From Oscillospiraceae bacterium (GTDB lineage: Bacteria; Bacillota; Clostridia; Oscillospirales; Oscillospiraceae), in NCBI GenBank assembly GCA_902760845.1, contig CACWHX010000007.1, forward strand, positions 10,050 to 74,049: a stretch of DNA of 64,000 bases. Direction: 5' to 3'. Made by a program: the position numbers and the translations under genes. Numbering within the stretch: position 1 is the stretch's first letter; each line of letters starts with the position of its first letter. Shown piece by piece: positions 1 to 64,000 of the stretch. The notes beneath the pieces were generated by a model that was not told the DNA's origin, did not search any database, and saw only the letters and a program-made list of their open reading frames with translations.

Positions 1-353
1 CGACGACGTATGTGGGCTTTTTGCTTATGCCGCTTGTGCTGGCGGTAAAGGGCTTTCTGTCGGGATGCGTGTTTGCGGCCTATCTGCGCGCGGCGGCGCC
101 GCATGCGTTTGCGCGTGCGGCGATTGAGATTTGCCTTCCGGGCGTGTTTCTGCTGCCGGCGCTGCTGCTGCTTGGCGCGCTGTGCATGCAGCTTTCCTAT
201 CGGCTGCTGTGTCATTATCGCGGCACGACGCCGTCCGGTCCGCCGGAAAACCATTCGCGTACACTTTCCGTCGTACTGATCCTGATGCTGCTGGCCGCGG
301 CGCTGGAGAGCTACGCGGTGCCTTATCTCACGCAGTGGATGCTTGCGTCATAA
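1..353 (+). CDS. Integral membrane protein, C-terminal part (possibly SpoIIM-like); frame open to left window edge
   Basis: ORF 12..353 has no in-frame stop upstream to nt 3. It has hydrophobic helices (PGVFLLPALLLLGALCMQ, VVLILMLLAAALE) and sits directly upstream of xerD. The family call is a guess from context. Confidence 0.4.
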   Translation, partial: TTYVGFLLMPLVLAVKGFLSGCVFAAYLRAAAPHAFARAAIEICLPGVFLLPALLLLGALCMQLSYRLLCHYRGTTPSGPPENHSRTLSVVLILMLLAAALESYAVPYLTQWMLAS

Positions 354-380
354 TTATCAGAAAGGAAGGAGGGATGCTCC

Positions 381-1271
381 TTGACGGACGCGCAATGTCT
401 TGAAGCCTATGAAATTTACCTGCGGGATGTAAAAAAGTCCTCAAAGAACACGCTCTCTTCCTATCTGCGGGACGTTCGCCAGCTGGGCGCGTACCTGGAC
501 GGGCATACGACCGCTTCGCTGGAGGATGCCGGGGAGGAGGATCTCTGCGGTTACATCGAGCATCTGCGCTCGGACGGAAAGTCGATTGCGACCGTGTCGC
601 GCGCAATCGCGTCCCTGAAGAACTTTTATCAGTATATGGTGGCCAATGGCTATGCCGGGGATAACCCGACGGGAAAGCTCGTGCCGGATAAGACGACGCA
701 GAAGCTGCCGCAGATTCTCACCAGCAAGGAGGTAGAACTTCTGCTCGCGCAGCCGGAATGCGTGGATATGAAGGGCTATCGCGACCGCGCGATGCTGGAG
801 CTGCTGTATGCGACGGGGATTCGTGTGAGCGAATTGATCTCGCTGAACATCACGGACGTGAACCTCTCCGCGGGGGTGCTCCGCTGCCAGAGCAGGGAAA
901 AGACCCGCGTGATCCCGCTTTATCCTGCGGCGGTGCGCGCGCTGACGGAGTATATCAACTTCATCCGACCGCAGATGATTGCGGCACCGGACGAACAGTC
1001 TCTGTTCGTAAACATCGGCGGCGAACGCATGTCCCGGCAGGGTTTTTGGAAGATCATCAAATCCTACCAGCAAAAGGCCGGGATCGAAAAAACCATCACG
1101 CCGCACACGCTGCGCCATTCGTTCGCGGCGCACCTGCTGGAAAACGGCGCGGATCTGCACGCCATCCAGGAGATGCTGGGCCATGCGGATATCTCTTCGA
1201 CGCAGGTTTATTCGCATCTTGTGAAAAAGCAGCTGAAGGATGTATATAACAAGGCGCACCCACGGGCATAA
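381..1271 (+). CDS. xerD: Tyrosine recombinase XerD
   Basis: 296 aa. Catalytic C-terminus HTLRHSFAAHLLENGADLHAIQEMLGHADISSTQVYSH. TTG start about 8 nt after AGGAAGGAGGG. Confidence 0.9.
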   Translation: MTDAQCLEAYEIYLRDVKKSSKNTLSSYLRDVRQLGAYLDGHTTASLEDAGEEDLCGYIEHLRSDGKSIATVSRAIASLKNFYQYMVANGYAGDNPTGKLVPDKTTQKLPQILTSKEVELLLAQPECVDMKGYRDRAMLELLYATGIRVSELISLNITDVNLSAGVLRCQSREKTRVIPLYPAAVRALTEYINFIRPQMIAAPDEQSLFVNIGGERMSRQGFWKIIKSYQQKAGIEKTITPHTLRHSFAAHLLENGADLHAIQEMLGHADISSTQVYSHLVKKQLKDVYNKAHPRA

Positions 1272-1280
1272 AAAACAAAA

Positions 1281-1320
1281 AAATTCCGCTTTTGTACTTG
1301 CAAAGGGCGGAATTTTTTGT
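1281..1320 (+). terminator. Rho-independent terminator after xerD
   Basis: Stem AAATTCCGC/GCGGAATTT with inner TTTG/CAAA pairing, followed by a TTTTTT run. Confidence 0.65.
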
Positions 1321-1461
1321 TATACTCTGTTCGAAAAACAAAAATGCGTCGTTTAAAATGCCCCAAAACCATATCCCCAAAACCGCGATTTATGCGTTTT
1401 TGTTTTTTCCGCAGCCCGCGGGTAGGCACCCTCCGCTCGCGGGCCTGTGGGGAGACCATCC

Positions 1462-1491
1462 ACAATGAGCCGTCTTCGGACGGCTCATTGT
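1462..1491. repeat. Perfect 13-bp stem hairpin with TTCG loop in the xerD-ruvC spacer (REP-like)
   Basis: ACAATGAGCCGTC-TTCG-GACGGCTCATTGT read directly. It lies in a 350-nt non-coding spacer that contains further GC-rich hairpins. Confidence 0.6.
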
Positions 1492-1584
1492 TCGTTGCAG
1501 AGCAGCTCAACCGCCGGCATTTGGCTTGCGCGGTCCCTTTCACGCGCCATTCACCGAGCCACGGCACCGGATGCTGACAGAGTG

Positions 1585-1613
1585 TTGCTTCGATTTGACG
1601 AATGTGGTAAAAT
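1585..1613 (+). promoter_or_regulatory. Candidate sigma-A promoter of ruvCAB
   Basis: TTGCTT-17 nt-TAAAAT about 20 nt upstream of the ruvC ATG. Confidence 0.4.
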
Positions 1614-1634
1614 ACTTATATTGGAGTGGTAACT

Positions 1635-2150
1635 ATGCGGATTCTGGGCATTGACCCCGGCATTGCGACCGTGGGCTTCGGCGTGGTGGACGCTGCGCAC
1701 AGCCGGCAGACGCTCGTGACCTGCGGCGTGATCACAACGCCGGCGAACACGCAGCTCTCCAGCCGTCTGGAGCAAATCTACCGCGACCTGAACGCGCTGA
1801 TTGAGCAGCTGTCGCCGGACGTGATGGCGGTAGAGGAGCTCTTTTTTAACACAAATATCACGACTGGCATTGCCGTCGCGCACGGGCGTGGCATCATCCT
1901 GCTTGCCGGCCGGCAGGCGGGCCTGCCGATTTATGAATACACGCCGCTGCAGGTCAAGCAGGCGGTGGTGGGCTATGGCCGCGCGGAAAAGAAGCAGGTC
2001 ATGGACATGGTGCGCCGGCTGCTGAACCTGAAAGCGGCGCCCAAGCCGGATGACGCGGCGGACGCCGTGGCCATTGCGCTCTGCCATGCGCGCAGCGCCA
2101 CTTCTTTGATCCAACGGGAAACGAGGTTTGATCCATGCTCTACCATATAG
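1635..2150 (+). CDS. ruvC: Crossover junction endodeoxyribonuclease RuvC
   Basis: N-terminus MRILGIDPGIATVGFGVVD and C-terminal DAADAVAIALCH motif. ATG 1635 preferred over GTG 1626. Confidence 0.93.
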   Translation: MRILGIDPGIATVGFGVVDAAHSRQTLVTCGVITTPANTQLSSRLEQIYRDLNALIEQLSPDVMAVEELFFNTNITTGIAVAHGRGIILLAGRQAGLPIYEYTPLQVKQAVVGYGRAEKKQVMDMVRRLLNLKAAPKPDDAADAVAIALCHARSATSLIQRETRFDPCSTI

Positions 2151-2740
2151 ACGGAACCGTCACCGATATCGAACCCAATCTCGTCGTGCTTGACTGCGGC
2201 GGGATTGGCTACGCGCTCAACGCGAGCCTGAACACAATTGCCGGCGTTCGGGCGGGCGAGCGCGCAAAGCTGTATGTCTACGAGTATATCCGCGAGGACG
2301 CGCACGATCTTTTTGGCTTTGCTTCAAAGGAGGAAAAGCGCTGCTTCGAAATGCTGATCGGCATTTCCGGCGTCGGCCCGAGGGCGGCGGTCTCCATTCT
2401 CTCCTCCAATACGCCCGGCTCGCTGGCGCTGGCCGTGCTCGGCGGGGATGAGAAGGCGCTGACCTCCGCGCCCGGCATCGGCAAAAAGATCGCCCAGCGC
2501 ATCATTCTGGAGCTGAAGGACAAGATCTCCAGGGAGTCTGCATCCGCCGACTTTGGCGGTGTGATGCCCGCCGCTGTGCCCGTGGCGGAAAACACCGCGC
2601 AGTCTGACGCGGTCGCCGCGCTGAGCGTGCTGGGCTACAGCATGCCGGAGATCAACGCCGCGCTGCAAAAGGTGCAGGCGGACGAGCTTACGGCAGAGCA
2701 GCTCGTCAAGGCCGCGCTGCGCGCCATGATGCAGACCTGA
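2135..2740 (+). CDS. ruvA: Holliday junction branch migration protein RuvA
   Basis: Starts MLYHIDG. HhH motifs ISGVGPRAA and [12 protein letters not shown]. Overlaps the ruvC stop. Confidence 0.93.
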
Positions 2741-2753
2741 GGAGGGAAGACGC

Positions 2754-3794
2754 ATGAGCATCAACTTTTCGGATGAGGCCCAGGAGCAGGTTGTGACGTC
2801 TGCGTCGATCCTTCCGGAGGACAGCGGCGAGGGGTCGCTGCGCCCGCGATATCTGCGGGAGTATATCGGGCAGGAAAAGGCAAAAGATAACCTGCAGGTG
2901 TTTATTGACGCGGCGCGCATGCGGTCCGAACCGCTCGATCATGTGCTGCTCTATGGCCCGCCGGGACTCGGCAAAACGACCATGGCCGCCGTGATCGCAA
3001 ACGAAATGGGCGTGAATATGCGCATCACATCCGGCCCGACGATCGAGAAGGCGGGCGACCTGGCGGCGCTGCTGACGAACCTTCAGGAGAATGATATTCT
3101 GTTTGTGGATGAGATTCACCGCCTGAACCGGGCGGTGGAGGAAATCCTCTATCCCGCGATGGAGGATTACGCCATTGATATCATCATCGGCAAGGGCCCC
3201 TCGGCCAATTCCATCCGGCTTGATCTGCCGAAATTCACGCTGATCGGCGCGACAACCCGCGCCGGACAGCTTACGGCGCCGCTGCGCGACCGCTTCGGCG
3301 TCAATCTGCGGCTGGAGCTTTATTCGCCGGAGGAGCTGCAGCGCATCGTCACGCGCAGCGCGGATATTCTCGGCATTGAGATCGAGCGCGACGGCGCGGC
3401 CGAGATCGCCTCGCGATCCCGCGGCACCCCGCGTATCGCGAACCGGATGCTCAAGCGCGTGCGGGACTATGCGCAGGTGCGCGCCGACGGTGTCATTACC
3501 CGCTCGGTCGCGAACGATGCGTTGCTGCGGCTGGAGGTCGATCAGCTTGGGCTGGATGCGACGGACCGCCGCATGCTGCGCAGCATCATCGAGTTTTACC
3601 ACGGCGGCCCGGTCGGGTTGGATACGCTGGCCGCGACCATCGGGGAGGAGGCCGTCACGCTGGAGGACGTCTATGAGCCGTATCTGCTGCAGCAGGGCTT
3701 TCTTACGCGCACGCCGCGCGGCCGCTGCGTGACCCGCCGGGCGTATGAGCACCTTGGACTGGCGTATTTGGGACAAGAGCAGCTCGAATTTTAA
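2754..3794 (+). CDS. ruvB: Holliday junction DNA helicase RuvB
   Basis: Walker [10 protein letters not shown], Walker [25 protein letters not shown]. Confidence 0.97.
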
Positions 3795-3824
3795 GAAATT
3801 TTTATTCAATCTGCAAAAATACTA

Positions 3825-3852
3825 TTGACTTTTCTGTGGTTTTCGCTATAAT
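3825..3852 (+). promoter_or_regulatory. Near-consensus sigma-A promoter upstream of sigH
   Basis: TTGACT-16 nt-TATAAT read directly. Confidence 0.55.
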
Positions 3853-3885
3853 TTATGCGTATAAGTTTTTGGTTTTTGTAAAGAT

Positions 3886-4506
3886 ATGACAGATTATTCC
3901 GAGCTTTCCGATCAGGCGCTGCAGGCGCTTGCCATTCAAGGCGTTTCCGATGCGGAAGAGACGCTTATCACCCGTTATATTCGCAGCGTTCGTATGTGTG
4001 CCCGCCCGCTCTTTCTGGCGGGGGGGGACAGCGAGGACCTGATTCAGGAGGGCATGCTGGGGCTGCTGTCCGCCATCCGGCAGTATGACCCCGCGGAAAA
4101 CGTCCCATTCAGATCCTATGCGGAGCTTTGCATCAACCGGCGGCTTTACAGCGCCGTAAAATCAGCATCCCGCTTGAAGCACCTGCCGCTTAACAGCGGC
4201 GTACCCCTGGATGACATCCTCTCAGAAGAAGCCCAGCCGCAGGCGACGAATTTTCCGGATTCGGGTCGGCGCATTACGGAAGAGCAGGTTCTGGCCAGAG
4301 AGAGTGAGAAGGAACTGCATTCCGCGTTTCCCAAATATTTGTCAGATTTTGAATTGCGCATTTTGCAGCTGTACCTGTCCGGACTTTCCTATTCGGAGAT
4401 GGCCGCGGAGACAGGCAAGACCGAAAAGTCGGTTGACAACGCTGTCCAGCGCATCCGCCGCAAGCTGGCGCGGCTTCCCAATTTCAGCGACCCCAGCGAA
4501 AGCTGA
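3886..4506 (+). CDS. sigH: RNA polymerase sigma factor, SigH (Spo0H)-type
   Basis: DLIQEGMLGLLSAIRQYD, PFRSYAELCINRRL and KHLPLNS resemble SigH region 2. Region 4 HTH is LSYSEMAAETGKTEKSVDNAVQRIRRKL. Confidence 0.7.
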   Translation: MTDYSELSDQALQALAIQGVSDAEETLITRYIRSVRMCARPLFLAGGDSEDLIQEGMLGLLSAIRQYDPAENVPFRSYAELCINRRLYSAVKSASRLKHLPLNSGVPLDDILSEEAQPQATNFPDSGRRITEEQVLARESEKELHSAFPKYLSDFELRILQLYLSGLSYSEMAAETGKTEKSVDNAVQRIRRKLARLPNFSDPSES

Positions 4507-4555
4507 ACGCAAATATTCAGCCGAAAGGCAAGTTTTTCAAAAGAGAGGATTCAAA

Positions 4556-4834
4556 ATGTACGAAGACAAGACACTGAAGTGCAAAGAGTGTGGAGCAGAG
4601 TTTGTTTTTACTGCCGGCGAACAGGAGTTTTATGCGGAGCGCGGCTTCCAGAACGAGCCTCAGCGCTGCAAGGCCTGCCGCGACGCCCGCAAGAACGCGG
4701 CCCGCGGCCCGCGCGAGTATTTCACTGCAACGTGCGCGGCCTGCGGCGGCGAGGCGAGAGTGCCGTTTGAGCCCAAATCCGATCGTCCGGTCTACTGCAG
4801 CGAATGCTTTGCAAAAATGAGAGGGCAGGCCTGA
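4556..4834 (+). CDS. CxxC zinc-ribbon protein (CxxC-x17-CxxC type)
   Basis: 92 aa from ATG 4556 (RBS AGAGAGGA). Cys pairs CKECG...CKAC and CAACG...CSEC. The longer start at 4211 overlaps sigH and is rejected. Confidence 0.7.
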   Translation: MYEDKTLKCKECGAEFVFTAGEQEFYAERGFQNEPQRCKACRDARKNAARGPREYFTATCAACGGEARVPFEPKSDRPVYCSECFAKMRGQA

Positions 4835-4918
4835 TTGGCCGCACTTTCCCGAAATGATTGGGACGCAAAAGCGCCCCAATCATTTTCACACTTGTAATTT
4901 CTTTTGGAGGGATATAAA

Positions 4919-5122
4919 ATGTTTGAAATCACAAAAGACACTCTAATCAGCGATATTCTGGAGTACGCGCCGGAGTCCATGCCGATTTTCCAGAACATCG
5001 GGATGCATTGCCTTGGCTGCGCGCTCTCCAGCGCGGAAACGCTGGAGCAGGCCTGCCTGGTGCACGATGTGGACCCCGACGCATTCCTGGAGGAGCTGCG
5101 GACGTATCTGGACAGCCTGTAA
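4919..5122 (+). CDS. DUF1858 / hybrid-cluster-protein-associated redox disulfide domain protein
   Basis: MFEITKDTLISDIL... with GMHCLGCALSSAETLEQAC. GGAGGG lies 7 nt upstream of ATG 4919. Confidence 0.7.
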   Translation: MFEITKDTLISDILEYAPESMPIFQNIGMHCLGCALSSAETLEQACLVHDVDPDAFLEELRTYLDSL

Positions 5123-5177
5123 GAAGGCAGAGAAAAGCCGGCAGCCGCCGGCTTTTTTATTTGGAGCATGGCAAATC

Positions 5178-5864
5178 ATGATTTCTTTATCAAATCGCCT
5201 TCAAATGGTGGCGTCCTTGATTCCGCCGTCCGCCGTTGTCGCCGATGTCGGCACAGACCACGGGTATCTTCCGGTCTGGCTGCTGCAAAGCGGCAGGGCG
5301 CGCCGCGTTCTTGCGTCGGATATCCATGCCGGCCCGCTTCGGCGCGCGCGCCAGACGGCCGCGGAATACGCGGTGGAAGAGCAGATCGAATTCGCGCTTT
5401 GCGATGGGCTTCAATTCCCACAGGCCGAGCGGGCGGAAACGATCGTGATTGCCGGCATGGGCGGCGAGACGATGATCTCCATTCTGCGGATGGCGCCGTG
5501 GACGCGGCAGGGGAGACACATTATCCTGCAGCCGCAGAGCAAACGGCGCGCCTTGACAGCGTGGCTTCAGGCGGCCGGATACACGCTGCAAACCGCGAGA
5601 CTCTGCGAGGATGGCGGAATGCTGTATCACGCTCTGGCGGCTTTTGGCGGCGCGCCTGCGGAGAAAACAACGGCCGAGGCGCTGCTGTTTGCGTCGCACG
5701 ATCCGCTGCTGCCGCAGTTTCTCGCGGCGGAGGAGGCCAGGCTCCTGCGGGCGATAGAGGGAATGTCGCGCGCGGAGGCTCGGCCGATGTGCGCGGCGCT
5801 GACGGACGCACGCGAGGAGCTGGAGAGAATCCGACGGTATAAGGAGGCGGTAACCGCATGGTGA
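5178..5864 (+). CDS. trmK: tRNA (adenine(22)-N(1))-methyltransferase TrmK
   Basis: VADVGTDHGYLP and IAGMGGETMI motifs. Followed by nif3, as in Bacillus yqfN-yqfO. Confidence 0.85.
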   Translation: MISLSNRLQMVASLIPPSAVVADVGTDHGYLPVWLLQSGRARRVLASDIHAGPLRRARQTAAEYAVEEQIEFALCDGLQFPQAERAETIVIAGMGGETMISILRMAPWTRQGRHIILQPQSKRRALTAWLQAAGYTLQTARLCEDGGMLYHALAAFGGAPAEKTTAEALLFASHDPLLPQFLAAEEARLLRAIEGMSRAEARPMCAALTDAREELERIRRYKEAVTAW

Positions 5865-6658
5865 CGGTACAGGATATCTACACGTTTTTAAATGAGCTTG
5901 CCCCGGTGCATTATCAAATGGACTTTGACAATTCCGGCCTGCTGCTGGGCGATGCCGCGGCTCCTGTGACGCGCGTTCTCGTCGCGCTGGACATTACGGA
6001 CGCGGTGATCGAAGAGGCCGCCGCGGACGGCGCGCAGCTGATCGTGTCGCACCATCCGCTCATTTTCACGCCGATGAAACATGTTCTGGCGGATGATCTC
6101 ACAGGGCGAAAAATTCTGCGCATGGCGGCCTGCAGCCTGTCCGCGATTTGCATGCACACGAATCTGGACATTGCCGAGGACGGCGTAAACGACACGCTGA
6201 TGGAGGCGCTGGGCGCACAGGTGACGGGACTGTTGGAGCACGCCGGGACGGACGACAACGGAAGCCCGCTTGGCTGCGGACGGATTGGCCGTCTCGCCGC
6301 GCCAATGGCGCTTTCGGAGTTTCTGCGCTTTGCCGCGGCGCGGCTGCGGACAAACGGACTGCGATACTGCGACGCCGGCAGTGCGGTGGAAAAACTGGCG
6401 GTCTGCGGCGGCGCCGGAGGGAATATGCTGGAGCTTGCGCACGACGCGGGCTGCGATACGTTTTTGACCGCGGACGTGAAATACGATCGGTTCCTCGCGG
6501 CGAAGGAGCTGGGGATAAACCTGATCGACGCGGACCATTTCTGCACGGAAAATGTTGTGATCCCAAAGCTTGCAGAGCAGCTTCGCCGCCATTTCCCGGA
6601 GGTGACGGTATCCGTCAGCCGCCGGCACGGCCAGACCGTACAATTTTATATGCCATAG
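5858..6658 (+). CDS. Nif3-like dinuclear metal centre protein (YqfO family)
   Basis: DFDNSGLLLGD, VSHHPLIF, HTNLD and DADHF motifs. Overlaps the trmK stop. Confidence 0.88.
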   Translation: MVTVQDIYTFLNELAPVHYQMDFDNSGLLLGDAAAPVTRVLVALDITDAVIEEAAADGAQLIVSHHPLIFTPMKHVLADDLTGRKILRMAACSLSAICMHTNLDIAEDGVNDTLMEALGAQVTGLLEHAGTDDNGSPLGCGRIGRLAAPMALSEFLRFAAARLRTNGLRYCDAGSAVEKLAVCGGAGGNMLELAHDAGCDTFLTADVKYDRFLAAKELGINLIDADHFCTENVVIPKLAEQLRRHFPEVTVSVSRRHGQTVQFYMP

Positions 6659-6756
6659 AGTGTGATACGGACGCCGGAGACGGCGTCCGTATTGTCATAT
6701 CCCTGTCCGCTTTCTCATATGGTTCTGATAAAGACTGAGGAAAAGAGGACGGCAGT

Positions 6757-8235
6757 ATGGATCATACATCTATTTATGCGGACATTGCGCGCCGCACAAG
6801 CGGAAACATCTATCTTGGCGTGGTCGGCCCGGTGCGCACGGGAAAGTCCACGTTCATCAAACGCTTTATGGAGACGCTGGTGCTTCCGAATATGGAGGAT
6901 GAATACGCCCGTGAGCGCACACGGGATGAGCTGCCGCAGAGCGGGTCGGGCCGCACGATCATGACTGCGGAGCCAAAATTTGTTCCGGAGGAGGCCGCGG
7001 CCGTCGTGCTGGCGGATGGCGTGGAGGCGTCCGTGCGGCTCATTGACAGCGTCGGATTTATGATCCCGGGCGCTGCCGGACAATATGACGAGGAAGGGGA
7101 GCGCATGGTCACCACGCCGTGGTTTGACCACGAAATTCCCATGAGCGAGGCGGCGGAGCAGGGGACACGCAAGGTTATCACCGACCACTCCACGATCGGG
7201 ATCGTGGTGACCACGGACGGCAGCATTACAGATATTCCGCGCGAGGATTATGTCGCTGCCGAGGAGCGCGTGATTTCGGAGCTTCAGGAGATCAACAAGC
7301 CGTTTTTGCTGCTCCTCAACTGCGCGGAGCCGGAGGGCGCGGACGCGCAGGCGCTGGCGGCCCAGCTTCAGGAGCGCTATGACGCGGCTTGCCTGCCGGT
7401 CAACTGCCAGACGCTGGCGGAGCCGGACATTTCGGCCATCCTGCGCACGGTGCTTCTGGAGTTTCCCGTGACGGAGATCGGCTTTCAAATGCCGGAGTGG
7501 ATGGAGGTCCTGCCGGTGACGAATGAGACCAAAGCGCAGCTCTTTGGTCTGCTTCTGGAGCAGGCGCAGCCGCTGCAGCGGCTGCGGGACGCCGAGACGC
7601 TTGCCAGGGCGCTCGCGGAAAACGACCTGCTGTCCGGCGCGCACGTGGCGCAGATGGACGTCGCCTCCGGACGGGTCGTCTATACGCTGGAGTTCCCGCA
7701 ATCCCTGTACTATACCATTATCAGCCGGGAATCCGGACTGGAGATTCAAAACGATGGAGCGCTGATCGCGTTCCTGTCGGAAATGCGTGCGGTACGGCAG
7801 GATTACGAGCATATCCGCAGCGCGCTGGAGGATGTGCGCGAGAAGGGCTATGGCGTCGTGCTGCCTACGCCGGAGGAGCTGCATCTGGAAGAACCGGAGA
7901 TCGTGCGGCAGGGCGGACGATATGGCGTGAAGCTGCGGGCCACGGCGTCCTCTATCCATATGCTCAAGGCAAATATTGAAACCGAAGTCTCGCCGGAGCT
8001 GGGCGGGGAAGAGGCATCGGGCGAAATCCTGGGCTTTCTGCTGCAGGGCTTCAACGGCGACGTCAATCAGCTCTGGGATTCAAATATCTTCGGAAAATCC
8101 TTGTACGCAATCGCGCAGGAGGGGATGGAGGCAAAGATCCGCAGCATGCCGGAAAAGGCGGCCGGAAAGCTGCAGGAGACGATTCAGAAGATCATCAACG
8201 ACGGCGGCGGAACGCTCCTCTGCATTATTTTGTAG
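6757..8235 (+). CDS. spoIVA: Stage IV sporulation protein A
   Basis: N-terminal Walker A GVVGPVRTGKSTFIKRFM. 492 aa. C-terminus ...GGGTLLCIIL typical of SpoIVA. Confidence 0.95.
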   Translation: MDHTSIYADIARRTSGNIYLGVVGPVRTGKSTFIKRFMETLVLPNMEDEYARERTRDELPQSGSGRTIMTAEPKFVPEEAAAVVLADGVEASVRLIDSVGFMIPGAAGQYDEEGERMVTTPWFDHEIPMSEAAEQGTRKVITDHSTIGIVVTTDGSITDIPREDYVAAEERVISELQEINKPFLLLLNCAEPEGADAQALAAQLQERYDAACLPVNCQTLAEPDISAILRTVLLEFPVTEIGFQMPEWMEVLPVTNETKAQLFGLLLEQAQPLQRLRDAETLARALAENDLLSGAHVAQMDVASGRVVYTLEFPQSLYYTIISRESGLEIQNDGALIAFLSEMRAVRQDYEHIRSALEDVREKGYGVVLPTPEELHLEEPEIVRQGGRYGVKLRATASSIHMLKANIETEVSPELGGEEASGEILGFLLQGFNGDVNQLWDSNIFGKSLYAIAQEGMEAKIRSMPEKAAGKLQETIQKIINDGGGTLLCIIL

Positions 8236-8245
8236 GAATTCGCTG

Positions 8246-8274
8246 TTGCATTCTTCCGGCTGACAGGATATAAT
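8246..8274 (+). promoter_or_regulatory. Candidate sigma-A promoter of the aminotransferase gene
   Basis: TTGCAT-17 nt-TATAAT read directly. Confidence 0.55.
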
Positions 8275-8321
8275 TCAGCGTGACAACAGGGTAAGTTATC
8301 TGTGAGAGGAAGGATGCACCA

Positions 8322-9521
8322 ATGAAACCGATTTCGAAGATCGCGGCGGCGGTCAGTCCGTCGTCCACGCTGGCAGTCAACGCGCTGGCAAAAAAGCTGC
8401 GCGCGGAGGGAAAGGACGTCATCAGCTTCGGCACCGGCGAGCCGGATTTTGCGACGCCGGACGCCATCAGCTACGCGGGCATCCGGGCCATCTGCGAAGG
8501 GCAGACCAAGTATACCCCGGCCGCCGGCACACCCGGACTTCGCAAGGCCGTTTGCAAGCGGATGAAGGAAGACTATGACCTTGACTATGAAGCGGAAAAC
8601 GTCGTTGTCGCGAGCGGCGCCAAGCACAGCGTGTATCTCACGCTGGCCGTTCTGGTCGATCCCGGCGACGAGGTCGTGCTCCCGGCCCCGTACTGGACCA
8701 GCTACTATGAAATGATTCGGCTGTTCGGCGGCGAGCCGGTCGTTGTGACGGCGGGGGAGGACCAGGGCTTCAAAATCACGGCGGCGCAGCTGGAGGCGGC
8801 AATCACGGCCCGGACCAAGGCCGTGATGCTGAATAATCCCTCCAACCCCACCGGCGCCATTTATACAAAGGCCGAGCTGCGGGCGCTGGCCGAGGTGTGT
8901 GTGAAGCATGACCTGTATATCATTGCGGATGAAATTTATGATAAGCTCATTTACGACGGCGCGACCTTCACGAGCGTTGCCTCACTGGGCGAGGAAGTCA
9001 AGGCGCACACGATTCTCATCAACGGTGTCTCCAAGACCTATTCCATGACGGGCTGGCGCGTTGGTTACGCCCTGGCGGAAAAAACACTGGCAAAGGCCAT
9101 GTCCAGCTATGTGAGCCATTCCACGGGCGCGCCCGGGACGATGGCGCAGGCGGCGGCACAGGCGGCGTTGGAAGGGCCGCAGGACGAGGTCGAGGCAATG
9201 CGCAGCGTCTTTGAGCAGCGGCGGAATTATCTGGTGCAGCGAATGAACGCTATGGATGGAGTCGGTTGCCTGACGCCGAGCGGCGCTTTTTATGTCATGA
9301 TGAACATTGAGCGCCTTTTTGGGAAAACCATCGACGGCGAAGTGATTTCGGATGCGGACGAATTTGCCCGTCTGTTTCTTGAAAAGAGTATGGTCGCCGT
9401 GGTGTCCTGCACCGCGTTCGGCGCGCCGGGCTTCGTCCGCTGGAGCTATGCGGCATCCATGGAGAACATCGAAAAGGCCATGGATCGTCTGGAAGCGTTC
9501 CTCGCAAGAGTCAAGGCGTAG
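8322..9521 (+). CDS. Pyridoxal-phosphate aminotransferase (aspartate aminotransferase type)
   Basis: GTGEPDF, NNPSNPTG, SKTYSMTGWR (PLP lysine). 399 aa. Confidence 0.9.
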   Translation: MKPISKIAAAVSPSSTLAVNALAKKLRAEGKDVISFGTGEPDFATPDAISYAGIRAICEGQTKYTPAAGTPGLRKAVCKRMKEDYDLDYEAENVVVASGAKHSVYLTLAVLVDPGDEVVLPAPYWTSYYEMIRLFGGEPVVVTAGEDQGFKITAAQLEAAITARTKAVMLNNPSNPTGAIYTKAELRALAEVCVKHDLYIIADEIYDKLIYDGATFTSVASLGEEVKAHTILINGVSKTYSMTGWRVGYALAEKTLAKAMSSYVSHSTGAPGTMAQAAAQAALEGPQDEVEAMRSVFEQRRNYLVQRMNAMDGVGCLTPSGAFYVMMNIERLFGKTIDGEVISDADEFARLFLEKSMVAVVSCTAFGAPGFVRWSYAASMENIEKAMDRLEAFLARVKA

Positions 9522-9539
9522 CAATAAACAGGTACGAAA

Positions 9540-9574
9540 GCAGGGCCATCCCGTTCGGGATGGCCCTGCTTTTT
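9540..9574 (+). terminator. Rho-independent terminator after the aminotransferase gene
   Basis: GCAGGGCCATCCC-GTTC-GGGATGGCCCTGC followed by TTTTT. Confidence 0.75.
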
Positions 9575-9578
9575 CGCA

Positions 9579-9607
9579 TTGACGGCGCGCGGGTGCAACG
9601 GTATAAT
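9579..9607 (+). promoter_or_regulatory. Candidate promoter upstream of / overlapping the cwlD 5' end
   Basis: TTGACG-17 nt-TATAAT. The -10 element overlaps the first in-frame ATG (9606). Confidence 0.5.
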
Positions 9608-10376
9608 GAAATGGAAAACGTCTGCATATGGTTTCTTAGAGGTGAGGCATTTGCAGAACATTTTTCTTCGCAGAGGCGTTGGGCTGCTGCTGTGCGTCTG
9701 CGGATTGGCGGTGATGCTGTTTGCCGTGGCGGCGGACGATCCGACGCGCGGGCAGGCGGTCGCCGCCCGCGCGGAGCGGCGCAGAACGTTGGTGATCGAC
9801 GCCGGCCACGGCGGGGAGGACGGCGGCGCGGTGGCCGCCGACGGAACGCCGGAGGCGGAGATCAATCTGGCCATTTCCCAGCGTCTCTGCATGCTGGCAG
9901 AGCTTTGCGGCGTGCAGACCGTCATGACGCGGGAGACGGATGAGATCGACTATCCGGCGTCCGCGGAGACAACGGCGCAGCGAAAAAAGGCGGATCAGAT
10001 GCAGCGCGTCGAGCAGATCAACGCGGTCCCGAACGGAGTGCTCATCAGCGTGCATCAAAATTGCTATCCCACAGCGTCGCCGCGCGGCTCACAGGTGCTT
10101 TATGCCGCAACGGCAGACAGCGAAGCGTTCGGAACGCTGCTGCATGAGCAGTTGGTTCAGACGCTCGATCCGGAAAACCGCCGGGTTGCCGCGCCCATTT
10201 CCAGGGACATTTATCTGATGCGGAACGTGCAGTGTCCGGCGGTGCTTGTGGAATGCGGTTTTCTCTCCAACGAACAGGAACTTGCGCTGCTGCGCGACCC
10301 GGGCTATGAGGTCAAACTCGCGCTCGTCATGATTGCTTCCTATTTACAATATTGGACAACAGGGTGGGTCACATGA
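9606..10376 (+). CDS. cwlD: N-acetylmuramoyl-L-alanine amidase, CwlD-like (germination-specific)
   Basis: Amidase_3 core LVIDAGHGGEDGGAV...EINLAISQ. N-terminal membrane anchor GLLLCVCGLAVMLFAV. Start uncertain (ATG 9606 or TTG 9651). Confidence 0.8.
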   Translation: MKWKTSAYGFLEVRHLQNIFLRRGVGLLLCVCGLAVMLFAVAADDPTRGQAVAARAERRRTLVIDAGHGGEDGGAVAADGTPEAEINLAISQRLCMLAELCGVQTVMTRETDEIDYPASAETTAQRKKADQMQRVEQINAVPNGVLISVHQNCYPTASPRGSQVLYAATADSEAFGTLLHEQLVQTLDPENRRVAAPISRDIYLMRNVQCPAVLVECGFLSNEQELALLRDPGYEVKLALVMIASYLQYWTTGWVT

Positions 10377-11725
10377 AGACAAAAACAGGATATTACTGTA
10401 CAGAATGCGGAAATGAGACCGCGAAATGGATGGGGCAGTGCCCGGCCTGCGGCGCGTGGAACACCATCATCGAGGCGCCGAAGGACACCGGAACGGCCGC
10501 GGGCAGCCGGGCGAAGCGGATCGGCGTGCCGAAGCTGCTTTCCGAGCTGGACGTTCAGGAGGAGCTCCGATTTTCCGCCGGCATCGGAGAGTTTGACCGT
10601 GTTCTGGGCGGCGGCGCGGTGCGCGGATCGCTGGTGCTGGTCGGCGGCGCGCCGGGCGTCGGCAAATCGACGCTGCTGCTGCAGCTCTGCGGCCAAATCG
10701 GTGCGCAGGAGCGGATCCTGTACGTCTCCGGCGAGGAAAGCCAGCGGCAGCTCAAGATGCGCGCCAGGCGACTCGGCGTCGATCAGGGCGGCATCTATGT
10801 GCTGGCCGAGACCGATATCGGCTCTGTGCTGGCGGCCATTGACGAGCTGCAGCCGACCGTTTTGATCGTGGACTCGATTCAGACGATGTTTGACGCGGAT
10901 ACCTCCGCAACGCCCGGGAGCATCAGCCAAGTGCGCGAGTGCACGATGCGCATCATGCGCTCAGCCAAGGACAGCGGTTACACAGCGTTCGTGGTCGGGC
11001 ACGTCAACAAGGAGGGCAGCATCGCCGGGCCGAAGGTGCTGGAGCACATGGTGGACTGCGTGCTGTATTTCGAAGGCGACCAGAGTCTCAGCTATCGCAT
11101 TCTGCGCGCGGTCAAAAACCGATTTGGGTCAACGAATGAGATCGGCGTGTTCGAGATGAATGATCGCGGCCTGAAGGAGGTTGCAAATCCCTCGGAAATG
11201 CTGCTTTCCGGCCGTCCGGCGAATGCGCCGGGGACGTGCGTCGTGGCCGTCATGGAGGGCTCGCGCCCGGTGCTGGCCGAAATTCAGGCCCTGGTGACGC
11301 CATCCGGCTACAGCGGCGCCCGGCGCAACGCCAACGGCGTGGACTATAACCGCGCCATGCTGCTCATGGCCGTGCTCGAAAAGCGCGCGGGACTCGTGCT
11401 GTCCGGCAGCGACGCCTATATCAATGTGGTCGGCGGCCTGCAGCTTGACGAGACGGCGGCAGATCTTGCCGTTGTCCTCGCGCTGGCATCCAGTTTTAAA
11501 GATCTGCCGTTGGGTTCCGATCTTGCGGCGGTGGGAGAAATTGGCCTGTCCGGAGAAGTTCGATCGGTCAATCATCTGAATCAGCGCCTGTCAGAAATTT
11601 CACGATTAGGGTTTCACCGCTGCGTGATCCCGGCGCACGTGAGAGACGACGTGCAGAGATTTGAAGGGCTGGAGACAATTCCCGTGAAAAACATCCGCGA
11701 GGCACTGCGAGCGGTGTTTGGTTAA
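10373..11725 (+). CDS. radA: DNA repair protein RadA/Sms
   Basis: Zn ribbon CTECGNETAKWMGQCPACGAWNT, Walker A GAPGVGKST, KNRFG motif, Lon-like C-terminal domain. Confidence 0.96.
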   Translation: MKTKTGYYCTECGNETAKWMGQCPACGAWNTIIEAPKDTGTAAGSRAKRIGVPKLLSELDVQEELRFSAGIGEFDRVLGGGAVRGSLVLVGGAPGVGKSTLLLQLCGQIGAQERILYVSGEESQRQLKMRARRLGVDQGGIYVLAETDIGSVLAAIDELQPTVLIVDSIQTMFDADTSATPGSISQVRECTMRIMRSAKDSGYTAFVVGHVNKEGSIAGPKVLEHMVDCVLYFEGDQSLSYRILRAVKNRFGSTNEIGVFEMNDRGLKEVANPSEMLLSGRPANAPGTCVVAVMEGSRPVLAEIQALVTPSGYSGARRNANGVDYNRAMLLMAVLEKRAGLVLSGSDAYINVVGGLQLDETAADLAVVLALASSFKDLPLGSDLAAVGEIGLSGEVRSVNHLNQRLSEISRLGFHRCVIPAHVRDDVQRFEGLETIPVKNIREALRAVFG

Positions 11726-11768
11726 GGCCGGGAGGCAAAAAGACGGACAGACTTTCTGTAAAGAGCCG

Positions 11769-12026
11769 ATGCGGTTCTGGGCGGGATCAACGGTTCCCAA
11801 AGAGCGGATTACGGACGTGAAGGCATACAATCACGCAAACGGCATCCTGTGGATTGCGTTTTCACTGAGTCGGTGGGCGGCGGGACTGTCGGGGATTTGG
11901 AGCATGAAGCTCGCCGTGCGCATCATGACGATTGCCGACTCGGCCGGAATTGCCGTAGTGTTTGTGGGCTTACTGGCTGATCCGCAAAAAGTACAGAAAG
12001 AAAGCAAAAAGCGAATGAATCGTTGA
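11769..12026 (+). CDS. Hypothetical small membrane protein
   Basis: In-frame ATG at 11769. Two predicted helices (ILWIAFSLSRWAAGL, IADSAGIAVVFVGLL). No family recognised. A terminator hairpin follows. Confidence 0.3.
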   Translation: MRFWAGSTVPKERITDVKAYNHANGILWIAFSLSRWAAGLSGIWSMKLAVRIMTIADSAGIAVVFVGLLADPQKVQKESKKRMNR

Positions 12027-12152
12027 AATCGTCGATTTCTCCTCCCCTAAATTCGGCAAAATTTTCATTTTGCCGAATTTTCTGTGTATTTTGTCAATGG
12101 ACAGGCCACCTCCCCGTTTGATATAATGCGTCTGGAAAGCGAGGCGTTTTTC

Positions 12153-13172
12153 ATGGACTACAGCGATGCACCGCAGGTGCTGCGCGATTTTTTGATTTAT
12201 CATGAGACGATCCGCGGTCACTCCAAAGCGACTGTGGATGAATACTATTTGGACCTGCGCACATTTTTCCGCTATCTGAAATTATCGCGCGGCATTGTCC
12301 CGCGTGCCGCGGAGCTTGAGGAAATCCCAATCCAGGATATCGACGTCCCCTTCGTCGCCGCGGTGACCTTAACGGAGATTTATGATTTTCTGGCATATCT
12401 GTCGCGCGACCGGGTCAAGCAGCCAAACAGCCCCGAACCGGAATACGGCTTGACGCCGGCCTCCCGCGCGCGAAAAATCGCCGCGATCCGCAGCTTCTTT
12501 AAGTACGTGACGGTCAAGGCAAAGCTCCTAGATGAAAATCCTGTGCAGGACCTGGACTCCCCGAAGATCCCCAAGTCCCTCCCCCGCTACCTGACATTGG
12601 AAGAGAGCCAGCGACTGCTCTCAGCCGTAGATGGAAAAAACCAGGAACGCGATTATTGCATTCTCTGTGTTTTTCTCAACTGTGGGTTGCGTATCTCGGA
12701 ACTGGTCGGTCTGAATGTCAACGACTATCGCGGGGAGAGTCTGCGCGTGCTCGGCAAGGGCAGCAAGGAGCGGACGGTCTATCTGAACGATGCCTGCCGG
12801 GAGGCGATCGACCGCTACCTGGAGGTGCGAAAGCTGCTTGCTCCTCCGCGTATGGCCGCGCTGTTCCTGTCAAACCGGCGGGCACGCATCAGCGTGGACG
12901 CCGTACAGGTGATCGTAAAAAAGAATCTCGCCAAAGCGGGTTTGGACGCGAGCCTCTATTCCACGCACAAACTGCGGCATACGGCGGCGACGCTGATGCT
13001 GCAAAACGGCGTGGACGTTCGCACGCTGCAGGAGGTGCTGGGGCACGAAAATCTGAACACAACACAGATTTATACGCACATCGACAGCGCAGAACTGCGC
13101 ACGGCGGCAGCGGCCAATCCGCTTGCCGGCTTCTCCCCTTCCGCAAAAAAGGACGAGACGACCGAGGAATAA
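12153..13172 (+). CDS. Tyrosine-type site-specific recombinase (XerC-like)
   Basis: Catalytic C-terminus HKLRHTAATLMLQNGVDVRTLQEVLGHENLNTTQIYTH. ATG 12153 chosen within ORF 12084..13172. Confidence 0.85.
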   Translation: MDYSDAPQVLRDFLIYHETIRGHSKATVDEYYLDLRTFFRYLKLSRGIVPRAAELEEIPIQDIDVPFVAAVTLTEIYDFLAYLSRDRVKQPNSPEPEYGLTPASRARKIAAIRSFFKYVTVKAKLLDENPVQDLDSPKIPKSLPRYLTLEESQRLLSAVDGKNQERDYCILCVFLNCGLRISELVGLNVNDYRGESLRVLGKGSKERTVYLNDACREAIDRYLEVRKLLAPPRMAALFLSNRRARISVDAVQVIVKKNLAKAGLDASLYSTHKLRHTAATLMLQNGVDVRTLQEVLGHENLNTTQIYTHIDSAELRTAAAANPLAGFSPSAKKDETTEE

Positions 13173-13208
13173 AAAATTGCAGTCTGAACGATGTCAGGCT
13201 GCAATTTT
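13171..13208. terminator. Bidirectional terminator hairpin between the Xer-like gene and the ATPase-like gene
   Basis: ATTGCAGTCTGA...TCAGGCTGCAAT stem flanked by an A-run and a T-run. Confidence 0.6.
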
Positions 13209-13221
13209 ATTAGAATGAGTG

Positions 13222-14892
13222 TCATTGATTTTTTGGCAGGAGGTCGCGCAGGCGGCGGTGCGGCTGGTCGAAGCCAAACGCCCGGATGGAAAGCAGCAGC
13301 GTCGAGAGCGCGGCCGCACCGTCGAGCACAACAGCAAACCAGATCGTGCATTTTCCCAGGAGCGCCAACGCGATCAGAATCGCCTTGACCGCAGCGGAAA
13401 TCAGCAGATTTTCCCGGCAAAGGCCGCTGACCCATACCGAGGTCTCAATCGCATCCGGAATGAGCTGCAAATCCCGCTCCAGAATCAGCATGTCTGCGTC
13501 GAATTGTCCGCCGTTGTTTTCGTCGATCATGCAGGCGTCTACGTCCGCGGCGGAGTGCTGCGGATGGGAGACACTGTCGCGCTCTATGTAAAGAAGCGAC
13601 TCATCCGCCGGCATGGACGATTGGAGCTCCTCCAAAACCCGGCGCTTTTCCTCCGGCGAGAGCTTGCAGTAAAGCTGCTCGGCCTTCAAATCCCTGGCGA
13701 TTTGCGTGACGGAGTCGTTCTGTGCGCCGCTGAACAGCGTCAGCGACCGAACGCCCTGGTTGCGCAGATCCTGCATGGCGGGAACCGCGTCCGCATTGGA
13801 CACTTCCTTCAGCAGCAGCTTTCCGGCGTAATTGTCCTTTACGGAAACGTACACAACGTAATCATCGGTCAAATCTTCATCCGGAATCGTGATCCCATTG
13901 AGAATCATAAGCTCCCGCGTTCCGACACAGATGCGCAGGTTGCTGATATAGGCCTCCACGCCGCACTCCGGAATATCCAGCGCGCGGTCGATCAGCTTGC
14001 TGTCCAACTCGCCGTTATACGCGGCCAGAATCGCGCGCGCGGTGCGGCTGTTGGATCGGCTCTCCGCGTGCGCGGCCAGCTTCAGCAGCAGCTCTGCGGG
14101 AAGCTTTTCGGATTTCACGGAGGCGACCTTGGGCAAATCGTCGCTGGTTGCGCTGCTGTCATCCAGAACCACGGCACGCACCTGCGTCAGCCTGCGCATG
14201 GCGCGGCAGGAGCGAAACAGCACGTTGTTCGCGTACGCGCCATTTGCCGCGCAGTACCACGTGAGCGGCGCCCCAACCAGCATGGCGCAGGGGTTGGCAA
14301 TGATGAGAACGCTCAACGCGCTTCGCACCGCAATTGCCGCAGAGGCCTCGCGCACCCAAAACTGCACGATAAAAATGACGAGCGCCAAAATCAGCCCGCC
14401 CGGGGCAATCCATCGAATCCATTGCGGCGCCGGGAGGACGGCCGAGGAGCGAACTTCGGCGCCGACGGCGTCCTGCAGCGTTTGCAGCGTGCGGTCTGTG
14501 ACATAGCCGATCAGCAGCGTGACGATGCGATACAGAATCAAAAACGCCGCGGCGTCAACGGGGTCGCCCACGATCAGGGCAAGGAGCGCACAAAACGTCA
14601 CAATAACCGCGCCGGTGAGCGGCTTTCCCTGCATCAAAGACAGCGCCGCGCCGGCGATATAGTCATAGCCGGCGACAAGAACCGAGACAATCAGCAGAAG
14701 GTACCACAGCGCGCCGCCCGTCTGCAAAAACAGACCGATGACCATCAGGACCGCTGCAAGCGCAAGGCGAATGAGCAGCGTGCTCCCCTTTCCGCCGTCC
14801 CGAGCCAGGGAAAGCTTCGTCCATCCATCGTCCGGCAGATCGGCGGAAAAACACGTCATTGCCAGAACGGCCAACTGATTCCGGATGTTCAT
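13222..14892 (-). CDS. Degenerate P-type (P1B-like) ATPase homologue lacking catalytic motifs
   Basis: 556 aa. TM bundle plus P/N-domain-like region collinear with heavy-metal ATPases. However, DKTGT is replaced by DDSSA, CPC by NPC and TGDN by SGAQND, and no GDGxND or TGE motif was seen. RBS AAAGGAGG. Confidence 0.7.
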   Translation of the reverse strand: MNIRNQLAVLAMTCFSADLPDDGWTKLSLARDGGKGSTLLIRLALAAVLMVIGLFLQTGGALWYLLLIVSVLVAGYDYIAGAALSLMQGKPLTGAVIVTFCALLALIVGDPVDAAAFLILYRIVTLLIGYVTDRTLQTLQDAVGAEVRSSAVLPAPQWIRWIAPGGLILALVIFIVQFWVREASAAIAVRSALSVLIIANPCAMLVGAPLTWYCAANGAYANNVLFRSCRAMRRLTQVRAVVLDDSSATSDDLPKVASVKSEKLPAELLLKLAAHAESRSNSRTARAILAAYNGELDSKLIDRALDIPECGVEAYISNLRICVGTRELMILNGITIPDEDLTDDYVVYVSVKDNYAGKLLLKEVSNADAVPAMQDLRNQGVRSLTLFSGAQNDSVTQIARDLKAEQLYCKLSPEEKRRVLEELQSSMPADESLLYIERDSVSHPQHSAADVDACMIDENNGGQFDADMLILERDLQLIPDAIETSVWVSGLCRENLLISAAVKAILIALALLGKCTIWFAVVLDGAAALSTLLLSIRAFGFDQPHRRLRDLLPKNQ

Positions 14893-14925
14893 ATAAGAGG
14901 CCTCCTTTCGGAGCGTTCCGTCGTT

Positions 14926-15867
14926 TCAGGCTTTTCCGTCGCAGCCGAGCACGTCGATGATCTTGTGCTTTACAAGCTGTTTGATGTTCTCACGCGCGGG
15001 GCCAAGATATTTTCTCGGGTCAAATTCACTGGGATTTTCGTCAAAATACTTGCGGATCGTGCCGGTCATTGCCAGGCGCAGATCCGAGTCGATGTTGATC
15101 TTGCAGACGGCCATCCGCGCGGCTTCGCGCAGCTGATCCTCCGGCACGCCGATGGCGCCGGGCATCGCGCCGCCGTGCTCGTTGATCATCTGCACGTATT
15201 CCTGCGGTACTGAGGAGGAGCCGTGCAGTACGATCGGGAATCCGGGCAGACGCCGGGAAACCTCCTCTAGGATATCAAAGCGAAGCTGCGGCTTTGTGCC
15301 GGGCTTGAATTTGTAGGCGCCGTGGCTGGTGCCGATTGCGATGGCCAGAGAGTCGCAGCCCGTGCGCTCGACAAACTCCTGCACATCCTCCGGGCGCGTG
15401 TAAGAGGAGTCCTCCGCGCTGACCCGCACCTCGTCCTCGATGCCGGCCAGGGTGCCAAGCTCCGCCTCCACAACGACGCCGTGATCGTGGGCATACTCCA
15501 CGACCTGCCGCGTGAGCGCGATGTTCTCCTCAAACGATTTGGAGGATGCGTCGATCATAACGGAGGTGAAGCCGTCATCCACACAGGACTTGCAAAGCTC
15601 GAACGAATTGCCGTGATCCAGATGCAGGCAGATCGGAAGGCCCGTTTCGATCACAGCGGCCTCGACAAGCTTGACCAGATAGGTGCGGTTGGCATACTTT
15701 CTCGCGCCGGAAGACACCTGCAGAATGACAGGCGCATTGCACTCCTTTGCCGCTTCGGTAATGCCCTGGATGATTTCCATGTTGTTCACGTTGAACGCGC
15801 CGATCGCGTATCCGCCCTGATAGGCTTTCTCAAACATTTCCGTAGAAGTTACAATTGACATTGACAA
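14926..15867 (-). CDS. fba: Class II fructose-bisphosphate aldolase
   Basis: GAFNVNNME, ICLHLDHG and VLHGSSSVP motifs. 313 aa. Confidence 0.95.
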   Translation of the reverse strand: MSMSIVTSTEMFEKAYQGGYAIGAFNVNNMEIIQGITEAAKECNAPVILQVSSGARKYANRTYLVKLVEAAVIETGLPICLHLDHGNSFELCKSCVDDGFTSVMIDASSKSFEENIALTRQVVEYAHDHGVVVEAELGTLAGIEDEVRVSAEDSSYTRPEDVQEFVERTGCDSLAIAIGTSHGAYKFKPGTKPQLRFDILEEVSRRLPGFPIVLHGSSSVPQEYVQMINEHGGAMPGAIGVPEDQLREAARMAVCKINIDSDLRLAMTGTIRKYFDENPSEFDPRKYLGPARENIKQLVKHKIIDVLGCDGKA

Positions 15868-16006
15868 CTCATCATCCTTTCCGATATTATTATACCGTTG
15901 GCGAAACTTCCCGCCGATTGCTTATACTATCATAGTATTGTACACAATTTCAGAGATAATATCAATAGTCGAATTATATCAAACACGAAAATGGAGGGTG
16001 ATTTTT

Positions 16007-17248
16007 ATGGCAAAGGAATTGAAAGGCACCTGCATCATCGGCCAGTCCGGCGGGCCGACCGCGGTCATAAACGCCAGCGCGTACGGCGTAATTAAAACGG
16101 CGCTGGAGTCGAGCGCCATCACCCGCGTCTATGGCGCGGCGCACGGCATCAAGGGCGTTTTGGAGGATAAGCTTTATGACATGAATCAGGAGGATGCCTA
16201 CGAGCTGAGCCTGCTGCTGCATACGCCGTCGTCCGAGCTTGGCTCCTGCCGGTATAAGATGAAGGATCCGGATGCGGACGACACGGACTACAAGCGAATC
16301 CTGGAGATCTTCCGGAAATACGACGTGCGGTACTTCTTCTACAACGGCGGCAACGACTCCATGGACACCTGCGATAAAATCAGCAGATTCATGGCGAAGA
16401 GCGGCTGGGAGTGCCGCGTGATGGGCGTGCCGAAAACGATCGACAATGATCTGTACGGCACCGACCACTGCCCCGGCTTTGCCAGCGCGGCAAAGTATAT
16501 CGCGACATCCTGCATGGAGGTGTCCAAGGACGCAACGGTTTACGACAGCGGGCAAATCACGATCATCGAAATTATGGGCCGCCACGCCGGATGGCTTGCG
16601 GCCAGCGCAAAGCTCGCGTCCTATTTTGGCGCCGGCCCCGACCTGATCTATCTGCCGGAGGTCGATTTTGACATGGATGCGTTCCTCGCCGACGTGCAGC
16701 GCCTGTACGCTGAAAAAGGAAAAGTGCTTGTCGCCGTCTCCGAGGGCATCCATTATGCCGACGGCAGCTTTGTCTCCGAGGCAAAGACCTCGGCAACGGA
16801 TGGATTCGGTCACGCGCAGCTCGGCGGGCTTGCCGCGCTGCTTGCCGGGATTGTCAAGGAACGTACCGGCGCGAAGGTGCGCGGCATCGAGCTTTCCCTG
16901 CTGCAGCGCTGCGGCGCGCACCTCGCGTCTCAGACCGATATCGACGAGGCGTTCAACGCCGGAAAAATCGCCGTGGAGGCGGCGGTAAGCGGCGAAACGG
17001 GAAAGATGGTCGCCTTCGCGCGTGAAACCGTGGACGGGCAGTATCGCTGCGTGACGAAGCTGATCCCGCTCACGGAGGTGGCAAACCTTGAAAAGAAGGT
17101 GCCGCTGGAATGGATCACCCCGGAGCATAATCAGGTTACGGATGCCTTTGTCGATTATGCGCTGCCGCTGATCCAGGGCGAGCCGCAGCTCCCGCTGGAG
17201 CATTCCATGCCGCGATACGCGCGCCTGAAAAAGATTCTCGCGGAGTGA
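16007..17248 (+). CDS. pfp: 6-phosphofructokinase, probably pyrophosphate-dependent
   Basis: GGPTAVINAS, GGNDS and GVPKTIDNDL motifs. ATG 16007 lies 8 nt after GGAGGG. Confidence 0.88.
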   Translation: MAKELKGTCIIGQSGGPTAVINASAYGVIKTALESSAITRVYGAAHGIKGVLEDKLYDMNQEDAYELSLLLHTPSSELGSCRYKMKDPDADDTDYKRILEIFRKYDVRYFFYNGGNDSMDTCDKISRFMAKSGWECRVMGVPKTIDNDLYGTDHCPGFASAAKYIATSCMEVSKDATVYDSGQITIIEIMGRHAGWLAASAKLASYFGAGPDLIYLPEVDFDMDAFLADVQRLYAEKGKVLVAVSEGIHYADGSFVSEAKTSATDGFGHAQLGGLAALLAGIVKERTGAKVRGIELSLLQRCGAHLASQTDIDEAFNAGKIAVEAAVSGETGKMVAFARETVDGQYRCVTKLIPLTEVANLEKKVPLEWITPEHNQVTDAFVDYALPLIQGEPQLPLEHSMPRYARLKKILAE

Positions 17249-17323
17249 TAACCACAGCACAGGGGGCCGGCGGCGCCGGCTCCCTTGCGACAAAAAGACC
17301 GTTCGAAAGGAGTCCCCTCCCCT

Positions 17324-18922
17324 ATGATCACTGTTGAAGACCTCTCGCTGCAGTACAGCGGTACCCCGCTGTTTTCCAAGGTGGATCTGCAGTTCACGCC
17401 CGGAAACTGCTATGGCATCATCGGCGCGAACGGCGCCGGGAAATCCACGTTTCTGAAAATTCTGTCCGGCACGCTTGAGCCGACCTCCGGGCAGGTACAT
17501 ATTGACCCCAAAGCGCGCATGTCTGTGCTTCAGCAGGATCAGACGATGTACGACGGCTTCTCTGTGATGGACACCGTTATCATGGGCAATCCGCGTCTTT
17601 ATGAGATCGGCAGAGAAAAGGATGCAATCTATGCCAAAGAGGAGATGACGGACGAGGACGGGATGCGCGCCTCCGAGTTGGAGGAGGAATTCGCGGAGCT
17701 CGGCGGCTGGGAGGCGGAATCGGACGCTTCCCGCATTCTGCAGGGATTGGGCGTGCCGCCGGAGCACCACGAAACACGTATGGCCGACATGGACCCGCGC
17801 CTGAAGGTCAAGGTCCTGCTGGCGCAGGCGCTGTTCGGCCACCCGGACATTATCCTGCTCGACGAGCCGACAAACAACCTCGACCTTGCAAGCGTCGTCT
17901 GGCTGGAGGATTTCCTCATGGATTATGACGGCACCGTGCTCGTCGTGTCGCACGACCGGTACTTTCTCAACAATGTCTGCACGCATATCGTCGATATTGA
18001 TTACGGAAAGATCAAGATGTATGTGGGCAATTACGACTTCTGGTATGAGTCCAGCCAGCTCATGCAGAAGCTGGTCAAGGATCAGAACAAGCGCGCCGAG
18101 CAGAAAATTCAGGAGCTGCAGACCTTCATCCAGCGCTTTTCCGCGAACAAGTCAAAATCCCGGCAGGCAACGTCTCGCCGAAAGCTGCTTGAAAAGCTCA
18201 CGGTCGAAGAGCTGCCCGCCTCCAGCCGGCGCTATCCCTGGGTCGGCTTCAAGGCCGAGCGCGAGCCAGGCAAGGATCGCCTGTTCGTCACAGAGATCAG
18301 CAAGACTGTGGACGGCGTGAAGCTTTTGAACCATGTGAGCTTCATCGTCGGAAAGGACGACAAGATCGCCGTCATCGGGAAAAATGAGCTCGCGGTCACG
18401 ATGCTGTTTAAAATCCTCATGGGCGATGAAGAGCCGGATGAAGGCACGGTGAAATGGGGCGTTTCAACCACGCAGGCCTACTTCCCTGTGGATCACAGCA
18501 GCTATTTCGACGGCTGCGATTATGACCTGATCGACTGGATGCGCCAGTTCTCCGCCGACAAGCGCGAGAGCTATCTGCGCACCTTCCTCGGCCGGATGCT
18601 GTTTTCCGGCGACGATGTGTATAAAAAAGTCTCCGTTTTGTCCGGCGGCGAAAAGGTGCGCTGCATGATTTCCAAAATGATGCTCAGCGGCGCAAATTTC
18701 CTCGTGCTGGATCAGCCGACGAACCACCTCGATCTGGAGAGCATCGCCGCGCTCAATAACGGCATGGAGGCATTTCCCTACAACATCATTTTTACCAGCC
18801 ACGATCATCAGCTGACGCAGACGGTCGCCAATCGCATCATCGAGATCACGGAGGACGGGTTCATTGACCGGATGTGCACCTACGACGAATATATGCACAT
18901 TGCCGGGGCGGAAGACATCTGA
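17324..18922 (+). CDS. ABC-F family ATPase (two ABC cassettes, no membrane domain)
   Basis: Walker A GANGAGKST, signature LSGGEKVR, second cassette. ATG 17324. Confidence 0.92.
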   Translation: MITVEDLSLQYSGTPLFSKVDLQFTPGNCYGIIGANGAGKSTFLKILSGTLEPTSGQVHIDPKARMSVLQQDQTMYDGFSVMDTVIMGNPRLYEIGREKDAIYAKEEMTDEDGMRASELEEEFAELGGWEAESDASRILQGLGVPPEHHETRMADMDPRLKVKVLLAQALFGHPDIILLDEPTNNLDLASVVWLEDFLMDYDGTVLVVSHDRYFLNNVCTHIVDIDYGKIKMYVGNYDFWYESSQLMQKLVKDQNKRAEQKIQELQTFIQRFSANKSKSRQATSRRKLLEKLTVEELPASSRRYPWVGFKAEREPGKDRLFVTEISKTVDGVKLLNHVSFIVGKDDKIAVIGKNELAVTMLFKILMGDEEPDEGTVKWGVSTTQAYFPVDHSSYFDGCDYDLIDWMRQFSADKRESYLRTFLGRMLFSGDDVYKKVSVLSGGEKVRCMISKMMLSGANFLVLDQPTNHLDLESIAALNNGMEAFPYNIIFTSHDHQLTQTVANRIIEITEDGFIDRMCTYDEYMHIAGAEDI

Positions 18923-20583
18923 TGGAACAGCTGGCGAAAAATCAGCGGCATACCGCGGAGATCACCGGATATGCTGCGGACGGCTCCGGCGTCTGCCGCG
19001 TCGGGGGCCGCGCGGTATTTGTAAAAAACACCGTCGTGGGCGAGACCTGGGAGATCCGCATCCTCAAGGTGACCGCTGCGGCGGTGTACGGGAAGGCGGA
19101 ACGCTGCGTCACGCCGTCGCCGAATCGGCGGGAGCCCCCCTGCCCTGTTTATCCGAAATGCGGCGGGTGCAGTCTCCTGCACATGACATACGACGAAGAA
19201 CTTCGCATGAAGCGCACACGCATAAACGACGCGCTGCGGCGGATCGGCGGGCTCGATTTTCAGATTACTGAAATCCTCGGCATGGACCGTCCGGAGCATT
19301 ACCGCAACAAGGCGATTTATGCCGCTGGCATGTCGGATGGTGTGCCGGTCAAAGGGTTTTATCGCGCGCTGAGTCACGATGTCATACCGGTAGCGTCGTG
19401 TCTTCTGCAGCAGCCGCTTGCCGACCGCGCGGCGGAGACCGTATGCCGCTGGATGGCGTCGCACAACGTCGCGCCCTATGACGAAGCGACCGGCAAAGGC
19501 ACGGTGCGTCACATTGTTATCCGCTGTGCCGCGCAGACCCCGGAGGCCGTGCTCTGCATCGTCTCGGCGCGCGGATTCGGCGCGCGGACAGAGCAATTGG
19601 TCGAGACGCTCCGCGCTCGGTGTCCGGAGCTCACCGGCATCGTGCTGAACGTGAACAAGCAAAAGGGCAATGTCGTGCTCGCCGGAGACTTTTATACGCT
19701 CTGGGGAAAGGCAGAACTGGAGGACGTTTTGTGCGGCCTTCGCTTCACACTCTCGCCGCAAGCGTTTTACCAGGTGAATCCGGTCCAGGCGGAGCGGCTG
19801 TATGCGCGCGCGGTATCGTACGCCGTCGCGTCGCCGGCGGATACGGTGCTGGATCTCTACTGCGGAGCGGGAACGATCAGCTTGTGCCTGGCGCAGCGCG
19901 CCGCGCGCGTGATCGGCGCCGAGATCGTGCCGGAGGCGGTGCGCAACGCGGCGGAAAACGCGAGGGCCAACGCCGTTGAGAACGCGGAGTTTCTCTGCGC
20001 CGACGCGGGCGAAGCCGCCGCCTTGCTGGCAGAGCGCGGCATGAGGCCCAATTGCGTTGTGGTCGATCCGCCGCGCAAGGGCATGGCCGAGGCGGCCACT
20101 CGCGCCGTCGCGTCCATGCGGCCGGAGCGTATCGTCTATGTCTCCTGCGACCCCGGAACGCTTGCGCGTGACCTAAAGCGCCTGCACGAGCTGGCCTACT
20201 CCCCCGCCGCCGGCACCGCCGTCGATATGTTTCCGCACACGGCAAGTGTGGAGACGGTATGTCTCCTAACCCGAGAAAAATCCGTCAAGAGCTACGCGTA
20301 TGTTGACATCACCCCGTCGGAGCTTGGCATGGGCGGAAAGGTCAAGAAGCCGACGTACAAGCAGATTCAGGCTTACGTGCTGGAGACGCACGGCCTGAAG
20401 GTGTCCCCGCTGTACATCGCGAACGTCAAGGACGAGTTCGGGCTGGAGAAGCAGTTCTCCTACGAAGAAGCCGGGATGTCGGCGAAGAAGCGTCCGAACT
20501 GCCCGCCGGAGAAGCGTGCGGCGATTATCGACGCGCTCATCCACTTCGGCATGCTGGACGAAGACGCCAGAGAGACCGAGTAA
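18922..20583 (+). CDS. rlmD: 23S rRNA (uracil-5-)-methyltransferase RumA/RlmD with a chimeric, element-derived C-terminal tail
   Basis: TRAM domain, Fe-S cysteines CPVYPKCGGCSLLH, SAM motifs DLYCGAGTISL, DPPRKG, VYVSCDP, FPHTASVETV. From about nt 20262 the ORF continues into about 105 non-RumA codons. Confidence 0.9.
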   Translation: MEQLAKNQRHTAEITGYAADGSGVCRVGGRAVFVKNTVVGETWEIRILKVTAAAVYGKAERCVTPSPNRREPPCPVYPKCGGCSLLHMTYDEELRMKRTRINDALRRIGGLDFQITEILGMDRPEHYRNKAIYAAGMSDGVPVKGFYRALSHDVIPVASCLLQQPLADRAAETVCRWMASHNVAPYDEATGKGTVRHIVIRCAAQTPEAVLCIVSARGFGARTEQLVETLRARCPELTGIVLNVNKQKGNVVLAGDFYTLWGKAELEDVLCGLRFTLSPQAFYQVNPVQAERLYARAVSYAVASPADTVLDLYCGAGTISLCLAQRAARVIGAEIVPEAVRNAAENARANAVENAEFLCADAGEAAALLAERGMRPNCVVVDPPRKGMAEAATRAVASMRPERIVYVSCDPGTLARDLKRLHELAYSPAAGTAVDMFPHTASVETVCLLTREKSVKSYAYVDITPSELGMGGKVKKPTYKQIQAYVLETHGLKVSPLYIANVKDEFGLEKQFSYEEAGMSAKKRPNCPPEKRAAIIDALIHFGMLDEDARETE

Positions 20584-20598
20584 ATACCGAACGAACAG

Positions 20599-20627
20599 GC
20601 CAGCGGGCAACGTCCCGCTGGCTTTTG
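20599..20627 (+). terminator. Rho-independent terminator after the chimeric rumA tail
   Basis: GCCAGCGGG-CAACGT-CCCGCTGGC followed by TTTTG. Confidence 0.7.
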
Positions 20628-20759
20628 TCGTATGTGGGCTTATTTTCTCAAAATTTTTCTCAAAAACTTATTTTAGACCGCCCCTCGCAGACGCCGACAG
20701 CATCGGCCTCCGCAAAGGCATTGCCCCAGGTCAGGCTATTTATCGGGTTGCACGAACTG

Positions 20760-20789
20760 TTGACAGTATGACACAACCCGAGTTATAAT
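20760..20789 (+). promoter_or_regulatory. Consensus sigma-A promoter inside the island
   Basis: TTGACA-18 nt-TATAAT read directly. Confidence 0.6.
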
Positions 20790-20911
20790 ATAGTCACAAG
20801 ATGAACGAAGGGCATCTTGGAACCGGGAAACCGGTCAGGTACTTTGATAAATGAATAAACACAACAAGATTCGTGACCATAAGTTCCTTAGCAGGCAACG
20901 CCAATAAGCCC

Positions 20912-20969
20912 TGCACAAGCCATAGACCGTGACGGGTTTATGCACAAGCCATAGACCGTGACGGGTTTA
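20912..20969 (+). repeat. Perfect tandem duplication, 2 x 29 nt
   Basis: TGCACAAGCCATAGACCGTGACGGGTTTA occurs at 20912-20940 and again at 20941-20969. Confidence 0.9.
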
Positions 20970-21058
20970 TGGTGACGGAGCACAGCGTCAAAGTGGGTTC
21001 ACTGTCCGCCCGATACTGAGCGGATATAACTTGCACGATTCCACATACATAAAGTGAG

Positions 21059-21135
21059 AAGCGGCGAATCCGAGTTGTGGCATATGGATTTATTTCCAAT
21101 ATGTCATGACTCGGGTTCGCCGCTTTTTTGTTTTT
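21059..21135 (+). terminator. Long-stem terminator ending the untranslated island transcript
   Basis: 17-bp stem AAGCGGCGAATCCGAGT / ACTCGGGTTCGCCGCTT (one G-U pair), 33-nt loop, then TTTTTTGTTTTT. Confidence 0.65.
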
Positions 21136-21159
21136 CAAACACAAAAGGAGGCAAAGGAA

Positions 21160-21441
21160 ATGGCAAACGAAAACAGCACGCAGACGGCTCTGCAGGAGCC
21201 TGATTCCGACATCGAGAAGCGGCTCGAAATCGAGAGCCTTTTCGGTGAGGTGGAGGCGGCGCGTTCCGAGATTAGCGCGCTCAACTGGTGCATCCAGCGC
21301 ATGGAGTACGCGCTCAGGAGCAGGAACATCCGTGGAGAAATCCGCCAGCTGGTCGTTGAAGCCCGTGACTGGGTGGACGACAGCAACAAGACCATCGCAG
21401 AGCTGGAGAAGCACATCACAACAATACGAGAGGAGATTTAG
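21160..21441 (+). CDS. Hypothetical small coiled-coil protein
   Basis: 93 aa starting MANENSTQ. RBS AAAAGGAGG. Heptad-like, E/R/I-rich sequence. No family recognised. Confidence 0.5.
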   Translation: MANENSTQTALQEPDSDIEKRLEIESLFGEVEAARSEISALNWCIQRMEYALRSRNIRGEIRQLVVEARDWVDDSNKTIAELEKHITTIREEI

Positions 21442-21788
21442 CAATGAGCACTTACGACATCAGCGGTCTGGATTGGCAGACGGCACACAACAACAGCACG
21501 GCAGCTCCGAGTTACCGTGAGAGCGACGGTATGACAAAGGTCGCAGATTCTTTCTATGAGGGACAGATTCACAGCGTGGACGCGGTGTTCTGCGAGGGTT
21601 ACCTGCGCGGATTGAACCACGCGCTGCGCATGCTCGGGCTTGAGATTATACCACTGGAACACCTCGTCCCACGGTGCGCAGTCACCGCTCACGAGTTCCA
21701 GCGGGCGCTTCGCCATCTCATTCGCGAGAACCATGTCCCCGGCGGTGCGTGCAAGGTCGGCGTATGTCTTGATGTTTTCGTATGCCAT
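21438..21788 (-). CDS. Hypothetical protein; only the 5' half looks genuine (antisense to 21444..21962)
   Basis: Strong RBS AGGAAGGGA lies 7 nt before ATG 21788. The N-terminus MAYENIKTYADLARTAGDMVLANEMAKRPLELV is protein-like, but the C-terminal part is Cys/Arg/Val-rich. Confidence 0.35.
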   Translation of the reverse strand: MAYENIKTYADLARTAGDMVLANEMAKRPLELVSGDCAPWDEVFQWYNLKPEHAQRVVQSAQVTLAEHRVHAVNLSLIERICDLCHTVALTVTRSCRAVVVCRLPIQTADVVSAHC

Positions 21789-21962
21789 TGTTGCTCCCTT
21801 CCTTTCTTCACGCGTACCGTCGAAGCCGCCCCGCGGCTTTTCCCCTGCATCATCCACCTCGCCCACCCCGTAAAAGGCAGCATCATCCACTCCGTACACA
21901 GCAGGAGGGTGGATTTGAGGTTGATGTGCTTCAAGTTTTTGAGAATTTCGGCCACTTTTTGA
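21444..21962 (+). CDS. Hypothetical protein; only the 5' half looks genuine (mutually exclusive with 21438..21788 minus)
   Basis: GAGGAG RBS lies 8 nt upstream. The N-terminal ~70 residues are protein-like, but the C-terminal part is Cys/Val-rich and runs into the repeat region. Confidence 0.3.
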   Translation: MSTYDISGLDWQTAHNNSTAAPSYRESDGMTKVADSFYEGQIHSVDAVFCEGYLRGLNHALRMLGLEIIPLEHLVPRCAVTAHEFQRALRHLIRENHVPGGACKVGVCLDVFVCHCCSLPFFTRTVEAAPRLFPCIIHLAHPVKGSIIHSVHSRRVDLRLMCFKFLRISATF

Positions 21963-22337
21963 GAATTTTAGGCCTGTTTTTGAGAATTTCGGAGAGTTTT
22001 TGAGAGTGAAAAAGGGCGCTCCGGGAGGCAAAAACGTTCGTAAACGAGGGTTTTTCTTTTATTTTTTCTTAAAAATTCTCAAAAACTCAAAAAAATTGGA
22101 AGAAAGTTCCTATAGAGCCTTTCAAAGTCCTTTGCCTATATATATAAAAGTTCCAAAAAAAATGAGTTTTTGAGAATTTAGCCCGTTTTTGCGCTTAGTA
22201 TGGCTTACTGTGGGATACTGTGAGCAAACGTGGTCTCAAAACATTCTCAAAAACGGCTTTTCACTCTCATTTTTGCCTTAAAATTCTCAAAAACTCAGCC
22301 CTCCTGCTGTGTACGGAGTGGATGATGCCTCCTTTTA
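21871..22337. repeat. Long inverted repeat (39 bp arms, inner 30 bp perfect) bracketing a 389-bp AT-rich repeat region
   Basis: The left arm at 21871-21909 is the reverse complement of 22299-22337 (37/39 matches). The perfect core is GCATCATCCACTCCGTACACAGCAGGAGGG. Confidence 0.85.
21935..22012 (+). repeat. Four phased iteron-like direct repeats (consensus GTTTTTGAGAATTTYRG)
   Basis: Copies start at 21935, 21955, 21976 and 21996 (spacing 20, 21 and 20 bp). Further copies lie at 22166 (+) and at 22075, 22243 and 22283 (inverted). Confidence 0.8.
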
Positions 22338-22355
22338 TGCGGGAGCGGCGCATGT

Positions 22356-22392
22356 AATAAAAAAGACGCCACCCGATTGTTCGGATGGCGTC
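22356..22392 (-). terminator. Rho-independent terminator of the surface-protein gene
   Basis: On the minus strand, GACGCCATCC-GAACAATC-GGGTGGCGTC followed by TTTTTTATT. Confidence 0.7.
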
Positions 22393-22411
22393 TGTGTCGC
22401 GACGGTATGTG

Positions 22412-23569
22412 TTAGCGGGTCGCTCCGCAGTCACAATACTGGTAGTCCACGTAAGTCTGTGTCTCGTAGTGGCCGTGGTCTTCCGTGTGGGAACCGACAG
22501 GGACGCGCTGAGTCTCGTAGATGGTTTCCATGCGGTAGTTATCGGCGTAACCCTGCTTAATGAGTTCAACGCCATGCGCCTTAGCTGTGCCGGGGTCTGT
22601 GGTCACGAAGCCGTCGTATGCGAAGATATACGTCGTGCCGACAGCTACCTGCTGGTCTGCGTAGTCAGTCACGGTTACAATGTTCGGAACCCAGACCTGC
22701 TTGGTCGCGGTGTGGTCCTTCCAGCTGTGGCTGTGCGCCGGTGCGGAAGGCTGGCTCGAAGAACCGCCTGAAGGCTTGCTGGAAGTGCTGGAACCGTTGT
22801 TGCTGGAACCGGAGTTTCCTGCGTTGGAACCGCTGTTGCCGTTGCTGTTGGCGTTGCCCTTGTCGCTCGTGTTGCCGTTATCGCCTGAAGGCGTCGTAGC
22901 CTCCGGCTTGCTGTCCACGTCGACCTCCTTGTCGGCGTCCGTGGCCTCCTGCTTTGTCTCGTCGGAGGCGTTCGGGTTGTTGGCCACGTTGCCTTCCAAC
23001 TTGTCGAGAATGTCCTTGCCGGCGTCGCCCTTCAAGGTCTCGTCACCGTTCTCGACGGCGTCCTTCGTCTGGTCGACGATGCCCTTGAGCATCTCGTCAG
23101 TCACCTTGTCGGCCGGGATTCGCGTCATCTCGCAGGTCACGCTCAGCGTGTCCGTCGCGTCGGCATCGACCGTCACGGTCTGCGCCTCGCCCGTGTCGAA
23201 CAGCTCGTAGGCGGAGCCGTCCGCGTTGACAGGGCTGATGAAGTCGACCGTGTAGTCTCCCTCTTCGAGGGTGACGGTCGATGTGCCCTTGTTGCCTTCG
23301 GCTTCCGGCGAAACCGCGTGGTAGAAGTCCACCTCATCGCTCGTGATATGGGCGATGGCCGGAGTGGAGTTCGCATCCCAGCCGGTGTCGGCGGTCACGT
23401 TGAGGACGAGGTCGGCGGTCTCATCCTTTGCTGTGCTGTTCTGCTTGTCTGCTGTGGAAAATGCGCCTGACGCTGCTGCAATTACGACGGCAACGACTGC
23501 GATGATAGCGATAGCGATTGCCGCTGTATGCGGTTTGTGAGATTTAATCCAGTCAGTTGCCTTCTTCAT
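22412..23569 (-). CDS. Membrane-anchored surface protein with S/G/N-rich linker (hypothetical)
   Basis: 385 aa. N-terminal anchor AAIAIAIIAVVAVVIAAASGAF, acidic middle domain, low-complexity linker GNANSNGNSGSNAGNSGSSNNGSSTSS, His/Cys-containing C-terminal domain ending YCDCGATR. Confidence 0.7.
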   Translation of the reverse strand: MKKATDWIKSHKPHTAAIAIAIIAVVAVVIAAASGAFSTADKQNSTAKDETADLVLNVTADTGWDANSTPAIAHITSDEVDFYHAVSPEAEGNKGTSTVTLEEGDYTVDFISPVNADGSAYELFDTGEAQTVTVDADATDTLSVTCEMTRIPADKVTDEMLKGIVDQTKDAVENGDETLKGDAGKDILDKLEGNVANNPNASDETKQEATDADKEVDVDSKPEATTPSGDNGNTSDKGNANSNGNSGSNAGNSGSSNNGSSTSSKPSGGSSSQPSAPAHSHSWKDHTATKQVWVPNIVTVTDYADQQVAVGTTYIFAYDGFVTTDPGTAKAHGVELIKQGYADNYRMETIYETQRVPVGSHTEDHGHYETQTYVDYQYCDCGATR

Positions 23570-23836
23570 TTAGTCCACCTCTATTCCTTCTGTGTCTGGG
23601 GCGTCAAACGTGAAGCCCGCATGGTCATCGTTGACTATTGTGGCAAGCCCGCCGAATCCTCCGAACGTCATGTCGTAGACGGTCTGTTTTTCAACAGGAG
23701 ACAGCTGGATGCTTTCATTGGTAATTGCGTCCCCGGCAGGGAAAGACCTTCTATCTATACCCCGTGTCAATACGTCGTAAGGGTCTTGTTCCTCATCGTT
23801 CACCTGTACTGTGGCGAAGGAGTATAGAAGAAGCAC
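23570..23836 (-). CDS. Hypothetical protein, probably 5'-truncated; stop abuts the start of 22412..23569
   Basis: The ORF opens only with a GTG at the junction with the recombinase remnant. Its stop codon directly precedes the next gene's ATG. No family recognised. Confidence 0.35.
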   Translation of the reverse strand: MLLLYSFATVQVNDEEQDPYDVLTRGIDRRSFPAGDAITNESIQLSPVEKQTVYDMTFGGFGGLATIVNDDHAGFTFDAPDTEGIEVD

Positions 23837-24219
23837 TCGATGAGGCCGAGGCGAAGCTGGAGAGCGCGAAAGAGAAGCAGGTCACGACCGCGAGGGTGTA
23901 CGAGATGCTGGACGAGTTCCAGGAGAAATTCGACACGTACGACCCGGCGAAGCAGAAGGAGATTCTGCAGCAGGTCGTGGAGCGTGTGGAGATAGACCCG
24001 GACGCGAACCCGAAGAAGGGCGACGCGATAGTGAAGCGCGTGCGCTTCAAGTGCCCCGTGTCGTTCTACAGAACGCTGCCGGAAGAGGCTTACGACGTGC
24101 TCGGCATCAACGAGTTCAACCGCCTCGAAACGACGGAATACACGCCTGATGGAAATTCCCGGGTTGATGGGAATCACGACGAGACGGTTGTGTTGTTGCA
24201 TAGATCAAAATCAAGCTGA
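23827..24219 (+). pseudogene. C-terminal remnant of a large serine recombinase, reading across attR into the last rumA codons
   Basis: EEALDEAEAKLESAKEKQ (coiled coil) ...FQEKFDTYDPAKQKEILQQVVERVEIDP...VKRVRFKCP matches the C-terminal pattern of large serine recombinases as I remember it. No resolvase catalytic domain is present upstream. Confidence 0.55.
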
Positions 24220-24282
24220 AGCAAAGTCAATTTGACGGATTCTGATTTTTGTTTGCCCGCGCGGGCGTTTTCTGAATTCATT

Positions 24283-24311
24283 TTGTTCTTTGCGCATCTG
24301 TGTGGTAAAAT
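24283..24311 (+). promoter_or_regulatory. Candidate promoter of pspC-PPC operon
   Basis: TTGTTC-17 nt-TAAAAT, with TGTGG just upstream of the -10 element. Confidence 0.45.
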
Positions 24312-24337
24312 ATCAAACAAACGGGAGGTAACCCATC

Positions 24338-24529
24338 ATGACAAAACGGCTGTACAAAATCGAAGAAGGCAAAATGCTGGACGGCGTTTGCGGCGGTGTC
24401 GCGGAATATTTCAATATTGATCCGACGGTGGTTCGCCTGATTTGGGCGTTCGCCGCAGCGTCCGGTGGTGGCGTCGTGGCGTATCTCATCTGTGCGCTGG
24501 TCTTTCCGAAGAAATCTGAGGTTATCTAA
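24338..24529 (+). CDS. PspC domain-containing protein
   Basis: LDGVCGGVAEYFNIDPTVVRLIW followed by a TM helix. 63 aa. Confidence 0.88.
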   Translation: MTKRLYKIEEGKMLDGVCGGVAEYFNIDPTVVRLIWAFAAASGGGVVAYLICALVFPKKSEVI

Positions 24530-24538
24530 AAGGAGGAC

Positions 24539-24961
24539 ATGATGCAATATAAACGATTTGACAATACGATCTTTGTCCGAATTGACAAGGGCGAGGAGAT
24601 CCTGGAACAGATCAAAGTCCTGGCTGAGGCGGAAAACATCAAGCTTGCAAGCGTGTCGGCGCTCGGCGCAACGAACGACTTTACCGTCGGCGTATTCAAA
24701 ACCGAGGAGAAAAAATACTACGCCAACCATTTCACAGGCAACTTTGAAATCGTCTCCCTCACAGGGACGATCAACACTCTGAACGGCGAATTTTACACCC
24801 ATATCCATATGAGCGCCGGCAACGACAGGGGCGAGGTGTTCGGCGGGCATCTCAACCGCGCGATGGTAAGCGCAACGTGCGAGATGGTTGTCACCGTGGT
24901 TGAAGGCCGCGTAGACCGTCGGTTTGACGAAGAAATTGGACTGAATCTCCTGCGGTTTTAA
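24539..24961 (+). CDS. PPC (DUF296) domain DNA-binding protein
   Basis: 140 aa. Pattern ...FEIVSLTGTI....HIHMSAGN..GEVFGGHL typical of PPC/DUF296. RBS AGGAGG. Confidence 0.85.
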   Translation: MMQYKRFDNTIFVRIDKGEEILEQIKVLAEAENIKLASVSALGATNDFTVGVFKTEEKKYYANHFTGNFEIVSLTGTINTLNGEFYTHIHMSAGNDRGEVFGGHLNRAMVSATCEMVVTVVEGRVDRRFDEEIGLNLLRF

Positions 24962-25057
24962 TCATCGACACGTTGCGGCATTCCTCTGAATGTCCTGTAT
25001 GTTAGCATGTCCGGATGGGGCAACCTATCAACAACGATTCTGAAAGGAGCGAAAACG

Positions 25058-25375
25058 ATGGATTTTTCAAAGACGCTGGAAGACGCGAAGGCCGAGGTTG
25101 AAAGCCTGTTGGCCAAGACCGAGGTGGACGACAAGATCAAGGCAAAGGCCAATGAGATCAAGACAAAGGTTGACGAGGTCCTGAAGGACAAGAATATCGA
25201 CGAGACCGTCAAGGCAAAAGCGGAGGGCCTGAAAACAAAGGTCGATACGTTTCTCCAGAGCACGGAGATCGACGATAAGCTCAAGGCCAAAGCGGGCGAG
25301 CTGAAGGAAAAGGCCGGCGGCATGGCCGGCGAATGGAAGGACAAAGTCGGCGATATGCTGAAGAAAACCGAGTGA
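25058..25375 (+). CDS. Small hydrophilic repeat protein (LEA/stress-protein-like)
   Basis: 105 aa. Three ~24-aa repeats of E(V/I)DDK(I/L)KAKAxE(I/L)KxKVD. RBS GAAAGGAG. Confidence 0.6.
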   Translation: MDFSKTLEDAKAEVESLLAKTEVDDKIKAKANEIKTKVDEVLKDKNIDETVKAKAEGLKTKVDTFLQSTEIDDKLKAKAGELKEKAGGMAGEWKDKVGDMLKKTE

Positions 25376-25436
25376 TAGACCCATCCGCACCGCCGTTGAC
25401 AGCAAGTCGGCGGCGGTGCAGGTGATTTGGGAGGAA

Positions 25437-25868
25437 ATGCGCATGATATATGATTTGGACCGCTTTCTTCAGGCGCAGTCCGGAAGCTACGAAACCGCGC
25501 TGCGGGAGATCCGCAGCGGACGCAAACGCAGCCATTGGATGTGGTATATCTTTCCGCAGATTCAAGGCCTGGGCTTCAGCGCCACGGCGCAGTATTACGC
25601 CATTCGCGACCTGCAGGAGGCAAAGGAATACCTGCGGCACCCGACGCTGCGGGCGCGGCTGCTGGAGATTTCCGAGGCGCTGCTGACGCTGGACTCCCGC
25701 GACGCTGCCGCCGTATTCGGCTGGCCGGACGATATGAAGCTGCACTCCAGTATGACGTTGTTCGCCGAGGCGGAGCCGGCGTGCACGGTGTTTCAGGATG
25801 TGCTGCGGCAGTATTTCCACGGAAACAAAGATGAAAAAACGCTTCAGATTCTGCGGGATGCACAGTAA
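25437..25868 (+). CDS. DUF1810 family protein
   Basis: DLDRFLQAQ...YETALREIRSGRKRSHWMWYIFPQIQGLG matches the DUF1810 signature. Confidence 0.88.
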   Translation: MRMIYDLDRFLQAQSGSYETALREIRSGRKRSHWMWYIFPQIQGLGFSATAQYYAIRDLQEAKEYLRHPTLRARLLEISEALLTLDSRDAAAVFGWPDDMKLHSSMTLFAEAEPACTVFQDVLRQYFHGNKDEKTLQILRDAQ

Positions 25869-25902
25869 AAAAAGAGACGGCGCCTTGAATGAAAAATTAT
25901 AC

Positions 25903-25931
25903 TTGAAAACAGAGATGATATGTGGTATAGT
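25903..25931 (+). promoter_or_regulatory. Candidate promoter of secG
   Basis: TTGAAA-17 nt-TATAGT with TGTGG upstream of the -10 element. Confidence 0.45.
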
Positions 25932-25981
25932 ACCAATGTTCACGCAATAGAAGCTCCCTTGAAAGGAAAGGATTGAATAGA

Positions 25982-26224
25982 ATGTCTGCTTTGAGCATTG
26001 TTATCACGGTTCTTCAGCTTCTCTCCGGCCTCGCGCTCACCGTTATTGTGCTGATGCAGTCCGGCAAGAGCGCCGGCCTCTCCGGCGCCATTTCCGGCGG
26101 CGCGGAGACGTTTCTCTCCAAAGGCAGGGCCAAAACGCTGGACGCCAAGCTCGCCAAAATGACGAAGTGGTTTGGGCTCGGGTTCGTGCTGCTGACGCTG
26201 GTGTTGACCGTTGTGATCCACTAA
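25982..26224 (+). CDS. secG: Preprotein translocase subunit SecG
   Basis: 80 aa with two TM helices and the central motif MQSGKSAGLSGAISGG. Confidence 0.9.
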   Translation: MSALSIVITVLQLLSGLALTVIVLMQSGKSAGLSGAISGGAETFLSKGRAKTLDAKLAKMTKWFGLGFVLLTLVLTVVIH

Positions 26225-26242
26225 TCTGGAGCAAGATAATCA

Positions 26243-26275
26243 AAATCGCTTCCCAATGGGAAGCGATTTTTCAGT
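26243..26275 (+). terminator. Terminator after secG
   Basis: AAAATCGCTTCCC-AAT-GGGAAGCGATTTTT. A near-identical copy lies at 26477-26507. Confidence 0.7.
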
Positions 26276-26444
26276 TTATCAAAAAAAGCCTCGCAGAGTT
26301 CGCGCCCGGAGGCGCGAATTGAGTCAAATCATTTTTGCCGCGCGGCTTCGCCGTGGGGCAAAAATACTTCTCGCGGAATGGATTGCCCTCATATCGCGAA
26401 TCGCATTCGCGAACGAGGGCGAGGAATGGAGCGCAAGCTCCTTC

Positions 26445-26470
26445 CTGTCGAAAAGCACGATTTTCGACAG
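26445..26470. repeat. REP-like hairpin CTGTCGAAAA-n-TTTTCGACAG
   Basis: Read directly. A second family member lies at 51438-51463. Confidence 0.6.
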
Positions 26471-26476
26471 TCTGCA

Positions 26477-26507
26477 AAATCGCTTCCCAGCGGGAAGCGA
26501 TTTTTTT
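26477..26507 (-). terminator. Terminator after the UPF0340 gene (copy of the secG terminator hairpin)
   Basis: AAAATCGCTTCCC-AGC-GGGAAGCGATTTTTTT. The palindrome can act on either strand. Confidence 0.65.
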
Positions 26508-27054
26508 ATGATTCTTCCGGGTATTCCGCGCGGATACCGCCGATCAGCTTTGGGCGCGTGCGCGCGGCGTTTACCGGCGCTTCGCCGACCGATTTTACGG
26601 AAAGGCGCAGCGGGACTGCGACATGCTTCAGATGCATTCCAATCATGGTGTTCCCGATATCCAATCCCGCGTCTGCGTGGACAAACTCCACCGCGACGGG
26701 GTTCCGCATCGCTTCATATACGGCCGTGGCAAACGATCCCCCCGCTTTGGGGCGCGGTCGGACGCACACGATTTCATAGCCGAACTGCTCCGCCGTCTCG
26801 CGCTCCACAATCAGCGCGCGGTTCAAGTGCTCGCAGCACTGCGCGGCAAGCTGGAGACCCCGTTCCCGCAAAATGGGCAGAATGGCGTCCGCAACGGCCG
26901 CGGCTACCTCTGGCGCGGAGCCTTTTCCAATCTTCTTTCCGACGATTTCGCTGGAGGAGCAGCCGACAACAACGAGCTGGCCCGGCTTCAGCTTTGCTAC
27001 TTCCAGCAGCTCTGTTATGGCGGCTCCGGCCGCGGCGCGAATTTCTTCATACAT
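26506..27054 (-). CDS. TIGR01440 / UPF0340 family protein (YwlG-like)
   Basis: 182 aa. LVVVGCSSSEIVG, AAQCCEHLNRALIV and GNTMIGMH motifs. Confidence 0.88.
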   Translation of the reverse strand: MYEEIRAAAGAAITELLEVAKLKPGQLVVVGCSSSEIVGKKIGKGSAPEVAAAVADAILPILRERGLQLAAQCCEHLNRALIVERETAEQFGYEIVCVRPRPKAGGSFATAVYEAMRNPVAVEFVHADAGLDIGNTMIGMHLKHVAVPLRLSVKSVGEAPVNAARTRPKLIGGIRAEYPEES

Positions 27055-27112
27055 CCTTCGTCATCTCCAAAATTAAGATATCTGATATTTACTATATCAC
27101 GTCACGCTGTGT

Positions 27113-27141
27113 TTGACAATCACAATGAAAACGTGTATCAT
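27113..27141 (+). promoter_or_regulatory. Candidate promoter of the DUF3048 gene
   Basis: TTGACA-17 nt-TATCAT. Confidence 0.5.
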
Positions 27142-27171
27142 ACAGGATGCGGCTACAACGATTAGAAAGAG

Positions 27172-28242
27172 GTGCATTTTTTGAAACGTTATCTTGCAAT
27201 GATTCTGGCTGTGCTCATGTTGCTGCTGTGCGGTGCGTGCGGCACCAAAAATGAAAATACATCCGGGTCGGAGCCGGCGGCGGCAACCCCGGCGGCGGAG
27301 ACCGAGACGCCTGCGAGCGATCTTTATGCCCCGCTGACGGGTGAACCGCAGAGCGAGGACACCAGCGCGGCGCGCCCGTATGCCGTGATGATTAATAACA
27401 TCATCTACGCGCAGCCGCAGGTTGGTGTGAGCAAAGCCGATTGGATCTATGAAGTCCCGGCGGAGGGCGGCATCACCCGCATGATGGCCATCTTCAGCGA
27501 CCTTCCCGATGTGGAGTCTGTCGGCAGCATTCGCAGTCTCCGGCCCTATTATCTCAGCATTGCGCTCTCGTATGACGCCATCGTGATCCACGGCGGCGGC
27601 AGCGAACAGGCCTACAGCGACTTGACGACCTACCATGCCGATCATCTCGACGGCGTGCGTGACGACCGCGCGGTCTCCGGCATGTTCTATCGCGATCCCA
27701 GCCGCGGCGCGCACGGATCGGAGCATACGCTCTTCTTCTATGGCGAAAAGGTTGCCCCTCTGGCGGAGGAATACGGCTTCCGGCTGGAGCATCAGGCCGA
27801 CTACACGACCGGGCTGAGCTTCTCGGATGATGCGTCTGCCCAGGGCACGGGCGACGCGGACAGCGTCACCGTGACGTTCAACACGTCCAAGACGACAAAG
27901 TTCACTTACCATGCGGATACCGGGAAATACACCGCTGCGCAGTATGGCTCGGATTATATCGACGGCGCGACGGGCGAGGTTGTCGGTTTCAGCAATGTGC
28001 TGGTGCTCTCGGCGTCCATGCGCGCCGTGGATGACTACGGCAGGCTGGCAGTGGAGCTTACCGGCTCCGGCACCGGCTATCTTGCGACCGGCGGAACGTA
28101 TGTGCCGATAAAATGGTCGCGCAGCAGTGTCAACGACTGCTTCACTTACACCCTGGAGGATGGCACGCCGCTGGAGCTTGCGCGCGGCACAACATTTGCC
28201 GCAATCATCCCCACAGACGGCGGCAGTGTGGACTTCTCGTAA
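27172..28242 (+). CDS. DUF3048 domain lipoprotein (YerB-like)
   Basis: Lipobox LLLCGACG. Contains PYAVMINN...YEVPAEGGITRMMAIF. TTG 27181 is an alternative start. Confidence 0.85.
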   Translation: MHFLKRYLAMILAVLMLLLCGACGTKNENTSGSEPAAATPAAETETPASDLYAPLTGEPQSEDTSAARPYAVMINNIIYAQPQVGVSKADWIYEVPAEGGITRMMAIFSDLPDVESVGSIRSLRPYYLSIALSYDAIVIHGGGSEQAYSDLTTYHADHLDGVRDDRAVSGMFYRDPSRGAHGSEHTLFFYGEKVAPLAEEYGFRLEHQADYTTGLSFSDDASAQGTGDADSVTVTFNTSKTTKFTYHADTGKYTAAQYGSDYIDGATGEVVGFSNVLVLSASMRAVDDYGRLAVELTGSGTGYLATGGTYVPIKWSRSSVNDCFTYTLEDGTPLELARGTTFAAIIPTDGGSVDFS

Positions 28243-28258
28243 AAGCCACTTCAAAAAA

Positions 28259-28288
28259 ATGCAGGAACCAACCGGTTCCTGCATTTTT
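28259..28288. terminator. Bidirectional terminator between the DUF3048 and ArsC-like genes
   Basis: GCAGGAACC...GGTTCCTGC stem flanked by an A-run and a T-run. Confidence 0.65.
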
Positions 28289-28380
28289 ATTGGCCCCACG
28301 CCAGACGGCGGAGTTGAAAGATCCGCCTGATTTGTTAAGATCGTGTGCGCGTGATTCAATTGCCGCTGCGCCGGGTCTCG

Positions 28381-28713
28381 TTACTTCCAGCTTCCCCATA
28401 TCTCCGGACAATAGCCGACGGTAGCCTGCTTTCCGTTGCGCACGATGGGCGTGCGCAGCAGCTCCGGGGTCTCCAGAAGCTTTTCCAGTTTATCCGCGTC
28501 ATACGCCAAATGTGTGAACAGCGGATACTCATAATCCTTTGGATCGGCCAGTGCGTCCAGGCCGATCGCGTTTTTCACGCTGGTCAGTTCCCCGCGGCTC
28601 ATTCCGTAACGCAAGAGGTCGATATACTGGTATTTGATCCGGCGCTCTTTAAAATAACGTTCCGCTTTTTTGGTATCAAAGCACTTGGACTTGCCCCAAA
28701 TCTGGATATTCAT
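28381..28713 (-). CDS. ArsC/Spx/YffB family protein
   Basis: 110 aa. N-terminus MNIQIWGKSKCFDTKKAERYFKERRIKYQYIDL and PIVRNG motif. Confidence 0.75.
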   Translation of the reverse strand: MNIQIWGKSKCFDTKKAERYFKERRIKYQYIDLLRYGMSRGELTSVKNAIGLDALADPKDYEYPLFTHLAYDADKLEKLLETPELLRTPIVRNGKQATVGYCPEIWGSWK

Positions 28714-28727
28714 GCCCCACGCCCCAA

Positions 28728-30386
28728 TCAGACCTCAATAATGACCGGCAGCACCATCGGGCTGCGGCGGGTCGTCTTATAGAGATAGCCGGAGATGTTG
28801 GATTTGATACGCCCCTTGATGGCGGACCACTCGCGAATGCGATGGCGCTCGCAGCTTTCCAGGCTCTCATTTACAACGCGGCGCAGCTCCTCCATCAGGT
28901 CATCCGCTTCCTTCACATAGACAAAGCCGCGTGTGATGATTTCCGGCGGCGCAACCGGCTCGCCATCATCCGCCGAGAGCGTCACAATCGCCATCACGAC
29001 GCCGTCCTCCGCCAGGTGGCGGCGGTCACGCAGGACGGCCGAGCCAACGTCGCCGACGCCCGTACCGTCAATATACACTGCGCCGGCGGGGACAACGTCG
29101 GTCTTTTTCACGCTCTTCTTGGTAAATTCGACGACCGTCCCGTTTTCCGCGACGACAATGTTCTTCGGCTGAACGCCCATTTGCTTTGCGATCTCCGCGT
29201 GCTTGCACAGCATGCGATATTCGCCGTGCACCGGCATAAAATACTGCGGCTTTGTGAGCGCCAGCATCATCTTCAGCTCTTCCTGACAGGCGTGACCGGA
29301 GACATGCAGCGGCGTACCGCGGTCATAAATGACCTCTGCCCCCTTCTGGAACAGCCCGTCAATGACCTTGCTGATGGTCGTCTCATTGCCCGGAATGGCC
29401 GAAGCGGAAATGATGATCCGGTCCCCTGCGTTGATGGAGACCTGACGATGCTCCGAAAACGCCATGCGGTGCAGCGCGGACATGGTCTCACCCTGGCTGC
29501 CTGTGCAGATGATGACCGCCTTGTTTTTCGGCAGACTGTTGATGTGCGCCATGTCCACCATGATGTCCTTGGGCAGGTCCACATAGCCAAGCTCCGTCGC
29601 GACGCGCATGATATTTTCCATGCTGCGCCCGGTGATGCCGACCTTGCGCTTATATTTTGCCGCAACATCAATGATTTGCTGCATGCGGTGCACGTTGGAG
29701 GCAAAGGTCGTGACGATGATGCGCTTGTCGCAGTTTTTGAACAGTTCGTCAAAGCAATCGCCCACGCGGCTTTCCGACGCGGAATAGCCGGGACGCTCCA
29801 CATTTGTTGAATCGGATAAAAGCGCCAGCACGCCTTCGTTCCCCAGCTGGCCAAGTCGCGGCAGGTCGATGATGCCGCCCTGAATGGGCGTGATGTCGAT
29901 TTTGAAGTCGCCGGTTTGGATCACAGTGCCGATCGGCGTTTTGATCGCGAGCGCCACAGCGTCTGCGATGCTGTGATTTACGTGGATCAACTCGACTTCA
30001 AAGCAGCCAAGCCGGAAGCGGTCGCCGGGCTTTTTCGTAAAAATCTGCGTGTGGTAGAGCAGATCATGCTCCTCCAGCTTGAGTTCGATGATCGCCGCGG
30101 TCAGCGGCGCGGTATAGATCGGGATGTCGATCTCCTTGAGCACATACGGGATCGCGCCGATGTGGTCCTCATGCCCGTGGGTGATAATCATGCCGCGGAT
30201 ACGGTCGCGATTCGCCTTCAGATAGGAAATGTCGGGAATCACCATGTCCACGCCATAAAGATCCTGATCGGGAAAGCCCATACCGCAATCGACCAGAATG
30301 ATGTCTTTTCCATACTCGTAGACGGTCAGGTTTTTTCCAATTTCCCCAAGACCGCCGAGTGGAATGATTTTCAATTTTGATGCCAT
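28728..30386 (-). CDS. rnj: Ribonuclease J
   Basis: KIIPLGGLGEIGKN and metallo-beta-lactamase motif THGHEDHIG. 552 aa. Confidence 0.96.
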   Translation of the reverse strand: MASKLKIIPLGGLGEIGKNLTVYEYGKDIILVDCGMGFPDQDLYGVDMVIPDISYLKANRDRIRGMIITHGHEDHIGAIPYVLKEIDIPIYTAPLTAAIIELKLEEHDLLYHTQIFTKKPGDRFRLGCFEVELIHVNHSIADAVALAIKTPIGTVIQTGDFKIDITPIQGGIIDLPRLGQLGNEGVLALLSDSTNVERPGYSASESRVGDCFDELFKNCDKRIIVTTFASNVHRMQQIIDVAAKYKRKVGITGRSMENIMRVATELGYVDLPKDIMVDMAHINSLPKNKAVIICTGSQGETMSALHRMAFSEHRQVSINAGDRIIISASAIPGNETTISKVIDGLFQKGAEVIYDRGTPLHVSGHACQEELKMMLALTKPQYFMPVHGEYRMLCKHAEIAKQMGVQPKNIVVAENGTVVEFTKKSVKKTDVVPAGAVYIDGTGVGDVGSAVLRDRRHLAEDGVVMAIVTLSADDGEPVAPPEIITRGFVYVKEADDLMEELRRVVNESLESCERHRIREWSAIKGRIKSNISGYLYKTTRRSPMVLPVIIEV

Positions 30387-30496
30387 GAAATTCTCCTTTG
30401 CGCGTCTGCAAACCGTTTGCCGCAGACGCGATGTTTCAATTTTGTATGTAGTGTGCGCACAACATCAGTATGGCCACAATCGCCATACTGTAAACG

Positions 30497-31096
30497 TCAC
30501 ATTTCAATGCGGCCGGAAAGCGCGCGCAGAAGCGTCGCCTCGTCCGCAAACTCCAGATTCGCGCCGACCGGGATGCCATAGGCCAGGCGCGTAACTTTTA
30601 CTTCAAACGGTTTGAGCAGGCGCGACAGGTACATTGCCGTGGCCTCCCCCTCCGTGTCGGGGTTTGTCGCCATGATGACCTCCGATATGCCGCCGGCGGC
30701 CACGCGCGCCACCAGCTCCTGAATGCGGATATCGTCCGGGCCAATGTGACTCAGCGGGGAGAGCACGCCGTGCAGGACGTGATACACGCCGTTATATTCT
30801 CTGCTGCGCTCAAACGAAAGCACGTCGCGCGGCTCCGCCACAACGCAGATCGTGCTTTTGTCCCGTTTATCGGAGGAACAGATCGGACAAATCTCGCTGT
30901 CCGTCAGATTCTGGCAGACCGTGCAGCAGTGGATCGTTCGCTTGGCCTCCTCGATGGCGCCGGCGAAAGACAGCGCCTCCTCTTCCGGCAGCGCGAGCAC
31001 ATGGAATGCCAGCCGCTGCGCGCTCTTGCGGCCGATGCCCGGCAGCGCGGCAAACTTATCAATCAAAGTCTCTAGTGCATTTGGAAAGTTGGACAT
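30497..31096 (-). CDS. recR: Recombination protein RecR
   Basis: LPGIGRKSAQRLAFH, Zn finger CCTVCQNLTDSEICPICS, Toprim domain. ATG 31096 chosen (199 aa). Confidence 0.96.
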   Translation of the reverse strand: MSNFPNALETLIDKFAALPGIGRKSAQRLAFHVLALPEEEALSFAGAIEEAKRTIHCCTVCQNLTDSEICPICSSDKRDKSTICVVAEPRDVLSFERSREYNGVYHVLHGVLSPLSHIGPDDIRIQELVARVAAGGISEVIMATNPDTEGEATAMYLSRLLKPFEVKVTRLAYGIPVGANLEFADEATLLRALSGRIEM

Positions 31097-31107
31097 GGTT
31101 TCCCCTC

Positions 31108-31761
31108 TTACGCATTTCGTATAGCTTGAATCGCTGCGGCGCGGTCCCGTTCGCGAAACACCGCGCTGCCGGCAACGAGTACGTTTGCGCCCGCCTGCTT
31201 GACAAGCGGCGCGGTTTGGACGTCGATCCCGCCATCGACCTCCAACTCGCATGCGGGGTTGCGCGCGTCGATCATCGCGCGGAGCGTTTCGATTTTCGGA
31301 AGCATATCGGACAGAAAGCTCTGGCCGCCAAACCCGGGCTCCACCGTCATCACAAGCGCCAGGTCCAGCAGAGCCAAATAGGGCGAGAGCACCTCTGCCG
31401 GCGTTTTCGGCTTGATCGCCAGCCCGACCCTTTTCCCCTGCCGCTTTACGGTCTCAATCGCCGCAAAGAGATCCTGCGGCTCGTCCGCCTCCGCGTGAAA
31501 CACGACAAGATCCGCGCCGGCCTGGCAGAAACGCTCTACATAGCGATGCGGGCGGTCGATCATCAGGTGCACGTCAAGAGTGTGCGCCGTATGCTTGCGG
31601 ATCGAGCGCACCACAGGAATGCCGATTGAAATATTGGGCACGAAGATTCCGTCCATGACATCCACGTGGATATAATCGGCGCCTCCCGCCGTAATTTCCG
31701 CAATTTCGCTGCCGAGATTGCAAAAATCGGCCGAAAGAATCGACGGCGCGACCTTAATCAT
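31108..31761 (-). CDS. rpe: Ribulose-phosphate 3-epimerase
   Basis: APSILSADF, HVDVMDGIFVPN and MTVEPGFGGQ motifs. ATG 31761. Confidence 0.95.
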   Translation of the reverse strand: MIKVAPSILSADFCNLGSEIAEITAGGADYIHVDVMDGIFVPNISIGIPVVRSIRKHTAHTLDVHLMIDRPHRYVERFCQAGADLVVFHAEADEPQDLFAAIETVKRQGKRVGLAIKPKTPAEVLSPYLALLDLALVMTVEPGFGGQSFLSDMLPKIETLRAMIDARNPACELEVDGGIDVQTAPLVKQAGANVLVAGSAVFRERDRAAAIQAIRNA

Positions 31762-31881
31762 ACAGGTCTCCTCCACATTCCAAACTAATTTATTATACAC
31801 CCTTTTTGCGATACATGCAACCATTAAAATCGTATATTTGCCCTTTTTCGAAAAAGAGACTGTATTTATAGGTTTTATCTC

Positions 31882-31910
31882 TTGACGAGATCGTATTCAT
31901 AAGCTATGAT
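31882..31910 (+). promoter_or_regulatory. Candidate promoter of the YbaK/EbsC-like gene
   Basis: TTGACG-17 nt-TATGAT. Confidence 0.45.
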
Positions 31911-31970
31911 AAACTCTGCAAAAAACAGGCGGCAGCCGTCCGCGCTGCCGAGAGACAGGAGAACAAGCTT

Positions 31971-32450
31971 ATGTCTATTGAAGCCGGAAGAGCTTATTTT
32001 CGCGCGCTGGGTCTGGAGGACCGGGTGCAGGAATTTACCGTGTCGAGCGCCACGGTTGACTTAGCCGCGCAGGCGCTGGGCGTTGAGGGCGCGCGCATTG
32101 CCAAGACGCTGTCGTTTAAAACAGCTGACGGCTGCATGCTGATCCTCGCCGCGGGCGACGCACGTGTTGACAATCACAAGTTCAAGGATAAATTCCATAT
32201 GAAAGCCAAGATGCTGAGTGCGGATGAGGTGCTGGAGCTGGTTGGACATCCGGTTGGCGGCGTGTGTCCCTTCGGCTGCAAGGAAGGGATTCCCGTATAT
32301 CTGGATGAATCTTTGAAGCGGTTTGAGACCGTTTTCCCCGCCGTCGGCAGCCCGTCCAGCGCCATTGAACTGAATCTGGACGAATTGTTCCGCTATTCCA
32401 AGGCGCTGGAGTGGATCGACGTGTGCAAGCTTCCGACGCCGGAAGCGTGA
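31971..32450 (+). CDS. YbaK/EbsC-type aminoacyl-tRNA trans-editing domain protein
   Basis: 159 aa. KTLSFK and GHPVGGVCPFG motifs. Confidence 0.85.
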   Translation: MSIEAGRAYFRALGLEDRVQEFTVSSATVDLAAQALGVEGARIAKTLSFKTADGCMLILAAGDARVDNHKFKDKFHMKAKMLSADEVLELVGHPVGGVCPFGCKEGIPVYLDESLKRFETVFPAVGSPSSAIELNLDELFRYSKALEWIDVCKLPTPEA

Positions 32451-32510
32451 CCCCCCCTGCAAGGTTATGGCAAGGCAACTCCCCTGACGGTTTTGTCAGG
32501 GGAGCATTGT

Positions 32511-32882
32511 TTATCGCGATTCTTTCAAAATGGCTTCCGCGGCCTGCGCCGCAAATGAGATCATTACGTCGCAGTGGCCTTTTCCGCCATATTTCTGCGT
32601 CAGCTCCTGGCACCGGACGCAGCCGTGCTCAGCGCGAAATTTTCCGGTCAGCTGCATCGTTTTGGCGGATGCCGTGCGGGCATCGGCCATGCCGAGCGCC
32701 ATCACGCCGCCGCTGATCGCGCCGCAGATCTCGCCACAGCGCACGCCGCCGCCAAAACCGGCGGCAATCCTCTGCGCCGTATTTTCATCCAGCCCGGTGT
32801 ACGCGCTGAGCGCGCAAAGAACGCTCTGCGCGCAGTTGCAGCCATTGGCGTGATATGCGATTGCCTGTTCGTTTACTGTCAT
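32511..32882 (-). CDS. C_GCAxxG_C_C family redox-type protein
   Basis: GCNCAQSVLCAL ... CGEICGAISGG ... C..C signature. 123 aa. Confidence 0.88.
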   Translation of the reverse strand: MTVNEQAIAYHANGCNCAQSVLCALSAYTGLDENTAQRIAAGFGGGVRCGEICGAISGGVMALGMADARTASAKTMQLTGKFRAEHGCVRCQELTQKYGGKGHCDVMISFAAQAAEAILKESR

Positions 32883-34594
32883 ACTTGATTGCTCCCTTTT
32901 TCGTTCGCCTCGACGCGAACGGTTTTTTTATAATGTGCCGCCGAGGCCAGCTGCTCTTCGGCGCTGGCAAGCGTCAGATCCGTGATATGGTCGCCGCCGT
33001 GCAGCCGGGCAATTTCCCGGCTGCTGCCGGCATGATCCAGCAGCTCCACGGTGGTGCGGGTCCGTCCGTCGGCCTCTGATTTTTCAATGCGGTAATGGCG
33101 ATCCGCCATTGCGGCAATCTGCGGCAGATGCGTGATACAAATGACCTGCTTTGCAGCGGAGAGCTTCGCGAGTTTCTCCCCCACGCGCTGCGCCGCCACA
33201 CCGGATACGCCCGCATCCACCTCGTCAAACACCATCGACGGCACGGCGTCCCGCTGGGCGAACACATTTTTCAGCGCCAGCATGATGCGCGAAAGCTCGC
33301 CGCCGGAGGCGATGCGGCTGATCCGGCCCGGCGCTTCTCCGGCATTGGCCGAGAGAAGAAATCGTACCGTGTCAGCGCCCGTGGACTGAAAGCCCGGCGC
33401 ACCGCCAAGCGGCAAAATCTCCACCTGAAAGCGAACGCCCGGCATCGCAAGCTCGCGCAGCTCCTGCACAACCTGCCGTTCCAGCGACGCCGCGGCGGCC
33501 TTGCGCGCCTTTGTCAGCGCGTCAGCCGTCTGCAGGACGCGCGCTTCCTGCGAGCGGATCAGGCGCTCCAGCTTCAAAAGACGGTCCCCGGCGTACTCAA
33601 TCTGGTCGATTCGCTGCCGCGCGTCCTCCAGCTTTTGCAGGAGACCCGCTTCATCGGTGTGATATTTCCGTTCCAGCCGCCGAAGGAGCGCGAGGCGGCT
33701 TTCGATACGGTCGTACTCCGCCTCTGAAAAATCCAGACCGTCCCGGAAATCGCGCAGCGTCTCCGCCGCGTCCTGCAGGGTGAATACCGCCTCGTGGACC
33801 GCACCCGGGAGCGCTGCCAGTTCGCTTGCAAACCCCGCCGCGCGGGTGACGGCAGACTCCGCCTCCGCGGCGAGAGAAATGGCGCTCACATCCTGCCCAT
33901 CGAGCAGCGCATAGGCCGACTCGACGGACTCGGACAACTTTTCAAAATTTCGCAGCAGATCGCGCCGCTCCGTCAGCTCCGCCTCCTCGCCGGATCGAAG
34001 CTCAGCCTGCTCCAGCTCTTCAATCTGGTGCTGCAGACTGTCGGTCAAAAGCTCCTTTTCGTCCTCATAGGAGCGCAGCGTCTCCTGCTCCCTGCAGAGC
34101 TCGATATATTTCTGATATTCCTCCGTATAAGCTGCAAGCGCGCGCTCAGGCACGCCAAACGCATCCAGATAATGCAGATGCTGCCGTTCATCCAGCAGCT
34201 GCTGCCCATCGTTTTGTCCATGAATATCAAGCAGCAGACTCCCCAGCTCGCGCAGCTGCGCCGCGGTGACCGGCACGCCGCAGACGCGGCAGGCGGTCTT
34301 GCCCTCGGCCGTGATCTGCCGGCGGAGGATCAGCTCGTCGTCAAGGTCGATTTCATTGTCGGCGCACCACTGCGCCGCCGCTTCCGGATCGAATGTGGCG
34401 CAGATCACGGCCTTGTCCGCTCCGGTGCGCACAAGCTCGCGCGAGGCGCGCCCTCCCAGCACCGCGTAAAGCGAATCGACCACGATGGACTTGCCCGCGC
34501 CGGTCTCGCCCGTGAGGATATTGAGACCCGCGCCGAACGTCAGATCCGCGCGCTCGATGACCGCGATGTTTTCAATATGCAGTTCCTGGAGCAT
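32879..34594 (-). CDS. recN: DNA repair protein RecN
   Basis: MLQELHIENIAVIE, Walker A GETGAGKS, long coiled coil, C-terminal GGELSRIMLALK...DEVDAGVSG. Confidence 0.96.
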   Translation of the reverse strand: MLQELHIENIAVIERADLTFGAGLNILTGETGAGKSIVVDSLYAVLGGRASRELVRTGADKAVICATFDPEAAAQWCADNEIDLDDELILRRQITAEGKTACRVCGVPVTAAQLRELGSLLLDIHGQNDGQQLLDERQHLHYLDAFGVPERALAAYTEEYQKYIELCREQETLRSYEDEKELLTDSLQHQIEELEQAELRSGEEAELTERRDLLRNFEKLSESVESAYALLDGQDVSAISLAAEAESAVTRAAGFASELAALPGAVHEAVFTLQDAAETLRDFRDGLDFSEAEYDRIESRLALLRRLERKYHTDEAGLLQKLEDARQRIDQIEYAGDRLLKLERLIRSQEARVLQTADALTKARKAAAASLERQVVQELRELAMPGVRFQVEILPLGGAPGFQSTGADTVRFLLSANAGEAPGRISRIASGGELSRIMLALKNVFAQRDAVPSMVFDEVDAGVSGVAAQRVGEKLAKLSAAKQVICITHLPQIAAMADRHYRIEKSEADGRTRTTVELLDHAGSSREIARLHGGDHITDLTLASAEEQLASAAHYKKTVRVEANEKGSNQV

Positions 34595-34615
34595 TCCGGT
34601 TCACCCCCGAAACGA

Positions 34616-35065
34616 TCAAAGCATCTTTTCGATTTCCTTGCAAAATTCCAGCGCCGACACGCTGTCTTTCATCACCAGCATCACGGTGTCGTCGCCGGCC
34701 AGCGTTCCAACGAGCGTCTCCAGATTCATGCTGTCCAGCGTCGAGGCGGCGGCGTTGGCAAGGCCCGGCAGCGTTTTGATGACGATGATATTCTGCGCCG
34801 CGGCATGCGACGTCACGCTCTCGCGAAAGATTTTCCGCAGACGGTCATCATATCCGGGCACCTCGTCCCCAGATGGGGCCGTGTAGCGATATTTGCCGCT
34901 GGCGGAGAGCGTCTTGATTAGATGCAGCTCCTTGATGTCGCGGGAAAGCGTGGCCTGTGTGCTTTTGATGCCGCGCTGCGCCAGCGCCTCCATGAGCTGG
35001 TTTTGCGTTTCGATCTCCTGTTTTTCAATGATCGAAAGAATGACATTTTGTCTCGTTGTTTTCAT
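34616..35065 (-). CDS. argR: Arginine repressor
   Basis: 149 aa. Winged-helix N-terminus (RQNVILSIIEKQEIETQNQL) and C-terminal GTLAGDDTV motif. Confidence 0.93.
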   Translation of the reverse strand: MKTTRQNVILSIIEKQEIETQNQLMEALAQRGIKSTQATLSRDIKELHLIKTLSASGKYRYTAPSGDEVPGYDDRLRKIFRESVTSHAAAQNIIVIKTLPGLANAAASTLDSMNLETLVGTLAGDDTVMLVMKDSVSALEFCKEIEKML

Positions 35066-35080
35066 GTGCGAGCCTCCGCG

Positions 35081-35944
35081 CTAAAATCGTCCGGTCAATT
35101 TCTGAAATGCGGTTTCATAAAAGCTGCGTGTGCCGACGTCCGCAAGCAAAACTGTGCAGTCGGATTTATGGATGCGGACATGGTCGCCGCCGTTGAGCGG
35201 CACGCCGTCGCCGCCGTCCGCCACCAGAATGGCCGGCCTGTCATGAATGCGCTCCGGCTCGACGGTGATCGTGCGACCGGGCCGCAGCACGAAGGATTTT
35301 CCCACCATCGTGTGCGGACAGATCGGCGTCAGGATGATATTCTCGCTGTCCGGCTCCACGAGCGGCCCGCCGGCCGACATGGAATACGCGGTCGAGCCGG
35401 TTGGCGTGGAAATGATGATCCCGTCGCCGTTAAAATGCGTCACGGGAACGCCGTCACAGCGGGCAAGGATGCCGATGCAGTCCACGTTGGCGCCGTGAAC
35501 GACCACGTCGTTGAGCACACACTGGCGAAACGTCGTTTCTCCGCTGCGCAGCAGCTCGACATCCAGCATCATTCTGCGGCTGACGCTGTAATGCCCGTCC
35601 GCCACGGAGAGCAGCTCCTGCGTCTCCGTCTCCTCCAGACCGGCAAGAAAGCCCTTCCCCCCCAGATTGACGCCTATGATGGGCAGTTCCAGCCCGCGAA
35701 CCGCGTCCGCGACATGGAGGATCGTTCCGTCGCCACCCAGGGCAATGACGAGCGCCGCGCCTTCAATCGCTTCCTCCAGCGGCAGACAGCGCATGGATCG
35801 CTCGGCCTCGCCCCATCTGGTTATGAATACCGGGGAGGCAATGACGCTGTGTCCGTTTTGCGTCAAAAGATCATAAATTGTGCGCGCTTTTTCAAATTGC
35901 GCGTCGCGAAACGGATTTGCTGCCAGGACAATATGACCACGCAT
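35081..35944 (-). CDS. nadK: NAD kinase
   Basis: ALGGDGTILH, NLGGKGFL and STPTGSTAYS motifs. Confidence 0.93.
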   Translation of the reverse strand: MRGHIVLAANPFRDAQFEKARTIYDLLTQNGHSVIASPVFITRWGEAERSMRCLPLEEAIEGAALVIALGGDGTILHVADAVRGLELPIIGVNLGGKGFLAGLEETETQELLSVADGHYSVSRRMMLDVELLRSGETTFRQCVLNDVVVHGANVDCIGILARCDGVPVTHFNGDGIIISTPTGSTAYSMSAGGPLVEPDSENIILTPICPHTMVGKSFVLRPGRTITVEPERIHDRPAILVADGGDGVPLNGGDHVRIHKSDCTVLLADVGTRSFYETAFQKLTGRF

Positions 35945-35950
35945 TCCAAA

Positions 35951-36754
35951 TCACCTTTTTTCCAAGCTCTCGTGGGACCGCGCAACCACCGCCGCGGGGT
36001 CCGGGACCGACGCGGGGCACGTTCCCTTGCGCAGATAGCCGAGATATTCGATGTTTCCCTCGGGGCCCCTGATCGGTGAAAAATCCAATCCGAGCACCGT
36101 GTAGCCCGCAGCCGGAGCATACTCCAGAAACTGCTGCAGCACCTGAAGATGGACCCTCTGGTCACGGACGACGCCTTTTTTGCCGACCTCTTCCCTGCCG
36201 GCTTCAAACTGCGGCTTGATGAGGCACAGCACGGCGGCGCCCTCCCGCAAAAGCGGATGCACCGCAGGCAGAATCAGCCGCAGAGAAATAAAAGAAAGGT
36301 CCATGACCGCAAGATCTATTGGCTCCGAGATCTGCTCCGGTGTGAGATGGCGAACGTTCGTGCGCTCCATGGAGACGACGCGCGCGTCGCTGCGCAGGCT
36401 CCATGCGAGCTGGCCATAACCCACGTCTACGGCGTAGACCCGCTTCGCGCCGTTTTTCAGCAGCACGTCCGTAAATCCTCCGGTGGAGGCGCCGCAGTCG
36501 ATGCAGACAAGGTCCTGCGGATCGACCGGGAACACCTGCAGCGCTTTTTCCAGCTTGAACCCGCCGCGACTCACATATGGAAGCGCGTCTCCGCGCACCT
36601 CAATGCCTGCGTCCGGAGACACCTGCACCCCGGGCTTTTCCGCTTTTTGTCCGTTGACGTAAACGAGTCCGCACATGATCGTCGTCTTCGCGCGCTCCCG
36701 GCTCTCCGCCAGACCGAGATCATACACAAGCTGGTCAAGCCGGATTTTCTTCAC
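35951..36754 (-). CDS. tlyA: TlyA family rRNA 2'-O-methyltransferase
   Basis: S4-like N-terminus (RLDQLV...SRERAK) and FtsJ motif DCGASTGGFTD. Confidence 0.92.
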   Translation of the reverse strand: MKKIRLDQLVYDLGLAESRERAKTTIMCGLVYVNGQKAEKPGVQVSPDAGIEVRGDALPYVSRGGFKLEKALQVFPVDPQDLVCIDCGASTGGFTDVLLKNGAKRVYAVDVGYGQLAWSLRSDARVVSMERTNVRHLTPEQISEPIDLAVMDLSFISLRLILPAVHPLLREGAAVLCLIKPQFEAGREEVGKKGVVRDQRVHLQVLQQFLEYAPAAGYTVLGLDFSPIRGPEGNIEYLGYLRKGTCPASVPDPAAVVARSHESLEKR

Positions 36755-38624
36755 CGCAGACTCCTTCCCCGCCGTCGATCATGCCGCGCGCGGCGGCCGC
36801 CACGGAGGCGGCATCCAGCCCGTATTGCTGCGTCAGAAGCTCAGGATCCCCATGCGTAACGACGCCGCTTTGCAGATTGAGCAGCCGCGCCGCGGCCAGC
36901 GGGATGCCGGCCTGCTCCGCCGCGGCCAGCAGATACGTGCCCGCGCAGCCAGCCGCGCAGACGTCCTCCAGGACGATCAAACGTCCGGTTTTCCGAATCG
37001 ACGCCAGAGCCAGATCCGTTTCCGGCGGAAGCACGCGCCCAAGCTTGATGATCTCGGCGGAGACGCCGGACTTCGCAAGAAGCTCCGCCGCGGCGAGCGC
37101 TTCGTTGGTCAGAATGCCATAGGTCACAATCGTAACGTCGCATCCTGGCCGCAGACATGCCGCAGCTTCCGTGCGCAGGTCTTTGTACGCGCCCTCCCCG
37201 CCGCGCGGGTAGCGCACGGCGACGGGGCCCTCCGTCTCATACAGCGCCATGCGCAGCATCTCGCGAAGCTCCGCATAGCTGGCAGGGCAAAAAAGCGTCA
37301 TTCCCGGCACAGACCCCAGATAGCTGACATCAAAGCAGCCGTTATGCGTGTCGCCGTCGTTTCCGACGACGCCCGCCCGATCTACCCCGAACACGACGTG
37401 AAGCCGCTGCAGCGCAACATCGTGCAGCAGCATATCATATCCGCGCTGTAAAAAGCTTGAATACACGGCAAATACCGGGTGCAGCCCCTGCTTTGCCATG
37501 GCGCCCGCCATCGTGACGGCGTGCTCCTCGGCAATGCCGACGTCGAAAAACCGGTCGGGATATCGTTCAGAAAACGCTGTAAGCCCCGTTCCGCTGGCCA
37601 TGGCCGCGGTGATTGCAACGAGATTGGGGTCCTGCCTTGCAAATTCAATCAGGGCATCGCCAAAGATCGCGGAAAAGCAGTCCTTTTCCGGGGGCAGCGC
37701 TCCTGTGCGCGCGTCAAATTTTCCGACGCCGTGATAGCTTTCCGGCGCGCGCTCCGTATAAGGCACGCCCTTGCCCTTCTTGGTGATAACATGCAGCAGC
37801 ACCGGCTGGCGCAAATCGCGCGCCCAGCGCAGCACGCGCTCCATCTCGTGTTCGTCGTGCCCATCCACGGGGCCGATATAGTAAAAGCCCATATCGTCGA
37901 ACATGTTATCCGGCAGAACGCCGGCCTTTACGCGCTCCTTCACGCGATGGAGCACATCATAAACCGGCTTGACCTGTCCGACGGTGCTGCGGTAAAACCG
38001 CTTGAAGCGGAGATAGGACGGCGTCACGCGCTGCTTGGAGAGCAGCGTCGCCATACCGCCGACGTTTTTGTGGATGGACATTCCATTGTCGTTCAAAATG
38101 ATGACCAGCGGCTCGCCGCTCTGTCCGGCGTCGGACAGCCCCTCATAGGCCAACCCGCCGGTGAGCGCGCCGTCGCCGATCAGCGCGACGACGTCGTAAT
38201 CCTCGCCGCGCAGCGTTCGCGCCCGCGCCATGCCGAGCGCGGCGGAAATGGACGTGGATGCGTGCCCGGCGGCAAAGGCGTCATGCGCGCTCTCGCCCGG
38301 CTTGGGAAAACCGGCGATGCCGCCATACTGCCGAAGCGTGTGGAACGCATCGCGCCGCCCGGTGAGAATCTTATGGACGTAGCTCTGATGGCCAACGTCG
38401 AAAAGCAGACGATCCTTTGAAGTGTCATAGACCCGGTGAATGGCGACCGTCAGCTCCACGGCGCCAAGGTTGGACGCCAGATGGCCGCCGGTCTGAGAAA
38501 TCGTCTGCACCAGAAACGATCGAAGCTCTGAACAGAGCTGGGGAATCCGGGATTCCGGCAACGCCTTCAGATCGTCGGGAGATTGAATTTGTTCTAATAG
38601 GCTCAAAACGGATACCTCACGCAA
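36735..38624 (-). CDS. dxs: 1-deoxy-D-xylulose-5-phosphate synthase
   Basis: GGHLASNLG, GHASTSISAALGMA, IGDGALTGG. 629 aa. Confidence 0.96.
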   Translation of the reverse strand: MREVSVLSLLEQIQSPDDLKALPESRIPQLCSELRSFLVQTISQTGGHLASNLGAVELTVAIHRVYDTSKDRLLFDVGHQSYVHKILTGRRDAFHTLRQYGGIAGFPKPGESAHDAFAAGHASTSISAALGMARARTLRGEDYDVVALIGDGALTGGLAYEGLSDAGQSGEPLVIILNDNGMSIHKNVGGMATLLSKQRVTPSYLRFKRFYRSTVGQVKPVYDVLHRVKERVKAGVLPDNMFDDMGFYYIGPVDGHDEHEMERVLRWARDLRQPVLLHVITKKGKGVPYTERAPESYHGVGKFDARTGALPPEKDCFSAIFGDALIEFARQDPNLVAITAAMASGTGLTAFSERYPDRFFDVGIAEEHAVTMAGAMAKQGLHPVFAVYSSFLQRGYDMLLHDVALQRLHVVFGVDRAGVVGNDGDTHNGCFDVSYLGSVPGMTLFCPASYAELREMLRMALYETEGPVAVRYPRGGEGAYKDLRTEAAACLRPGCDVTIVTYGILTNEALAAAELLAKSGVSAEIIKLGRVLPPETDLALASIRKTGRLIVLEDVCAAGCAGTYLLAAAEQAGIPLAAARLLNLQSGVVTHGDPELLTQQYGLDAASVAAAARGMIDGGEGVCGEENPA

Positions 38625-38642
38625 AAATTAGCTTTGGGAGCA

Positions 38643-39524
38643 TCAGCTCCGGCGCGTCTCCAGTGAACGCGCCAGCGCCTGCAGAAAGGCGGAGTCAGAA
38701 AACGCGCCCGCCACGGCCGAAGCCGCCTGATTCGTGAGATCATGCACTTCGCGCTGGCAGCGCTCCAGACCATAGAGCGACATGAAGGTCGTCTTCCCTT
38801 CCTGCGCGTCGGAGCCGATGGGCTTGCCGAGCTCCTCCGCCGTGCTGATCACATCCAGCATATCGTCCCGAATCTGAAAGGCGAGCCCCAGTGCGTGCGC
38901 ATAAGTCTCCGCCGCCGCAAGCTGCGTGTCCGACCCATTGCCGCAGGCGATGCCCATGCGGCAGGCCGCGTGAAACATCGCGGCGGTCTTGCGGCTGTGA
39001 ATCTCCAGCAGCTCCTCGCGGGTGAGGGGTTTTCCCTCTCCCTCCATGTCAAGCTGCTGGCCGCCGCAGATGCCGCTCGTCCCGGCGGCCTCCGCCAAAA
39101 GCCGGGCGCACTCCGCGCGCACCGCCACCGGAAGACCACTCTCCAGAATCGTGCGGAACGCCTCCGCCTGCAGCGCGTCGCCCGCCAGCGTTGCGGTGCA
39201 TTCTCCGTAGATCACGTGATTCGTGGGCTTGCCGCGGCGCAGCTCGTCATTGTCCATGCATGGCAGATCGTCGTGGATAAGGGAATACGTGTGGACCATT
39301 TCAATGGCGCAGGCCGCCGGAAGCGCCGCCGCCGCGTCTCCGCCGCAGGCGCGGCAGAACGCCAGCACCAGCACGGGACGCAGGCGCTTTCCGCCGGCGT
39401 TGAGACTGTAGCGCATCGACTCCAGCAGCGTACGATATGGGGCGTCGGCGTTGGTATAATACGCCGCAAGCGCCGTATCAACAAGCGATTTGTCCCGATT
39501 ATATTCCGTCTGAAAATCGAACAT
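38643..39524 (-). CDS. ispA: Polyprenyl (farnesyl) diphosphate synthase
   Basis: First Asp-rich motif LIHDDLPCMDNDELRRG and second motif FQIRDDMLD. Confidence 0.92.
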   Translation of the reverse strand: MFDFQTEYNRDKSLVDTALAAYYTNADAPYRTLLESMRYSLNAGGKRLRPVLVLAFCRACGGDAAAALPAACAIEMVHTYSLIHDDLPCMDNDELRRGKPTNHVIYGECTATLAGDALQAEAFRTILESGLPVAVRAECARLLAEAAGTSGICGGQQLDMEGEGKPLTREELLEIHSRKTAAMFHAACRMGIACGNGSDTQLAAAETYAHALGLAFQIRDDMLDVISTAEELGKPIGSDAQEGKTTFMSLYGLERCQREVHDLTNQAASAVAGAFSDSAFLQALARSLETRRS

Positions 39525-39527
39525 TGA

Positions 39528-39764
39528 TTAAACGCCCTCGCTCTCAAACGGCAGCTCGACCGGCGCGCCATCGCTTCCCTTTTTCAGCATGACAACCTTT
39601 TGCTCGGCCGCGTCCAGCTGCTTGCTGCACTGCGCCAGCAGACGCGACCCCTCTTCAAACAGCACAAGAGATTCCTCCAGCGCAACGTCGCCCTTTTCAA
39701 GCCGGCGGACGATCCCGTCCAGCCGCTGCATCGCGTCCTCAAAGGACAGCTTCTTTTCTTCCAT
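39528..39764 (-). CDS. xseB: Exodeoxyribonuclease VII small subunit
   Basis: 78 aa. SFEDAMQRLDGIVRRLEKGDVALEESL pattern. Confidence 0.9.
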   Translation of the reverse strand: MEEKKLSFEDAMQRLDGIVRRLEKGDVALEESLVLFEEGSRLLAQCSKQLDAAEQKVVMLKKGSDGAPVELPFESEGV

Positions 39765-40968
39765 GGGGTTCCTCCTTCTCCTCTACCCGGCACCGCAGCG
39801 CGCCGTCTGCCAGGCGAAGGCGCAGCGCGTCGCCGACCGATACCGATCCGGTGGATTTTATGATCGCACCGTCCGCCGCCGTTGCGACGGAGTAGCCGCG
39901 CGCGAGCACCTTCAGCGGGCTCATCGCGTCCAGCGCGGCGGTTGTGCGCGCAAACATCTGTTTATGCGCCGCGAGATAGCCGTCGCCCGCGCCAATGAGT
40001 CTGCTGCGCAGATAATCCAGTTCCACACGCTTGCCGTCCAGATATGCGGTCGGGCTGGTAAGCACCTTTCGGCCGGAAAGCTCGTCCAGCCGCGCGCGCC
40101 GGTCCGTCAAGTGCTTGCGCATCGCCTGCGACAGGCGAATCTCATACCCGGCGAGCGCATCGCGCACGTCCGTCTGATCCGGAACCGCAAGCTCCGCCGC
40201 ATTGGACGGCGTCGCCGCGCGCACATCCGCGACAAAGTCGGAGATCGTCACATCCGGCTCGTGTCCCACGGCGGAGATCACCGGGAGACGGGATTCATAA
40301 ATCGCGCGCGCGACCCGCTCGTCATTGAATGCCCAGAGGTCCTCGATCGAGCCGCCGCCGCGCCCGGTGATAATTAGGTCGGCCACCTGATAGCGGTTGG
40401 CGTACCGAATGGCGCCGACGATCTCGGCAGGGGCCTCCGCGCCCTGCACGCGCACGGGCAGGAGCACGACCTTGCTTTCGGGCCAGCGCTTGCCGAGCAC
40501 GCGGATGATATCGCGCACCGCGGCCCCGGCGGACGACGTAATCACGGCGATCCGCGCCGGAAACTGCGGCAGCGGCTTCTTATGCTCGGGGGCGAACAGC
40601 CCCTCCTGCGCCAGTCGCGCCTTGAGCTGCTCGTAAGCCACGTAGAGATCACCCATGCCGGTTGGGATCAGATTCGTACAATAGAGCTGATAGGCTCCGT
40701 CGCGCGGGAAAACAGACACCCGCCCCACCGCGGTGACGCCCATGCCGCTTTCCGGCCGAAAGCGCAGCTTGGAGGCGCTGCTGCGAAACATCACGCAGCG
40801 CAGACTGCTCTCGGCGTCCTTCAAGGTGAAGTAGTGATGCCCTGAGGGGTAGATTTTATAGTTGGAAAGCTCGCCGACTACCGCAAGCTGCTCCAGCACG
40901 GGGTCGCTGTCGAGCAGGCCCTTGATGCGGGCGTTGAGCTCCGATACGGTCAAAGTCGTCTGTTCCAT
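39739..40968 (-). CDS. xseA: Exodeoxyribonuclease VII large subunit
   Basis: 409 aa. N-terminal OB fold (TVSELNARIKGLL...GELSN), ITSSAGAAVRDI, GRGGGSIEDLW. Confidence 0.95.
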   Translation of the reverse strand: MEQTTLTVSELNARIKGLLDSDPVLEQLAVVGELSNYKIYPSGHHYFTLKDAESSLRCVMFRSSASKLRFRPESGMGVTAVGRVSVFPRDGAYQLYCTNLIPTGMGDLYVAYEQLKARLAQEGLFAPEHKKPLPQFPARIAVITSSAGAAVRDIIRVLGKRWPESKVVLLPVRVQGAEAPAEIVGAIRYANRYQVADLIITGRGGGSIEDLWAFNDERVARAIYESRLPVISAVGHEPDVTISDFVADVRAATPSNAAELAVPDQTDVRDALAGYEIRLSQAMRKHLTDRRARLDELSGRKVLTSPTAYLDGKRVELDYLRSRLIGAGDGYLAAHKQMFARTTAALDAMSPLKVLARGYSVATAADGAIIKSTGSVSVGDALRLRLADGALRCRVEEKEEPHGRKEAVL

Positions 40969-40971
40969 GCC

Positions 40972-41442
40972 TTACCCTTCCGGCGCCGCAGAGGCGGCGT
41001 CAATCTCGCCGCGCAGGAAGCTGCCGAGAATGCCGTTGATAAAGGCGACCGTTTCCGGCTCCTCGTATCCCTTGGCAAGCTCCACAGCCTCGTTCACCGC
41101 CGCCGCGTTCGGCACATCGTCCAGATAGAGAATCTCGCACATGGCGCAGCGCAGAATGGCGGCGGCGATCTGGGAAATGCGCTCCAGCTTCCAGCCGCGT
41201 GCGTATTTTTCGATATAGGCATCCAGCTCCGGCGCGTGCTGCTGAATCAGCGCGGTGAGCTGCCGGATATAGGAGAGCTGCTGCGCGTCCGGATATTCGC
41301 GGAAAAGCGGATCCTCCTCCGAGAGCGTCTCAAAATACTCCGGAGTAAAAAATTCGTCCGCCGCAGCACCTGCGGCCTCGCCGGAAACGCGCGCGGCGAA
41401 GCTGAGCTGAATGGCGATTTCACGGGCTGCCGTTCTTGTCAT
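40972..41442 (-). CDS. nusB: Transcription antitermination factor NusB
   Basis: TRTAAREIAIQLSF...ILRCAMCEILYLDDVP...INEAVELAK pattern. 156 aa. Confidence 0.92.
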   Translation of the reverse strand: MTRTAAREIAIQLSFAARVSGEAAGAAADEFFTPEYFETLSEEDPLFREYPDAQQLSYIRQLTALIQQHAPELDAYIEKYARGWKLERISQIAAAILRCAMCEILYLDDVPNAAAVNEAVELAKGYEEPETVAFINGILGSFLRGEIDAASAAPEG

Positions 41443-41447
41443 AATTC

Positions 41448-41810
41448 TTATTTCTCAAACGCAACGCCGGAAATGTGGACATTGACGACCGGCATTCCCA
41501 TACCGGTCATGGACTGCACGGCATTGGCCACGGCCGTCTGCACGCCCTTCGCCACGGAAACGGCGTTGCAGCCGTAACGCACATTGATGATGATATCCAC
41601 CGTCACGACGTCGTCCAGGATCTGCACTTTGATTCCCTTGGCGGCGGACTTGATGCCGAGCAGCTCCGCCAGCTCCGTCCCGGCGGGGGTCGCAAGGCCG
41701 GCCACGCCGTCCACCTCCGTGATTGCGGCGCGTACCATCGCAAGCACGACGTCCTCGGAAATATTGATGCTGCCCTTTTCATCCTGGCAGGTGATATAGT
41801 TTTCAGGCAT
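41448..41810 (-). CDS. Asp23/Gls24 family envelope stress protein
   Basis: INISEDVVLAMVRAAITEVDGV...VTVDIIINVRYG pattern. ATG 41810. Confidence 0.9.
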   Translation of the reverse strand: MPENYITCQDEKGSINISEDVVLAMVRAAITEVDGVAGLATPAGTELAELLGIKSAAKGIKVQILDDVVTVDIIINVRYGCNAVSVAKGVQTAVANAVQSMTGMGMPVVNVHISGVAFEK

Positions 41811-41928
41811 AATGCATTCCCTCCAGTCATATTGATGCAAGATACAGTTTAGCACGGATTCCCGGAAAAAGAAAGTATAAAATGCAAGGCAGGAAAAACC
41901 TCCCGCCTTGCATTTTGGAAAAGCCTGC

Positions 41929-42489
41929 TCAGTTTTTTACTTCCACAACCTTGATCTGCGTTGCCGCAAAGTCCGTGTCGCTGACGATCGCATCCGTGAT
42001 GGTCGCAACCTGCGCCTCCGTCAGGCCCTCCTCCGGCGCCGGCACGGCGACGGTTACGCCGTCGCTCGTGACATAGGCCACGCATTCGGCGAAGTTCTTT
42101 GCCAGCAGCATGTTCTCGATCTGCGTCTCTGTCATGGAGGCAGTTGCCATCGCGGAGATGGCCGTCATGGCGCTGTCGATGGTCTCCTGCGACGCGCCCT
42201 CCGCGGCCGAGGCCGACTCCAGCAGCGACAGCGCCTCGTCGCGCGACTGCTGACGGGTGAGCCTTGCCTCGGCAAAATAATCCGACACCGTCTCCTTCGC
42301 TTCCGGCTGCGCGCTCTCCTCCGCCTGTGCCGCCGCCATGGCCGCGTCCTCCGCCGACACCATTTCCGCGTCCGCGGCGCCCCACTGGTTGTTATATGAC
42401 CAGTTGAAATACACCGCCGCGCAGACGAACAGCAGCACCGTCAGAATCGTGATGTTTCGCTTCATGTGTTTCTTCATAAATACCGACAT
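41929..42489 (-). CDS. spoIIIAH: Stage III sporulation protein AH
   Basis: N-terminal TM helix, FAEARLTRQQSRDEALSLL motif, last gene of the spoIIIA operon by position. Confidence 0.85.
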   Translation of the reverse strand: MSVFMKKHMKRNITILTVLLFVCAAVYFNWSYNNQWGAADAEMVSAEDAAMAAAQAEESAQPEAKETVSDYFAEARLTRQQSRDEALSLLESASAAEGASQETIDSAMTAISAMATASMTETQIENMLLAKNFAECVAYVTSDGVTVAVPAPEEGLTEAQVATITDAIVSDTDFAATQIKVVEVKN

Positions 42490-42502
42490 CCTCCTGTTTG
42501 TT

Positions 42503-42985
42503 TTATTGCGCCCCCGCCCGCAGCTTCAGGACGGAGATTTGATCAGTCCCCAGCCCGGTAAACTGTGAGACCGCCTGCAGGATATTCAGCCGGACCTGCG
42601 GCGAGTCGCCGCCGTCGCACACAATCACCGCGCCCTGATACTGCGGATAGATCGTCCTTCGTGTGACGGCGCTCTGCCTTCCGCTGCCCGTGGAGACGAT
42701 CACTGTCTCATCCCCGTCCGAGACGTATTCCGTCTCCGCGGAGGTGCGAAACGACAGCAGCACCCGCACGCGCCCGGCGCCCTCGATCTCGGAGAGGATG
42801 GACGCAAGACGCGCTTCCGCCGCCTCCGCCTCCTGCTGCGCGCTGACCGTTTCCGCGGCAGGCTCCGACCGTTCGGAGGCTTTGGCGTCCCGATCCGGCA
42901 GCAGCAACAGCGCGACGCCTACCAGCAGGATGAGCAGGGCGAATTTATACCGGTCCCATACTTGCAGAAGCTTACTCTGTTTCAT
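42503..42985 (-). CDS. spoIIIAG: Stage III sporulation protein AG
   Basis: TM anchor plus C-terminal YQGAVIVCDGGDSPQVRLNILQAVSQFTGL. ATG 42985. Confidence 0.85.
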   Translation of the reverse strand: MKQSKLLQVWDRYKFALLILLVGVALLLLPDRDAKASERSEPAAETVSAQQEAEAAEARLASILSEIEGAGRVRVLLSFRTSAETEYVSDGDETVIVSTGSGRQSAVTRRTIYPQYQGAVIVCDGGDSPQVRLNILQAVSQFTGLGTDQISVLKLRAGAQ

Positions 42986-43481
42986 CGGTCTGTACTCCCT
43001 CTCTCCATTCCTGTGCGTCCTTTGCGATGCCAAGATCCGCTTCGATTGCATCTGCCAGCGCATCGCTGCGCGCCGTCCCCTCCGGCAGCGTCAGCACCGC
43101 CGCGCTGGGAAGCCAGTAGCCGTCCGTGCTCCATTGCACGGCCACCTCCGCCGCCTGCAGCGGAACGCCAAGCTGCGCGGCTTTGTCCAATATATATGCG
43201 CTGCATTCGGATTCTATGATTGAGCGGCTGAGCCGCGCCTGCGTATTTTCCATGGCCGCGGCGTCCCATGAGACGCCGTCCCGATACTGCTGCAGCGCGC
43301 CCGCGTAGGTCTGATAGTCGAACCGCAGCAGTGGCGCAAGCAGCGCCGTCGAGAGCGCGGCGGCGCCAATCAGTCGCAGCGTATGCTTCATTCCCTCACT
43401 TTTGGGAAAGAAGGAGGCAATCGCTATGAGCAGCGCGATCCCGACCAGCGAGAGCAGCCAATGATAGACCGGCTCCATCAT
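42972..43481 (-). CDS. spoIIIAF: Stage III sporulation protein AF
   Basis: 169 aa from ATG 43481 (ATGA overlap with the spoIIIAE stop). Two N-terminal helices. Assignment mostly positional. Confidence 0.78.
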   Translation of the reverse strand: MMEPVYHWLLSLVGIALLIAIASFFPKSEGMKHTLRLIGAAALSTALLAPLLRFDYQTYAGALQQYRDGVSWDAAAMENTQARLSRSIIESECSAYILDKAAQLGVPLQAAEVAVQWSTDGYWLPSAAVLTLPEGTARSDALADAIEADLGIAKDAQEWREGVQTDETE

Positions 43482-44590
43482 CCGACGCTCACCGCCTTCA
43501 TGCTCGACACGATCGAAAGAAACAGGATAAATGACGCGGCGCCCGTCATTCCAAGAAGGAACGCATAGACATCGGCAAAGCCCTGGATCAGATTTGCAAG
43601 CTGCTTTTCGCAGAACGCGGCGGCGATTCCGCCTGTAAGCTGATATAACAAGTAGTGCACCCCCAAGGTAAGAAACGGAATCCCGCAGACCGCTAGCACG
43701 CCCAGCATTCCCAGAACGCCGATCCCGTTTCGGATGACGGCCGCGCCGGATACGAGCGTTGCGGCCGCGTCCGACAGGATGCTGCCCACGACCGGCAGCG
43801 CGGCCGAAATCGCAGTCTTTGCGGCCTTGGCAGCGGCGGCATCCGCCGTGCTGGTCAAGATTCCGGTAATCGCAAGATAGGCAGTGAAAATGGTCGCTAC
43901 CGCGAGCAGGAACCACTTGATGACTGCCTTGAGCAGAGAGGATATGGACAGCAGCAGTTCGTTTTGCAGCGCATTCCCCGCGATCATCATCGCGGCGTAG
44001 GCGTAGAGCGCCGGCAGGAGGAGGTCTGTCTCCACCGTGATGAGAAGGTCAAAAAACAGCGTCGTCGCAGCATACTTCGCCCCGGCCGAGGTGATTGCGC
44101 CGCCCGCCGCCGCGGCGGTACAGAGGCTGGGCAGCAGCACCCTCGAGAAATCCGAAAGCGCCCACAGCGCCTCACGCCCGACGGCGACGCAGGACGTTAC
44201 ATGCTCTGCGCTCAGTACCGATACAGCGATTGCGCTTGCGGTCCGCGCGACGCCGGAGCAGGCGGACCCGCCGGAGATCGTCCCGCAAAACGACGAGAGA
44301 AATACGACGATGAGCAGCAGCGCCGCGTTTCGCGCGGCAGAAAAGAGGATATCCTGTGACGCGCCGGTGAGTTTTGTCCATAGCTTCTCCAGCTGCGCCT
44401 CCGGAGAGGCCGCGTCCTTGAGCGTGAGCGCGCCGAAGGTCTCGTAAGCCGCCTCCGGCAGCGACTGCTCCACGGCGTCCGCGCCGTATGCGGCGCTCTG
44501 CTCCGACTGGAGGTCGGCGGCCGCGGCGCCGCAGCGCAGCGAAAGTGCGCAGACGAGCGCCATCAACAAGGTTAACAGCATCCGTTTCAC
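43478..44590 (-). CDS. spoIIIAE: Stage III sporulation protein AE
   Basis: 370 aa polytopic membrane protein with signal peptide. Composition and position typical of SpoIIIAE. Confidence 0.9.
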   Translation of the reverse strand: MKRMLLTLLMALVCALSLRCGAAAADLQSEQSAAYGADAVEQSLPEAAYETFGALTLKDAASPEAQLEKLWTKLTGASQDILFSAARNAALLLIVVFLSSFCGTISGGSACSGVARTASAIAVSVLSAEHVTSCVAVGREALWALSDFSRVLLPSLCTAAAAGGAITSAGAKYAATTLFFDLLITVETDLLLPALYAYAAMMIAGNALQNELLLSISSLLKAVIKWFLLAVATIFTAYLAITGILTSTADAAAAKAAKTAISAALPVVGSILSDAAATLVSGAAVIRNGIGVLGMLGVLAVCGIPFLTLGVHYLLYQLTGGIAAAFCEKQLANLIQGFADVYAFLLGMTGAASFILFLSIVSSMKAVSVG

Positions 44591-44973
44591 AGCATTTCTC
44601 CGATCATGTGAAGGAACGTATTCAGCAGCGGCAGCGCTGCGTAAAGCGCGCCGGCGACGCCGGCAAGCTCAATGCCGGCTGCGGCGGAGGCCTGTCCCGC
44701 GTCCCTGCAGAGCGACGCTCCGGCGGTGCACAAAATGCTGATGGCCATGCACTTCAGAATCGGTCCGGTGTAGACGCCGGATACGTCGCACAGCGCAATG
44801 ACCTCCCGCAGGAATTGCAGAAGCGGGTCCAGCGCCGCCATCACGAGCAGCAGGATCAGCGCCGACGCCGCGAGTCCGAGCGAGAGCGAGACGCCCGGCA
44901 CCGTCTGCCGGATCGCGAGCGCAAGCAGCGTTGAGGCGATGCCGATCACAAGGGCTTTTATCAAAAGCTCCAT
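44587..44973 (-). CDS. spoIIIAD: Stage III sporulation protein AD
   Basis: 128 aa, four helices, from ATG 44973. Contains GPILKCMAISILCTAGASLCRDAG. Confidence 0.9.
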   Translation of the reverse strand: MELLIKALVIGIASTLLALAIRQTVPGVSLSLGLAASALILLLVMAALDPLLQFLREVIALCDVSGVYTGPILKCMAISILCTAGASLCRDAGQASAAAGIELAGVAGALYAALPLLNTFLHMIGEML

Positions 44974-44977
44974 CGCG

Positions 44978-45172
44978 CTAAAAGGAAAACAGGCTCTTGA
45001 TGAGATCAAACAGCTCGCTGATTTTTTCCACGACCAGAACCAGCACGACCACGAGGCCCGCAATCGTCGTCATGAGCGCCTGCTCGTCCCGCCCCGCGCG
45101 GGACAGCAGAAGATTCAGAACGGCAACAAGGATTCCGATCGCCGCAATTTTGAAAATGAGATCGACGCCCAT
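44978..45172 (-). CDS. spoIIIAC: Stage III sporulation protein AC
   Basis: 64 aa. FKIAAIGILVAVLNLLLSRAGRDEQA signature. Confidence 0.92.
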   Translation of the reverse strand: MGVDLIFKIAAIGILVAVLNLLLSRAGRDEQALMTTIAGLVVVLVLVVEKISELFDLIKSLFSF

Positions 45173-45188
45173 CTTTCTCCCTCCGTTT

Positions 45189-45698
45189 TCAGTAGAGCGT
45201 GACGGCCAGCATCATGCCGACCGTAAATCCCAGCCCGGAATACAGCTTCCCTTTTTGCGCGGCGCTCTGCCGGGCGGCATCCTCCGCTGTATGCAGCGCG
45301 GCGATACAGGCGTCAATGGCGCGCGCCTGCGCCTCGGCGTCGTATCTTCCAAGCTGCTCGCCAAGCGCCAGCAGCGCGGCGGTTGCCTCAGACTGCGGCA
45401 AATTCAGCCCGCCGACCGCCTCGTGCCAGAGCGCGGAGAAGGACGCCTCGGTCTCCCCGATTTTCCCGGCGAGGCTAAAAAAGCACTGCCCTGTTTCCCC
45501 CGGGGATGCTTCCGCGACGTGGTGCAGCGCCTCCGGCAGCGGCAGCAGACGGCATACAATATCGCTGCGCAGAAGGGAAAGTGCATCCGCCAGGCTGTGC
45601 AGCAGGCGCGGCCTGCGGCGCAGCTCCATCGCCCCGGAAAGGCCGATTCCTCCGGCAGCGCAAAAGATCATAATCGCTCCAAGCCACCGCATCTTCAC
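45189..45698 (-). CDS. spoIIIAB: Stage III sporulation protein AB
   Basis: 169 aa with N-terminal and C-terminal TM helices. Central pattern LRSDIVCRLLPLPEAL. Confidence 0.85.
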   Translation of the reverse strand: MKMRWLGAIMIFCAAGGIGLSGAMELRRRPRLLHSLADALSLLRSDIVCRLLPLPEALHHVAEASPGETGQCFFSLAGKIGETEASFSALWHEAVGGLNLPQSEATAALLALGEQLGRYDAEAQARAIDACIAALHTAEDAARQSAAQKGKLYSGLGFTVGMMLAVTLY

Positions 45699-46570
45699 AG
45701 CGCCTCTATCGCGTACCGCCGCGCGGCGCCCTCGCGCCGGATCCAGACGGCGCGCTTGAAAATCCCGCTGCTCAGAAGCTCACGGTAGAGCGCGCGCTGC
45801 CGCATGGACGCGCTGTTTTCCGCGTGCGCAGTGGCAAGCAGCTCCACGCCGCAGCCGGCGGCCGCCTCAACTGCCGCGATATCCGACGCGGCCGTGATCT
45901 CGTCAAACGCCAGGAGCTGCGGATTCATGGCGCGCAGCAGCAGCATGCAGCTCTCCCCTTTCGCGCCGCCCGTCATCACGTCCGTGTTCGGACCCAGATC
46001 AAACCGTGGCGCCCGGTCGTGTACGGCGGCGATCTCGCCGCGCTCGTCCGCGACGGATATCCGCAGTCCCGACTCAGACAGGCGGCGGATCAGCTCCCGC
46101 AGCAGCGTCGTCTTGCCGAAGCCCGGCGGCGAGAGCAGGAGCGTGCTTTGAAATCCGCCGTCCGTCAACGCGGGAAAGACAGCGTCCGCGCATCCGTGTA
46201 CTTCATGCGGAATGCGGACGGAAACGGAGCTGATCTGGCGGATCCCGGACAGTGCGCCGTCCCGACAGTATGCGCTCCCGCAGATGCCGATCCGGCAGCC
46301 GGAGGAGGTGTGCAAAAAGCCGCGCCGGAGCTCTTCGGCGTAGGTATGTAAGGACGCCTCCGCGGCGCGCTCCAGCAAAGCGTCCAGATCCGCGCCGGTC
46401 GTAACGGCCCCCTCCACGCGCCGCGCACCTGACGCGGTCAGCACCGTTGCCGGCCTGTCCACCCGGCAGCGGATCTCTTCCACAACGTCGGGCGTGTCCG
46501 CCCTGCAGGCCCGCAGCGCGTCCGCCAGCCCGGAGGGAAAAAGGCGCAAAATATCACTGGGATAGTACAT
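45695..46570 (-). CDS. spoIIIAA: Stage III sporulation protein AA (AAA+ ATPase)
   Basis: Walker A SPPGFGKTTLLREL. ATG 46570. First gene of the eight-gene operon. Confidence 0.9.
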   Translation of the reverse strand: MYYPSDILRLFPSGLADALRACRADTPDVVEEIRCRVDRPATVLTASGARRVEGAVTTGADLDALLERAAEASLHTYAEELRRGFLHTSSGCRIGICGSAYCRDGALSGIRQISSVSVRIPHEVHGCADAVFPALTDGGFQSTLLLSPPGFGKTTLLRELIRRLSESGLRISVADERGEIAAVHDRAPRFDLGPNTDVMTGGAKGESCMLLLRAMNPQLLAFDEITAASDIAAVEAAAGCGVELLATAHAENSASMRQRALYRELLSSGIFKRAVWIRREGAARRYAIEAL

Positions 46571-46662
46571 GGAAGACCCCCTTCTCTTTTGTTCAGCACA
46601 TCCTATGCCGAGGCGTGAGTGAATAGAACAACAATTGGACACAGAAATTTCGTATCATGTTT

Positions 46663-46713
46663 ACAGGATAAATTATTGACAACCGCCGCAGCTTATGCTA
46701 TAATTTATCCTGT
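46663..46713 (+). promoter_or_regulatory. Consensus promoter bracketed by a perfect 13-bp inverted repeat (putative XRE operator)
   Basis: TTGACA (46676-46681)-17 nt-TATAAT (46699-46704). The inverted repeat ACAGGATAAATTA / TAATTTATCCTGT lies at 46663-46675 and 46701-46713. Confidence 0.65.
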
Positions 46714-46745
46714 GTTATTATATGATGTTTTCGGAGGTCCGGCGC

Positions 46746-46955
46746 ATGACATACAGCTATAACCAATTGTGGAAACTATTGATTGACAAGCGCATGACGA
46801 AAACGGAAATGCGCAAGGCGGCAGGTATCAGCACGAACATACTTGCCAAAATGGGAAAAGACGAACCTGTAGCATTGGACAGTTTAGCAAAAATCTGTGT
46901 CGCCCTTGGCTGTACGCTTGACGACATAGTGGAGATAACCAGCGACGCGGAATAA
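46746..46955 (+). CDS. XRE-family helix-turn-helix transcriptional regulator
   Basis: 69 aa. MTKTEMRKAAGISTNILAKMGKDEPVALDSLAKICVALGCTLDDIVE is a typical Cro/C1 HTH. Confidence 0.85.
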   Translation: MTYSYNQLWKLLIDKRMTKTEMRKAAGISTNILAKMGKDEPVALDSLAKICVALGCTLDDIVEITSDAE

Positions 46956-46984
46956 CAAATCGGAATTTGAAGGAGGTAATCATA

Positions 46985-47299
46985 GTGAATGAATTTAACG
47001 AATATGTTCGTGAGGTTTTTTCCGCAGCCGGTGATATTGTCATAAAATTCATGATGGGCGGATATCTTGTATACCTCAATGGGAAGCTGATCGGTGACAT
47101 TTGCGATAATGAACTGTTTTTGAAGAGAACGCCGACATCGGACAGGCTACTTGCAGATTCCGAACTGCGTTATCCGTATGAAGGCTCAAAGACACTGATG
47201 CATGTATTTGATAGATTTGAAGATACGGCGCTTGTTCTGGAACTTCTGGATGGTATGTATACAGAGCTTCCGGAAAAGAAACCCGCAAAAGCCAGATGA
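46985..47299 (+). CDS. TfoX/Sxy N-terminal domain protein
   Basis: GTG 46985 lies 7 nt after GAAGGAGG. KFMMGGYLVYLNGKLIGDICDNELFLK pattern of TfoX_N. Confidence 0.7.
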   Translation: MNEFNEYVREVFSAAGDIVIKFMMGGYLVYLNGKLIGDICDNELFLKRTPTSDRLLADSELRYPYEGSKTLMHVFDRFEDTALVLELLDGMYTELPEKKPAKAR

Positions 47300-47436
47300 G
47301 AAAGACAAATTTCAATTTGTAGAGTTGCAACGCCACAAGAGCGATATATAGAAATCGCCTTATCTTATATCGTCCGCTATCTTTTAGTATCTGCTTGTAG
47401 ATTTAAGCGATAAATAAGCGACAAAACAGCATATCT

Positions 47437-47479
47437 AAACGGCTAAAGTCCTTTATTTTCAAGGGTTTTAGCCGTTTTA
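47437..47479 (+). terminator. Putative terminator of the XRE/TfoX islet
   Basis: AAACGGCTAAA...TTTAGCCGTTT stem followed by a T-run. Confidence 0.5.
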
Positions 47480-47581
47480 TATGTTCTCCCGCCTGTAAAG
47501 CATGCATACTGGAAGCTGGAAACGTCGAAGCTTGACTGATATCTGAAAAAGATCAAACAGATGTAACTCTTTTAACTTGTC

Positions 47582-47630
47582 AAAAAAAGCCACGAAGAGT
47601 TCACGCCTCCGGGCGTGAACTCTTCGTGGC
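47582..47630 (-). terminator. Terminator after the DUF1015 gene
   Basis: 19-bp stem GCCACGAAGAGTTCACGCC / GGCGTGAACTCTTCGTGGC. On the minus strand it is followed by TTTTTTT. Confidence 0.75.
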
Positions 47631-47639
47631 TTTTGGGGT

Positions 47640-48857
47640 CTACTGAATTTTTCGGCACTCCAGATAGTATCGCTTGTCTCGGCCGAGGCCGATGGAAAAG
47701 CTTTTCTTGGGGAACGGTCCGCTGTGCGTGATGGATGGGAACAACTCGCTCTTTTCCATCTGCGGAAGGAGTACGCCGCAGCAGCCCTCGGCGGCCGCGA
47801 GCCGCGCGGCTTCTGCGTCGCCGTGGATATAGTCGAGCGTCCCGCCGTGCCGGCTTTGATAGTCCCGACAGAAGCGCTCGACATCGGCGATGAGCGTACC
47901 GATCGAATCGCTCCTGACAAGAATGGTGCGCCGCTCGCCCGCAGCGAGCAGCGTGATCGTCCGGCCGTCTCCCGGTTCAGCGAGCGCCTTTTCCGCCGCG
48001 CTAAACCATTCCGACGGGTCGGTGCGCAGCAGCACACGGTGAATGGGGGCGAAGGTGATCGCGGGATCGTGGATGTTCACCAGCTCTGCCAGCGCGTAGC
48101 GCGCCGGGTCCGCTGCGGCTTCCTCCGGCGTCAGCCGGCGCTTTTTCTCCAGCCAGCACTTGCGCGCCGCGGCGAGGCTGTGATTGCCGTCGCCTACGGC
48201 AAAGCGAACCGCGCCGTCAGACGCCGCGCCGGCTGAGATCTGCACCGCAAGCGCGCGCGCCTCAGCGCCGGATATGCGCCGCCCGCGGACGTGCCCGCCG
48301 GCCGCCATGAGGTCAAAGTCATAGAGCGTTTCTCCGGCGCACGCTTCCGCCGCGCGCATCGCCGCGTCCGACGGATCGTCCAGAAAGAGCATGATATGCG
48401 GCATTTCCAGCGGCGCCGCGCTGCGCACCCGGACGCGCGGGGGCAGGCGCTCTTCCACCGTTCCCTCGGTCGCCCGCACGGGCGACACCGCCTCGCGGCG
48501 ATAGTCATACGCCTCCAGATCAAGCTGCCCGACCAGTCCGCGGCGCACGACGCCGGATGGAAGTGTGCGCTCCAGATATACAAAACTCTGCGGCACGGTG
48601 CGAAACACATCCGCGTCCAGATACCGACGCATCGTTTCCTGAATATCGGCGGCAGCGGCCTGCTCGTCACACCGGCCGAGATAAAACTCCGGCAGCATCA
48701 GGCGCAGTGTGGACGGCGCGTCGCCGACCTCACGCTCCACGGCCGACCAGTATGCCGCATCCGATGTGAACTGATCGCAGGCAATCACGCTCCAGCGGCG
48801 CAGATCGGCGTCCGCCGGAAGGAGAATATCCGCTGGCTGAAAGATGGGCGCAGTCAC
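47640..48857 (-). CDS. DUF1015 domain-containing protein
   Basis: FQPADILLP...VIACDQFTS pattern. GTG 48857 overlaps the glpK stop (GTGA). Confidence 0.88.
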   Translation of the reverse strand: MTAPIFQPADILLPADADLRRWSVIACDQFTSDAAYWSAVEREVGDAPSTLRLMLPEFYLGRCDEQAAAADIQETMRRYLDADVFRTVPQSFVYLERTLPSGVVRRGLVGQLDLEAYDYRREAVSPVRATEGTVEERLPPRVRVRSAAPLEMPHIMLFLDDPSDAAMRAAEACAGETLYDFDLMAAGGHVRGRRISGAEARALAVQISAGAASDGAVRFAVGDGNHSLAAARKCWLEKKRRLTPEEAAADPARYALAELVNIHDPAITFAPIHRVLLRTDPSEWFSAAEKALAEPGDGRTITLLAAGERRTILVRSDSIGTLIADVERFCRDYQSRHGGTLDYIHGDAEAARLAAAEGCCGVLLPQMEKSELFPSITHSGPFPKKSFSIGLGRDKRYYLECRKIQ

Positions 48858-50359
48858 TTCTCGATCCACTTTTCCGCCCTTTCCACCGCGCGTAACCACT
48901 GCGCATGCTGCCGCCCGGCCTGCTCCGCGTCCATCTGCGGGGCGAAAATCCGGTCAGACTGGCGGATTTGCGCCGCGTCCCCGATTTCGCTCCACACGCC
49001 GGTGGCCAGCCCCGCCAGGAACGCCGCGCCGAACGCCGTTGTCTCCACCATTTTGGGCCGGTCGATCGGCTTTCGGATCATGTCCGCCTGGAATTGCATG
49101 AGAAAATTGCTCACCGACGCGCCGCCGTCCACACGCAGGATGGAGATCCCGTGCCCGGCGTCCAGCTCCATGGCGTCCAGCAGGTCCTGGACCTGATAGG
49201 CGATGCCCTCAAGCGTGGCGCGGGCGATGTGCGCCTTTGTCGTGCCGCGCGTGAGGCCGACAATCGTGCCGCGGGCATACATATCCCAGCGCGGCGCGCC
49301 GAGGCCCGTGAACGCGGAGACGAGATAAACGCCGCCGTTGTCCGGTACGGTCTCCGCCAGCAGATCACACTCATGCGAGGTGGAGATCAGCCCCAGCTCG
49401 TCGCGCAGCCACTGCACGGAGCTGCCCGCGTTAAAGACGCTGCCCTCCAGCGCGTAAGTCGTCTGTCCGTTCACGGACCACGCCACGCTGGTGACCAGTC
49501 CGCTCACGCTGCGAACGGAATGCGCGCCGGTGTTCATCAGCGTGAAGCAGCCGGTGCCGTATGTATTCTTCGCCTGGCCCGGCTCTACGCACGCCTGCCC
49601 CAACAGCGCCGCCGCCTGATCGCCCGCGCTGCCGCAGACCGGGACGCCCTCCAGCATCTCCAGCCCGGGAAGGCCGGGCGCGATGTGGCCATAAATCCGC
49701 GCGGACGGCACCGGCTCCGGCAGCATGGACATCGGGATGCCGAGCACGCGGCAAAGCTCCTCGTCCCAGCGAAGCGCGTCAATATCAAACAGCATCGTGC
49801 GCGAGCAGTTGGAGTAGTCCGAGACGTGCGCCTTTCCGCCCGTGAGGTTCCAGATCAGCCATGAATCCACAGTGCCGAACAGGAGCTCGCCGCGCTCGGC
49901 CCGCTCGCGCGCGCCGGGGACATTGTCCAGGATCCATTTGATCTTCGTGCCGGAAAAATAGGCGTCGATCAACAGACCGGTCTTGTCGCGGACGTAAGCC
50001 GCGGCCCCCTCCTCCTCCAGCGCGTCGCAGATCGAGGCCGTGCGGCGGCACTGCCAGACAATGGCGTTATAAACCGGCTTACCGGTGGTTTTATCCCACA
50101 CGATGGTCGTTTCCCGCTGATTTGTGATGCCGACGCCGGCGATATCCGTCGGCGAAAGGCCGCTTTTTTCAAACGCCTCACCCATGGCGTGAAGTTGTGA
50201 CTCCAGGATAACCATCGGGTCGTGCTCGACCCAGCCGGGCTGCGGATAGATCTGCGCAAATGGGTATTGCGCGAGCGAAACGATCTCGCCGGAGCGATTG
50301 AAAATGATCGAGCGCGAGCTGGTTGTACCCTGGTCGAGCGCGATAAGGTAGCCGTTCAT
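48854..50359 (-). CDS. glpK: Glycerol kinase
   Basis: YLIALDQGTTSSR, GITNQRETT and GGASVSNFLMQFQAD motifs. 501 aa. Confidence 0.97.
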   Translation of the reverse strand: MNGYLIALDQGTTSSRSIIFNRSGEIVSLAQYPFAQIYPQPGWVEHDPMVILESQLHAMGEAFEKSGLSPTDIAGVGITNQRETTIVWDKTTGKPVYNAIVWQCRRTASICDALEEEGAAAYVRDKTGLLIDAYFSGTKIKWILDNVPGARERAERGELLFGTVDSWLIWNLTGGKAHVSDYSNCSRTMLFDIDALRWDEELCRVLGIPMSMLPEPVPSARIYGHIAPGLPGLEMLEGVPVCGSAGDQAAALLGQACVEPGQAKNTYGTGCFTLMNTGAHSVRSVSGLVTSVAWSVNGQTTYALEGSVFNAGSSVQWLRDELGLISTSHECDLLAETVPDNGGVYLVSAFTGLGAPRWDMYARGTIVGLTRGTTKAHIARATLEGIAYQVQDLLDAMELDAGHGISILRVDGGASVSNFLMQFQADMIRKPIDRPKMVETTAFGAAFLAGLATGVWSEIGDAAQIRQSDRIFAPQMDAEQAGRQHAQWLRAVERAEKWIEK

Positions 50360-50449
50360 AGAATGCCTCCATTTTCCTTGACGGGAAACGTCAGATATAC
50401 TAAAATCAGAATGTGGATTTTATTATAACATACAGAAAGGAAGATTTCC

Positions 50450-51379
50450 ATGCCATCCTTACAGGAATTCACGTTTTTGTCCAGCGACGGGAAGCATCAG
50501 GTTTTTGCCCGCGAATGTGTGCCGGACGGGGAAGTCCGGGGCGTCGTCCAGATCGCGCACGGTATCGCGGAGTACATCGACCGCTACATCCCGTTTATGC
50601 AGTTTCTGGCGGAAAACGGGTTCGTTGCCGTCGGAAATGACCACCTCGGCCATGGCAAGACGGCGCAGACCGACGGCGAGCGCTGCTTCTTCGGCGAGGA
50701 AAAGGGTTGGGATCTGGTTGTGGAGGACATGGATCGCCTGCGCGAGACGGAGGCGAAGAAATATCCGGATGTCCCCTATTTCCTGCTGGGACACAGTATG
50801 GGCAGCTTTCTCGCGCGCACATATATCATCCGCTATCCCAACGCGCTGCATGGCGTCATCATCAGCGGCACAGGTCAGAATCCTGGCGCGGTGATCGCGG
50901 GCGGCAAGCTCATCGCAAAGCTGGAGCGGTCGAAGCACGGCGCGAATTATCCCAGCATGCGCATCAACAAAATGGCCTTCGGCAGCTACACCAAGCGCTA
51001 TGAGAATGTCCGCACGTCGCTCGACTGGCTCTCCCGCGACCCGGCGGTTGTTGACGCCTACGTCGCCGATCCGCTTTGCGGGATGCCAGCCTCCGCCGGA
51101 CTGTTTCTTGACATGATGAACGGCCTGCAGTATATCTGGAAGTCCGAAAATCTGAACCGCATGAACAAAGCCATGCCGGTGTTTTTCTATTCCGGCGATA
51201 TGGACCCGGTCGGTAACTATGGCAAGGGCGTGAAGAAGGTTTACGATCGGTTTCTGAAGGTAGGAATGCGGGATGTGCTGCTGAAGCTCTATCCGGAGGG
51301 ACGGCATGAAATGCTCAACGAGATCAATAAAGAAGCCGTCTACGAGGATATTCTCTCGTGGCTCAACAGCAAGCTTTGA
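50450..51379 (+). CDS. Alpha/beta hydrolase (lysophospholipase/monoacylglycerol lipase type)
   Basis: Nucleophile elbow LLGHSMGS. 309 aa. Confidence 0.88.
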   Translation: MPSLQEFTFLSSDGKHQVFARECVPDGEVRGVVQIAHGIAEYIDRYIPFMQFLAENGFVAVGNDHLGHGKTAQTDGERCFFGEEKGWDLVVEDMDRLRETEAKKYPDVPYFLLGHSMGSFLARTYIIRYPNALHGVIISGTGQNPGAVIAGGKLIAKLERSKHGANYPSMRINKMAFGSYTKRYENVRTSLDWLSRDPAVVDAYVADPLCGMPASAGLFLDMMNGLQYIWKSENLNRMNKAMPVFFYSGDMDPVGNYGKGVKKVYDRFLKVGMRDVLLKLYPEGRHEMLNEINKEAVYEDILSWLNSKL

Positions 51380-51437
51380 AAAACTGAACGGTCATGAAAA
51401 ATCGTCCTGCAAGCCTTTGCTTGCAGGACGATTCCGT

Positions 51438-51463
51438 CTGTCGAAAAACATGTTTTTCGACAG
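51438..51463. repeat. REP-like hairpin CTGTCGAAAAACATGTTTTTCGACAG
   Basis: Same family as the hairpin at 26445-26470. Confidence 0.6.
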
Positions 51464-51465
51464 CC

Positions 51466-52071
51466 TCAGTCATCCAATACGCGCTTGATGGCGTCCAGCA
51501 GCTCGTCATAGGTCTCGTATGCCGGCAGATTCGGGTAGTCCCTTTTGATCTGTTCCGTGCTGCGGAACAAAAAGCCCGCCTTGCTCGCCTGGATCATCTC
51601 AAGATCATTGAAGCTGTCTCCCGCGGCAATGGTATCGTAGCCAATGGATTGAAAGGCCTTGACCGTCGCGAGCTTCGTATGGGAGATGCGAAGACGGAAA
51701 TCCTCCACCGTCCCATCCGGGGCGACGACCAGCGTGTTGCAGAAAATGGTCGGCCAGCCGAGCTTTTTCATAAGCGGCGCGGCGAATTGCGTGAACGTAT
51801 CGCTGAGAATGACCGCCTGTGTGATCGACCGAAGCTCGTCCAGAAATTCCTTTGCGCCGGGCAGCGGGTCAATCCGGGCAATGGTGTCCTGAATCTCTGC
51901 AAGCCCCAGTCCGTGTTCCTTGAGAATGCCCAGACGCCAGCGCATCAGCTTGCTGTAATCCGGTTCATTCCGCGTGGTTCGCTTCAGCTCGGGGATGCCG
52001 CTCGCCTCCGCGAACGCCACCCATATCTCCGGCACCAGAACGCCTTCCATATCCAAGCATACGATGTTCAT
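51466..52071 (-). CDS. thrH: HAD-family phosphoserine phosphatase / homoserine phosphotransferase (ThrH-like)
   Basis: CLDMEGVLVPEIWV (DxD), ILSDTF and AAGDSFNDLEM motifs. 201 aa. Confidence 0.8.
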   Translation of the reverse strand: MNIVCLDMEGVLVPEIWVAFAEASGIPELKRTTRNEPDYSKLMRWRLGILKEHGLGLAEIQDTIARIDPLPGAKEFLDELRSITQAVILSDTFTQFAAPLMKKLGWPTIFCNTLVVAPDGTVEDFRLRISHTKLATVKAFQSIGYDTIAAGDSFNDLEMIQASKAGFLFRSTEQIKRDYPNLPAYETYDELLDAIKRVLDD

Positions 52072-52140
52072 ACATTAACCCCTTCCGGCCGCGGTGCAGC
52101 CGCCTTTCTTTCTGTGATTTGGTTTTGTGCTGGCAGATGC

Positions 52141-53172
52141 TTATTCCTTCATTCGGCGCTTGCGCGCGAGATTGACCATGCCGTCCTGCATATCGTTCAG
52201 ATTCATCAGCAGCTTGCCGCCGCCGAAGGCCGCGCAGGCAAGCGCGTCCTCCACAACAACGGTGGGGATTCCGGTATCCTTCTGGACAAGCTGGTCAAAC
52301 CCGAAGATCAGGCTTCCGCCGCCGGACATGAGAATGCCGTTCTCCGCGAGATCCGCCACCAGCTCCGGCGGCGTGCGCTCGAGCACCATATGGATGGTTT
52401 CCAGGATCGTCTTTGCCGGCTCCGCGATTGCCTCTACAAGCTCGACCGAGGTGATCTTCACGGATTTTGGAAGCCCGGTCGTGAGGCAGCGGCCCTTGAT
52501 CTCCTCCATGCCGATATCGCCGCGCGGCACGAGGCAGCCGATGCTGATCTTCAGATCCTCCGCGGTGCGCTTGCCGATGAGAATGTTGTGCTTCCGGCGG
52601 ATATAGCGGATGATCGCCTCGTCAAACGCATCGCCCGCGACCGGGATGGACTCGCACTCCACCACGCCGCCGAGCGAGACGACCGCGACCTCGGTCGTGC
52701 CGCCACCGATATCAATGATTAAGTGCCCGTCCGGCCGCGCGATGTCAATGCCCGCGCCCGCCGCCGTCGCGACGGCGGACTCCACCAGATAGACCTTGCG
52801 CGCGCCCGCCTCGATCACGGCGTCGATGACGTTTCGCTCCTCCACGCCGGTAACGCTGCTCGGCACCGTTACCAGCACGCGCGGCTTAAAAAGGCTGAAC
52901 GACGTGACGCGCGAGAGCAGCTCGTGCAGCATGGCAGCCGTCATATCATAGTCAGAGATCACACCGGCGTTGATCGGATGGATCGCAACGATGTTCGCCG
53001 GCGTGCGCCCCAGCATCTTCTGCGCGTCCTGCCCCGCCTTCAGCATTCGCCCGGTATACTTGTCCACCGCAACGATGGACGGCTCGCGAAGCATGATCCC
53101 CTTGCCGCGAACATAGACGAGGATGTTGCTGGTCCCCAGGTCAATCGCAATGTCTCGTTCAAAAATCATCAT
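52141..53172 (-). CDS. mreB: Rod shape-determining protein MreB
   Basis: DIAIDLGTSN, IIDIGGGTTEVAV and LSGGGSL motifs. 343 aa. Confidence 0.96.
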   Translation of the reverse strand: MMIFERDIAIDLGTSNILVYVRGKGIMLREPSIVAVDKYTGRMLKAGQDAQKMLGRTPANIVAIHPINAGVISDYDMTAAMLHELLSRVTSFSLFKPRVLVTVPSSVTGVEERNVIDAVIEAGARKVYLVESAVATAAGAGIDIARPDGHLIIDIGGGTTEVAVVSLGGVVECESIPVAGDAFDEAIIRYIRRKHNILIGKRTAEDLKISIGCLVPRGDIGMEEIKGRCLTTGLPKSVKITSVELVEAIAEPAKTILETIHMVLERTPPELVADLAENGILMSGGGSLIFGFDQLVQKDTGIPTVVVEDALACAAFGGGKLLMNLNDMQDGMVNLARKRRMKE

Positions 53173-53239
53173 ATGGAAGAACCTCCGTAAGGCCGCAGAG
53201 ACGGCCTCGTATTTTCATGGTTGCCGTTTTTTCAACCCA

Positions 53240-53908
53240 TTAGTCCCTTGCGCGGGCGACGCTGGCGCAGACGACCTGCTCCGCGCCGGCAAGCCCCAGC
53301 GTGCGTGCGCACTCAGAAAGCGTCGAGCCGGTCGTCACGATATCGTCCAGCAGCAGAACGCGCTTGTCGGCAATCGCCGCCGGGTCCAGGACCTGATATG
53401 CGCCCGCGATGTTGGCGCGTCGTTTCTCGGCGCTGCCGGTCCCGGACTGCGGCTGCGTGTGCACGACCTTTTTGAGCGTGGGGCGCGCCGTGGTATGCAA
53501 TTGCTTTGCGACCGCCTCGGCCAAGAGCCGGGCCTGGTCATAGCCGCGCCCTCGCAGGCGCTTCCGGCTGATCGGCACCCAGGAGATGATGTCATACTCC
53601 CCTGCCAGCTCGCCGCGGATGCAGTCCGCCACGAGCGGCGCGTAGGCCTTTGCATATCCGGTCGCGCCGTGAAATTTATATCGCAGAAGCGATTCGCGCA
53701 CGTCGCCCTCATAGTAAAGCGGTGAAACACACGCCGTCACAAAATCCGCCTTTTGCCGCCCGCCGCCGCTGGTATAAGGAAGCGACCGCAGACAGTCGTC
53801 GCAGATAAAGATTTCGCCGTTATCCACAAAGCGGCGGCAAAACGCACAGCGCGGCGGGTAAATCAGATCCAGTAAAAGCGTCTGAAGCTTCACGGCGCGA
53901 CCCCGCAT
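53240..53908 (-). CDS. comFC: ComF family protein (phosphoribosyltransferase domain, ComFC)
   Basis: N-terminal Cys pairs PPRCAFC...CDDC and PRT motif VLLLDDIVTTGSTL. GTG 53893 (GTGA overlap with the recD2 stop) is an alternative start. Confidence 0.85.
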   Translation of the reverse strand: MRGRAVKLQTLLLDLIYPPRCAFCRRFVDNGEIFICDDCLRSLPYTSGGGRQKADFVTACVSPLYYEGDVRESLLRYKFHGATGYAKAYAPLVADCIRGELAGEYDIISWVPISRKRLRGRGYDQARLLAEAVAKQLHTTARPTLKKVVHTQPQSGTGSAEKRRANIAGAYQVLDPAAIADKRVLLLDDIVTTGSTLSECARTLGLAGAEQVVCASVARARD

Positions 53909-56115
53909 TCCCCGCACAGGCGGGCGCGCAGGCCGCAGTAGCGTCTTCCCTGCCGCTGCCGGTCGATCATGGAATTGGCGATCTCCTCGTCGCCGACCGC
54001 GATCAGGAGCGATTTTGCGCGCGTGACAGCGGTATAGAGGACGCTGCGCGTCAGAAGCATCGGGCCCGCTCTTCCGACAGACAGCACGACCGCGCAGTAT
54101 TCGCTGCCCTGCGCCTTGTGCACCGTCATGGCCCATGCGTGCTCCAGCTCGCCCAACATATCAAAGCTGTAGGTCGCGTATTTTTCATCAAAATTGATCG
54201 TGAGCGTCTCCGCGGAGAGGTCGATGGACACGATCTGCCCCACGTCGCCGTTGAACACGCCCGTGCCGCACGCGGCGCCGCTTGCGGTTTTTAATACCAT
54301 ATCATAGTTGTTTCGAATTTGCATCACCCGGTCGCCCTCACGGAAGACCGTTTCGCCGAATTTGCGTTCCTTTTTCTGCTCCGCCGGGGGATTCAGCGCC
54401 GCCTGCAGGCGGATGTTCAGCGCAACGGAGCCTGTCTCATGCCGCCGCGTGGGCGTGAGCACCTGAATCTCGGCGGCGGGAATGCCCATGTTCTCCGGCA
54501 GACGGCGGGCGCAAAGCTCCACGATCGTCTCCACCGCGTGCGCCGGGTCGGTGCGGCGCAGGAAGAAGAAGTCGCCCTGATTGCGCGTCAGCGACGGGTG
54601 CTCTCCCCGATTGATGGCATGCGCATAGGACACGATGCTGCTGCCCGCGGACTGGCGAAAAATCTCCGTCAACCGGATGGTTGGGATGCGCGCGCTGCGG
54701 ATGATATCCGAAAACACGCTCCCCGGCCCCACAGACGGGAGCTGGTCCGCGTCGCCGACCAGAATCAGGCGGCACTCCGCCGGCAGCGCGCGCAAAAGCG
54801 CGCTCATGAGCGAGATGTCCACCATGGAGCATTCATCAAGGATGACCGCGTCGCAGGTGAGCGGGTCCTCCTCGTCGCGGTGAAAGATGATGTCCTGATG
54901 ATCCTCGGACATCCCGGCCTCCAGCAAACGATGAATGGTTTGCGCGCTCTGACCGGTCAGCTCGCTCATGCGCTTGGCGGCGCGGCCGGTTGGCGCGGCC
55001 AGCTGGGTATCCAGGCGCAGCGATTCAAACAGCGCAAGAATGGCGCGAATGGAGGTCGTTTTGCCCGTGCCGGGGCCGCCGGTGATGGCGATGACCTGAT
55101 GCATGCAGGCAAGCTCGATGGCCTCTTTCTGCTGCGCGGCAAACTGAATGCCGAGCTGCGACTCGATCTGCGCGGTGATGGCCGCAAAATCCGGCGTATA
55201 GCGATATTCCTCCGCGGCCATGGCCAGCAGCCGCGCGGCGGTGTAGGTCTCGTCGCGGTGCAGCCGGGAGAGATAGCAGCCCTGCACATTCGCCACCTGT
55301 TCGCAGACGATCTCTCCGCTTTCCAGAAGCAGCTCCAGGCTGGCCGCCGCAAGCGACCTGTCCACGGCAATGAGCTGCGCGGTCGCGTCGGCAAGCTTCT
55401 CCCGCGGGATGAAGCAATGTCCGCCGCGGGCGTTATACGCCAGCTCAAACAGCAGCGCCGCCGCGACGCGCTCGGGACTGTCTCCCGAAAAACCATGGCT
55501 GAGCGCGAGCGCGTCCGCCTCGGCAAACGTCGCGCCGATCATGTCCGACGCGAGAATGTACGGATTTTCCTGCACCAGCTCCAGCGCACATTCCCCGTAA
55601 TACTGGTACATGCGCACGGCGATAACCGGGCGGATCGAGCCGGCCGCGAGAAACTCGATCAGCCGCCGCAGCCCTGCCTGTTGCCGGAACTGCGCGGACA
55701 TTTCCTTTGCCTTTTGTGGGCTGATTCCTTTGATTTCACAGAGCTTCTCCGGGTGATATTCCAGCACATTCAGCGTGTCGATGCCAAAGCGGGTCACGAG
55801 CATGGAGGCCGTGGCCGGACCGATGCCCTTCACGGTGCGCCCGGCGAGATATTGATAGATCGCGTCCGCCGATTCCGGCATTGTGCGCTCCACAAACTCC
55901 GCCTTGAACTGCTCGCCGTGCGACGGGTGCCGCACCCAGCTCCCGCTGACTGTCATCAGCTCGCCGGGCGCGGCAAAGGGAATGCAGCCGAGCACCGTGA
56001 CCTGACTGCCGTCGTCCACGTCCATGCGCAAAATGGCGTAGCCATTTTCCTCGTTTTGATAGATGACGGAATCAATGCTTCCGCTCAATTCTGTTTGGCT
56101 TCTGTTTTCCTCCAT
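53890..56115 (-). CDS. recD2: ATP-dependent RecD-like DNA helicase (RecD2)
   Basis: 741 aa. Walker A GGPGTGKTT, DECSMVD, HhH region, C-terminal VHKAQGSEY...YTAVTRAK. Confidence 0.95.
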   Translation of the reverse strand: MEENRSQTELSGSIDSVIYQNEENGYAILRMDVDDGSQVTVLGCIPFAAPGELMTVSGSWVRHPSHGEQFKAEFVERTMPESADAIYQYLAGRTVKGIGPATASMLVTRFGIDTLNVLEYHPEKLCEIKGISPQKAKEMSAQFRQQAGLRRLIEFLAAGSIRPVIAVRMYQYYGECALELVQENPYILASDMIGATFAEADALALSHGFSGDSPERVAAALLFELAYNARGGHCFIPREKLADATAQLIAVDRSLAAASLELLLESGEIVCEQVANVQGCYLSRLHRDETYTAARLLAMAAEEYRYTPDFAAITAQIESQLGIQFAAQQKEAIELACMHQVIAITGGPGTGKTTSIRAILALFESLRLDTQLAAPTGRAAKRMSELTGQSAQTIHRLLEAGMSEDHQDIIFHRDEEDPLTCDAVILDECSMVDISLMSALLRALPAECRLILVGDADQLPSVGPGSVFSDIIRSARIPTIRLTEIFRQSAGSSIVSYAHAINRGEHPSLTRNQGDFFFLRRTDPAHAVETIVELCARRLPENMGIPAAEIQVLTPTRRHETGSVALNIRLQAALNPPAEQKKERKFGETVFREGDRVMQIRNNYDMVLKTASGAACGTGVFNGDVGQIVSIDLSAETLTINFDEKYATYSFDMLGELEHAWAMTVHKAQGSEYCAVVLSVGRAGPMLLTRSVLYTAVTRAKSLLIAVGDEEIANSMIDRQRQGRRYCGLRARLCGECGVAP

Positions 56116-56435
56116 AGGGGTCCATCCTCATCCTTTGGGAATACATAGATCCGGCCGGACTGCTCGGCAAGCTTATGCGCGACGGTCGCCGCCTCGGGCG
56201 TCAGCCCGTCGTCCAGCAGCAGAATGTCCGCCTGCATCGCGCCGCTGTCGCGCAGCCACAAAAGCCCGTGCAGCAGCGATTCCAGCTCCGGCGCGGCGCC
56301 AGACGCCGTGACAAAAACCGTCAGCGCCGTGTTTTCACCGGGCTGCACCGGCGTAAGCAGCTTTGCGCGCGCCCGCCACAGCAGCGTGCCAAGCGCAAGC
56401 ACGAGCAAGCAGCACAAAAACATTTCAAGGACCAT
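56085..56435 (-). CDS. Hypothetical membrane-anchored small protein
   Basis: 116 aa from ATG 56435 (RBS GGGAGGCGG). One N-terminal helix. Its 3' end overlaps the recD2 start by 31 nt. No family recognised. Confidence 0.45.
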   Translation of the reverse strand: MVLEMFLCCLLVLALGTLLWRARAKLLTPVQPGENTALTVFVTASGAAPELESLLHGLLWLRDSGAMQADILLLDDGLTPEAATVAHKLAEQSGRIYVFPKDEDGPLWRKTEAKQN

Positions 56436-56506
56436 AATACCGCCTCCCGTTTTCATTCTATGAAAACGGCGGCACAATGTGTGTTTTCCGTGCCGAAACG
56501 GCGCGT

Positions 56507-59335
56507 TTATGCCTCCAGCACCGATTTCAGGAACTGCCCGGTATGGCTTTCCGCGCACTGGGCGCATTCCTCCGGCGTGCCGGCAAAGACAACCTCCCCG
56601 CCCTGGTCGCCGCCCTCCGGGCCAAGATCAATGATGTGATCGGCGACCTTGATGACATGGAGATTGTGCTCGATGACAATAACGGTGTTGCCCGCGTCCG
56701 TGAGCTTTCCGAGCATGTCGATCAGGCGGTGAACATCCGCGATGTGGAGCCCCGTGGTCGGCTCGTCCAGCACATATACCGTCTGCCCCGTGCTGCGCCG
56801 GGAGAGCTCCGTTGCGAGCTTGATGCGCTGCGCCTCGCCGCCGGAAAGCGTCGTGGCCGGCTGCCCCAGCCGGACATAGCCCAGGCCAACGTCCAGCATC
56901 GTTTGCAGGCGGCTGTGGATCTTCTCCTGATTCCTGAAAAAATCCGCCGCTTCCTCTATGGTCATATCCAGCACTTCGGCAATGTTTTTGCCCTTGTAGC
57001 GCACCTCCAGCGTTTCGCGGTTGTAGCGTCTGCCGTGGCAGACCTCGCACGGGACATACACATCCGGCAGGAAGTGCATCTCGATCTTGAGCAGGCCGTC
57101 GCCCGCGCACGCCTCGCAGCGTCCGCCGCGCACGTTGAACGAAAAGCGTCCCGCGCCGTAGCCGCGCATTTTCGCGTCTTGCGTGGAGGCGAAGAGCGTT
57201 CGGATATCGTCAAACAGGCCCGTATACGTCGCCGGATTGGAGCGCGGAGAACGTCCGATGGGGCTTTGGTCGATGTTGATGATCTTGTCAATATACTCCA
57301 GACCGTCGATGCCGTCGCACTTGCCGGGACGGAGCTTCGCGCGGTGCAGATCGGCCGCGAGCTTTTTATACAGAATGTCGTTGATCAGCGAGGACTTGCC
57401 ACTGCCGGATACACCGGTGACGCAGGTCATCACGCCGAGCGGGATGGAGACATCGATGTGCTTCAGATTGTTCTGTGCCGCGCCTCGAATAACAAGCGTG
57501 TGTCCGTTTCCCTTTCGCCGCTCTGACGGAACGGGGATCCGCCGCCTGCCGGAGAGATATTGCCCCGTAATCGAGCGCTCGCAGGCGCAGACATCGTCCG
57601 CCGTCCCGGCGCAGACGACCTCGCCGCCGTGCACCCCGGCGCCGGGGCCAATGTCAATGAGATAGTCCGCCGCGCGCATCGTGTCCTCGTCGTGCTCCAC
57701 AACGATCAGCGTGTTTCCCAGGTCGCGCAGATTGCAGAGCGTGCGCAGCAGCTTTTCATTGTCCCGCTGATGCAGCCCGATCGACGGCTCATCCAGAATG
57801 TACAGCACGCCCATGAGCGAGGACCCGATCTGCGTCGCAAGACGGATGCGCTGGCTCTCGCCGCCGGAGAGCGTCCCGGCAGAGCGAGAAAGCGTGAGAT
57901 ACTGCAGACCCACATCCTGCAAAAAGTGCAGACGAACGCGCACCTCGCGCAGGATGCTCTCCGCAATCATGGCCTGCTTTTCCGTAAGGCGCAGACTGTC
58001 GAGAAACCGCAGCTCCTCTACAATGGAGAGATGCGTAAACTCCGTGATGTTCAGCCCGCCGAGCGTGACGGCCAGAACCTCCTTTTTCAGACGCGCGCCA
58101 TGACAGTCCGGGCAGTCGATCTCCGCCATGCAGCCCTCCAGCTCCGCGCGCATGCCGGGGCTTTGCGTCTCCTGATGGCGGCGTTCGAGATTGTTGACGA
58201 TGCCCTCAAACGGGCGGGAAAGCGTGCCTCTCCCGCGCTCGGTGTCATAGTACATGGTGAGCTTTTCGTTGCCCGTGCCGTAGAAAAGAACGTCTTTGAT
58301 CGTTTTTGACAGATCGCGGATCGGCGTCGTGAGCTTGAAATGATACTTTTTCGCCAACGCCTCAAAATACATGCGGCTGACCGTGTCGTCCTTCGGCTTT
58401 GCCCAGCCGTTTGCGACGATGCCGCCATCCATGATCGACAGCGATGGGTCCGGCACGATCAGCTCCGGATCGACCCGCAGCTGCGTGCCGAGTCCGCTGC
58501 ACGTCGGGCATGCGCCGTAGGGATTGTTGAATGAAAACATGCGCGGCGTGACCTCCTCGATGGAGATGCCGCAGTCCTCGCAGGCGTAATTCTGCGAAAA
58601 CAAAAGCTCCTTCTGCTGGTCGATCACGTCCGCGAGTACGATGCCGCCGGAGAGCGCCGACGCGGTCTCCACCGCGTCGGTCAGGCGGCGGTTCATATCC
58701 GGGCGGATCACGAGACGGTCCACCACGATCTCAATATTGTGCTTGATATTCTTATCCAGTCTGATCTCCTCTGAGAGATCATAGATGCTGCCGTCCACAC
58801 GGACGCGCACATAGCCGGAGCGACGCGCGTCCTCAAACACCTTGGCGTATTCGCCCTTGCGGGCGCGAACGACCGGCGCTAGAATCTGCACCCGCGTCGC
58901 CTCCGGCAGCGCGCAGATCTGATCGACGATCTGATCGATCGTCTGCTGGCGAATCTCCTTGCCGCAGTTCGGGCAGTGCGGCGTGCCGACGCGCGCCCAC
59001 AGCAGGCGAAGATAGTCGTAGATCTCCGTCACGGTGCCGACGGTGGAGCGCGGGTTGCGGCTGGTCGTCTTCTGGTCGATGGAAATGGCGGGGGACATAC
59101 CGTCGATGGCGTCCACGTCCGGCTTGTCCATCTGGCCAAGGAACTGCCGCGCATAGGAAGAGAGACTTTCCACATAGCGGCGCTGCCCCTCGGCAAAAAT
59201 GGTATCGAATGCAAGACTGGATTTTCCGGAGCCGGAAAGCCCGGTCATGACGACGAGTTTGTTGCGCGGGATCTCAACGTCAATGTTCTTCAGATTGTTC
59301 TCCCGCGCGCCTTTTACGGAAATGCTGTCGCGCAT
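56507..59335 (-). CDS. uvrA: Excinuclease ABC subunit A
   Basis: Two ABC modules ([18 protein letters not shown]; [16 protein letters not shown]) and Zn fingers. ATG 59335 follows GGGAGG. Confidence 0.97.
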
Positions 59336-59348
59336 AGTGCCTCCCAAA

Positions 59349-59840
59349 TTATTCTTCTTCTGTCAGTGGCGCGGTGTCTCCGCGCACGAGCGCAAGGAGC
59401 GCCGCAGGCTGCAGCTCCACCTGAAAGCCGATTTTTCCGGCGCTGACGACGATCGTCTCCTGCGCCGCCGCGGATACATCCAGCACGGTTCGGTAGAGCT
59501 TCTTCATTCCAACCGGCGAGCAGCCGCCGCGGACATACCCTGTGAGCGCGGTAATCTCGCTCGCATGGATCATGGCGACGGACTTCTCCCCCACGGCCCG
59601 GGCAGCCTTTTTCAGGTCCAGCTCCCTGTCCACGGGAATGATGAAAACATAGGGCGTTTTGCTTGCGCCGCGCGCGACAAGCGTCTTAAACACGCGCGAT
59701 GGGGGCATGCCGATCATCTGCGCGGCGGTGACGCCGTCCACGGGGGCGTCTGAGTGCGGGTAGGCATGCGGCGTGTAGGGAATCTTTTTCTGCTCCAGCA
59801 GACGCATGACATTTGTTTTTTCGAAAGCTGCTTTCGCCAT
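59349..59840 (-). CDS. ybaK: Cys-tRNA(Pro)/Cys-tRNA(Cys) deacylase YbaK
   Basis: [19 protein letters not shown] and [14 protein letters not shown] motifs. ATG 59840. Confidence 0.9.
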
Positions 59841-59952
59841 GATGCTTTCACCTCGATTCACTCGACTCAATGCTTACTCGTTCCAATATTGTTATATTAT
59901 ATCGGATTTCCCGCCCGCTTTCAAGACGTGTTTGCAGGTTTTATGACCCGCC

Positions 59953-59981
59953 TTGTCACGAGTTTCTTGATGTGGTATAAT
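59953..59981 (+). promoter_or_regulatory. Candidate promoter of the barnase-barstar-gluQ operon
   Basis: TTGTCA-17 nt-TATAAT. Confidence 0.5.
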
Positions 59982-60055
59982 AATTGCGGCTGCGCAGCTA
60001 TTATACGATTTTATGTCGTTTTTCTCGTTCCTGATGGGGCGATCGAGAACATGAC

Positions 60056-60095
60056 AAATCATACCATACGCTCTGCGAGCGTATGGTATGATTTT
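60056..60095 (+). promoter_or_regulatory. 18-bp perfect-stem hairpin in the 5' leader of the barnase gene (possible attenuator)
   Basis: AAATCATACCATACGCTC-TGC-GAGCGTATGGTATGATTT followed by only a short T-run. It lies 29 nt upstream of the ATG. Confidence 0.45.
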
Positions 60096-60123
60096 AGCAC
60101 TACGATACGCAAGGAGATTCCAC

Positions 60124-60627
60124 ATGAAGATGAACCTGAGGAGACAGATGGCGCTGCTGCTTCTGCTGGCGCTGCTGCTGGGTGTATGCGCGGCGTGTGG
60201 ATCGGCAAAACAACAGACGCCTGCCGCCGGGTCCGGGATGCAGACGCCGCAGGCCAGCACTGTGGAGCTGCTTGACCCGGATGGGGTCTACACATCCAAA
60301 GACGATGTGGCGCTTTATATCCACCAATACGGCCGCCTTCCGTCCAACTTCATCACCAAGGATGAGGCCCGGCAGCTTGGCTGGCCGGGCGGCTCCCTGG
60401 AGCCCTATGCGCCGGGCATGTGCATCGGCGGAAGCCTGTTTGGAAATTATGAGGGCCTGCTGCCGGAGGCGGATGGGCGCGTCTACACCGAGTGCGACAT
60501 CGACACGCTGGGCGCCGACACGCGCGGGGCGAAGCGGATCGTGTTTTCCAACGACGGACTGATCTACTACACGGACGATCACTACGCCTCCTTTGAGCTG
60601 TTATATGGAGATGCGGAACATGACTGA
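60124..60627 (+). CDS. Barnase-family extracellular ribonuclease, lipoprotein precursor
   Basis: Lipobox LLLGVCAACG. ITKDEARQLGW...CIGGSLFGNYEGLLPE...YTECDID...RIVFSNDGLIYYTDDHYASF is collinear with barnase, including the catalytic Glu and His. Confidence 0.92.
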   Translation: MKMNLRRQMALLLLLALLLGVCAACGSAKQQTPAAGSGMQTPQASTVELLDPDGVYTSKDDVALYIHQYGRLPSNFITKDEARQLGWPGGSLEPYAPGMCIGGSLFGNYEGLLPEADGRVYTECDIDTLGADTRGAKRIVFSNDGLIYYTDDHYASFELLYGDAEHD

Positions 60628-60907
60628 TTGCACGATCTATGGACACGAAATACAAAACGAAGCGATGCTGCATGACGCACTGGCGAAGACGCTGCGCCTT
60701 CCGGCGTGGTATGGGCGAAATCTCGACGCGCTCCACGACTGCCTTACGGATCTGACCGAGGCGACGACGCTGACGATTTACGGCTGGGATGCGCTGTCCG
60801 CCGCGCTCGGCGCGCGCGCCGAGCGTGTGAAGCGGGCGCTGGAGGACGCGGCCGCCGAGAACCCGGCGTTTTCCGTGCGTCTTTTGGAAGCTGCCGATGA
60901 AATCTGA
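60620..60907 (+). CDS. Barstar-family ribonuclease inhibitor
   Basis: LRLPAWYGRNLDALHDCLTDL matches the barstar YGENLDALWDCLTG motif. The start overlaps the RNase stop. Confidence 0.92.
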   Translation: MTDCTIYGHEIQNEAMLHDALAKTLRLPAWYGRNLDALHDCLTDLTEATTLTIYGWDALSAALGARAERVKRALEDAAAENPAFSVRLLEAADEI

Positions 60908-61844
60908 TTCGACGACCGTCCGCGGGCGTTTTGCGCCCAGCCCCAGCGGGCGCCTGCATCTGGGAAACATGCTCTCCTCCCTGCTGGCGTGGCTGGATGT
61001 GCGCAGTCTGGGCGGCACGATGCTGTTTCGGCTGGAGGATCTCGATCCGGATCGCAGCTGGATGAGATATGCCGAGCAGATGGCGGACGACCTGCTCTGG
61101 CTTGGGCTGGATTGGGACGAGGGCTGGCGCCCCGGCAGCGACGCCTTCCGGCAGGGTCTGCGTGCGCAGCGATATGCCGCGGCGCTTGACACCCTGCAGC
61201 AGCGCGGAAGGGTCTATGACTGCTATTGCAGCCGCGCCGAACGCCTGGCGGCCTCCGCGCCGCATCCCGGCGAACCGGGAGACTCCGGCTGCCGCTGCCG
61301 CTTGCTCAGTGCGGAGGAGCTTCAGACCAGGCAGCGCCTGGGCCGCCGCCCGGCGCGAAAGCTCGCAGTTGACACATGTGAAATCCGGTGGAATGACGGA
61401 CATTACGGCCCGCAGCGCCATGAGCTGCGGGCTGGTACAGATGATTTCATCATCCGGCGTTCGGACGGGGTCTTTGCCTATCAGCTCGCCGTGTCGGTGG
61501 ACGACATGGAGATGGGCGTGACGCGCGTGGTGCGCGCGCACGATCTGCTCGATTCCACGCCGCGGCAGATTTGGCTGATCCGTCAGCTGGGCGGCTTACC
61601 GCCGGAATATTGCCACGCCCCGCTGCTTGTCGCGCCGGACGGGCGCAAGCTTTCCAAGCGCGAGGGCGACTTGAATATGGAATATTTCCGTCTGCATGAC
61701 ACTCCGGAGAAGCTGCTCGGCATTCTGGCGAAGCTCGCCGGCCTGCGGGACACAGACGCGCCCGTTTCGGCGGCGGAGCTGATCGAGGACTTTTCATGGG
61801 ACAAGGTGCCGAAGCAGAATGTGATCGTTCCAGAGAATCTGTAA
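60897..61844 (+). CDS. gluQ: tRNA glutamyl-Q(34) synthetase (GluQRS)
   Basis: Truncated GluRS catalytic core. RFAPSPSGRLHLGN (HIGH), Zn-binding CYCSR...C.C, KLSKR (KMSKS-like). The start overlaps the barstar stop by 11 nt. Confidence 0.9.
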   Translation: MKSDSTTVRGRFAPSPSGRLHLGNMLSSLLAWLDVRSLGGTMLFRLEDLDPDRSWMRYAEQMADDLLWLGLDWDEGWRPGSDAFRQGLRAQRYAAALDTLQQRGRVYDCYCSRAERLAASAPHPGEPGDSGCRCRLLSAEELQTRQRLGRRPARKLAVDTCEIRWNDGHYGPQRHELRAGTDDFIIRRSDGVFAYQLAVSVDDMEMGVTRVVRAHDLLDSTPRQIWLIRQLGGLPPEYCHAPLLVAPDGRKLSKREGDLNMEYFRLHDTPEKLLGILAKLAGLRDTDAPVSAAELIEDFSWDKVPKQNVIVPENL

Positions 61845-61879
61845 CGCGGCACGGACAGCAGCCAGCTCATCCAATATCA

Positions 61880-61919
61880 AAAACGGAGTCTGTATTTTGA
61901 TCCATACAGGCTCCGTTTT
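61880..61919. terminator. Bidirectional terminator between gluQ and the AP2-domain gene
   Basis: AAAACGGAGTCTGTAT...ATACAGGCTCCGTTTT. Confidence 0.7.
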
Positions 61920-61944
61920 ATTGTCTTTTAGAATAATTTCAGCG

Positions 61945-62820
61945 TCAAACCGCCTTCTCCGGCCGCGCCTTTTTCCATTCGGGATGCTCGGCGTAATATT
62001 GCTCCAGGAATGCGTCGATCTCCTCCTCGGCACGCCGCCGGGCCTTTATCGCGTCTTCCTTCCGTTCATAGCTCCCAAGGTAGGTGGTCTTGTTGCAGAA
62101 GATGATCTGGGCGCACCATTTCTGTGTTTTTTTGTGCTTGTATACGCCTGTGTACCCACTCGTGTTTCTGGGGTTGAGGTGTGTTTGGTAATATTCCAAT
62201 ATTCTCACGGAGGTTCCGTCAGACAGCCCCAGCGAGTCGCGCAGCAGCCTTCCGCGCATGCAGCCGCAGCTGCTGGTTTTTCCCGTCTCCAGAAGTGTCT
62301 GACCCACGACGGTCTCGTTGCCGCAATCGCATACGCACAGCCACCGGTGCATACCCGCGCGCTTGCCGGCATAGGCCGCCACCGTCAGCTGCCCGAAGCG
62401 GCGCCCGACAAAGTCCTTCAACGGCGGATGGGACAGACAGCCGCAGCTTTTGGTATATCCGCTTGTCAGCTGCCGCGACGGAACGCAAACCTCATTGCCG
62501 CAATCGCAGCTGCAGCGCCAGATCACATGCCCGCCGCGCGGATAGCGCTCATCGGTAGGGCTGCATACGGTCAATCTGCCGAAGCGCTGACCGGTAAGAT
62601 CCCGAATGCCCGGCTTTACGCGGGTCCTGCAGCCGCAATCCTTTGCCGTTCCACGCTGAATCAGCCGCGTATCCATCAGGGCTTCCCCGCCGCAGTCGCA
62701 TTTGCAGCGCCACACGGTATAGCCGTTTTTCCGCTGCTCCGTCGCCTCTACGACCGTCAGTCGGCCCCATTGATATCCGGGCTTGATTTGCGGTCTTCCC
62801 TTTTTCGACACGTGTCTCAC
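61945..62820 (-). CDS. AP2-domain protein with three tandem Cys4 (zinc-ribbon-like) modules
   Basis: Three repeats of (W/F)G(R/Q)LTV...W.C.CDCG(G/N)E...(S/D)CGC, then C-terminal SGYTGVYKHKKTQKWCAQIIFCNKTTYLGSYERKEDAIKARRRAEEE (AP2/ERF-like). Confidence 0.75.
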   Translation of the reverse strand: MRHVSKKGRPQIKPGYQWGRLTVVEATEQRKNGYTVWRCKCDCGGEALMDTRLIQRGTAKDCGCRTRVKPGIRDLTGQRFGRLTVCSPTDERYPRGGHVIWRCSCDCGNEVCVPSRQLTSGYTKSCGCLSHPPLKDFVGRRFGQLTVAAYAGKRAGMHRWLCVCDCGNETVVGQTLLETGKTSSCGCMRGRLLRDSLGLSDGTSVRILEYYQTHLNPRNTSGYTGVYKHKKTQKWCAQIIFCNKTTYLGSYERKEDAIKARRRAEEEIDAFLEQYYAEHPEWKKARPEKAV

Positions 62821-62925
62821 CTCATTCGCCGATGCTGCGTGAGAGGCGGCAGCGCCTATGTTCTCTGCCGCCTCTCCATATCTTATTTGCGCTGTTCGAG
62901 CCGCATGCTCGGGGCTGCGGGTTCC

Positions 62926-64000
62926 TCAGTCGCCATAGATGTAGGGCCTGTAAGCATAATGGAACCCATCGGCTGAAACAAGCAGTGTACCCCGGCTTCC
63001 GCACTGCATGACCGTTACGGGGCCGTTTTCATTGACATCCACTACGATACCCACATGATTCACCGTTGAATCCTGCACGTAGTAATAAACAATATCTCCC
63101 GGTCTGGCGTCCTCCCATGCAATGGCGTACGCATCCTTCCAGGGGCCGACGCTGCAGGTGCCCACTTCGTTTTCGGTCCGGAAGGCGTTGGCAAACGTCC
63201 AGCTCACGAAGCCGGAGCAGTCAAGACCCAGGGGCCGGCCGGTGCCATAGGTGCTGCTGCCCTCGCTGGACACCGTGCGCATTTCGCCCCAGCGGTCATC
63301 CCAACCGTAGGCAACAGACTTTCCGCCCCAGAAGTACGAGACCTTTCCGTTCAGGGCCAGGGCCGTCAGCAAAACGGCGCGCCGGGACGGGGAGAGATCT
63401 TCGGGCACAGCGGCGTAGAGAGACGCCAGCTCCTCCTCGCTGAGCCTGGAGAAAATGCTCTTGTCCACCAGCTCCTGCACGATCGAGGCACGGTCTGCAA
63501 GCTTCGCCAGCGCCGCGCGCTGCGCGTCCGTGAAATGATACTGTTCGCTTGCCTCCGCAGCGCTGAGACGCTCGATGTGAATCACCGCGCCATTTTTGTT
63601 GGACACACCCGTTACCTGGGTCATGCTCCAATAGACGGAGGCAAATTCGTCCGGATCAATCGCAACGTCATAGGGATAGCTATCTGTTTGCCCGGTGAGC
63701 ACGGCATACACCGCCAGAATGTCCGGGAAGCGATCTGTCGTGTCGCTGATTTTGATATCGCCTCTGCGGCCGAGAAGTTCGCCGACCTCGAGCACGTGCT
63801 CGTCAAGAAGCGTCTCCATACGGAACGCCGAAACAGCGGCGAGAACGTTGCCGTCCATCCAGCCCGTACCGTAACCGTCCCAGCCGGAGGGATACTCCCA
63901 CTCGTCGTTTTCTTCCTCCGTTTCCGGGATTATGACTTCGCCGATGGGCTCTTCGACCTCATCCGCAGAATCGGACGACTCCTCCGGCTGCTGCTCCGAT
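62926..64000 (-). CDS. NlpC/P60 (C40) cell-wall peptidase, 5' end beyond the window
   Basis: C-terminal GLDCSGFVSW (catalytic Cys) and NHVGIVV (His). The frame stays open from 63858 to nt 63999 and encodes an acidic E/D-rich stretch. Confidence 0.8.
   Translation of the reverse strand, partial: SEQQPEESSDSADEVEEPIGEVIIPETEEENDEWEYPSGWDGYGTGWMDGNVLAAVSAFRMETLLDEHVLEVGELLGRRGDIKISDTTDRFPDILAVYAVLTGQTDSYPYDVAIDPDEFASVYWSMTQVTGVSNKNGAVIHIERLSAAEASEQYHFTDAQRAALAKLADRASIVQELVDKSIFSRLSEEELASLYAAVPEDLSPSRRAVLLTALALNGKVSYFWGGKSVAYGWDDRWGEMRTVSSEGSSTYGTGRPLGLDCSGFVSWTFANAFRTENEVGTCSVGPWKDAYAIAWEDARPGDIVYYYVQDSTVNHVGIVVDVNENGPVTVMQCGSRGTLLVSADGFHYAYRPYIYGD

Follow-up and report, generated by a model that had tools for sequence, protein, structure and literature searches.

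The window analysed here is a 64,000-nt stretch of a contig from an Oscillospiraceae bacterium. It carries a rumA/rlmD gene whose 3' end is separated from the rest of the gene by 3,930 bp, in agreement with the initial annotation, which had proposed an interruption by an element of about 3.9 kb. The GC content along this insert ranges from 35% to 64%, in line with the compositional heterogeneity already noted, and all of the sequence features described earlier were found in place. The features of the locus are listed in Table 1.

Table 1. Features of the interrupted rumA locus (positions within the window)
Feature	Position	Strand	Remarks
rumA/rlmD, 5' part	18922..20252	+	RumA residues 1-443 and GA of the Glu-444 codon
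attL junction	20251..20258	+	core GAGACGGT; probable crossover GA 20251-20252
Element left-end ORF	20253..20583	+	106-codon tail after ETV; lacks its own start codon
GC-rich hairpin, then TTTTG	20599..20622	+	just past the tail stop codon; terminator-like
Sigma-70 consensus TTGACA-18-TATAAT	20760..20789	+	perfect, 12/12 matches
29-bp tandem duplication	20912..20969	+	perfect; within leader
74-nt hairpin and T-run	21055..21135	+	inverted repeat I3; terminator- or attenuator-like; precedes orf111
orf111	21106..21441	+	first element gene; likely start ATG 21160
orf126, first 68 codons	21444..21647	+	remainder cut off by deletion 1
Deletion-1 junction	21647..21648		microhomology TA; 4,544 bp of parent missing
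orf173, N-terminal 128 codons	21648..22031	-	truncated by deletion 1
Iteron-like array of ATTCTCAAAAA	21934..22300		AT-rich (35-40% GC)
Hairpin	22364-22393		terminator-like; near orf385
orf385	22412..23569	-	385-aa cargo protein; N-terminal membrane anchor, S/N/G-rich linker
orf354, last 84 codons	23573..23824	-	5' portion removed by deletion 2
Deletion-2 junction	23823..23825		microhomology TAT; 3,043 bp missing
Large serine recombinase remnant	23824..24182	+	120 codons, residues 462-581
attR junction	24181..24188	+	core GAGACGGT; probable crossover GA 24181-24182
Displaced rumA 3' end	24183..24219	+	last base of Glu codon, then TVVLLHRSKSS and stop

The ORF 18922-20583 scores 395 bits against the TIGR00479 rumA model (cut-off 183.6 bits) over residues 20-444, and its PF05958 match stops at residue 451 (...SVETVCLL). 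The 106 codons that follow the canonical part match no Pfam or NCBIfam family, which bears out the earlier description of a normal RumA with an unusual tail. The gene is broken at a GA dinucleotide within a GAG codon, 12 codons ahead of its natural stop, and these final 12 codons (ETVVLLHRSKSS and stop) are now found at 24181-24219. There they terminate the ORF of the recombinase remnant; the plus-strand ORF 23725-24219 has the C-terminal end ...NHDETVVLLHRSKSS. When 18922-20258 is joined in silico to 24189-24219, as had been suggested, a RumA of normal length (455 aa) with the C-terminal end SVETVVLLHRSKSS is obtained. Uninterrupted orthologues (448-461 aa) have the same type of ending, e.g. 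HVETVVLMSKEK or HVETVVLLQRR. Related genera share the aldolase-PFK-ABC-F-rumA...secG synteny with the window and carry an insert-free RumA (77-78% identical, 453-461 aa). The proposed search for an empty site was thus successful at the level of related genera but not within the species, as the exact attB 26-mer was not found in JGI metagenome contigs. By RumA similarity, the host is Oscillospiraceae-like and belongs to the high-GC gut Clostridia.

The sequence GAGACGGT has the same codon phase at both junctions (GAG ACG GTn, coding for E-T-V). It occurs four times on the two strands of the window, where about two occurrences are expected (2 x 64,000 / 65,536), so that its recurrence alone is no more than chance. 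The two core positions are significant because the homology to element copies in other hosts begins and ends there (starting at 20248-20251 and stopping at 24191-24195). At attL, six hosts diverge upstream of GAGACGGT and are conserved from there onward; at attR, element homology in three hosts runs to ...CACGACGA. The bases past attR are GACGGTT in the window, AACAATT in locus L001 and GTGCGTA in locus L002. While the 8-bp core of the initial annotation is present at both positions, the crossover is probably only the 2-bp GA, judging from three independent insertions and from the GA targets reported for rumA elements (PMC4120198) and for TndX (PMC4430133); that all 8 bp agree is owed to the conservation of the E-T-V codons. 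The reconstructed attP shows imperfect inverted symmetry at 15/28 positions, plus a distal TTGGGC block.

Element DNA with 97-99% identity occurs in more than 20 unrelated gut bacteria: it was recovered from 19 metagenome loci, from Streptococcus alactolyticus (L002) and from a contig of low-GC Clostridia (L001), and the copies are joined to about 20 different RumA sequences. Intact relatives, for which a search had been recommended, were found in L015, L018 and L026 (10.84 kb each) and in L019 (11.5 kb). They code for a P4-family primase (TIGR01613, 179 bits; cut-off 108.7 bits), an Xre regulator (HTH_3) and a recombinase of at least 594 aa with Resolvase (E = 3.5e-38), Recombinase (4e-23) and Zn_ribbon_recom (1.7e-9) domains, the full-length protein scoring 407 bits on phrog_95. 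The parental orf422 has no Pfam relaxase match; we consider it a putative MOBV-like relaxase on the basis of an HxDE...HxH-like motif read by eye. Alignment to these copies indicates that the 3,930-bp insert derives from an integrative element of about 11.5 kb.

When mapped to L019, the window falls into three blocks: 20251-21648 corresponds to 2-1347, 21647-23825 to 5892-8073, and 23823-24191 to 11117-11485. Deletion 1 covers the P4-type primase, orf109, orf147 and orf422; deletion 2 covers the N-terminus of orf354, the Xre regulator and recombinase residues 1-461. About two thirds of the parent DNA is lost. Diffuse erosion was rejected as an explanation, since two defined, clean deletions could be mapped against L019. 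Independent assemblies carry junction 1 (L030) and junction 2 (P0001, with the same junction peptide as in the window). In locus L031, which comes from the same host species (98.9% identical), the element does not have deletion 1, and orf126 is retained in full (126 aa). The boundaries of the insert, its parent element, the two deletion sites, the reading frames at both junctions and the loss of the recombinase domains are established.

The right-hand ORF had been assigned to the C-terminus of a large serine recombinase, and this assignment holds: 23824-24182 matches large-serine-integrase phrog_95 (profile positions 492-586 of 651, E = 5e-7) and is 96-99% identical to the C-terminus of the full-length recombinases in intact copies, with 99% nucleotide identity to L018 and L019. 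It represents the end of the coiled coil and the C-terminal segment; about 130 codons had been estimated, but the count is 120. In homologous recombinases, this C-terminus carries differing, host-specific RumA-type tails. The catalytic (Resolvase), Recombinase and zinc-ribbon domains are lost from the window copy, and a tblastn search over the 64-kb window returned this piece only and no second recombinase of the family.

Within the remnant, the sigma-70 promoter sequence points towards the replication/mobilisation operon of the element and sits in a left-end block that is 95-99% conserved among intact copies. At the leader duplication, alignments to L011, L030 and L031 have gaps of 29-41 nt, consistent with a single copy of the repeat in these loci. 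The leader has a fold z of -7.9; its Rfam matches were to miRNA-precursor models only and were judged meaningless. The product of orf111 is 89-99% identical in L011, L012, L019, L022 and others and has no significant match in Pfam, NCBIfam or PHROG profile searches. By tblastn, the truncated genes correspond to residues 1-68 of 126 in L019 (orf126, 98.5%), residues 1-128 of 173 (orf173, 97%) and residues 271-354 (orf354, 90%). The orf354 product has 319 aa in L018, and L007 holds a full-length homologue of 315 aa. The cargo protein orf385 shows 92% amino acid identity to its L019 counterpart and 71-72% nucleotide identity in Collinsella and Ruminococcaceae elements, and has no Pfam, NCBIfam or PADLOC match. 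Allowing up to one mismatch, ATTCTCAAAAA has nine matches (0.85 expected), all within the element, with four copies spaced by 20-21 bp. This iteron-like block is 96-98% identical in every deletion derivative and is a candidate ori or oriT.

We consider it very likely that the locus is the fossil of a site-specific integration into rumA which later decayed by two deletions. With orf385, both att junctions and the iteron-like block remaining, it fits the initial description of a fossil retaining cargo and cis-elements. An integrative element of about 11.5 kb would have entered the 3' end of rumA by recombination at GA between attP, located inside the recombinase gene, and attB, in the conserved ...H-V-E-T-V... 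coding motif of rumA. Besides its large serine recombinase, the element would have coded for surface-protein cargo, an Xre regulator, a P4-type primase and a putative MOBV-like relaxase. RumA would have exchanged its last 11 residues for the 106-codon left-end segment of the element; the recombinase would have given up that segment and received the last 11 codons of RumA with their stop. Because both sites have the same codon phase, integration would have swapped the gene ends in frame. Two deletions mediated by microhomology, of 4,544 bp and 3,043 bp, would have followed within the lineage of this host. They would have cost the element its regulator, its genes for replication and mobilisation and the three lost recombinase domains, leaving a 3,930-bp remnant unable to move by itself. 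Some results speak against this reading: neither an empty attB of the species (JGI metagenome contigs) nor an excised attP (IMG/VR) turned up, the phage and plasmid collections searched contain no copy of the element, and 22 loci bearing the left-end 45-mer (19 of the metagenome scan; L008-L010 of the genome scan) all lack a recombinase upstream of this sequence.

It is possible, though we think it improbable, that the window holds a decayed satellite, the parent having been a phage satellite, a PICI-like island or a prophage remnant and not an integrative mobilisable element. A terminal integrase, an Xre-type repressor and a P4-family primase adjoining an iteron/AT-rich block would suit a satellite, as would the parent size of 11 kb, the match of its 147-aa protein to phage transcriptional regulators (phrog_36, E = 4.7e-11; weakly also ArpU family, TIGR01637, E = 1.9e-4) and the GH25/CW_7 lysin and holin of the L002 copy. 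However, the parent has no capsid, terminase or packaging-interference gene, and neither the phage collection nor IMG/VR contains the element. The MOBV-like motif of orf422, a MobC/NikA-like protein in the equivalent region of a distant Collinsella relative, and the ICE or IME nature of the rumA serine-integrase elements described in the literature also speak against a satellite.

Somewhat less probable still is that the remnant is alive as a non-autonomous, CIME-like element. It would have kept its two att sites and, in the iteron block, an origin acting in cis, and could be excised and transferred given a related recombinase and a helper element in the same cell. In support, attL, attR and the flanking half-sites are 95-99% identical to intact copies, and the iteron block is the sole internal segment that each of the independent deletion derivatives (the window, L001/L024 and L002) has retained; with only three such derivatives, this may be chance. 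The doubly deleted form also occurs in other samples (L030, P0001), but L030 matches the host sequence of the window, so that its recurrence may reflect vertical inheritance within one species. A helper recombinase could be adjacent, since rumA elements are found in tandem (L026; PMC4120198); the window, however, has the one recombinase piece only. Neither an attB junction (JGI metagenome contigs) nor an excised attP junction of this lineage (IMG/VR) was found.

The tail belongs to a family of 3,358 clusters without a Pfam model, and 20263-20580 continues RumA in frame. It is intact in 24/24 full-length copies (the window and 23 fetched loci), with 19 polymorphic codons having synonymous changes only and 8 having amino acid changes; read-through junk was rejected on these grounds. 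These data indicate that the tail is element DNA under purifying selection, i.e., a selected coding sequence. That there was no insertion, the tail being a native RumA extension of the clade and the downstream ...ETVVLLHRSKSS ORF resembling a RumA end by coincidence, is scarcely credible: about 15% of the closest RumA homologues do bear tails of ~90-105 residues from one sequence family, but the tail is nearly identical on the unrelated RumAs of Streptococcus (L002), low-GC Clostridia (L001) and the present high-GC host, and in about 20 further hosts, the break lies exactly at GAGACGGT, short-tailed relatives with the same synteny exist, element DNA follows in 24/24 copies and every fetched tail-bearing locus (a long tail without insertion, named initially as the refuting case, was not seen), and in the long-tailed relatives checked, the DNA after the tail belongs to different mobile elements (in L035, for instance, with TnpV and MobA_MobL).

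Integration into rumA with subsequent decay remains our preferred reading, and the same architecture has been described before in rumA elements of streptococci and Roseburia (PMC4120198; PMC4701971). That rumA is a documented target, as stated in the initial annotation, is confirmed by serine-recombinase ICEs and IMEs of Firmicutes, namely vanG-1/vanG-2 and ICE-r (Srinivasan et al. 2014, PMC4120198) and ICESp2905, ICE_Spy2096_rumA and IME_SpnAP200_rumA with integrases of family Ser_4 (Ambroset 2016, PMC4701971; Coluzzi 2017, PMC5357655). Shared with these are the insertion after GA of a GAG codon ~11 codons from the rumA stop, a startless left-end ORF of 101-115 codons in frame with the 5' part of rumA, a right-end serine recombinase gene without its own stop which is joined to rumA 3' codons, the reciprocal exchange of gene ends, and tandem insertions. 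In contrast, the present element is small and has no conjugation module, its parent having only a P4-type primase and a putative relaxase; the window copy lacks the three recombinase domains, and the host belongs to the high-GC gut Clostridia rather than the streptococci. As in CIMEs and decayed ICEs and IMEs (dICE, dIME; Guedon group), att junctions and cargo are kept while recombination and transfer genes are gone by internal deletion; here, however, the exact parent is known and the two deletion junctions could be pinpointed. TndX (Tn5397) and TnpX (Tn4451) are similar in their two-base GA crossover (PMC4430133) and in having the recombinase gene at the element end. They use other target genes (Tn5397 prefers Fic-domain coding DNA), and no reciprocal gene-end swap is described for them. 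In myxophage Mx8 intP/intX, as cited in PMC4701971, attP also lies within the integrase gene, and the integrase C-terminus is altered upon integration, there as here, because attP is inside its coding sequence; the Mx8 Int is a tyrosine recombinase, and in the present case a protein-coding gene of the host takes part in a reciprocal exchange that keeps the frame on either side. In the excised circle, the 106-codon tail would complete the recombinase gene at its 3' end; when integrated, it forms the C-terminus of a RumA fusion protein that is presumably still active.

The rumA gene is split by a 3,930-bp insert. The ORF carrying its 5' part scores above the equivalog cut-off of RlmD/RumA, the 23S rRNA (U1939-C5) methyltransferase (TIGR00479, 395 bits vs. 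183.6; ORF residues 20-444, model positions 4-432 of 432), and the PF05958 match ends at residue 451, within ...DMFPHTASVETVCLL. The initial annotation had described a canonical RumA with an unusual ending, and 106 codons indeed follow ETV in frame, having no start codon of their own and no Pfam or NCBIfam match. It had also placed a RumA-like C-terminus downstream, where a plus-strand ORF ends in ...NHDETVVLLHRSKSS. When 18922-20258 is joined in silico to 24189-24219, a RumA of 455 aa with the C-terminus SVETVVLLHRSKSS results, which ends as most of the 120 closest homologues do (most have 448-461 aa and end in HVETV plus 8-15 residues, e.g., VVLMSKEK, VVLLQRR, or VVLLTRRKL). The reported interruption is real, and its interpretation is supported with four refinements. 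The annotated 553-aa "RumA" is chimeric. The 164-aa right-end ORF is a recombinase pseudogene that continues into the genuine end of RumA, and the insert merits annotation as a decayed integrative element.

Intact relatives exist: complete copies of 10.84 kb occur in three hosts (loci L015, L018, and L026; 97-98% mutual identity) and one of ~11.5 kb in L019, which served as alignment reference; L011 is partial. Because the alignment of the insert to L019 falls into three blocks (see the table), two segments are missing from the window copy, which has decayed from this identified parent by two defined deletions. Deletion 1 (4,544 bp, TA microhomology at the junction) covers the remainder of orf126 through orf422; deletion 2 (3,043 bp, TAT microhomology at the junction) covers the N-terminus of orf354, the Xre regulator, and recombinase residues 1-461. 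The window copy is a decayed member since only recombinase residues 462-581 are left, which are 120 codons rather than the ~130 counted initially. The catalytic resolvase domain with its nucleophilic serine is absent from the window, where tblastn detected no other copy of the parent recombinase; a complete recombinase, as required for autonomous integration and excision, is encoded in L018, L019, and L026. The reading of the right-hand ORF as recombinase is borne out by the near-identity of the third block to the recombinase-bearing right end of L019, and "fossil element" is an apt description, recombinase residues 1-461 being gone. Both att junctions are, by sequence, intact; it is conceivable, though improbable, that the remnant is a CIME-like, non-autonomous att-flanked element that a recombinase supplied in trans could mobilise.

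Several ORFs of the insert are artefacts of the deletions. A 172-aa ORF is a chimera of 68 codons of orf126 and subsequent out-of-frame sequence, and the first 33 codons of the right-end ORF are antisense orf354 sequence. Locus L031, from the host species of the window, is 98.9% identical over 18737-21648 and crosses the deletion-1 junction, with the orf126/primase region following. Because this same-species copy reads through the junction, deletion 1 arose in situ. An assembly artefact is ruled out because the junctions are repeated in other samples (junction 1 in L030, which matches the host sequence of the window; junction 2 in the homologous protein P0001). Decay is thus seen in progress, one host species having both less-deleted and doubly deleted copies. 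The notion that the integrase-fragment family consists only of short proteins was rejected, as these are contig-end fragments or deletion variants of the full-length recombinase.

Features of the window and of the parent element (parent features in their L019 order, left to right)
Feature	Window position	L019 position	Strand	Remarks
RumA ORF with tail	18922-20583		+
Left GAGACGGT	20251-20258			attL
Right GAGACGGT	24181-24188			attR
Block 1	20251-21648	2-1347		94-99% identity
Block 2	21647-23825	5892-8073		95% identity
Block 3	23823-24191	11117-11485		99% identity
Promoter TTGACA-18-TATAAT	20760-21140 (region)			perfect; followed by 345-nt leader
Tandem duplication, 29 bp	20912-20969			perfect; in leader
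Hairpin (74 nt) and T-run	21055-21135			ahead of orf111
172-aa ORF	21444-21962
Inverted repeat, 51 nt	21866-21916 / 22292-22342			86% complementary
ATTCTCAAAAA array	21934-22300, plus 20646-20670			iteron-like
orf385	22412-23569		-
Right-end ORF	23725-24219		+
PspC-like gene	24338-24529
Small gene	24539-24961
Small gene	25007-25375
Small gene	25416-25868
secG	25973-26224
Parent: tail ORF				gene 1
Parent: promoter and structured leader
Parent: orf108, orf126				no assigned function
Parent: P4-family primase, 587 aa				TIGR01613, 179 bits (cut-off 108.7); D5_N/DUF5906/Pox_D5; phrog_864, 1.6e-77
Parent: orf109				no assigned function
Parent: orf147				phage-type transcriptional regulator; phrog_36, 4.7e-11
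Parent: orf422				HxDE..HxH-like motif (by eye)
Parent: orf173			-	no assigned function
Parent: AT-rich iteron block
Parent: orf385			-	no family
Parent: orf354			-	no family
Parent: Xre regulator				HTH_3
Parent: recombinase, at least 594 aa				last gene; Resolvase, Recombinase, Zn_ribbon_recom; phrog_95, 407 bits

The resolvase domain of the parent recombinase is matched by PF00239 (E = 3.5e-38) and by PDB entry 3guv (E = 7.6e-50). For orf422, no match was obtained in Pfam, NCBIfam, or PDB sequences, and the only hit was phrog_31146, itself of unknown function; we infer that orf422, which falls in the segment deleted from the window, may be a MOBV-type relaxase of the kind that an integrative and mobilisable element (IME) would carry. 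The MobC and 509-aa proteins of Collinsella were considered as homologues of orf147 and orf422 and rejected (BLASTP E = 0.3-0.8). In profile searches, the window insert showed no genes for structural proteins, packaging, or lysis, which argues against a prophage or phage satellite. The whole insert had no megablast match in phage and plasmid collections, and neither the exact attP junction 27-mer nor the left-end 45-mer was found in IMG/VR.

The initial annotation had proposed an 8-bp shared core, GAGACGGT. It is present at both junctions, where each ORF reads it in frame as GAG ACG GTn (E T V), but comparison between hosts points to a shorter crossover. With four occurrences in the window (both strands) vs. 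~2 expected, the 8-mer by itself is not significant; the two positions are significant because of what aligns at them in other hosts. At attL (six hosts compared), the sequence is host-specific upstream of GAGACGGT and conserved from there on. At attR (three hosts compared), it is conserved through ...AATCACGACGA, beyond which the hosts differ (the window has GACGGTT, L001 AACAATT, and L002 GTGCGTA). Because GA is the sole sequence common to both junctions in all three hosts, the crossover is most likely GA at 20251-20252 / 24181-24182; the 8-bp identity in the window host arises because host and element happen to use identical ETV codons. The published vanG and ICE-r elements target GA in a GAG codon ~11 codons from the rumA stop (PMC4120198), and TndX requires a central GA (PMC4430133). 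In the window, this GAG codon is located 12 codons before the stop. The left-end ORF of 106 codons conforms to the start-less, in-frame fusions of ~100-115 codons of rumA elements, and so does the fusion of the stop-less recombinase gene to the rumA 3' end, the remnant reading ...NHDE and then TVVLLHRSKSS before the stop codon. Homologues of this remnant end in host-specific RumA tails. The predicted attB of the window is a reconstruction, with ...AGTGTGGA to the left and GACGGTTGTG... to the right of the junction. The reconstructed attP has imperfect inverted symmetry (15/28 positions) with a distal TTGGGC block, as is expected for a large-serine-recombinase site.

Because the codon phase is the same at both junctions, the excised circle would hold one continuous gene, coding for a recombinase of ~690 aa (...NHDETV followed by CLLTREKS...DARETE and a stop codon). 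The attP is located inside the recombinase gene, and integration swaps the ends of the two genes in frame. By this swap, RumA residues 1-444 gain the 106-residue tail after the shared T-V, and recombinase residues 1-581 gain the last 11 residues of RumA with its stop codon. The tail is the 3' part of the recombinase gene, swapped onto rumA. Reciprocal exchange, a start-less left-end ORF, a stop-less recombinase gene, and tandem arrays have all been published (PMC4120198; PMC4701971), and the analogy to Mx8 has been drawn (PMC4701971). There is no novelty in kind, since rumA-targeting serine-recombinase elements are a documented class.

In L026, a 681-aa recombinase ORF (element coordinates 9091-11136) reads through attR into the left-end tail of a second, different rumA element, the two having accreted in tandem at one site. 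Recombinase-tail proteins were rejected as proof of an excised attP: those of L026, P0380, and P0008 combine the recombinase type of the window with a tail from another subfamily, a pairing consistent with tandem insertion.

The tail (CLLTREKSVKSY...DARETE) is found nearly unchanged on very different RumAs, one on a low-GC Clostridia contig (L001, 479 aa) and another in Streptococcus alactolyticus (L002, 552 aa). Their DNA is 97-99% identical to the window, starting at 20248-20251 and ending at 24194-24195. A 45-nt left-end probe retrieved 19 further copies from metagenome contigs, mostly labelled human gut, and among all fetched loci the tail is joined to ~20 different RumA sequences. Were the tail a native RumA ending, it should occur in insertion-free genomes; element DNA follows it at every fetched locus. 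An ~11-kb element with 97-99% identity thus occupies the rumA genes of Streptococcus, of low-GC Clostridia, and of Oscillospiraceae-like gut bacteria with high GC, which shows that it has moved very recently between gut Firmicutes via one conserved target.

More distant relatives (~79% nucleotide identity at the left end, 71-72% over orf385) occur in rumA of Collinsella, a genus of Actinomycetota (L003-L006), and in Ruminococcaceae UBA1417 (L007). L004, the only annotated Collinsella locus, codes for a D5-type primase and a MobC/NikA-like protein. In L002, positions 2700-10490 represent another decayed copy of the same element as in the window, with different cargo (GH25/CW_7 lysin, holin, EcoRI-like methylase, GmrSD/HNH) and a recombinase broken into ORFs of 318 and 170 aa.

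An empty site was not found in the same species (the exact 26-mer attB has no match in JGI metagenome contigs), but rumA is uninterrupted in related genera (L032-L034; RumA 77-78% identical, 453-461 aa). Their gene neighbourhood is that of the window (aldolase, PFK, ABC-F, rumA, secG, DUF436, DUF3048, RNase J), and the rumA 3' end of L032 (CACGTTGAGACGGTTGTATTGATG...) agrees with the reconstructed attB. In L035 and L036 (RumA 80% identical), the site is filled by other elements; that of L035, the nearest other genus with the same synteny, is unrelated (11667-16264) and carries TnpV and a MobA_MobL relaxase. The rumA site, initially described as a documented integration hotspot in Firmicutes, is therefore a hotspot in the clade of the window too. 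Contigs frequently terminate within rumA-site elements such as that of L035. The four small genes between the rumA 3' end and secG may represent a further lineage-specific insertion beside the hotspot, because none of them occurs in L033 and L034, and the corresponding interval of L032 contains just one gene, of 166 aa.

The iteron-like array consists of nine ATTCTCAAAAA matches at ≤1 mismatch (0.85 expected), all inside the element and four of them 20-21 bp apart. The AT-rich iteron block (~400 bp) is the sole internal segment with 96-98% identity in all independent deletion derivatives (window, L001/L024, L002); it may serve the P4-type primase as ori, or else be an oriT. The inverted repeat flanks this block; its left arm is outside the segment conserved in L001 and L002. 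The leader is strongly structured (z = -7.9) and might function in attenuation or as a small RNA. Rfam returned nothing for the whole window at gathering thresholds, and only meaningless miRNA-precursor matches on the long hairpin at permissive ones; no tRNA was found in the window. Among the cargo, orf385 and orf111 belong to no family in Pfam, NCBIfam, PHROGs, or PADLOC, the latter giving nothing but a weak BrxC fragment match for orf111. In intact copies, orf385 is always paired with orf354; the protein combines a transmembrane anchor at the N-terminus, a long linker rich in S/N/G/D, and a conserved C-terminal domain that contains Cys/His.

The tail is genuinely protein-coding, being intact in 24/24 copies with 19 synonymous-only vs. 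8 amino-acid-changing polymorphic codons. Its family is very large: clustering at 90% identity gave at least 7,838 clusters among 8,000 candidates, and clustering at 50% gave 3,358 representatives; 13 columns are invariant among 119 sequences. Ahead of the tail stands RumA, a recombinase C-terminus, or some other sequence. Many of the N-terminal parts in proteins P0137-P0404 are neither RumA nor recombinase (ABC ATPase-like, membrane proteins), which suggests secondary insertion sites or read-through ORFs. Pfam and NCBIfam gave no match for the tail and PHROGs only a weak one (phrog_27283, unknown function). AlphaFold2 modelling (11, then 119 sequences) resulted in a mean pLDDT of 60, with only a three-helix core (residues 33-59, 83-95) being confident (pLDDT ~80). 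The tail has no fold assignment because its best Foldseek match in the PDB was no better than E = 4.

Earlier authors considered the swapped tail to be "of unknown significance". The residual interest is in the tail domain and in the iteron block kept by every deletion derivative, and only the tail, swapped between integrase and RumA, has potential for something new. It is conceivable, if rather improbable, that the ~100-residue tail is a state-dependent module, since it is part of the recombinase only while the element is an excised circle and part of RumA only while it is integrated. In the window, the tail is intact and has the consensus amino acid sequence although the remnant has lost its recombinase, which would mean that the RumA-tail fusion itself is maintained. 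If the tail is a switch, it could determine in which direction recombination runs, as in Mx8 IntP/IntX, or alter the function of RumA or the ribosome.
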